From the IMG/VR virus record IMGVR_UViG_3300030372_000757, positions 1 to 31,394 of that record: a stretch of 31,394 nucleotides of DNA, one strand, 5' to 3'. Of the stretch, positions 1 through 31,394 are shown one piece after another (position 1 is the stretch's first letter; each line of letters begins with the position of its first letter). The notes below the pieces were generated by a model. The model made no database searches. It was not told the origin of the DNA and was given only the letters and a program-made list of their open reading frames with translations. A program made the translations under genes and the position numbers. The stretch comes from a virus (lineage: Duplodnaviria; Caudoviricetes).

Positions 1-2
1 TT

Positions 3-179
3 AAAGAATTGCAAGGACTAGGGATAAGTGCAGATAATTTAGCGACAGGAGATTTTTATGAGATTACCAGCAAATCTGAAACTGGTTTTACCATAAAATT
101 TAAGAACTCTGGTGGAAGTGTTATAGATAGAAACTTTGGCTTTGTAGCTAAAGGATTTGGGTTTTTAGAGAGTAGTTAA
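3..179 (+). CDS. Partial CDS: C-terminal 58 aa of a variant allele of the tail-tip protein
   Basis: Translates KELQGLGISADNLATGDFYEITSKSETGFTIKFKNSGGSVIDRNFGFVAKGFGFLESS*, 51/58 identical to the end of the 28017..31358 protein. Confidence 0.9.
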   Translation, partial: KELQGLGISADNLATGDFYEITSKSETGFTIKFKNSGGSVIDRNFGFVAKGFGFLESS

Positions 180-215
180 TTTAAAATTATTATGATAATC
201 TAAGTATTATTTTAA
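162..215 (+). repeat. 54-bp exact direct repeat, copy 1 (circular overlap)
   Basis: Identical to 31341..31394; the preceding base differs (g vs a). Confidence 0.95.
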
Positions 216-227
216 GGGAGTGAAAAA

Positions 228-1787
228 ATGAGCCAGAATGATTTTACCATAGCAAACCAGACCTTTCCGAATACTAGGGCTGACATAAATTCAGCTTTAC
301 AAGCATTGGCAAGTACCAGTTCTGGAAGCTCTGATCCTTCAACTACATTTGCTAATCAACTTTTTTATGACACTACAAATAATCTTCTTAAAATTAGAAA
401 TGAAGATAATGACGCATTTATTACCATATGCGAATTAGACCAAACTAATGACACAGTAGAATATTTTAAATCTGATTCTATAAGAACAGCATTGCTTGAA
501 TTTACAGATGGAGATGACGCACTTACCATAGCAGATGGTGGAGCTTTGACAACTGCTGGAAACTTATCCATAGGTGGCTCAAACAATGAATTAAGATTTT
601 ATGAAGGTAGTAATTATGTTGGCTTTGAAGCACCAGCTTTAACTGGCGACCAGATATTCGTTTTACCGAGTGCTGATGGCTCTGCCAATCAAGGTATAGT
701 AACAAATGGCTCTGGAACTTTATCTTTTGCAGATGTTGGTGGCGATTCTTTAAGACCTAATACTGAACCACTTATTATTAATGGTGATATGGCAGTAGCA
801 CAAAGAGGTACATCTTTAACAGGACAAACTGGCTCTGGATATCAAATGGATAGATTTGGTTTTTTAATGACTAATTTTGGTACTTGGACTATGACACAAG
901 AAACTGACGCACCAACAGGTAGTGGATTTGCTACCTCTCTAAAATGGAATTGTACTACAGCAGATACAAGTTTAGGTGCTGGTGATTTAGGTTTATTGCA
1001 CTACAGAATAGAAGGTCAAGATGTTCAATTACTTAAAAAAGGTACATCATCTGCTGAAAAAGTAACAGTATCTTTTTGGGTTAAGTCAGCAAAAACAGGC
1101 ACTTATATTGTAGAAGTTATTGACGCTGATAATACAAGATTTGTTTCAAAATCATATACTATATCAAGTGCTAATACTTGGGAGAAAAAAGTTTTAAATT
1201 TTCCAGCAGATACGACTGGAGTATTAGGTAATGATAATGGTAACAGTTTAGCGATTCAATGGTGGCTTGGAGCTGGTAGCACATATTCTAGTGGTACTTT
1301 AGGCGAAACTTGGAACACCACAAATGCTAATAGAGCAGTTGGTCAAGTAAATTTAGCAGATAGCACTTCAAATAATTGGTATTTAACAGGAGTTCAATTA
1401 GAAGTAGGAGAGTTTACATCTAGCACTATACCAGCATTTCAACATGAATCGTTTGGTAATAGCTTATTAAGATGTCAAAGGTATTTCCAAAAATATACAC
1501 AACCACCATTAATCGGTTCTGCTAATGCTACGAACACAGTAGCCAGAGCAAGTTTTGGTTTAATTACTTCAATGAGAACAGGAGCTACTGCAACACATAA
1601 TGGTACTTTCTCTTGGTTTTATTCCAATAGTCATCAACCACAAAGCACAGCTTTTTCTGCTACTTATACTGATGAAAATACTTTTGAAGCAGATGTAACT
1701 ATGACCAGTAGTGGTATGACAGCAACGCACCCATGTAGTGTTTTTCAATCTGGAACTGCTTCGTTAGATTTAGATGCAGAATTATAG
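228..1787 (+). CDS. Tail fibre / receptor-binding protein
   Basis: GGAG RBS; Thr/Ser/Gly-rich; C-terminal LIINGDMAVAQRG...VSFWVKS...GVQLEVG...RCQRYF beta-rich domain of a type I recognise from marine phage fibres; follows the tail-tip gene in circular order. Confidence 0.75.
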   Translation: MSQNDFTIANQTFPNTRADINSALQALASTSSGSSDPSTTFANQLFYDTTNNLLKIRNEDNDAFITICELDQTNDTVEYFKSDSIRTALLEFTDGDDALTIADGGALTTAGNLSIGGSNNELRFYEGSNYVGFEAPALTGDQIFVLPSADGSANQGIVTNGSGTLSFADVGGDSLRPNTEPLIINGDMAVAQRGTSLTGQTGSGYQMDRFGFLMTNFGTWTMTQETDAPTGSGFATSLKWNCTTADTSLGAGDLGLLHYRIEGQDVQLLKKGTSSAEKVTVSFWVKSAKTGTYIVEVIDADNTRFVSKSYTISSANTWEKKVLNFPADTTGVLGNDNGNSLAIQWWLGAGSTYSSGTLGETWNTTNANRAVGQVNLADSTSNNWYLTGVQLEVGEFTSSTIPAFQHESFGNSLLRCQRYFQKYTQPPLIGSANATNTVARASFGLITSMRTGATATHNGTFSWFYSNSHQPQSTAFSATYTDENTFEADVTMTSSGMTATHPCSVFQSGTASLDLDAEL

Positions 1788-1796
1788 GAGTAATAT

Positions 1797-1979
1797 ATGG
1801 AAGGTAAAATAGTAACATCAGCACAATATCAAACAGGAATGATTGGTAGTGGAAATGTAAGTATCAAAGCAACAATAGGTGGGCAAGAATGTTTTGTACC
1901 TATCAACACAGAGAACACAGATTATCAAGCTATACTTGCTTGGGTAGCAGATGGTAACACTATTGCAGACGCAGATTAG
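1797..1979 (+). CDS. Small fibre-associated protein (possible fibre assembly chaperone)
   Basis: AGGAG RBS; VPxxxxNxDYQxILxWVAxGNTI motif typical of small ORFs downstream of fibre genes. Confidence 0.55.
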   Translation: MEGKIVTSAQYQTGMIGSGNVSIKATIGGQECFVPINTENTDYQAILAWVADGNTIADAD

Positions 1980-1989
1980 GAGAAACTAA

Positions 1990-2670
1990 ATGGCTGGACT
2001 AAAAGTACATACAGCAGAAACAGCATACGCAGTAACTCAAGCTGAGATAAAAGCATGGAATAAAATAGATTCATCTGATGATGATACTGTTGTTGCATTA
2101 ATTGAAAGAGCTGTCCATAACTGGGCGAAAGAATATACTAACAGAACTTTGACCACAGTTACTTATCAACTTTTTATTGATTCTATTTATGATGTTGATA
2201 CACCTTTACAAGAAGGCATGTATGTCGGCATTGATAGAAACATTAGCACTAAAAATATTTTATTGCCAAAAAGCCCTGTATCAAGTGTTACTCACATCAA
2301 GTCGCATGATGACGCAGATACAGCAACCACTTTTGCCAGTTCAAATTATTATGTCGATAATGTAAGTGTTCCAGCAAAGATAGTGTTAAGGAAAGGTAAA
2401 AGCTATCCTACAAGTTTAAGAGTTGCCAATGGTTTAGAGATTCAATATGTGGCTGGATATGGAGCAACTACAGCAGTCCCTTATGATATTAAATCAGCTT
2501 GTTTAGAATATTCTGCTTATCTCTTTGAGCATAGAGGAGATTTATTAGATGGCAAAAGAGTATTAGCTCCAACAAGTGCGACACAATTATTACAGGCTTA
2601 TAGAATTAAATCTTTATCTGTCCACCCATATAGAGGTCAAGCTCAATATGTAGGACAAATGGGTGCGTAA
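1990..2670 (+). CDS. Head-tail connector (HK97 gp6 / phiE125 gp8-like)
   Basis: LPKSPVSSV...IQYVAGYG...VPYDIKSAC...FEHR...LLQAYR pattern; first gene of the neck cluster. Confidence 0.85.
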   Translation: MAGLKVHTAETAYAVTQAEIKAWNKIDSSDDDTVVALIERAVHNWAKEYTNRTLTTVTYQLFIDSIYDVDTPLQEGMYVGIDRNISTKNILLPKSPVSSVTHIKSHDDADTATTFASSNYYVDNVSVPAKIVLRKGKSYPTSLRVANGLEIQYVAGYGATTAVPYDIKSACLEYSAYLFEHRGDLLDGKRVLAPTSATQLLQAYRIKSLSVHPYRGQAQYVGQMGA

Positions 2671-2993
2671 TGTTAGGGCAAATGCGAAACAGAATTGTTA
2701 TCCAATCACTTGGAACATCAACTGATACTGGTGGCGGCCAAGCAGCTACTTTCTCAACAGCAAACACAGTATGGGCTAAAGTAGAAAACTTATCTGGTAC
2801 GGAAAATTCTTTTGGCGACCAGATACAAGATAGAAGCAATTATCGTTTCACCATAAGATATATTTCATCTTTGACACCAAAACATAGAATCAGTTATAAC
2901 TCAAAATTATTTAATATTCAGCATGTGGCTTCTTTATTAGAAGGCAAAGAAAGGTATCAAGTCATAGACGCAGAGGAAGGAGTAGCAACTTAA
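2670..2993 (+). CDS. Head closure / head-tail adaptor (SPP1 gp16-like)
   Basis: GQMRNRIVIQ...DTGGG...TVWAKV...FTIRY...FNI motif; TAATG coupling to the upstream gene. Confidence 0.85.
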   Translation: MLGQMRNRIVIQSLGTSTDTGGGQAATFSTANTVWAKVENLSGTENSFGDQIQDRSNYRFTIRYISSLTPKHRISYNSKLFNIQHVASLLEGKERYQVIDAEEGVAT

Positions 2994-3442
2994 TGACAGT
3001 CAAGGTAACTATTCAATCTAAGATGAAACAAAAGACTGATAAAGCCTTAGACCTATATGATGTTAAAACTGCTGGTTATCTTAACAATGTTGCCAATATG
3101 TTTAGAAATCATATTATGCAAGGTATTCAACAAACTCCGAGAGATGGTAAAACTTATATTAGAGGTGGTAAAACGCATATAGCTTCATCAAAAGATAATC
3201 CACCAGCGATAGACACAGGAAGATTAGTTAATAGTTTTTTTGTTGAATTAGCAACTAAAAGCAGAAACTTTTCATCAGTTCAAACTAGAGTAAGTTATGC
3301 AAATATATTAGAGCAAAGTTTTGCCAGAGGTGGATTGCAAAGACCTTTTATGGGTAAAGAATCACAAGCCTTCAAAGACACTAAACAATATGCTAATAGA
3401 AAATATAAAGATATATCATTGGGGAATGTAAAAATAACATGA
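2993..3442 (+). CDS. HK97 gp10-like tail component
   Basis: PAIDTGRLVNS...YANILE...RPFM motif; synteny. Confidence 0.75.
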   Translation: MTVKVTIQSKMKQKTDKALDLYDVKTAGYLNNVANMFRNHIMQGIQQTPRDGKTYIRGGKTHIASSKDNPPAIDTGRLVNSFFVELATKSRNFSSVQTRVSYANILEQSFARGGLQRPFMGKESQAFKDTKQYANRKYKDISLGNVKIT

Positions 3443-3846
3443 GCTTTCATTCATTTGACTTACAAACAATACTTTACTCAACCTTAAATGGCGACAGCAC
3501 TTTAGATGGTATTGTTGGTAATAATAAAATATTTGATAATGTTCCACAAGATACATCTTATCCTTATGTTGTTATAGGCAATATTAATGTTATCAACAGA
3601 GGAACAAAGAATTTAGATGGTAATGAATACAATATAGATATTGATGTTTGGTCAGAATATAGAGGTAAAAAAGAAATATCTAATGCTATGGAAAGAATTT
3701 ATGAGTTACTACACGACACGACATATTCTGTATCTGGTGCAGACATGGTAGTAAGTCAAGTAAGGAACACAATTACACTTGTAGAAAATAATGGAATTAC
3801 TAGACATGGAGTGCTATCCTTATCTGTGATTGTGTATGATAGTTAA
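3439..3846 (+). CDS. Tail terminator / completion protein (DUF3168-like)
   Basis: IFDNVPQ...YPYVVIG...IDVWSEYRGKKE...RHGV motif; immediately upstream of the tail tube gene. Confidence 0.85.
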   Translation: MSFHSFDLQTILYSTLNGDSTLDGIVGNNKIFDNVPQDTSYPYVVIGNINVINRGTKNLDGNEYNIDIDVWSEYRGKKEISNAMERIYELLHDTTYSVSGADMVVSQVRNTITLVENNGITRHGVLSLSVIVYDS

Positions 3847-3864
3847 TTTTAATGGAGATATATT

Positions 3865-4278
3865 ATGGCAGTACAAAAAGGTAGTGCGTTACTTGTCAAA
3901 ATTGGTAATGCTGGTAGCCCAGAAACATTTACAACTGTTGCTGGTCTAAGAGATACATCAATAAGCCTTAACGCAGAAACAATAGATGTAACAAATAAAG
4001 ATTCATCAAAAGTCAGAACATTATTAGCTGACGCTGGAATCCAAAGTTTTAGTATAAGTGGTTCTGGTGTATTTACTGATTCTGCAAGTGAAGCAAGTGT
4101 AAGAACAGCTTTTGCAGCTTCAACATTCAGCAACTTTCAATTACTTGTGCCAGATTTTGCAACCTTTACAGGTGCATTTCAAGTAACAACTATTGAATAT
4201 GCTGGATCATATAATGGCGAAGTAACTTATTCTATGTCATTTGAAAGTGCTGGTACGATTACATTTGCAACAGTATAA
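3865..4278 (+). CDS. Major tail tube protein (TP901-1 / GTA-type)
   Basis: MAVQKG..LLVKI...FTTVAGLR...NAETIDVT...SGSGVF...VPDF...EYAG.YNGE.TY...ESAG closely resembles GTA tail tube proteins. Confidence 0.92.
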   Translation: MAVQKGSALLVKIGNAGSPETFTTVAGLRDTSISLNAETIDVTNKDSSKVRTLLADAGIQSFSISGSGVFTDSASEASVRTAFAASTFSNFQLLVPDFATFTGAFQVTTIEYAGSYNGEVTYSMSFESAGTITFATV

Positions 4279-4292
4279 TTAGGGGGTAAATT

Positions 4293-4577
4293 ATGATTTA
4301 TCAAGTGATTAACAATACTGCATTGGCTTATACTGATAGTTCAGCAACCACAAGTGGATTGACAATCCCAAGTGGAGTGGTGAGATTATGTCCGACCACA
4401 GCTTGTCATATAAGTATAAACGCAGCTTCTGGTACAGACGCAACAGCAAACGATATGCACATAGGCATAGGCGAAGAAGCATTTGTCGCAATACCAAATG
4501 GCTATTTTATTAGTGCGATAAGAACTTCGGCTAGTGGTACACTTACCATACAAGCAATAGATATTGGGAGACCATAA
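4293..4577 (+). CDS. Hypothetical protein, probably structural
   Basis: Purine-rich RBS; Thr/Ser/Ala-rich; lies within the tail operon and is coupled to the next ORF. Confidence 0.6.
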   Translation: MIYQVINNTALAYTDSSATTSGLTIPSGVVRLCPTTACHISINAASGTDATANDMHIGIGEEAFVAIPNGYFISAIRTSASGTLTIQAIDIGRP

Positions 4578-4837
4578 TGTGGGAACTGAAAGCAATAGAA
4601 GTTGGCTCTAAGAAATTAGACGCACAAGTGAACATTGGTGAAAACAATGTTGAAATAGAAATACCTTATTACAAGGGTTTCAAAGATACAGATGTGATTA
4701 AAATTGACAAGAAATCTTACACAATCAGCTACGCAAAGAATCTTGGAGATAGAGACGAGGTTATTGTAATATTAACAAAATCGGAGAAAAACAATGAGCA
4801 TAAACAAGCTAAAAGCAGAAAAGATACTTCTGTTTAA
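4577..4837 (+). CDS. Hypothetical protein
   Basis: GGAG RBS and TAATG coupling; fills the operon gap. Confidence 0.6.
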   Translation: MWELKAIEVGSKKLDAQVNIGENNVEIEIPYYKGFKDTDVIKIDKKSYTISYAKNLGDRDEVIVILTKSEKNNEHKQAKSRKDTSV

Positions 4838-5144
4838 TGATACAGAGTACAAGGCAAGAATGAGCCTTGATACTATTATTAGGATAGAACAGGCTTTGGG
4901 CTGTAGCATATTGAAGCTAGGTAATAAGTTGGCACAAGCTGATATTACTATGACTGAGATAATTTCTGTTATAACTTTGGCAATAAGGGCTGGTGGAAAT
5001 AATATAAAAGACAAAGAAGTTAAAGGATTGATTGCAGAGATAGGCTTGTTAGAAGCAATTAAGATGGCTGGAGAGTTGGTAACTTTGGCTTTGAATGTTG
5101 ATGACGATACTGATGACGAAAAAAAAAGTCCAGTAGAGGAATAG
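4794..5144 (+). CDS. Tail assembly chaperone (gpG / GTA gp10-like)
   Basis: GGAG RBS; helical 116-aa protein between tail tube and tape measure, ending at an A9 slippery run. Confidence 0.8.
   Translation: MSINKLKAEKILLFNDTEYKARMSLDTIIRIEQALGCSILKLGNKLAQADITMTEIISVITLAIRAGGNNIKDKEVKGLIAEIGLLEAIKMAGELVTLALNVDDDTDDEKKSPVEE
5119..5128 (+). other. Programmed -1 ribosomal frameshift site
   Basis: GAA AAA AAA AGT contains the in-phase heptamer A AAA AAA; the -1 frame is open to 5350. Confidence 0.8.
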
Positions 5145-5350
5145 ACGAAGAAGCTGAACTACCATATCAGAGATGGATTGAAGTTTGTATTGGTATGATA
5201 GGTATTAATCCAGCAGTATTTTGGGATATGAGCATTACCGAAATAACTCTAGCGATAAAAGGATTTAGTGAGTTCAATGGTGGCAACAAGGATAAACCAA
5301 TGGACAAAGATGAGTTAAATGAATTAATGGAGTTATACCCAGATAACTAA
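5126..5350 (+). CDS. Frameshift-extended tail chaperone segment (gpT-like); not in the ORF track
   Basis: -1 frame reads KSSRGIDEEAELPYQRWIEVCIGMIGINPAVFWDMSITEITLAIKGFSEFNGGNKDKPMDKDELNELMELYPDN*; PxxFWxMSxxE and LMxxYPD motifs; stop overlaps the tape measure ATG. Confidence 0.82.
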   Translation, partial: KSSRGIDEEAELPYQRWIEVCIGMIGINPAVFWDMSITEITLAIKGFSEFNGGNKDKPMDKDELNELMELYPDN

Positions 5351-7284
5351 TGGCAACTGAACTAGACAAATTAATTGTAAAGATTGAAGCTGACCTAAAA
5401 GGTCTTAAGCGAGATATGGCAGAAGCCAATAAAGTAGTTGGCAACTCATCAAAAAGAATGAGTGGTGGTCTTAATAATCTTTCAAAAAGTCTTGCAAGTG
5501 TAACAGCCACAGCAACAAAGGTAGGTGCAGTTTTAGCTGTAGCATTTGGAGCTGTATTTGTAAAAGGTGTTATTGATACAGGAATACAAATTGAAAATCT
5601 CCAAATACGATTAAAAGCACTTTTTGGCACAGCAGCAGAAGGGGAAAGAGCATTTGAAAAAATGCTTGAGTTTGCTGGTAAAGTTCCATTTACACTTGGC
5701 GAAATACAACAGGCTTCTGGAAATTTAGCTGTTGTTGCAGATGACGCAGATGAATTAGCAAAAGTTTTAGAGATTACAGGTAATGTCGCTGCTGTAACAG
5801 GTCTTGATTTTAGACAAACTGCTGAACAAATCCAAAGATCATTTTCTGGTGGTATAGCTAGTGCTGATGTTTTTAGAGAACGAGGAGTTAGAGATTTACT
5901 TGGATTCTCTGCTGGAGCAACTGTATCTGCCGAACAAACAAGAGAAGCATTTGAAAGAGTGTTTGGTAAAGGTGGCACATTTGGAAATGTTACAGATGAA
6001 CTTGCTAACACTTTAACTGGTACTTTGTCCATGATTAAAGATAAATTTATGCAATTTCAGATTGCAGTAAGTGAATCTTTTTTTGCAGAATTAAAAATGC
6101 AATTTGGCGACTTAAATGTTTTTTTAGATAATAATCAAGAAAGAATTAAAGAGATTGGCAAAACATTAGGCGAATCTCTTGCTAAATTTGTCAGATTCCT
6201 TGTAGATAATATTGATAATATAAAATTATTTTTTCAAGTTTTGGCTGGAGCTGCTGTTTTAAATGCGATTGCTAGACTTCAAGCAAGTATAGGAGCATTG
6301 ACTTTAACTATGTTAGTGAATCCATTATTTATGATAATGTCTGGTGTTGCTTTGGGTGGTGTGGCAATTCATCAACTTACAAAAGAAGTTAAAGAATTTG
6401 TTGGAGCAAATGAGGAGTTAAATGAAACATTAAGATTACAGAATGAAGAATTTGAAAGAGTAAAAAAAGAAAGAGAAAATTATAGTAAAGGTGCAAAATT
6501 AGCAATCGAACAGCAGAAGAAAGAAACTAAAGCTCTTGCAGAAGCAAACAAAAAACTTAGAGAAAAATTTAAACTTGAAGCTCAAATGAAGCAGATAAAA
6601 ATGGACAGAGAAGCCGAACTTCAAGGAGAAGAATTTGATTTAGAAATGACACAACTAGACAAAATAAATCAAAAATTTGAAGATGTTGGCAAGAGTATTT
6701 CAACTGCGTTTGGTGAAGCTGTTGTTAGTGGCAAAGATTTCAAAGACAGTTTAGTTGATATTTTTCAAAGTGTATTACAGCAAGTTGTTGCTTTAATATT
6801 TCAATTACGAGTTATAGATCCGCTTTTAAAAGAAATTAAAGAATCTATGGAAGCAACTCAAATGGCAAGTGGTGGTGGAAGCAGTAATTTTTTACAAAAA
6901 GCATTAGGGTTTTTCATGGGTGGCTCTGGTGGCAGTACAGCAAGTTTAACAAATACAGATATGATAATGGGTGGTTTAACAGGTTCAGCTATGCCTTTAG
7001 GTGCAAGAGCTATGGGTGGGAATGTAAATCCAAATATGCCTTATATGGTTGGAGAGAGAGGTGCAGAAATGTTTGTACCTAAAACTGCTGGAACAGTAGT
7101 GCCAAATAATCAAATGGGTGGTGGTGTTACGATTGAGCAAAACCTAAACTTTGCTACAGGTGTAAGTCAAACTGTAAGAGCAGAAGTCTTGAACTTGTTA
7201 CCAGCCATAAAAGAAAACACATTATCAGCAGTAAGAGAAGCCAGATTGCGAGGTGGAACTTTTGCGAAGGACTTTGGAGCATAA
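5350..7284 (+). CDS. Tape measure protein
   Basis: ELDKLIVKIEAD start, PFTLGEI tape-measure motif, hydrophobic segments, coiled coil, C-terminal RAMGGNV...YMVGERGAEMFVP. Confidence 0.93.
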   Translation: MATELDKLIVKIEADLKGLKRDMAEANKVVGNSSKRMSGGLNNLSKSLASVTATATKVGAVLAVAFGAVFVKGVIDTGIQIENLQIRLKALFGTAAEGERAFEKMLEFAGKVPFTLGEIQQASGNLAVVADDADELAKVLEITGNVAAVTGLDFRQTAEQIQRSFSGGIASADVFRERGVRDLLGFSAGATVSAEQTREAFERVFGKGGTFGNVTDELANTLTGTLSMIKDKFMQFQIAVSESFFAELKMQFGDLNVFLDNNQERIKEIGKTLGESLAKFVRFLVDNIDNIKLFFQVLAGAAVLNAIARLQASIGALTLTMLVNPLFMIMSGVALGGVAIHQLTKEVKEFVGANEELNETLRLQNEEFERVKKERENYSKGAKLAIEQQKKETKALAEANKKLREKFKLEAQMKQIKMDREAELQGEEFDLEMTQLDKINQKFEDVGKSISTAFGEAVVSGKDFKDSLVDIFQSVLQQVVALIFQLRVIDPLLKEIKESMEATQMASGGGSSNFLQKALGFFMGGSGGSTASLTNTDMIMGGLTGSAMPLGARAMGGNVNPNMPYMVGERGAEMFVPKTAGTVVPNNQMGGGVTIEQNLNFATGVSQTVRAEVLNLLPAIKENTLSAVREARLRGGTFAKDFGA

Positions 7285-7911
7285 ATGGGACAGCCTACAT
7301 ATCCACTTACAATGCCTACTAGCCCAAACTTTGTAAGAAGTGAATGGGGTATCGCTAAAGCTGTAGCTCAAAGTCAAAGTCCATTTACCTATTCAACGCA
7401 AGTGCATGAGTTTACAGGTGCAAAATGGTACAGCACAGTTACTTTGCCACCCATGAATAGAACACAAGCAAACGAATGGTTAGCTTTTTTTATGCAATTA
7501 CATGGTAGATTCGGAACTTTTCTGATGGGTGATCCAGACGCAAGTGCTGTGCAAGGTACGATAGCAAATACGATTGCGGTAAGTGCTGACCATGCTGTGG
7601 GTGCGTTTGATGTAACAGTTGATGGTGCAGATACTTCTGAATCACAATTATTTAAAAAAGGCGACTATGTGCAATTTAATTCAGGAGCAACTAGCAAACT
7701 GCATATGATTATTGCTGATGTTGCAAGTGATGGAAGCGGTAATGCAACCTTAACAATAGAGCCACCTTTATCTGCGACATTAGCAAACAACGCAACAGTA
7801 ACATATGCAAGTCCTAAATGTGTTATGAGAATGATCAACAATGAGCTAACTTGGAGTGCGAATCACATTAGTTTATATGGAGTGTCCTTCTCATGCGAAG
7901 AGGTTTTATAA
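7285..7911 (+). CDS. Distal tail (Dit-like) protein
   Basis: Directly after the tape measure gene; SPFT..TQV...W...LPP...WLAFF..LHGR..TF...DP motif. Confidence 0.7.
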   Translation: MGQPTYPLTMPTSPNFVRSEWGIAKAVAQSQSPFTYSTQVHEFTGAKWYSTVTLPPMNRTQANEWLAFFMQLHGRFGTFLMGDPDASAVQGTIANTIAVSADHAVGAFDVTVDGADTSESQLFKKGDYVQFNSGATSKLHMIIADVASDGSGNATLTIEPPLSATLANNATVTYASPKCVMRMINNELTWSANHISLYGVSFSCEEVL

Positions 7912-8435
7912 TATTTTTATTTATAATGATGATTGCTTTAATATGGGCTTCAATGGCTTCATATGGTGCAGACAGTACAGTTAATTATAAAAACCAACCA
8001 CCACCATCAGCTATAGCTCCAAGTGTGCAAAGTTATTCTCAAATGATTTGTTCTTTCCCTGTAGTTGGAAGTGTGTCTACATCTGTAGTTGGTATTTCTT
8101 CTGGAACAACATTTACAGATTGGAATTGTGAACGAAGAATGTTATCAAATTCTCTCAGCAAGGCTGGATTAAAAGTTGCGTCAATATCTGTTCTTTGTGC
8201 TGGGAGCAAAGAAGTTTGGTCAGCTATGCTTCATTCTGGAACTCCATGTAGTATCTGGAATGGCAAAAAAGCATTGATAGGCAAAGAAGCAATTAAATTT
8301 TATAAAAAAATGAGATATATAGATAATTATGGGAATATACTTAAATACCCAGACTACTTGGGTGGTGATTATAATGTTAGTAATTATAGCAACTCAAAAG
8401 GTCAAGGCACAAGACACAACAAATCTCCTAAGTAA
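7893..8435 (+). CDS. Exported/membrane Cys-containing hypothetical protein
   Basis: N-terminal hydrophobic signal; PPPSAIAPS...NCERR...GLKVA...LC...GTPC motif. Confidence 0.7.
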   Translation: MRRGFIIFLFIMMIALIWASMASYGADSTVNYKNQPPPSAIAPSVQSYSQMICSFPVVGSVSTSVVGISSGTTFTDWNCERRMLSNSLSKAGLKVASISVLCAGSKEVWSAMLHSGTPCSIWNGKKALIGKEAIKFYKKMRYIDNYGNILKYPDYLGGDYNVSNYSNSKGQGTRHNKSPK

Positions 8436-10077
8436 TGGCTCATTTGATGACCAGACGACTGGTTGGGAGCTAGATGGGAATGTTGCTTATGATGGCAATA
8501 ATTATGGAGATATAAATAAATCAGTTAGATTTAGTGGTAGTGATGGTGGCTCAATAACACAATCTATTCAGCTTGATAATATTGCAGAAGAAAGCAAAGA
8601 AGTAACATCAATATCTGGCAGTTTAATATCTATTGGCTGTAACAATGAAGGCTCAAACTGGTGTACACAAACTGGCACAGAAAATAATCTTGATCCTGTT
8701 AATATCACTATGACTTTATCAGATGGCACGAACAGCGAAGTGCTAACGCATAATTTTACTTCTGATTATAATGATGGAGTGATTACGACCAATTATTCTG
8801 TTGATGTAACGAATTCATTTGAAACTGCCAACACATCTTTGACTGTAAACTATGCTGGACTAGATACAGGCAATAAAGCTGGTCAATTTGGCACAATTAT
8901 AGACGATTTAAGCCTTAGTTTAACTCTTTCTGACATAGTTATAGCCCAAGAGCAAGAAGTTGAGCAAATAAGCCAAATAAATGCGTCTGACAACATAATT
9001 CAGCAGATAATAGAGCCTGTTATTGTAGAAACTGTGCAAATTGGCTCATTAGACGCAACATCAATAGTAAATACTATCTCAAGTGGGATTATTGAAATAA
9101 ATCCACCAGAAAATGTACAAATTGCAACTTTATCACCACAATTATCCATAACTTCTGATATAAGGGCTGAACAGATGAATATAGAACTTTCCAATGTAGG
9201 TGTAAATAATGAAATGCCAACATTAATAGATACAGGTGCAGAAGTTCCTGTAGAAAACGATATACCAGAAATTGAAATGCCAGATCTAACTGATATGCCA
9301 ACTATAGAAATGCCAGAAATTGAAATGCCAAGTGATTTGCCAGAAATAAATGATATACAAATAGAATCTGTGAGTGAACCAGAGCCAGAGACATTACAAG
9401 AAATTAGAGAGGAAATTCCAGAAAGTATAGAGGAGTTGCCAGAAAGTTTAGAAGAACTTCCAACAGAACTAGAAGAAGTAAAAGTAGAGGAAGATTTGAA
9501 GGAGAATCAAAATGAACAGAAAGAAGAAACATCAGCTAAGAATGAGGAAGTTGATGGAAAGAATGAAGAAAGCGAGTTATCAGAAGAAACCAAATCTGAA
9601 GAAAAAGAGTCAGAGACAAAAGAAGAATTAGCTGAATCTAAAGAAAAAGAATCCGAAGAAAAAGAGGAATCTGCTGAAAAAGAACTTAAAGACGAGCCAA
9701 CAAAAAATGAAGAGAAAGTGGTAAAAACAGCGAAAACAACAAAAACAGAGAAAAAACAAGGCTCTGAATCGCAAAATAAGGGCAGTAAAAAAACTTCTGT
9801 TACTAAGACTACCCCCAAAATTAAGTCAGATATTGTGGTGCAAGAAATTGACATAAAAACGATTGTCAGCTTTAATAAAGAATATTTTGCAAACACCTAT
9901 AAAGATACGATAGACTTAACACAAACAGAAATGGAGTTTTATGATGGACAAGGATTCAATGATAAAGATTACACCGAAGCTAATTCTGCTTTTTTTGATA
10001 AGTATAGGAACACCAACAGCGAGTGGGATTTGGTGGCTAAGCCAAGTGTCATCAAGATTGACAGTTTTAGAAGATAA
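8329..10077 (+). CDS. Exported protein with a carbohydrate-binding-like N-domain and a Glu/Pro-rich low-complexity stalk
   Basis: Signal-like N-terminus, NLLSNGSFD...GW start of a beta-sandwich, PEIEMP repeats and Glu/Lys-rich tract; exact start uncertain. Confidence 0.7.
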   Translation: MGIYLNTQTTWVVIIMLVIIATQKVKAQDTTNLLSNGSFDDQTTGWELDGNVAYDGNNYGDINKSVRFSGSDGGSITQSIQLDNIAEESKEVTSISGSLISIGCNNEGSNWCTQTGTENNLDPVNITMTLSDGTNSEVLTHNFTSDYNDGVITTNYSVDVTNSFETANTSLTVNYAGLDTGNKAGQFGTIIDDLSLSLTLSDIVIAQEQEVEQISQINASDNIIQQIIEPVIVETVQIGSLDATSIVNTISSGIIEINPPENVQIATLSPQLSITSDIRAEQMNIELSNVGVNNEMPTLIDTGAEVPVENDIPEIEMPDLTDMPTIEMPEIEMPSDLPEINDIQIESVSEPEPETLQEIREEIPESIEELPESLEELPTELEEVKVEEDLKENQNEQKEETSAKNEEVDGKNEESELSEETKSEEKESETKEELAESKEKESEEKEESAEKELKDEPTKNEEKVVKTAKTTKTEKKQGSESQNKGSKKTSVTKTTPKIKSDIVVQEIDIKTIVSFNKEYFANTYKDTIDLTQTEMEFYDGQGFNDKDYTEANSAFFDKYRNTNSEWDLVAKPSVIKIDSFRR

Positions 10078-10273
10078 TGTTGCAAGTATTCCAAGCTCTG
10101 ACAATTCAGCAATCGTTGAAAGAATTACTGCTGTAGAAATAAATGCAACTAACAACAAAACATCTATAGATAAGATAGACGCAGATATAGATAAGATTGT
10201 TGAGCATGTTGATAAATCATTCAAGACTGTAACTGAATCAATGAACGCAAATCCATTATCACTAGGTAACTAA
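9941..10273 (+). CDS. Membrane-anchored coiled-coil protein
   Basis: GGAG at 9933; N-terminal hydrophobic segment followed by heptad repeats; overlaps the upstream gene by 137 nt. Confidence 0.65.
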   Translation: MMDKDSMIKITPKLILLFLISIGTPTASGIWWLSQVSSRLTVLEDNVASIPSSDNSAIVERITAVEINATNNKTSIDKIDADIDKIVEHVDKSFKTVTESMNANPLSLGN

Positions 10274-10274
10274 T

Positions 10275-10499
10275 ATGACATCAGCAGAAAAAGAATGTTT
10301 GCTAAGATTAGAACAGAAGTTAGATTTTGTATCTAAAAATGTAGAAAAAAATTCAAAAGAAATGGGATCAATCAAAAAAGAAGTTTCTGAATTAAAAGCA
10401 CAAGTCAACATGGGAAAGGGAGCTGTGAAAGGTCTTGTCATTGTTGGCTCAATAATAACTGTTATCTTAGGTTTCTTTAAATATGGAGATGGAATGTAA
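10275..10499 (+). CDS. Small coiled-coil protein with a C-terminal transmembrane helix (XhlA/holin-like architecture)
   Basis: LLRLEQKLD...ELKAQVNMGKG followed by a hydrophobic C-terminus; coupled to the holin gene. Confidence 0.6.
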   Translation: MTSAEKECLLRLEQKLDFVSKNVEKNSKEMGSIKKEVSELKAQVNMGKGAVKGLVIVGSIITVILGFFKYGDGM

Positions 10500-10915
10500 T
10501 GATAGGAATGATTGTTGGTGGACTTACAAAAGCAGTTGGTGGTTATCTTGAAAATAAAAGCAAGGAATCTCAAGCTAAATCTAATTTAAAAAAAGCAGAG
10601 ATAGAAGCTAAAACTTCTGTTGCCAAAGCAGTTGCAGAAGGTAAAGTTGATGTACAAAAATTAAATGCAGAGTGGGAGAATAAAGCAGTATCACAAATGG
10701 ATTCCAGTTTTAAAGATGAACTAGCTTTATGTGTACTTCTTTTGCCTGCGTTGCTTGTTTTTTTTGAGCCATTTCAAGATGATGTACAAAAAGGTTTTGA
10801 AATTTTAGGAACACTCCCAGAATATTATCAGAATTTATTGTATATAGCGATTTCAGCTTCATTTGGAATAAAAGGTGTTGGTGGTATAGCACGATTTGTA
10901 AAGGGGAAAAAATAA
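10499..10915 (+). CDS. Holin (3TM, GTA-release holin-like)
   Basis: SSFKDE-hydrophobic helix...GF..L..LPEYY..LLYIAISASFGIKG; basic C-terminus. Confidence 0.7.
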   Translation: MIGMIVGGLTKAVGGYLENKSKESQAKSNLKKAEIEAKTSVAKAVAEGKVDVQKLNAEWENKAVSQMDSSFKDELALCVLLLPALLVFFEPFQDDVQKGFEILGTLPEYYQNLLYIAISASFGIKGVGGIARFVKGKK

Positions 10916-11052
10916 TGTTAGATAAACTAAAGCAAGGCTATGAAAAAGTAAAAGATGTAATAGAAGATATATCTTATAAAGTACCAGATGGATTATGGTT
11001 TATTATAAAATGTTCTGTTATATCTATTGTTTGGATTATTCTTATCTGCTAA
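10915..11052 (+). CDS. 45-aa membrane peptide; not in the ORF track
   Basis: TAATG coupling to the holin; MLDKLKQGYEKVKDVIEDISYKVPDGLWFIIKCSVISIVWIILIC*. Confidence 0.6.
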   Translation: MLDKLKQGYEKVKDVIEDISYKVPDGLWFIIKCSVISIVWIILIC

Positions 11053-11104
11053 CTGCAAAAGCAAATACAAAAATCAAGAGAGCTAATAATAATATTTGTT
11101 CCAT
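11042..11104 (-). CDS. 20-aa hydrophobic peptide; not in the ORF track
   Basis: GGAGATACAAATG start context identical to 23881..23893; MEQILLLALLIFVFAFAVSR*. Confidence 0.55.
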   Translation of the reverse strand: MEQILLLALLIFVFAFAVSR

Positions 11105-11120
11105 TTGTATCTCCGAGTAA

Positions 11121-11145
11121 GTGGGAGCATTTCTGCTCCCTGTTA
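11121..11145 (-). repeat. 25-bp repeat with GGGAGCA-GAAA-TGCTCCC hairpin, copy A
   Basis: Exact reverse complement of 23849..23873; perfect 7-bp stem. Confidence 0.92.
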
Positions 11146-11148
11146 ATA

Positions 11149-11427
11149 TTATTCCTCTATCCAAACTTTTTGTTTTGTAATATCCCAATTATGTTCTTTT
11201 ACACAAAAAACTTGAAGCCATTTTGTTTCTTCATCTTCACAATGAAACAAACATAATTCAACACCATATGCTTCATATTCTTTTTGCACTTCTTCTACTG
11301 TCCAATCATCAGAATCAGATGACTCTCGCCTTTCATACCATTTTCTTTCCCAATATTCATCAATAAGTTCAAACATATTTTTTTCTACTAAATTGTCTAC
11401 TTTTTTTATAAATGTGTATTTAGTCAT
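11149..11427 (-). CDS. Hypothetical acidic, Trp-rich early protein
   Basis: Preceded by the conserved start motif with AGGAG. Confidence 0.75.
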   Translation of the reverse strand: MTKYTFIKKVDNLVEKNMFELIDEYWERKWYERRESSDSDDWTVEEVQKEYEAYGVELCLFHCEDEETKWLQVFCVKEHNWDITKQKVWIEE

Positions 11428-11436
11428 TTTTCCTAT

Positions 11437-11454
11437 CTCCTGTTTAAGTTTTTA
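11437..11454 (-). promoter_or_regulatory. Start-associated motif TAAAAACTTAAACAGGAG
   Basis: Identical to 23558..23575; contains the Shine-Dalgarno sequence. Confidence 0.85.
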
Positions 11455-11455
11455 A

Positions 11456-11857
11456 TTAATAATCTATTTCATCTCCATAGAATTTAGATGACATAAATTC
11501 TTTCTTTGAACTAGGTTCTAAATACGATTTATCTGGGTAAATAAGTACACTTTCTGGTAATTCATATCCCATTACAATCGTGTGCCAATACCTTCCTGTT
11601 GGTGTTTTTCCAATACCTTCTCTAACATACTCAACTACTTTGTAAATGAATATCCCATTTTCTTTGTAAGGGTAGTCATCTTCATCTTCTGGTTTAAACT
11701 TTTGTTCTTCATAAGTCATACTTTCATCAGCCCAATCTTCATAGATGTCATTTCTTTCTTTGCAATATGCGACTTTTAAATCCCAGATGTGTTTTTCTAT
11801 TTCATCATTGTATTTACCAGTTTTTTCATTTCTTAATATATATTTATAAATGTTCAT
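11456..11857 (-). CDS. Hypothetical acidic, Tyr-rich early protein
   Basis: First gene after the consensus promoter and start motif. Confidence 0.78.
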   Translation of the reverse strand: MNIYKYILRNEKTGKYNDEIEKHIWDLKVAYCKERNDIYEDWADESMTYEEQKFKPEDEDDYPYKENGIFIYKVVEYVREGIGKTPTGRYWHTIVMGYELPESVLIYPDKSYLEPSSKKEFMSSKFYGDEIDY

Positions 11858-11867
11858 ATAATTAATA

Positions 11868-11884
11868 TCCTATTTAAGTTTTTA
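11868..11884 (-). promoter_or_regulatory. Start-associated motif TAAAAACTTAAATAGGA
   Basis: Identical to 23316..23332. Confidence 0.85.
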
Positions 11885-11913
11885 TTTATAAGTTGTTATC
11901 AACCTATAAAGAA

Positions 11914-11942
11914 AGTATATAAAATAATGGTATATATGTCAA
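11914..11942 (-). promoter_or_regulatory. Sigma70 promoter A: TTGACA-N17-TATACT
   Basis: Perfect -35, 17-nt spacer, 5/6 match at -10; intergenic. Confidence 0.88.
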
Positions 11943-11968
11943 TAATATATAGCAAATAAATAGGGCTG

Positions 11969-11981
11969 TAAGTGATTGATT
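11969..11981 (-). promoter_or_regulatory. IHF-consensus site AATCAATCACTTA
   Basis: Matches WATCAANNNNTTR with an upstream A/T tract; positionally conserved with 23222..23234. Confidence 0.65.
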
Positions 11982-12030
11982 TATATAAAGAATATAAATT
12001 ATTTTAATTTATTTTAAATTTATTTTTGAA

Positions 12031-12246
12031 TTATTCTTCTTTTTCTGTAGGTTTTATGTTGCTGACTAATATTTTAGCTTGATTCATGTTGCTTAAATGC
12101 AGAAAATAATTTGCAATATTCTTCGTTTTTTCTTCTGAACTTTCTTTCTTCATTTCTTCATTTATCTTTTCAACAGTATTATTTATTTCATCTTGTATTA
12201 TTTTTTTTACATTATCATATTCTACTTGATCATTGATTGTAGTCAT
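12031..12246 (-). CDS. Hypothetical protein
   Basis: GGAG RBS; follows the oxygenase gene. Confidence 0.65.
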   Translation of the reverse strand: MTTINDQVEYDNVKKIIQDEINNTVEKINEEMKKESSEEKTKNIANYFLHLSNMNQAKILVSNIKPTEKEE

Positions 12247-12249
12247 AAT

Positions 12250-12846
12250 TTATCTCCATGATGATTTGCCATAAATCCAACATACTATACACTTGCGTAT
12301 GCCTTTAGTTACAGGTGTTACTCTGTGATTCAAAAAACTTGTGAAAGAAACTAATTTATTTGGCACAGAATTATAAGTTACAATTTCTCCATTGTCGCTA
12401 AAAAACTGCAAATCTCCACCTTCAAAACCTTTATTCAATACCCAGCTAATAGATATTTTTCTCATTGACGCAACTCCAGAGCCTATGTCAGAGTGCCAAT
12501 CGTATTTGCCACCTTCATGGTATTCCAGATATTGAATGTCTTGTATACCAGATAATTCATAATTAAATGTTTTGTTTATATCGACTAAAGCATTTCTGAT
12601 TAGTTCTGCTGTAATAGAATCTTTTTGATGTAGTCGCCAACATTCAACACTTCTCATATGTGAATAGTTTTTGTCATTAGTTGATGTTTTTACTTCTTCA
12701 CCAAAATTAATAACTTCTTTAAGAACTAGATCAGTCATACCATCATTCATCTCTATAGGCACAATGCCATATTCTGAATCTTGATTGTTATTGTAATGGA
12801 TATTATCTTTGAAAAATTCTTGATCTAAGTGTGTAAGTTTGCCCAT
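12250..12846 (-). CDS. 2OG-Fe(II) oxygenase (prolyl 4-hydroxylase / PKHD-like)
   Basis: YDWHSD (HxD), RKIS, FEGGDL, HRVTPVTKGIR (distal His and 2OG-binding Arg). Confidence 0.92.
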   Translation of the reverse strand: MGKLTHLDQEFFKDNIHYNNNQDSEYGIVPIEMNDGMTDLVLKEVINFGEEVKTSTNDKNYSHMRSVECWRLHQKDSITAELIRNALVDINKTFNYELSGIQDIQYLEYHEGGKYDWHSDIGSGVASMRKISISWVLNKGFEGGDLQFFSDNGEIVTYNSVPNKLVSFTSFLNHRVTPVTKGIRKCIVCWIYGKSSWR

Positions 12847-12858
12847 TGATACCTCTTT

Positions 12859-12886
12859 AAAAAACTCCCTCTATTGCTAGAGGGAG
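12859..12886 (-). terminator. Intrinsic terminator
   Basis: CTCCCTCTA-GCAA-TAGAGGGAG 9-bp stem followed by T6 on the minus strand. Confidence 0.75.
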
Positions 12887-12954
12887 AACTTAAAATGCCT
12901 TACAAAAAGGAGCAAGGGCTTGTATGAAAAAATTATCATCTTCATCATAACACA

Positions 12955-13272
12955 TTAAAAAGGAATATCATCATTAAATTCACCTTCTGATTTCTCCATA
13001 GTTGTTTCTGGTTGTGCTGGAGTTAGCTTTTTAGAATTGTCATATTGATATGATTCTCTTTTACCATTATCTGTAATTTCATGTTTGGTAAACTTAACAT
13101 TCAAATAACCTTTTTCTGTTTTCCAGAGTGCCAAGTTATATCCAATACCATCTACATTAACAAGTCCTTTATAAGATGGAGCTTGTGGATTCTCTGAATT
13201 ATTTTTAAAAATATTTCCAGAATTTACTCTGATCTCATAGCCACTTGCAGTCTTGATTGATTTATCTTCCAT
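12955..13272 (-). CDS. Putative single-stranded DNA-binding protein (DUF736-like)
   Basis: GNIFKN...PSYKG.V...ALW core and an acidic DDIPF C-terminus; in the same operon as ERF. Confidence 0.7.
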   Translation of the reverse strand: MEDKSIKTASGYEIRVNSGNIFKNNSENPQAPSYKGLVNVDGIGYNLALWKTEKGYLNVKFTKHEITDNGKRESYQYDNSKKLTPAQPETTMEKSEGEFNDDIPF

Positions 13273-13552
13273 CTTTATTCTCCATATTAAGTTTTTTGTT
13301 AGTTCGTTCTATACACTCATAATGATTTTCTCTATATAAGTTTTTATTTTCGTCAACATAAGTTTTTAAAAATTTCAAAGTCTTATGTATATCTATAGAT
13401 ACATGCAATATTGCATTAGCATTGTCATCTACTGTTTCTAAGAATTTATCCATTTTTTCAATAGTGATATATTCTTGGTGTTGCAATTCTAAATCTCTTG
13501 CATGTGTTTCTTCTGCTTCTTGCACATTTTGATAGCTTTCGTCTTTATCCAT
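13262..13552 (-). CDS. Hypothetical protein
   Basis: Packed in the leftward operon. Confidence 0.65.
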   Translation of the reverse strand: MDKDESYQNVQEAEETHARDLELQHQEYITIEKMDKFLETVDDNANAILHVSIDIHKTLKFLKTYVDENKNLYRENHYECIERTNKKLNMENKDGR

Positions 13553-13553
13553 T

Positions 13554-13655
13554 TTATTTTCCCTGTTTCTTTATCATATGATAATTATAATTTAGTGCTA
13601 TAGCAGCAACAATCAATCCTACAGCAAAGCCAATTATAAAAGATAACCAGCTCAT
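13554..13655 (-). CDS. 33-aa membrane peptide; not in the ORF track
   Basis: ATGA overlap with the upstream ORF; MSWLSFIIGFAVGLIVAAIALNYNYHMIKKQGK*; fills the gap exactly. Confidence 0.6.
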   Translation of the reverse strand: MSWLSFIIGFAVGLIVAAIALNYNYHMIKKQGK

Positions 13656-13855
13656 AAGGAAAGGCTCTCTTTTATATTAATCTGTATTGAATTACCATTC
13701 ATACAAACTGGAACTACATCACATAATGTTTCACAGTGATTGCCATCATGTCGTTCTACAAAAACTGAAAAACGATTTGAATTCATTTGAACTAAACGCA
13801 TTAGGTCATTATTATTTAAGCTATTAGATAGCTCAATTAGCTCTTTGTCAGTCAT
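13652..13855 (-). CDS. Hypothetical protein
   Basis: GAGGT RBS; overlaps its neighbours. Confidence 0.65.
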   Translation of the reverse strand: MTDKELIELSNSLNNNDLMRLVQMNSNRFSVFVERHDGNHCETLCDVVPVCMNGNSIQINIKESLSL

Positions 13856-14030
13856 TATATTTTACCTCTTTTCTATCAATAATATTATTTTTTGCTATAT
13901 CTTCTAACACTTCATTAATATCAATCCTAGTTATTTCTAATAAATCAGAATACTTGAGTAAGTCAGAAACAGACAGATCGTCTGCAACTTCTTTAACTTC
14001 ATCTTTTAAAATACTGCTGTGTATATCCAT
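13848..14030 (-). CDS. Hypothetical protein
   Basis: GGAG RBS; TAATG coupling to ERF. Confidence 0.65.
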   Translation of the reverse strand: MDIHSSILKDEVKEVADDLSVSDLLKYSDLLEITRIDINEVLEDIAKNNIIDRKEVKYND

Positions 14031-14506
14031 TAAATATCTCCCTTGTTAATTTTCTGCACTTTCTTATTTTGCATAGATTGTTGAGCCTTGTTTGCGTCAT
14101 CATCTGTTTCTTCATTGGTGGCTAGTAACAGCATATTTTGATATAGATACCTCTTTCCATAAGTCATGGAACTACCCAGAGCTTGTGGTTTCCTGTCAGA
14201 ATATAAAGTCAGTTCCGATTCAAAAAATTGCATACTTGGTGCATGCGTGATTTTCATTTTATAAAATACTTGATACTGCTCAAGTGAATCTTTATCAACA
14301 TTATTATAAGTTTGCGTAAAGCTGGTCAACAAATCATGTTTTAATAATATTGGCTCACATATCTCAATAATGTCATCAAGGGTTGCGTAAGTGTTCCCAA
14401 AATGTTGATTCTTGCCTTTCTTTGATATACCTACTTTTTGAATCTCTATTCTTGCATTTTTAAATGCTTCTAAGTGTTGATTAGGTAATTTTATTTCATT
14501 GCTCAT
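14030..14506 (-). CDS. erf: ERF-family single-strand annealing protein
   Basis: KNQHFGNTYATLDDI...PQALGSSMTYGKRY...DDDA signature. Confidence 0.9.
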   Translation of the reverse strand: MSNEIKLPNQHLEAFKNARIEIQKVGISKKGKNQHFGNTYATLDDIIEICEPILLKHDLLTSFTQTYNNVDKDSLEQYQVFYKMKITHAPSMQFFESELTLYSDRKPQALGSSMTYGKRYLYQNMLLLATNEETDDDANKAQQSMQNKKVQKINKGDI

Positions 14507-14883
14507 TGTATACTCCTGTTAAGTTTTTGGATTCTTTCATTAAGTTTGTTGTATATAAATCTTTGTTCTATCTCTGCAATACTTTTCATTATTGGATCAT
14601 TTGTGAAAAGCATAATGCAGTAATCAATAAAACCATGAATGGCTCTATCGTCATATTGTTCTTTAAATTCATACCAATTTCTCATAATAGATTCTTTGCT
14701 ATAAAATTTTAAAGAAATATAATTATAAAGTTCAGCACAATTAATTATGCAAGGTCTATAGAATTGATAGTCTTGCCAGATAACTTCGGAACTAGATGTA
14801 GCAACAGCAAGTTCTTTAATCAAATCATCTATGACACTATCAAGAACAATTCCTTTTGCTACAATTCCAATATGTCTGCTCAT
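14503..14883 (-). CDS. Hypothetical protein, first gene of the leftward operon
   Basis: ATGA overlap with ERF; no recognisable motif. Confidence 0.6.
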   Translation of the reverse strand: MSRHIGIVAKGIVLDSVIDDLIKELAVATSSSEVIWQDYQFYRPCIINCAELYNYISLKFYSKESIMRNWYEFKEQYDDRAIHGFIDYCIMLFTNDPIMKSIAEIEQRFIYNKLNERIQKLNRSIQ

Positions 14884-15011
14884 TGTCTGCTATATGATTT
14901 ATTATTCATAAATAACATTATAATTAAATTATATGGATATGCAAGTTATAAATGGACTTATTTTATATATATGGTAAGATTATTATACCAAAATAGTATA
15001 AACAGGAGATA
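14884..15011. promoter_or_regulatory. Divergent early control region
   Basis: AT-rich gap between divergent operons; candidate leftward TTGCAT-N16-TATAAT (14917..14944) and rightward TGGACT-N16-TAAGAT (14953..14980). Confidence 0.5.
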
Positions 15012-15209
15012 TTGATGAAATTCAACGAGTTTTTAAAGGAAGAACAATTAAGTATTGCTAGATTTTCTAAGCAAACAGGTCTAAATGAAGCCACAGTAAC
15101 TAAATGGAAATATAATGGGGTAATACCTAGAAAGCCAGAAATGCTGGTGGTGTATAAATTTACAGAAGGTAAAGTTACACCAAATGATTTTTATGGGATC
15201 AATCAATGA
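15012..15209 (+). CDS. Cro-like helix-turn-helix regulator
   Basis: SIARFSKQTGLNEATVTKW...P...TEGKVTPNDFY; AGGAG RBS, ATG at 15015 likely. Confidence 0.85.
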   Translation: MMKFNEFLKEEQLSIARFSKQTGLNEATVTKWKYNGVIPRKPEMLVVYKFTEGKVTPNDFYGINQ

Positions 15210-15787
15210 GTTTTGAAGCATTAGCTTGGGGAGTAAAGCAGTCTCCAAAGAACCCAATCTCTAAGTTGGTGCTTCTTATGATTTGTAATTATGCTAATGA
15301 GAAAGGCGAAGCCTATCCAAGTCAAGAACATTTAGCAAAGTTATGTGAATGTTCTAAAAGATCCGTTGTTAGACATATACAGGAATTAGAAAAACAAAAT
15401 TTTATATCCATACGCAAAGAAAAGAATGGTGCATATGGTTTTAATCTTTATAAATTAAATATAGGGTTAGTGCCAGATATGCACTTAGCTAGTGCCAGAG
15501 TGGCACACAATACTCAAGATAAACATATAACATCAAAATTTGAAATCTTTTGGGATAAAGTTCCACGAAAGATTGCGAAAAAGAAATGTAAAAGTATATA
15601 TAATAATCTGGTAAAGTCTAAAGAAGTAAGCGAAGATGAATTGATAAGTGCTATGGAAAAATATGCTGCAAGTGTCAAACATACATCACCAGCTTTTATC
15701 GTTCATGGTGCAACTTGGCTGAATCAAGGAAGGTGGGAAGATAAGATAGAGGTTAAAGTAAAAAACAAGAACTGGTTAGCTGGATAA
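15206..15787 (+). CDS. Replication initiator with an N-terminal winged HTH
   Basis: KLVLLMICNYAN..G.AYPSQEHLA...SKRSV and C-terminal FW...PRK...ATWLNQGRWED. Confidence 0.82.
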   Translation: MSFEALAWGVKQSPKNPISKLVLLMICNYANEKGEAYPSQEHLAKLCECSKRSVVRHIQELEKQNFISIRKEKNGAYGFNLYKLNIGLVPDMHLASARVAHNTQDKHITSKFEIFWDKVPRKIAKKKCKSIYNNLVKSKEVSEDELISAMEKYAASVKHTSPAFIVHGATWLNQGRWEDKIEVKVKNKNWLAG

Positions 15788-15812
15788 AAACTCAAATAAT
15801 TTGGAGCAGACA

Positions 15813-16670
15813 ATGAGCAAAAAACTAGAAGGCATTTATACTTGCCGAGATATATATAAAGATATTAAAAATTTGTATGATGGTAAAACACAAAAGCAGT
15901 ATGAAACAGGCTTTGATAATCTTGATCCATTACTAAAAATTATCAAGCCTTCTTTCATGCTGATTACTGGTACACCGAATAGTGGAAAGTCATCTTTCAC
16001 TCTTGACTTAGCTCAACAACTTGCTCGTTTGCATGATTTTAAATTCTGTATTTATTCTCCAGAAAGTTCACTAAGCCGAAATGTAGCAAGGCTAGTTGAG
16101 AAATATTGCGAGAAGCCATTTGATAAAATGTTCAGTAATAGAATAACCGAGGAAGAATTAAATCACGCATTGGCTTTTATCAATGAGCATTTTTACTTTA
16201 TTGATATGAAAGATGATAGCCCAGATATTAAATGGATATTGGAAAAGGCTGAAATATGCAGACAAGAGTTTGGTATAGATTGTTTGATAACTGATCCATA
16301 CAATGAAATAAATCCAGCTAGAGCAAGTTTAAGAGAAGATGAACATATCTCCATTCTTATATCAGATATTAAAAGGTGGAACAGAGAACACAATATGATA
16401 ACTATGATGGTGGCTCACCCAACAAAACAAACTAGAACAGCCGAAGGTCAGTTTGTGGTTAATTCACTTTATGATGTATCTGGCTCTGCACATTGGAATA
16501 ATAAAGCTGATGTTGGCATTATTGTTACTAGAGATTATGAAGATGAATCAACCCTTATAAGGATTGCTAAGATTAGAGAGATTGATGTACAAGGTACGAT
16601 TGGAGAATGTAAAATGAGATGGAGTTCAGCTAAGAGAGTATTTATACCAGACATGAACTACGAGGGTTAA
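15813..16670 (+). CDS. SF4 replicative helicase (T7 gp4/Twinkle-like), helicase domain only
   Basis: Walker A GTPNSGKS, LITDPYN, VAHPTK, LYDVSGSAHWNNKAD; GGAG RBS favours ATG 15813 over TTG 15801. Confidence 0.88.
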   Translation: MSKKLEGIYTCRDIYKDIKNLYDGKTQKQYETGFDNLDPLLKIIKPSFMLITGTPNSGKSSFTLDLAQQLARLHDFKFCIYSPESSLSRNVARLVEKYCEKPFDKMFSNRITEEELNHALAFINEHFYFIDMKDDSPDIKWILEKAEICRQEFGIDCLITDPYNEINPARASLREDEHISILISDIKRWNREHNMITMMVAHPTKQTRTAEGQFVVNSLYDVSGSAHWNNKADVGIIVTRDYEDESTLIRIAKIREIDVQGTIGECKMRWSSAKRVFIPDMNYEG

Positions 16671-16672
16671 TT

Positions 16673-17194
16673 ATGATTAGATTTCCAAATAAAAAATATA
16701 AAACTATCTATGCTGATCCAGCATGGAATGAAGCTGGAGCTGGTAAAGTGAAAAGAGGTGCTGACAGGCATTATCCTTTAATGAAAACAAAAGATATTAA
16801 AGAACTGCCTGTTCAAGATATTGCTGATAATGATTGTTGGCTTTATATGTGGGTAACTAATAATTTTTTAAAAGATGGTTTAGAAGTTATGGAGCATTGG
16901 GGTTTTAGATACATAACAAATTTAGTTTGGGCTAAGACTGATTTTTCTCCAAGTTCTTTTGGGTTAGGCTATTATTTTAGAGGGCAACATGAAATATGCT
17001 TGTTTGGGATAAAAGGTAAATTAGAGCCATTGGTTAAAAGCGAAAGCACTTTAATATTAAAACCAAAGACTATCCATTCTAAAAAGCCAATAGAATTTTA
17101 TGAGAAGATTGAAAGTGTATCACATGCTCCATATATAGAACTTTTTGCAAGAAACACAAGAGATGGTTGGGATTCATGGGGGAATGAAATATGA
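16673..17194 (+). CDS. MT-A70-family adenine methyltransferase
   Basis: IYADPAW, LYMWVTN, WGFRY, GYYFRGQHE, HSKKP, IELFAR, GWDSWGNE. Confidence 0.9.
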   Translation: MIRFPNKKYKTIYADPAWNEAGAGKVKRGADRHYPLMKTKDIKELPVQDIADNDCWLYMWVTNNFLKDGLEVMEHWGFRYITNLVWAKTDFSPSSFGLGYYFRGQHEICLFGIKGKLEPLVKSESTLILKPKTIHSKKPIEFYEKIESVSHAPYIELFARNTRDGWDSWGNEI

Positions 17195-17448
17195 TTAAGA
17201 AAACAGTAACTAAGCTGTGGCAAGGCAAGTATTGTAGTATCAGAGATTATGAACTTACAAAAGCAATCAAGAAAGGTGGGTTAATATTACACTACAAAGA
17301 CAAACAGATGATTATTTATCGAGATGAATTGACTAGATTAAAGCCAACTGGTAAGAAGATACAATCAAACTATAAAGGCAGTTATAGGTTGGTAGATATA
17401 CTGTTTAAGCCAGAGGTAGATGATTTAAAACAAAGTAAATTGTTTTGA
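17191..17448 (+). CDS. Hypothetical basic protein
   Basis: 4-nt overlaps with both methyltransferase genes. Confidence 0.65.
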   Translation: MIKKTVTKLWQGKYCSIRDYELTKAIKKGGLILHYKDKQMIIYRDELTRLKPTGKKIQSNYKGSYRLVDILFKPEVDDLKQSKLF

Positions 17449-18197
17449 ATATGCAGTTAATAGAAGGAGATTGTTTAGAGATACTGCCAACTCTAAAAGA
17501 TAAAAGTATTGATCTAATACTTACTGATCCACCTTATGGAACGACAGCTTGTAAATGGGATAGTATAATTCCATTTGAGCCAATGTGGAAAGAGTTAAAA
17601 AGAATTATAAAACAAAATGGAGCAATAGTATTATTTGGTAGTGAGCCTTATAGTTCATATTTAAGAACATCAAATATAAATTGGTTTAAATATGATTGGA
17701 TATGGGAGAAGCCTAGAGGAGTTAATTTTCTAAATTATAAATATCAACCTTCAAAAAATTATGAAATTGTATCTGTTTTTTCTGATGGAGCTACATCTTT
17801 TGTTAAAAATAATTCTAATTGTCCATATAATCCACAAATGACTAAAGGTAAGGCATATAATACAAGACAGGGAAAAGGTGGAGAAGCAATAGTTAGAGAG
17901 GGAAGTAGAATAGGAAAAAATATAATAACTAAAAACGAAGGTACAAGATATCCAAATGCAATACAAAAATTTAACTTTGATTTGGATAAATTACACCCAA
18001 CACAAAAACCAGTAGCTTTGTTAGAATATTTAATTAAAACCTACACAAAAGAAAATGAAACTGTTTTAGATTTTACAATGGGAAGTGGCTCTACAGGAGT
18101 AGCTTGTAAGCATTTAAATAGAAAGTTTATAGGTATTGAAAAAGACGAGAAGTATTTTAAGATTGCACAAGATAGGATTAATTTTATTTTATGTTGA
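17445..18197 (+). CDS. N6-adenine/N4-cytosine DNA methyltransferase (beta class)
   Basis: DPPY before HPTQKP and LDFTMGSGSTG. Confidence 0.93.
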   Translation: MNMQLIEGDCLEILPTLKDKSIDLILTDPPYGTTACKWDSIIPFEPMWKELKRIIKQNGAIVLFGSEPYSSYLRTSNINWFKYDWIWEKPRGVNFLNYKYQPSKNYEIVSVFSDGATSFVKNNSNCPYNPQMTKGKAYNTRQGKGGEAIVREGSRIGKNIITKNEGTRYPNAIQKFNFDLDKLHPTQKPVALLEYLIKTYTKENETVLDFTMGSGSTGVACKHLNRKFIGIEKDEKYFKIAQDRINFILC

Positions 18198-18230
18198 AAT
18201 AATTTTATTTTTACCTTATAAAAGGTATAT

Positions 18231-18614
18231 ATGCCTAAAATAGTCAACAAAACAGAAGAAAACGCAAGAATGGTAGTTCATTTATCTGGGCTTGGATTAC
18301 CACATGAGCAGATATGTTCTATCTTAAACATATCAAAGCCATCTCTTTATAAATATTATGATGAAGAACTCATTAAAGGCAAAGCTACTGCTAATGCTCA
18401 AATATCAGAAAATCTTTTTAAGATAGCAACAGGAACAGGCAGAGAAGCTGTAACAGCATGTATATTTTGGTTAAAAACTCAAGCTAGATGGACTGAGAAA
18501 CAAGTATTGGAGATTCAAGATGGCACAGAGCAAGATGACAAGTTCAAGGAACTTATCACAGACATTCAAAGAGCTAAACTCACAGAAAAAGACAGCGACA
18601 CTACTATTAACTGA
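18231..18614 (+). CDS. terS: Terminase small subunit
   Basis: N-terminal HTH, EL..GK..AN...LF..A, A.IFWLK...W motif; overlaps terL. Confidence 0.8.
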   Translation: MPKIVNKTEENARMVVHLSGLGLPHEQICSILNISKPSLYKYYDEELIKGKATANAQISENLFKIATGTGREAVTACIFWLKTQARWTEKQVLEIQDGTEQDDKFKELITDIQRAKLTEKDSDTTIN

Positions 18615-19803
18615 TTGGTATACCAAAGCCAGAAAGAATCAAATAGTTGTTGATGAAGATGACTATAATATACAATTATTTTTAGCTGGTAGAGGTTGGG
18701 GAAAAACAAAATGTGGAGCTATGGATATAATCCAATATTGTTTATTAAATTCAAATGTTATTTGTGGTGTTATTGCTCCAACACATGGAGATTTAAGAAA
18801 GATATGTTTTCAAGGTGAATCTGGAATATTGTCTGTATTGGATAAAGACTTACTAGCTGAATCTGGATATAACAAGTCAGAAAGTGAGATAACCTTCCAA
18901 AATAACTCAAAAATCTTAGGACTGCCAGCGATTGAGCCAGACAGGTTGCGTGGTGTTCAGTTTCATAGAGCTTGGTGCGATGAACTTGCGTCTTGGCGAT
19001 ATAGGGAAACATTTGACAACTTAATGATGGCTTTGCGACTTGGAGAATCTCCTAAATGTATTATTACCACAACTCCTAGACCAACAGAGCTTATCAAAGA
19101 ATTAGCAGTTAGATCAGACACCAAAATAATTAAAGGAAATACCTTTGAGAATATAGATAACCTTGCACCATCAGCTATTAAAATGCTTAAAGAAAGATAT
19201 GAAGGCACAAGGCTTGGGCGACAAGAACTTTACGCAGAAATATTAGAAGATATAGAAGGTGCATTGTTTCATTCTGCTAACATAGACCAGAACAGAATAG
19301 AAATTACACCAGACATGCAACGCATTGTTATTGCTGTTGATCCAGCAGTTACAGCTAATTCTAATTCTGATGAAACAGGAATTATTGTTGCTGGTAGAGG
19401 TGTTGATAATCATTTTTACATTTTAGAAGACAAATCTGGTGTATTTAGCCCAGATGTTTGGATAAAAAGGGCAATAGAGTTGTATTATAAGTTTGACGCA
19501 GATAGAATAGTTTGTGAAGTCAACAATGGTGGCGACTTAATAGAAAAGTTGTTAAGGGTGCAAGATGTTAATATACCTTATTCATCTGTTAGGGCGACAA
19601 GGGGAAAGATGTTAAGAGCAGAGCCAATAAGTGCATTATATGAGCAAGGGAAAGTTCACCATGTGGGATATTTTAAGGGGTTGGAAGAACAAATGTGTAG
19701 TTACACACCAGATACAGTAAAAAGCCCAGACAGATTAGACGCACTTGTTTGGGGAATTACATCATTGATGAACTCTGGCAAAGCAATTTTTAGAATCAGT
19801 TGA
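18520..19803 (+). CDS. terL: Terminase large subunit
   Basis: AGRGWGKT, AWCDE, TTTP, VIAVDPA, SPDRLDALVW; start may be 18535. Confidence 0.95.
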   Translation: MAQSKMTSSRNLSQTFKELNSQKKTATLLLTDWYTKARKNQIVVDEDDYNIQLFLAGRGWGKTKCGAMDIIQYCLLNSNVICGVIAPTHGDLRKICFQGESGILSVLDKDLLAESGYNKSESEITFQNNSKILGLPAIEPDRLRGVQFHRAWCDELASWRYRETFDNLMMALRLGESPKCIITTTPRPTELIKELAVRSDTKIIKGNTFENIDNLAPSAIKMLKERYEGTRLGRQELYAEILEDIEGALFHSANIDQNRIEITPDMQRIVIAVDPAVTANSNSDETGIIVAGRGVDNHFYILEDKSGVFSPDVWIKRAIELYYKFDADRIVCEVNNGGDLIEKLLRVQDVNIPYSSVRATRGKMLRAEPISALYEQGKVHHVGYFKGLEEQMCSYTPDTVKSPDRLDALVWGITSLMNSGKAIFRIS

Positions 19804-19813
19804 GGATTATATA

Positions 19814-22021
19814 ATGGGATTATTTGATAGATTCAGAAAACAAACAGAGCAGATTCAAACCAAAGAAGCTCCAAGAGTGCTGTTTAACAAGATACAAGCA
19901 TATCAAGGCAAGAACAATAGAAAGTACAAAGACTATGCCAAAGAAGGTTATCAAGAGAACGCAATCGTCTATAAATGCGTATCTATGATTGCTAACAACG
20001 CAAGTGCAGTTAATATAAAAGTATTTGCTGGAGAGAACGAACTAGATTCCCACCCATTAATTTCTTTGTTAGCCAGACCAAATCCTTTGCAATCTGGAGT
20101 GGAGTATTTTCATTCATTGATTAGTTATCTATTAATATCTGGCAACTCTTATATGATTAAAGATAAAGACACAACTGCACCCACAGAATTATATTTGCTT
20201 AGACCAGACAGGATTCATATCAAGACAGGGACATCTATGATTCCAGAAGCCTATCAATACAAGATTGATAATAAGGTAATTAATTCATACCAAGTCAATC
20301 CATTAACAGGTTATTCACAGCTTAAACACATCAAGCTCTGGAATCCATTAGATGATTTTTATGGGTTATCTCCTATTGTTGCGTCAGCTTATAACATTGA
20401 CCAGCACAACTTGGCTGGATTGCACAATGTAGGATTATTGAAAAATGGTTGTACTCCATCTGCTATGTTGAAGTTTCAACCCACAGATGAAACAGGTGCG
20501 TCTGCAACTTTGACAGATGACCAGAGGGCTATGTTGCTCCAAGACTTGGAAACAAGATTTTCTTCTAGTACAAATGCTGGGCGACCAATGTTGCTTGAAG
20601 GCGACTTTGATTATGTCCAAATGGGATTAAATCCAAAGGATATGGATTTTCTTGAATTGATGAATATGTCAGCCAGAGAGATTGCGTTGTGTTTTGGTGT
20701 ACCAGCTCAATTAGTTGGTATTGCAGATCAGACATATGCCAATGTCGCAGAAGCTAGATTATCGTTATATGAAGAAACTATTATACCTTTACTGCAACGA
20801 CTAGAATCAGATTTAAATGAATACTTAGCTCCACTTTATGATGGGGATTTAAGTATTAGATATGACATAGATTCTATTCCAGCAATGGCAGAGAAACGCA
20901 AACAGATTTATGCCAATGTTAGTCAAGGAGTGCAACAAGGTATCTTGACCAGAAACGAAGCTAGAGAACGACTAGGACTTGAGCCAATAGATGGTGGCGA
21001 TAGCTTATTAGTACCTTCAAACTTATTCCCATTGGGCGAGGTAGATGATTCTCCACCTTCACAGCCAGACGAAGATGAAGATGAATCTAAGTTTTATGAA
21101 GATGAATGGGAAGAACTTTATGGAAAAGATACAGAGGAAAAGTACCACGATCCGAAAAAGAAAAAGAAGCCAAAGAAAAGAAAAGAAATGTTGGAAGAAG
21201 ATGTGTTTGATAATGAGCAAGAAGCATTGGATAGAGCCGAAGTAATTGGTTGTACTGGCACACATACAATGGATAAAGATGGGCAGACTGTTTATATGCC
21301 TTGTTCTACCCACGCAGAATATGATGAACTGGTTGGAGAGAAAGCCTTAGATGATTTAGATTTAACAGCCACCGAAGGCATGAAAGAAGAAGCTAGGAGA
21401 GGGCTGGACTGGCGAAAAAAGTTCAATAGGGGTGGCACTCAAGTGGGTGTTGCTCGAGCAAATCAAATCGTAAGTGGTGAAAGAATGTCGCCAGATACAG
21501 TTTTAAGAATGTTCTCATTTTTTTCCAGACATGAAGTCGATAAGCAAGGTCAAGGATTTAAGCCAAGTCAAAAAGGTTATCCAAGTGCTGGAAGAATAGC
21601 TTGGTCATTATGGGGTGGTGATTCTGGATTTAGCTGGTCAAGGCAGAAAAGAAATCAGATTATGGCAGAAAGAGAAAAGTCATTTGATGATAGGGAAATA
21701 AAAGGTGCATATGGCTTGACAGACGCAGTAGAAAAAGGGTTGCGTGAAAAGGTCAAAGAGCATAACGAAAAGCATGGAGATAAAAAGGGAAAGCGAGTAA
21801 ATCTTAGAATGTTAGCTTCATCTTTTAAAAGAGGGGTGGGTGCATACAGGAATAATCCACAATCTGTTAGACCAAGTGTTAGAGCAAGTGGTGGTGAGGA
21901 CAGATGGGCATATGCTCGTGTTAATGCTCTATTATATGCAGTTAGAACAGGTAAATTTAGAAGTGGCAAGTTTGATTTAGACTTGTTGCCAAGAGACCAC
22001 CCATTATCATCAAAGGATTAG
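19814..22021 (+). CDS. HK97-family portal protein with a long C-terminal extension
   Basis: LLARPNP, LLISGNSY, GLSP, NAGRPMLLE, IALCFGVP, TRNEARERLGL within the first ~410 aa, then ~325 extra aa. Confidence 0.93.
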   Translation: MGLFDRFRKQTEQIQTKEAPRVLFNKIQAYQGKNNRKYKDYAKEGYQENAIVYKCVSMIANNASAVNIKVFAGENELDSHPLISLLARPNPLQSGVEYFHSLISYLLISGNSYMIKDKDTTAPTELYLLRPDRIHIKTGTSMIPEAYQYKIDNKVINSYQVNPLTGYSQLKHIKLWNPLDDFYGLSPIVASAYNIDQHNLAGLHNVGLLKNGCTPSAMLKFQPTDETGASATLTDDQRAMLLQDLETRFSSSTNAGRPMLLEGDFDYVQMGLNPKDMDFLELMNMSAREIALCFGVPAQLVGIADQTYANVAEARLSLYEETIIPLLQRLESDLNEYLAPLYDGDLSIRYDIDSIPAMAEKRKQIYANVSQGVQQGILTRNEARERLGLEPIDGGDSLLVPSNLFPLGEVDDSPPSQPDEDEDESKFYEDEWEELYGKDTEEKYHDPKKKKKPKKRKEMLEEDVFDNEQEALDRAEVIGCTGTHTMDKDGQTVYMPCSTHAEYDELVGEKALDDLDLTATEGMKEEARRGLDWRKKFNRGGTQVGVARANQIVSGERMSPDTVLRMFSFFSRHEVDKQGQGFKPSQKGYPSAGRIAWSLWGGDSGFSWSRQKRNQIMAEREKSFDDREIKGAYGLTDAVEKGLREKVKEHNEKHGDKKGKRVNLRMLASSFKRGVGAYRNNPQSVRPSVRASGGEDRWAYARVNALLYAVRTGKFRSGKFDLDLLPRDHPLSSKD

Positions 22022-22024
22022 CTT

Positions 22025-22426
22025 ATGTTTAAATTTGGAAAAGGCTCATTAGAAAAATTAGATACAGTACACCCAGACTTAAAGTTAGTTATGAAAGAAG
22101 TTATCAAGCTAACACCGATTGATTTTGGTATTACAGAGGGCATAAGAAGTCCAGAAAGAGCCGAACAACTTAAAGCTGAAGGTCTTAGCAAAGCTGGAGC
22201 TAAGTCATTGCATTGTCAAGGCAAGGCTGTTGATATTGTTTGTTACAATGGTGGCAAGATAACTTGGGAGCTAGAATTTTATGAAGCTGTTGCTGGAGTG
22301 GTTGGAGAAGTTTGCGAAGTCCTAGATATTAAAATAAGATGGGGTGGTAGCTGGGTAACAGGAGATTTCAAATTGAATAGGGATATGAACTTTATAGACG
22401 CAGTTCACTTTGAAATAATTGAGTAA
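22025..22426 (+). CDS. M15-family peptidase endolysin (L-Ala-D-Glu type)
   Basis: VHPDL, EGIRS, SLH..G.AVD, IRWGG.W, D..HFE zinc motifs. Confidence 0.88.
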   Translation: MFKFGKGSLEKLDTVHPDLKLVMKEVIKLTPIDFGITEGIRSPERAEQLKAEGLSKAGAKSLHCQGKAVDIVCYNGGKITWELEFYEAVAGVVGEVCEVLDIKIRWGGSWVTGDFKLNRDMNFIDAVHFEIIE

Positions 22427-23199
22427 TGTCAAAAATTAGGATTAACAGACGAAAAGATTACAGAGAACAATTAAAACTATATCTTAATCTTTCTAAAAGT
22501 CTAAATGCTAAAACTAAAAAATTATTAAGAAAAACAGCCAGAATAGCAGAACGAGAGTTTATTGAGTTTGGTGATATGTATTATGTTTTCTTAGAAGATT
22601 TTTCTAATGATTTATATAAAATATTATCAACACATTATCGTTCAGTTATTACCACCACCAACGAAAGATTAATTAAGCAGAGAGAAACCAAGCAAGAAGA
22701 AGAGATAGATATTATTGTTGCCACTTATATTGCAGAAGTAACAGCCAATAAAGTTGCTGATATATCGCAAACCACAAGAAAACAATTAAGACAAGCGATA
22801 AAGAAAGGAATTGCAGATGGTTTATCTATACCACAAATAGCAAAACTGATCCGACAAAACAGGTCTTTTGCACCTTATCGAGCTACTATGATTGCTAGAA
22901 CTGAAACGCATTCTGCTATGAATTATGCCAATCATGAAATATCTGGAAAGTTAGGATTAAATAGACCTGTAAAAGAATGGAATAGTGCCTTAGATGACAG
23001 AACTAGGGCTTGGCACAGGGGTATGAATGGCACAACTGTCAGCCGAGATGATATGTTTAAAGTTATGACACCGATTGCTGGTGGTGGATTTGTAGAAAAA
23101 AGAATGAATTACACAGGCGATATGAATGGTGGTGCTTTAAATGTCATAAATTGTCGGTGTTTTACCCTATATTATGATTCTGAAGATGAAATAATTTAA
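22426..23199 (+). CDS. Head morphogenesis / minor head protein (SPP1 gp7 / Mu gpF-like)
   Basis: RATMIARTE, KEW...DDRTR.WH, INCRC. Confidence 0.9.
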   Translation: MSKIRINRRKDYREQLKLYLNLSKSLNAKTKKLLRKTARIAEREFIEFGDMYYVFLEDFSNDLYKILSTHYRSVITTTNERLIKQRETKQEEEIDIIVATYIAEVTANKVADISQTTRKQLRQAIKKGIADGLSIPQIAKLIRQNRSFAPYRATMIARTETHSAMNYANHEISGKLGLNRPVKEWNSALDDRTRAWHRGMNGTTVSRDDMFKVMTPIAGGGFVEKRMNYTGDMNGGALNVINCRCFTLYYDSEDEII

Positions 23200-23221
23200 A
23201 TTAATTTTAAATACCTAAACA

Positions 23222-23234
23222 AATCAAACACTTA
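23222..23234 (+). promoter_or_regulatory. IHF-consensus site AATCAAACACTTA
   Basis: Matches WATCAANNNNTTR; conserved with copy A. Confidence 0.65.
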
Positions 23235-23259
23235 CAACCACATTTATTTATATATATAT

Positions 23260-23288
23260 TTGACATATATATAATTATTATATATACT
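23260..23288 (+). promoter_or_regulatory. Sigma70 promoter B: TTGACA-N17-TATACT
   Basis: Same hexamers and spacing as promoter A. Confidence 0.88.
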
Positions 23289-23315
23289 TTATATATAAGT
23301 TAATAACAACTTATA

Positions 23316-23343
23316 TAAAAACTTAAATAGGAGCAAGAAAATG
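23316..23343 (+). repeat. Start-associated repeat TAAAAACTTAAATAGGAGCAAGAAAATG
   Basis: 27/28 identical to 23558..23585. Confidence 0.9.
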
Positions 23344-23556
23344 AGCAAAGTACAAAAATTTTTAGAAAAAGTAAAAAATTGTAATTTATCAAAAGTAGAA
23401 AATAGCAATTTAGAAAAGCTAAATGATAATTTGCATTTAATTAATACAATATCAAAAACATCTGAAAGAGTTAATGTAGAAAAAGTTCAAAATTTAGTAC
23501 ATATAGAAATGTACAAAAGGGGTTGTTTTGATGTAGTAAAGCCAAAAAATATATAA
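23341..23556 (+). CDS. Hypothetical protein (cassette B gene 1)
   Basis: Strong RBS within the repeat. Confidence 0.7.
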   Translation: MSKVQKFLEKVKNCNLSKVENSNLEKLNDNLHLINTISKTSERVNVEKVQNLVHIEMYKRGCFDVVKPKNI

Positions 23557-23557
23557 A

Positions 23558-23585
23558 TAAAAACTTAAACAGGAGCAAGAAAATG
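23558..23585 (+). repeat. Start-associated repeat TAAAAACTTAAACAGGAGCAAGAAAATG
   Basis: 27/28 identical to 23316..23343. Confidence 0.9.
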
Positions 23586-23846
23586 AAAACTTTAGAATGG
23601 AATGAAAAAGATTTAAAAGAAATAACAAGGCTTAGATTAGTAAGTGATGTTGGACACCCTTGCTGGGATATATCATATTGTTGGGGTATAGATACTGATG
23701 GAAATAAGGTAAGAGTTATTTTACCTTTTGAACAAGTTAGAAAAGGCAAAGGAAACATACATAAAACTATTATAGAACATGCAAAAAAAGATAAGGTTTT
23801 TGCTAAAGGTCTTAATATATTTAATGTAATTTCTTGCTTTCAATAA
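23583..23846 (+). CDS. Hypothetical protein (cassette B gene 2)
   Basis: Strong RBS within the repeat; RLRLVSD..HPCWDISYCWG. Confidence 0.75.
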   Translation: MKTLEWNEKDLKEITRLRLVSDVGHPCWDISYCWGIDTDGNKVRVILPFEQVRKGKGNIHKTIIEHAKKDKVFAKGLNIFNVISCFQ

Positions 23847-23848
23847 AC

Positions 23849-23873
23849 TAACAGGGAGCAGAAATGCTCCCAC
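23849..23873 (+). repeat. 25-bp repeat with GGGAGCA-GAAA-TGCTCCC hairpin, copy B
   Basis: Exact inverted copy of 11121..11145. Confidence 0.92.
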
Positions 23874-23890
23874 AACATTAGGAGATACAA

Positions 23891-24070
23891 ATGAAAGATT
23901 GGATTAACATTAAAGAAGTTAGAAAAAAAGTTAAAGAAAAAATTGGAAATTCAGTAATTGTTAATAAAAGCAATTCTCAAGTTATGCAGATTGCTTATGA
24001 AAATAATATTGTGTCTGCAAATGATATGCACATTTGGGATATTCAAGAACAATGCAGAATTGGACATTAA
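23891..24070 (+). CDS. 59-aa hypothetical protein (cassette B gene 3); not in the ORF track
   Basis: AGGAG RBS; MKDWINIKEVRKKVKEKIG...QEQCRIGH*. Confidence 0.65.
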   Translation: MKDWINIKEVRKKVKEKIGNSVIVNKSNSQVMQIAYENNIVSANDMHIWDIQEQCRIGH

Positions 24071-24098
24071 TTTTAACAGTTAGAAGGAGTATTTTAAT

Positions 24099-24218
24099 AT
24101 GATAGATAAACACAACCAACATGAAGAATATATGACAGGCTGGGAAATTGTGGCAAGTATCTTGTTATTTGCTATGATATTGGGAACATGCTGGTTATTT
24201 TTATTGATAACTTATTAA
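24099..24218 (+). CDS. 39-aa membrane peptide (cassette B gene 4); not in the ORF track
   Basis: AAGGAG RBS; MIDKHNQHEEYMTGWEIVASILLFAMILGTCWLFLLITY*. Confidence 0.62.
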   Translation: MIDKHNQHEEYMTGWEIVASILLFAMILGTCWLFLLITY

Positions 24219-24241
24219 AGATTTAAACTTGCTAAAGTTTT

Positions 24242-24280
24242 GGTGTGGAGTTTTTGCTAATTCTCTGCACCTTTTTTTTT
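24242..24280 (+). terminator. Intrinsic terminator closing cassette B
   Basis: GGTGTGGAG...CTCTGCACC stem (two G-U pairs) followed by T9. Confidence 0.72.
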
Positions 24281-24282
24281 GC

Positions 24283-24312
24283 TTGTAATTAATGCTCAAG
24301 TATTGCTATCAT
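24283..24312 (+). promoter_or_regulatory. Candidate promoter for the capsid genes
   Basis: TTGTAA-N18-TATCAT with an extended TG, just after the terminator. Confidence 0.35.
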
Positions 24313-24345
24313 AAAGGAACTTTTACTTGACAAGGAATTTAAGTT

Positions 24346-25014
24346 ATGTCTGATGAACATTTTGAAATAGTGAATGATGTTTTAGACCTTGAATGTGATT
24401 ATAAAGGTATTGATACAGAGGAAGATGGTAGCTTTGAAGGCTATGCTTCTGTATTCGGCAATAAAGATTTAGGTAATGATGTTATCAAACAAGGTGCATT
24501 TGCCAAATCAATCTACGACAAGAAACCCAAACAAATTAAACTGCTGTATCAGCACAAGACTGATGAGCCTATTGGTGTAATTGATTCTCTGGAAGAAGAT
24601 AAGCGAGGATTAAAGATCAAAGGCAGACTTGCTATGGGAACACAGAAAGGCAAGGAAGTGTATGAGCTGATGAAGATGGGTGCATTAGATTCTATGTCAA
24701 TCGGCTATAGGCTAAAACCAGAAGATTACAAATATAGCGATAAGTTAAAGAAAAGAACAATTACGAATTTGGATTTAATGGAAATATCAATGGTAACTTT
24801 TCCAATGAATCCAAAAGCTAAGATTACGAAAGTTAAATTAGCTGAAATGAATGTGAGAGAGATAGAACATTACTTGCGTGATGTGGGATTAATGTCTAGT
24901 TCTGTTGCAAAACAAAGTGCTAACATATTATATAAATCATTTAACCCAGAGGTGAATGAGCAACGAGATGTTGTCGATAGTATTAAGCATTTGATTGAAA
25001 CAATTAAACATTAA
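24346..25014 (+). CDS. HK97-family prohead protease
   Basis: FEGYASVF, LLYQH, PIG, MSIGY, EISMVTFPMN. Confidence 0.95.
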   Translation: MSDEHFEIVNDVLDLECDYKGIDTEEDGSFEGYASVFGNKDLGNDVIKQGAFAKSIYDKKPKQIKLLYQHKTDEPIGVIDSLEEDKRGLKIKGRLAMGTQKGKEVYELMKMGALDSMSIGYRLKPEDYKYSDKLKKRTITNLDLMEISMVTFPMNPKAKITKVKLAEMNVREIEHYLRDVGLMSSSVAKQSANILYKSFNPEVNEQRDVVDSIKHLIETIKH

Positions 25015-25025
25015 TGGAGTTTATT

Positions 25026-26237
25026 ATGAGTGATGAAATCAAATCTGTAATAGACAATTTGAATTCTACTTTTGAAGATTTCAAAAGCGAGAACGCAAAG
25101 CGACTAGACGAGATTGAAAAGAAAGGCTCTGCTGATCCACTTCTTGTTGAAAAGGTAGACAAAATGGCTGATGACATTTCTAAAATGTCTGAAACCAAAC
25201 AAGCTATTGAGATTCAAGAAAAGAATTTAGCAGAAGCACAAGCAAAGCTAGATAACTTAGAAACAGTTATTGCTAGACCAAATACAGGCGAATCAAAAGA
25301 TGTTGATATTCAAATGAAAGCATTTGGTAACTGGCTAAGAAAAGGGGAAATAGATGAAGTTGAGAAGAAAGCACTTTATGAATCAGACGATACATTAGGT
25401 GGTTTCTATGCTCCAGCAGAATATGTAGCAGACTTAATAAAGGGTGTTACCGAGATTTCTCCAATTCGTTCTATAGCTAGAGTTAGAACTACATCAAACA
25501 GAGGTATTGAGATTCCTAAAAGAACAGGTCAATTCTCTGCTTCGTTTGTTGCAGAAACAGGTACTAGATCAGAAACAACAGGATATACCACAGGTCTTAT
25601 GCAAATAGACGCACATGAGCTTTATGCTTTAGTGGATATTTCACAGGCTATGTTGGAAGATTCTGCGTTTGATTTAGAATCAGAGATGTCAGAAGAGTTT
25701 GGTACACAGTTTGCGAAAGCAGAAGGTACTGCATTTGTATCTGGTAACTCTGTAGGTAGACCACAAGGCTTTACTGATACAACTGCTGGTGTTGGCACAA
25801 CCAACTCTGGAAGTGGTACAGCTTTAACTGCAAATGGTCTTGTTGACCTTACAATGGCTATCAAGTCTGACTATATGGCAAACGCAACTTTTGTGATGAA
25901 CAGAGCTACATTTGCTGATGTATTAAAGTTAGAAGATACCGAAGGTCAAAAAATATTTGTCAATGCTATGAGTTATGTTGGTGGCACTCCATCAACAATC
26001 TTAGGTAAGCCATATATTTTAGCTGAAGATATGCCAGATGTTGGCGGATCAGCTAAACCTATAGCTTATGGAGATTTCTCAAGAGCCTATACTATTGTTG
26101 ACCGAGTAAATCTATCAGTAATGAGAGATCCATTCTCACAAGCAACAAGTGGTAATATTCGTTATGTCGCCAGACGAAGAGTTGGTGGTGCTGTAGTTTT
26201 AGCGGAAGCGATTAGACTACAAAACATTTCTGCATAA
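25026..26237 (+). CDS. HK97-fold major capsid protein
   Basis: Coiled-coil delta domain, GGFYAP, AFVSGN...PQG, ILGKP, IAYGDF, RRVGG; GGAG RBS favours ATG 25026 over 25014. Confidence 0.95.
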   Translation: MSDEIKSVIDNLNSTFEDFKSENAKRLDEIEKKGSADPLLVEKVDKMADDISKMSETKQAIEIQEKNLAEAQAKLDNLETVIARPNTGESKDVDIQMKAFGNWLRKGEIDEVEKKALYESDDTLGGFYAPAEYVADLIKGVTEISPIRSIARVRTTSNRGIEIPKRTGQFSASFVAETGTRSETTGYTTGLMQIDAHELYALVDISQAMLEDSAFDLESEMSEEFGTQFAKAEGTAFVSGNSVGRPQGFTDTTAGVGTTNSGSGTALTANGLVDLTMAIKSDYMANATFVMNRATFADVLKLEDTEGQKIFVNAMSYVGGTPSTILGKPYILAEDMPDVGGSAKPIAYGDFSRAYTIVDRVNLSVMRDPFSQATSGNIRYVARRRVGGAVVLAEAIRLQNISA

Positions 26238-26248
26238 GGGAGATTATT

Positions 26249-26680
26249 ATGAGAGATATTTCAAATAGAACTAAGGCAGTTACTTGTCAAGACGCAAAAA
26301 TATTTACAGCAGATACAAATGGAACTACTGTAGATACGATTGGTTTTGAATCAGTAATGTTCATTGTGAACTCTGGTATTGAAGGAGATACATTATCAAG
26401 TAGTGTGAAGTTTGAATTTATACTACAAGAATCAGATGATGATTCTACATTTTCTGCTGTTACAAGCTCTACATCTGTAACAGAGACAAGTGTTGATAGC
26501 TCTGGTATTTTCTTGACACTAGACGCAAATGGCGAGACACCACAGACAAGCCAAATTGGTTATATCGGTGGTAAGAGATATGTGAGGGTTAAAATTGACG
26601 CAACAGGAACTCACAGCACAGGAACACCGATAAGTGTTCAAGCTGTATTGGGTAATCCTATTGATTCAACAGACGCATAA
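26249..26680 (+). CDS. Probable capsid decoration / minor structural protein
   Basis: Immediately after the capsid gene; beta-rich, LQESDD...GYIGGKRYVRV. Confidence 0.6.
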   Translation: MRDISNRTKAVTCQDAKIFTADTNGTTVDTIGFESVMFIVNSGIEGDTLSSSVKFEFILQESDDDSTFSAVTSSTSVTETSVDSSGIFLTLDANGETPQTSQIGYIGGKRYVRVKIDATGTHSTGTPISVQAVLGNPIDSTDA

Positions 26681-26779
26681 TATCTGATAAGTTTGTGGGG
26701 AGTGGTTTTGATTGCTCATTGTCTGCTCCTCACTCTTATATTGATTAGATAGTGTTTTAATAATATTATGTAATGAATA

Positions 26780-27034
26780 ATGGAGAGAAATATGAAAATA
26801 AAAATGATGGCTGATGTAAAGGCTTCTTGCAACGAATCTGGTAACGCAACTAGAATTTACAAAACAGATGAAATAATCGATTGCGAAAAACAATGGCAAA
26901 AAGATATTGCGACAAATTTTTTAAATAGTAATTTAGCAATCGAAGTTAAGATTGACGAGCCAAAAGAAACTAAAGCTAAAACCAAGACCAAGAAAAAAGC
27001 AACCAAGAAAAAAGCCACTAAGTCTAAAGGTTAA
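26780..27034 (+). CDS. Small protein with a Lys-rich tail
   Basis: GGAG RBS (ATG 26792 possible); KAKTKTKKKATKKKATKSKG C-terminus. Confidence 0.65.
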   Translation: MERNMKIKMMADVKASCNESGNATRIYKTDEIIDCEKQWQKDIATNFLNSNLAIEVKIDEPKETKAKTKTKKKATKKKATKSKG

Positions 27035-27039
27035 TCATT

Positions 27040-27606
27040 ATGGCTAGAACGATTGGTAGCACATTTTCTACGCAATTATCTAGCACTCAAACTAGACCAT
27101 TTTATGCAGTAGAATTTTTGTACACGCAAACCTTGAGAATATGGACAGGGTATGGAGATTTTTCTATATTAGGGCAAACATACTCTGGTTTAGGTAATTT
27201 ATTATCAATAGGTCAAGTTCAAGAATCAGCAGAAACCAAAGCTACTGGAATAAAAGTATCGGCTAGTGGTTTAAATACTGATGTTCTAGCAAGTGCATTG
27301 ACACAAACACAGCAAGGAGTAGTAGTAAATGTTTATTTTGGAGTGCTAACAACCACAAGTAATGCTCTTGCTATTGTAGATGATCCATATCAAGTTTTTT
27401 CTGGTTTTGTAGATAGTGTTGCAATAGCAGAACAAGGAGAAACATCAACTATAGAATACAGCATTGAAAGTAAACTTATATCATTAGAACGACCACTTGA
27501 TTTTAGATATACCGACCAAGACCAAAAACATTTTTTTCCAAATGACAAAGGACTTGAGTTTGTAGATGACTTGCAAGATAAAGAAATAATTTGGGGTGGT
27601 GGGTAA
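27040..27606 (+). CDS. Minor tail / hub protein
   Basis: Y.GLG.L.SI...E, F.G.VD, RYTD.DQ...FP.DKG.EFV..LQ.KEI.WG pattern of siphovirus tail-tip hub genes. Confidence 0.75.
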   Translation: MARTIGSTFSTQLSSTQTRPFYAVEFLYTQTLRIWTGYGDFSILGQTYSGLGNLLSIGQVQESAETKATGIKVSASGLNTDVLASALTQTQQGVVVNVYFGVLTTTSNALAIVDDPYQVFSGFVDSVAIAEQGETSTIEYSIESKLISLERPLDFRYTDQDQKHFFPNDKGLEFVDDLQDKEIIWGGG

Positions 27607-27609
27607 TGT

Positions 27610-28017
27610 ATGATAGATGTTACACCTATAATTAAACTGTATAAACATTTTAACATATATGAAGAATTTACTAATCTTGAGATATTTCATCATATACTAC
27701 AGTCAGTTAATGTAAATCAATACAAGGTTTTTAAAAAAAACAATGAAGTAATTGGCTTTTCTAGCTGGGCTTTTCTTAACGAAGAAGAAGAAAAACATAT
27801 GCTCAACACAGGTCATATACGATCTGGAAAATGGAATAGTGGTAATATAATATGGCAAATGGACATTGTTGCTAAAGAAAACGCAAAAAACATAGCTATA
27901 CAAACAAGACGACACATTACCAATTTAGTTGGTGTAGATAAGATAGTAAAGTGGAAAAGAGGTTATAAAAGTGAAATACTATACAAACAGTTTAAAACTA
28001 AAAGGCACTATTTATAA
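27610..28017 (+). CDS. HlyC-like (RTX toxin-activating lysine acyltransferase family) protein
   Basis: NQY...IGFSSWAFLNEEEE...WNSGNIIWQMDIVA...VKWKR parallels HlyC NQY...YCSWA.L..E.E...W.SGDR.WFIDWIAP. Confidence 0.75.
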   Translation: MIDVTPIIKLYKHFNIYEEFTNLEIFHHILQSVNVNQYKVFKKNNEVIGFSSWAFLNEEEEKHMLNTGHIRSGKWNSGNIIWQMDIVAKENAKNIAIQTRRHITNLVGVDKIVKWKRGYKSEILYKQFKTKRHYL

Positions 28018-31000
28018 TGAGTGATACCATAGCAAAAATAGCAGGAAGTAAAGTTGGTCAATTAGTTATTAGTGCTTATGCTACTCCTTTTGGTGCTTTT
28101 TTAATCAATACAGCTATTAATATTGCTGTATCTGCTGTCCTCTCAAAAGTCCTTGCAAAAAAACCTAAAGCAAACTATTCGGCACAATTACAATCAAGAA
28201 CAGAAATGGTTAAACAGCCAATCATTCCTAGAGATACTGTTTATGGAGAAACAAAAAAATCTGGTGGAATATTATTTATGGAATCAACAAACAACAATCA
28301 AGATTTGCATATTGTTGTTCAAATGGCTTCACACGAAATACAATCTATTGATAAAGTTTATTTTGGAGAAGATGAGCTTACTCTGGCAAGTGCTGGAACA
28401 GATAGTAATGGAATAACTCAATTCAAAGTAACAAGCCCAAGTAAATATGCAACAGAATCAAGATTCACTCAAAAAACTAGAACATTAATAATATCTGAAT
28501 ATGTAGATATTAAATTTAACCGTTCTTTACCTTTTGGTGGTTATCAAATAGTTAATGGCAAAGGTATTGCAAGAGGAACAACATCTATAACTTTGGTGTC
28601 AGATGTTGCATTTTCTGTGTCCACTTCAGATACTTTAAATATAAATGCTGTAACTTATGGTATATCTTCTGGTGGAAGTTCTTCTGCTTCTGGCTCAAGA
28701 CACACTTTAGCTGTTACCATATCGGAAGGATTAAGAACAGATGTAAGAGCAACAGCGATACAATATGGACAACCAACTCCATCTGGCATAGTTCAGACAA
28801 GAATAACCCCATACAGAAATAATCCAAATACACCATTACCATTTTTATCTGGTACATCAACAACGACTGGTTATGCAATAGTAGCAACACAAACATTTTC
28901 TGACAGTTCTGAATTAACAGTAAGAATAAAGCAACATTTGGGTAGCGATACACAACAAGCAGACGCAGACTTAGTTTCAGAAGTATCACAATGGACTGCT
29001 TCCCATATGTTGTCTGGCATAGCTTATCTATATGTTAAGTTAAAATATGACGCAGATGTATTCCCACAAGGTATTCCAAATATAAGTGCAGAAATAAAAG
29101 GAAAGAAAGTTTTAGACTTTAGAACAGGCTCAACTGCATTTTCAAAAAATCCAGCATTAATTTTATATGATTATTTATCTGATACTAGATTTGGTTTATC
29201 TGTTCCCACAACTCAAATAGACACAACATCATTTACTACAGTTGCAAATATTTGTGATGAAGATATTACTTTGTCGGCTGGTGGAACAGAAAATAGATAT
29301 GAAGCAAATGGTATTGTATTCTCTAATGTAGAGCCAATGACAGCTATAGATGAAATTACAGGCTCTATGCTTGGAATATTAAGTTATTCAAATGGAAAGT
29401 TTTTATTAGCTGGTGGTAAATATATTGCTCCTTCAATAACTTTAGATGAAGATGATTTTAGAGGTGGCATAACGATTCAAACCAAACAATCTAGAAGAAA
29501 TTTATTTAATACTGTAAAAGGTATATTTACTAGCCCAGAGAGTAATTGGCAACCATCAGACTATCCAATGGTAACTTCAACCACATTTGTTAGTGAAGAT
29601 AATGATGAAACTATATTTGGTAATATTGATCTGCCTTTTACTATATCATCAACAATGGCTCAAAGAATTGCTAAAGTTGTGTTATTTAAAAACAGACAAC
29701 AAATGGTTATCCAAGCACCATGTAAGTTATCTGCTTTTAAATTACAGGTGGGAGATACAGTTACTATCAATAATTCTAGGCTAGGCTTTAGTTCTAAAAT
29801 ATTTCAAGTTGCAGACTGGACTTTTGTGTCCAGTCAAGATGATGTTGGAATTGATTTAGTGTTGCAAGAAACATCATCTAGTGTGTTTGATTGGAACGCA
29901 GAAGAATCAACTTTTATATCTGATAATACCATTCTGCCAACAGCAGAAACAGTATCAGCACCAGCAATTGAATTATCTGATATTTTAAGAGCATATTCTG
30001 GAGTGATTTCTACAATATTGCTGATTAAAGTAACATCTAGTCAAGGCACAACCAATGAAATAGAAGTTGAGTATAAAAATACTGCAACAGATACCGAATA
30101 TACATCATTAGGCAGAGCAAAGACACTTGGTACATCTATGCGATTTGAATTAAAAGATGTTGAAGATGGTATGACTTATGAAGTCAGAGCAAGAAGTATT
30201 AATGCTTTTAATGTATCATCTGATTTTGCTTCTGCAAATCACGAAGTTGTCGGTAAGACAGCTCCACCAGCAGATGTGTCTAATTTTGCTGTAAATATTG
30301 TTAATAATTTAGCAGTATGTTCTTGGACTGCCAATGAAGAATTAGATTTATCACATTATGTTATTAGACATACTCCAGCCACATCAAGTCCTATTTATGC
30401 TGGTGCAAGTGTTGTAGCTGATAATATATCTATGGCAACGAATGTAATATCTTTACCAGCTCAAACTGGAACATATATGATAAAAGCTGTTGATGTTCTA
30501 GGGATAACTTCGGAAACATCAACAAAAAAAGTAGTTATAAGAAATCAGATAGCAGATGACTTTAATGCTGTTACGACCACAACACAATCAACAGGTTTTG
30601 CTGGAACAAAAACAGATACCGAAGTGGTCGAAAGAGATGGAGTTAATTTTTTACAAATTCTTTTAGGAGAATTATTTGATGACCATACTGGTAATTTTGA
30701 TAGTGCTGTGGGTAACTTTGATGATGGTGGTGAAGTTCAAAACAATCTTGATGGTTTTTACGATTTTAGCACTAATCCTATTGACTTAGGAGCAATTTAT
30801 AATTCATATGTAACAACATCAATGACCAGCACAAGATTTAACGCAAACAGCTTGTTTGACAGCTTTGAAGGACTATTTGACAGCCAAGAAGGTAATTTTG
30901 ATGGTAACTCCACCGAGCAAGATGATGTTACTGCTAAAATCCAAATATCGACCTCTAACGACAATTCTACCTATACTGATTATCAAGATTATGTGTTAGG

Positions 31001-31358
31001 TAATTATAAAGCCAGATACATTAAGTTGAGAGCTAAATTAACGACAACTAATGCTGATTCAACACCAGCGATTTCTGTGTTGTCAGCAAGTATTGATATG
31101 CCAGATAGAACTGTTGCAGTTGCAGATACAGCAAGCACAACCGCTTCTGGTGGTAAAGCAATAACATTCTCACCAGCTTTCAAAGAGTTGCAAGGTCTTG
31201 GAATAAGTGCTAGTAATTTAGCAACTGGGGATTTTTATGAGATAACCAGTAAGTCTGCCACAGGATTTACCATTAAATTTAAAAACAGTAGTGGCTCTGT
31301 TGTTGACAGAACATTTGATTTTGTGGCAAAAGGATATGGATTTTTAGAGAGTAGTTAA
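28017..31358 (+). CDS. Tail tip / central fibre protein (lambda gpJ-like)
   Basis: PR..VYG, GIAYLY...F..G.PN...IKGKKV.D.R, NPAL...DYL, AQRIAK, FN3-like YEVRARSIN. Confidence 0.88.
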   Translation: MSDTIAKIAGSKVGQLVISAYATPFGAFLINTAINIAVSAVLSKVLAKKPKANYSAQLQSRTEMVKQPIIPRDTVYGETKKSGGILFMESTNNNQDLHIVVQMASHEIQSIDKVYFGEDELTLASAGTDSNGITQFKVTSPSKYATESRFTQKTRTLIISEYVDIKFNRSLPFGGYQIVNGKGIARGTTSITLVSDVAFSVSTSDTLNINAVTYGISSGGSSSASGSRHTLAVTISEGLRTDVRATAIQYGQPTPSGIVQTRITPYRNNPNTPLPFLSGTSTTTGYAIVATQTFSDSSELTVRIKQHLGSDTQQADADLVSEVSQWTASHMLSGIAYLYVKLKYDADVFPQGIPNISAEIKGKKVLDFRTGSTAFSKNPALILYDYLSDTRFGLSVPTTQIDTTSFTTVANICDEDITLSAGGTENRYEANGIVFSNVEPMTAIDEITGSMLGILSYSNGKFLLAGGKYIAPSITLDEDDFRGGITIQTKQSRRNLFNTVKGIFTSPESNWQPSDYPMVTSTTFVSEDNDETIFGNIDLPFTISSTMAQRIAKVVLFKNRQQMVIQAPCKLSAFKLQVGDTVTINNSRLGFSSKIFQVADWTFVSSQDDVGIDLVLQETSSSVFDWNAEESTFISDNTILPTAETVSAPAIELSDILRAYSGVISTILLIKVTSSQGTTNEIEVEYKNTATDTEYTSLGRAKTLGTSMRFELKDVEDGMTYEVRARSINAFNVSSDFASANHEVVGKTAPPADVSNFAVNIVNNLAVCSWTANEELDLSHYVIRHTPATSSPIYAGASVVADNISMATNVISLPAQTGTYMIKAVDVLGITSETSTKKVVIRNQIADDFNAVTTTTQSTGFAGTKTDTEVVERDGVNFLQILLGELFDDHTGNFDSAVGNFDDGGEVQNNLDGFYDFSTNPIDLGAIYNSYVTTSMTSTRFNANSLFDSFEGLFDSQEGNFDGNSTEQDDVTAKIQISTSNDNSTYTDYQDYVLGNYKARYIKLRAKLTTTNADSTPAISVLSASIDMPDRTVAVADTASTTASGGKAITFSPAFKELQGLGISASNLATGDFYEITSKSATGFTIKFKNSSGSVVDRTFDFVAKGYGFLESS

Positions 31359-31394
31359 TTTAAAATTATTATGATAATCTAAGTATTATTTTAA
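31341..31394 (+). repeat. 54-bp exact direct repeat, copy 2
   Basis: Identical to 162..215. Confidence 0.95.

Follow-up and report, generated by a model that had tools for sequence, protein, structure and literature searches.

Small genes in a clade of marine phages occupy promoter-led slots that are filled from one shared pool, and their exchange is likely to proceed by short homology in the leader, RBS linker and hairpin that bound them, with an ERF-family annealing protein as the probable catalyst. Two such arrays lie in inverted orientation in the window (the whole stretch of phage DNA analysed, 31,394 nucleotides), and among relatives the scaffold is constant, the cargo varies, both sites draw on a common pool and the switch points fall inside the linkers. 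The first-pass annotation had proposed slot-based exchange together with inversion of the 11-kb segment between the cassettes; its account of constant scaffold, variable cargo and switch points at the linkers held up among the relatives, but the inversion did not.

The window comes from an HK97-like marine siphophage of 31 kb. Profile searches identified in it an ERF annealase, an HK97-type head, a siphovirus tail tube, a tape measure and Dit, but no integrase or tyrosine recombinase. No close cultured phage was found (best capsid match 45%, terminase ~44%), the DNA of cassette B had no real match among cultured phages, and prokaryote genome contigs gave no prophage (a single 43% match, and no copy of the hairpin). 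Neither clade nor linker is described in the literature searched, in which subscription papers were few. A tail fibre domain is common to phages of SAR11, SAR116, OM43 and cyanobacteria. Assembled contigs of runs X1 and X3, either of which may be the window's own source, span both cassettes with 0 differences, and the one RNA-labelled run gave coverage of the protease end only.

Every part that had been named for the two cassettes was found in both, in the order claimed. The ~115-bp leaders (A, 11868..11982, minus strand; B, 23221..23332, plus strand) match at 98/115 positions (85%), are conserved in relatives, and are each composed of an IHF-like box (11969-11982 and 23221-23234), a predicted sigma70-like promoter (11914-11942 and 23260-23288), an inverted repeat (11887-11908 and 23294-23315) and an RBS linker (11868-11884 and 23316-23332). 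The label of the box rests on WATCAANNNNTTR, which we take to be the IHF consensus. Both promoters read TTGACA-N17-TATACT, score 11/12, and are the top two of 83 promoter-like sites within 10000-26500. Visual comparison of the inverted repeat with the dif, CtrA and attC consensuses did not lead us to adopt any of these readings. Each array also has an internal RBS linker (A, TAAAAACTTAAACAGGA, 11438..11454, minus; B, 23558..23574, plus). Perfect copies of the 16-mer AAAAACTTAAAYAGGA number exactly 4 in the window, 2 per cassette, and tolerance of three mismatches raises the matches to 11, where 100 shuffles averaged 2.87 and never exceeded 6; weaker forms also occur 5’ of the core early genes ERF (at 14513-14528) and SSB. 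The hairpin linkers (A, 11121..11145, minus; B, 23849..23873, plus) are identical over 25 nt, with a perfect 7-bp stem and a 4-nt GAAA loop, against a longest exact inverted match of 14-18 nt in 30 local shuffles. Hairpin A also scores as a plus-strand terminator facing the late operon, the terminator score being on the antisense only, and 19/82 hairpin junctions have at least 5 T among the 9 bases that follow the stem.

The genes carried on this scaffold differ between the loci, as had been claimed: among seven small ORFs, the best cross-locus match has an E of 0.11. Cassette A holds A1 (133 aa, 11456..11857, minus; structure model too poor for use, pLDDT 45) and A2 (92 aa, 11149..11427, minus), neither with an assigned function, whose families also occur at site B in relatives (L045 and L049, respectively). 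The count of three cargo genes per cassette needs revision at both ends. What had been called gene 3 of A is a resident gene for a 20-aa hydrophobic peptide (11042..11104, minus), present in 19/23 distinct A intervals, cassette-free sites included, and B holds a fourth ORF before its terminator. The genes of B are B1 (71 aa, 23341..23556), B2 (87 aa, 23583..23846), B3 (59 aa, 23891..24070) and a near-resident gene for a 39-aa hydrophobic peptide (family F0, 24099..24218; 18/45 distinct B intervals), all on the plus strand. B1 is the first gene of locus A in L082 (94.4% DNA identity), B2 recurs at locus A in L131 (90.5%) and, in G012, at a third site, and the B3 family also occurs at locus A in L179. 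The predicted promoter and a predicted intrinsic terminator (24242..24280, plus; 9-bp stem, T9) set cassette B between the MuF head morphogenesis gene (22426..23199, plus) and the prohead protease gene (24346..25014, plus), both identified by profile searches, in agreement with its description as moron-like in the head operon; comparison with relatives marks a resident 71-aa early gene (12031..12246, minus) as the upstream flank of site A. Homologues of A1, A2 and B2 form 2, 3 and 9 clusters, respectively. Pfam searches with 92 families gave only 4 meaningful passes (HTH_39, DUF3846, DUF2958 and DUF7717), PHROGs matched cargo to families of unknown function only, PADLOC, whose models describe defence and not anti-defence, matched 0/45, and PDB sequence searches returned chance matches only; no named cargo function or anti-defence role came from Pfam, PHROGs or PADLOC. 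The predicted fold of B2 resembles gp40 of phage PhiJL001, itself of unknown function.

Comparison with related genomes gave the predicted pattern, in which linkers are constant, slot genes vary and breakpoints lie at the linkers. Sixty-one cargo families are distributed over 44 distinct scaffold-bearing arrays, and 17 of the 92 ORF families occur at both loci, 7 of these 17 at 90-96% DNA identity (89.7% taken as 90), as expected if both loci draw on one pool. The interval between MuF and protease measures 521-3885 bp in the 58 relatives, of 80, in which both genes are present. Turnover is visible even among close relatives: one whose protease is 98% identical in DNA (L001) retains leader, linker and hairpin with different cargo, and only 4/30 pairs of distinct B intervals with protease DNA identity of at least 95% have any cargo family in common. 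First slots vary more than last ones (23 vs 12 families in 27 B arrays). Relatives have further slots with the same grammar, at the main early promoter (in the window a promoter-like site at 14917..14944, minus, whose counterpart in relatives resembles the leaders and drives pool genes) and between helicase and small terminase. In a distant subclade, single genes are swapped at site B between a promoter and a different terminator, and cargo there turns over just as fast, without these linkers; site B thus seems to be an older moron slot, and the linkers are not needed for slot turnover.

The position of the switches was resolved at the junctions themselves, after removal of 10 records in which no start codon could be parsed and of 10 that looked out-of-clade. 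At hairpin junctions, 61 upstream clusters and 44 downstream clusters are joined in 82 distinct combinations, and unrelated junctions have a median of 26 exact bases in common. Bases 5’ of the hairpin mostly go along with the gene upstream, and the spacer 3’ of it with the gene downstream, and the switch therefore falls inside the linker core. A neighbour was retained in 1/34 pairs across linker junctions vs 16/51 across plain ones, and in the other direction in 1/74 vs 16/79; relatedness ties the pairs to one another, the clustering is loose, and a small number of hairpin junctions were counted among the plain ones. This neighbour analysis excluded ten families (MuF extensions, their convergent partners, and resident or spurious ORFs). 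In runs of three other studies, contigs begin or stop at linkers, or link the RBS linker to the hairpin across other DNA. Among the assembled contigs, we saw no excised circle or crossover intermediate.

The candidate catalyst is encoded in the same genome, at 14030..14506 on the minus strand (PF04404, E 4.9e-20; phrog_155). Pfam detected ERF in the window and in all 5 near-complete relatives tested; tblastn gave no match in G003 or in G005, the latter record breaking in the early region, and profile searches identified no partner exonuclease in the window. The available text of PMC3945230 puts the exact-pairing minimum at 23-27 bp for Red-beta and 31-34 for RecA, and describes Erf of D3 as being as efficient as Red-beta on 800-bp repeats. 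A median of 26 common bases would fit the Red-beta minimum, a figure that is Red-beta's and not ERF's, and from this fit and the presence of the gene we infer that ERF catalyses the exchange. The motifs at which genes are swapped are three and unrelated (leader/RBS, hairpin, and the different terminator of the distant subclade), as homology-driven exchange predicts.

We propose that each array is transcribed as one early message from a host-sigma promoter, and that the linkers owe their conservation chiefly to a role as RNA signals, the RBS being strong and the hairpin being read through and shielding the 3’ end of the upstream message. Since the linkers are repeated, 20-27 identical bases would stand at every gene boundary, and recombination between co-infecting relatives or between slots would replace, add or delete whole genes in register with their RBS. 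A moron slot for one gene may have been the starting point of the array, its terminator having lost the U-tract. Further points weigh against this model: selection alone favours breakpoints at gene boundaries, neighbours also change often at plain junctions (35/51 pairs), and the site B arrays lying on the opposite strand in some relatives (L022, L023 and L039) need another kind of event.

Some relatives have a lengthened linker consisting of hairpin, predicted hammerhead and RBS. These hammerheads fit type III, with a CUGANGA and GAAA core, a U-H cleavage site and three stems of which stem III is open; the core is invariant in 6/6, 94.9% of alignment cells are paired, and 8/13 pairs show two-sided change. 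The match to Rfam RF00008 (E 2.4e-6, 37.6 bits) lies under the gathering threshold of 48.5, and at gathering level Rfam gave nothing in 20 sources. Neither Rfam nor a model built from the clade, at E up to 1, found a hammerhead in the window. In those relatives, the hammerhead would split the message into single-gene pieces.

These RNA features also lend themselves to a reading in which the linkers are expression signals only (RBS, leaky terminator, processing site). Genes would then enter through long flanking homology or through illegitimate events that are rare, selection would leave the breakpoints at gene boundaries, and the linkers would mark the exchange without causing it. The RBS motif 5’ of core ERF and SSB genes, the changes of neighbour at plain junctions and the variation of site B without these linkers all speak for it, and hairpin variants among relatives keep their pairing by compensatory changes, which argues that RNA structure is selected. 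However, 70/82 junctions have the same hairpin allele, though structure alone would allow many, the switch falls inside the core with flanking bases going with the adjacent gene, neighbour retention is far lower across linkers, and near-identical genes stand at different loci with the linker alone in common. We regard this reading as unlikely.

Integron cassette arrays have one promoter, ordered single-gene units, a palindrome after each gene and their most variable position nearest the promoter. The arrays here are similarly one-promoter series of ordered single-gene units with a palindromic element and a varied first slot, and a dedicated site-specific system supplied by host or helper (an integron-like recombinase, an HUH enzyme working on the hairpin fold, or entry directed by IHF beside the leader) could be imagined to move the cassettes. 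The fixed 22-nt palindromic core, the IHF-like box retained even in diverged leaders, the inverted repeat adjoining the promoter and the greater variety of first slots are compatible with such a system. Nonetheless, no integron integrase or tyrosine recombinase was found (PF00589 in 0/5 near-complete relatives, as in the window), 30 scanned of 54 further ORF clusters included 0 recombinases or transposases, and the 24-nt hairpin element was absent from 185,579 prokaryote genomes. Unrelated motifs, three in number, serve for swaps, a resident gene often occupies the last slot, several junctions use the non-palindromic RBS linker, and the 22-nt perfect hairpin with its GAAA loop does not, judged by shape, look like an attC-type site. 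A dedicated system is, on this evidence, decidedly improbable.

It is very improbable that the 11-kb segment is turned over, as a genetic switch, by way of the inverted leaders on either side of it. The 115-bp leaders are 85% identical and inverted, as is the identical 25-bp element, and Erf inverts 78%-identical 800-bp repeats in lambda, according to the available text of PMC3945230. Gene order and orientation, however, were the same in 13/13 fetched relatives (10 near-complete; ~4 with the scaffold at both sites), and neither the loci L001-L273 nor the 15 joints listed, of 46, in run contigs included an inversion junction (a MuF-holin side or 2OG gene-protease joint). Movement of cargo as RNA, with hairpin- or hammerhead-bounded single-gene RNAs circularised or reverse-transcribed and then re-inserted, has almost no likelihood. 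Predicted hammerheads do lie at gene boundaries, and in L030 a pair of them brackets a single gene, but most junctions and both window arrays lack them, and a reverse transcriptase was found neither in the window nor in any of 5 hammerhead-bearing records (1 near-complete).

The arrays have their closest known counterpart in the PeSL cassettes of T4-type myoviruses (RB49/phi1, PST/T4 and nt-1/KVP40), where, in the available text of PMC2839356 and PMC4122927, repeated intergenic elements combine a sigma70-like promoter, a G/C-rich stem-loop and a Shine-Dalgarno sequence, small ORFans are gained, lost or replaced, and no dedicated recombinase is reported. Here, too, close relatives differ by gain, loss or replacement of small ORFans at the elements. 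Unlike in PeSL, the genome is that of a 31-kb siphophage, the promoter is found in the leader alone, the internal linkers (hairpin and RBS, apart from one another) have no promoter of their own and offer ~20-27 common bases, the hairpin mostly lacks a sense U-tract, the linker can include a predicted type III hammerhead, and two to four separate sites, one in the head operon, use one pool; in relation to PeSL mini-circles, the present setting is known from assembled contigs only. Lambdoid morons are genes with their own promoter and terminator inserted among head genes and, in the available text of PMC2839356, are not thought to move by their regulatory flanks. Site B of the distant subclade fits this description exactly, whereas here the flanks stay constant while the gene changes, and the slot became a multi-gene array. 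Clustered hammerheads flank genes in prophage-like regions, such as ardA of Agrobacterium (PMC3088659). Those predicted here likewise separate small phage genes in a polycistronic message and stand just 5’ of start codons, but they are type III, form an optional insert between the common hairpin and RBS linker, and are interchangeable with hairpin-only linkers.

A bolder extension, which we hold to be improbable as a whole, is a plug-and-play library in which the hairpin-hammerhead-RBS adaptor would serve as both expression insulator and minimal recombination handle, a dedicated, polarised route would capture genes beside a leader bound by IHF, from where they would pass among two to four slots, and the 61 families would form an arsenal for anti-defence or host takeover that cycles rapidly against a marine host of high abundance. 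These phages offer an unusually clean natural test, outside T4-type phages, of the old ‘linker’ model for how phages evolve by modules, with exchange points that can be placed within ~26 bases. The graded series from single moron slot to hairpin array to hairpin plus hammerhead suggests how an expression signal may become an exchange adaptor. The 61 families of small, mostly unannotated phage proteins are thereby flagged as fast-turnover genes, and provide a ready list for functional screens.

The two cassettes of the window, A (11042..11982, minus strand) and B (23221..24280, plus strand, between the MuF and prohead protease genes), contain every ordered part that the first-pass annotation had named, and their ORFs are unrelated, as it had also claimed. 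The leaders agree at 98 of 115 positions, and the region's two top-scoring predicted promoter-like sites lie within them; the RBS linker occurs in four perfect copies in the window, two in each cassette, and both cassettes share an exact 25-nt hairpin element, compared with 14-18 nt in 30 shuffles. Contigs from runs X1 and X3, possibly the window's own source, span both cassettes with 0 differences. The three-gene layout proposed earlier stands as to its parts but needs two corrections: a fourth ORF of cassette B (39 aa, upstream of the predicted terminator) had been missed, and the third gene of A is resident rather than cargo, since this 20-aa gene is present in 19/23 distinct A intervals, including cassette-free ones (L084, L099, L102) in which it directly follows the upstream resident gene. 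An inverted repeat (11887-11908 and 23294-23315) adjoins the predicted transcription start, with its core kept in diverged leaders, and might serve the Cro-like protein encoded at 15012-15209 as its operator.

Two hairpin scans returned 38 intervals at A and 99 at B, in part the same contig fetched twice, which collapsed to 23 and 45 distinct intervals. The scaffold is present in 44 of these, which together carry 61 cargo families, bearing out the prediction of a constant scaffold with varied slot genes. These 44 arrays mostly hold 2-4 genes, with a median cargo of 89 aa, and the MuF-protease gap ranges from 521 to 3885 bp in the relatives with both genes (58/80). Only 4/30 pairs of distinct B intervals with a protease DNA identity of at least 95% share a cargo family.

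Some loci depart from this layout. In L094 (5351-6784) site A lacks a cassette and is filled on the opposite strand by an ORF of 478 aa that weakly matches HATPase, and at six loci (L022, L023, L039, L041, L049, L064) the site B cargo genes point leftwards, starting from a divergent promoter region in the first three. In 10/45 distinct B intervals (L005, L011, L023, L026, L029, L037, L054, L080, L160, L212) the MuF ORF is extended by 307-435 residues, in one case with a HExxH motif and weak metallopeptidase matches, and after every extended MuF comes a small ORF of family F7 or F9 in convergent orientation, an arrangement that we take to resemble a MuF polymorphic toxin plus immunity gene.

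The sites draw on one pool, with 17/92 ORF families found at A as well as B. The window's gene B1 leads the A array in L082, with 94.4% identity over 216 nt; B2 occurs at A of L131 (90.5%), and the identity of another pair is as high as 96.3%. The main early promoter region is similar to the leaders, and in relatives G001 and G003 it is followed by genes known from other slots; G012 has an extra array between helicase and small terminase, with B2 between two hairpins. In run X7, where the window's flanks are barely covered, A1-like DNA (11456-11857) has a depth of about 80-95 and B2-like DNA (23583-23846) of 15-22; judged from this coverage, both genes would there belong to other genomes.

The prediction that breakpoints fall at the linkers held as well. 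From 110 hairpin junction strings we dropped 10 without a parsable start and 10 that looked out-of-clade; the 90 kept pair 61 upstream with 44 downstream clusters, all loosely defined, in 82 combinations. Sequence preceding the hairpin mostly goes with the gene upstream, and the spacer that follows the hairpin with the gene downstream, which places the switch within the hairpin core; unrelated junctions have a median of 26 exact bases in common (1914 pairs). In non-independent pairs, and with a few hairpin junctions falling into the plain class, the downstream neighbour is unchanged at 1/34 linker versus 16/51 plain junctions, and the upstream neighbour at 1/74 versus 16/79. The first 8 bases are identical in 10/44 downstream families versus 0/28 rightward core genes, so shared sequence can reach the first codons. 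Runs of three other studies yielded contigs from linker to linker, including a 267-base contig of B1 plus its two RBS linkers and five in which other DNA lies between the second RBS linker and the hairpin; we read such short-sided joints as probable other genomes with the same linkers.

A GAAA loop caps the hairpin. Pairing is mostly maintained among its variants, which show compensatory changes of two pairs or of one, an inserted pair, a G-U wobble and a single mismatch. Because a sense U-tract is usually absent (5 T in 9 bases at only 19/82 junctions), the hairpin probably lets transcription read through or protects 3' ends; its opposite strand scores as a predicted terminator. In some relatives a putative type III hammerhead follows (Rfam RF00008, E 2.4e-6, under the gathering score); its core is invariant and its stems covary across 6 sequences. 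When 100 sources were scanned with a model derived from these six, 12 strong matches resulted, a number that counts training sequences and duplicates; the next score was 21 bits, and the window had no match. The hairpin precedes 11/12 of the strong matches and the RBS linker follows 10/12. Linkers thus form a series, in which no direction of change is implied: RBS alone, hairpin + short RBS (these two being the window's), hairpin + RBS linker, and hairpin + hammerhead + RBS linker. A related hairpin stands straight before RBS and start codon in low-GC contigs without matches to the window's tested core genes (L156, L178, L189, L196, L203, L224, L230, L235, L238), and the linker type may reach outside the clade.

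The window, an entire record of 31,394 bases, encodes the head, tail, lysis and replication genes of an HK97-like siphophage, with no integrase among them; its leftward early operon includes an ERF annealase, SSB and a 2OG-Fe(II) oxygenase. Runs containing it are marine, and a search for a close cultured phage or prophage found none. The terminal repeat (3-215 versus 31182-31394) is only 83% identical and exact just near the end; the genome is, from its ends, circularly permuted, and its ends may derive from separate strains. The portal gene (19814-22021; 735 aa) has a long C-terminal extension, and the endolysin gene (22025-22426) lies between portal and MuF, distant from the holin-like genes. 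In relative G005 (L282:201-4150), genes for a QueE-like radical SAM protein, QueD/PTPS, QueC, FolE and a ParB-domain protein, between helicase and terminase, probably form a 7-deazaguanine DNA modification cluster in place of the window's methyltransferases.

The observed scaffold, pool and switch points probably reflect homologous exchange within the 20-27 shared bases, or within the longer leader, with ERF as the presumed catalyst. Pfam detects ERF in the window, 5/5 near-complete and 2/5 partial relatives; tblastn found no match in G003 or G005. The portions of PMC3945230 available give 23-27 bp as the exact-pairing minimum of Red-beta, a figure not for ERF, and, for long repeats, describe Erf of D3 as equally efficient. 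The window yielded no partner exonuclease. Site-specific recombination is an unlikely alternative for moving the cassettes, although in keeping with the more varied first slots and the retention in diverged leaders of the IHF-like box, which we assign by its consensus. Against this route, exchange happens at three unrelated motifs, tyrosine recombinase (0/5 relatives) and reverse transcriptase (0/5 records, mostly partial) are absent, and no recombinase-type gene appeared in the 30/54 further ORF clusters scanned, the other 24 being already-scanned cargo or spurious-looking. The earlier idea that the 11-kb segment flips found no instance in 13 relatives, few being complete genomes with both leaders, or among loci L001-L273; the site B array is on the opposite strand in some relatives.

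Family searches of the cargo gave almost no named function. For B2 the structure prediction is confident (pLDDT 87.5) and matches gp40 of PhiJL001 and a protein from a Corynebacterium phage, both uncharacterised. Gene size and position make an anti-defence role a reasonable guess, helped by the ardA precedent in the sections available of PMC3088659, where hammerheads between prophage genes are also already known. The cassettes are not an integron. Gene exchange in the window's clade works like the shuffling of PeSL cassettes in T4-type phages, as far as the parts seen of PMC2839356 and PMC4122927 describe it, but the window's cassettes lack the composite promoter-stem-loop element and reside in a small siphophage. 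The literature searched did not describe this clade.

Protease DNA identity falls to about 68-71% in a distant subclade, which is without this clade's linker motifs. Its site B holds a single gene, different in nearly each genome, preceded by the subclade's own promoter-RBS leader and closed by a terminator that stays constant. The linkers are therefore unnecessary for turnover at site B, which is an older moron slot. The 5' arm of that terminator is similar to the hairpin's 5' arm, and the hairpin linker may have derived from such a terminator through loss of the U-tract, so that arrays could grow.
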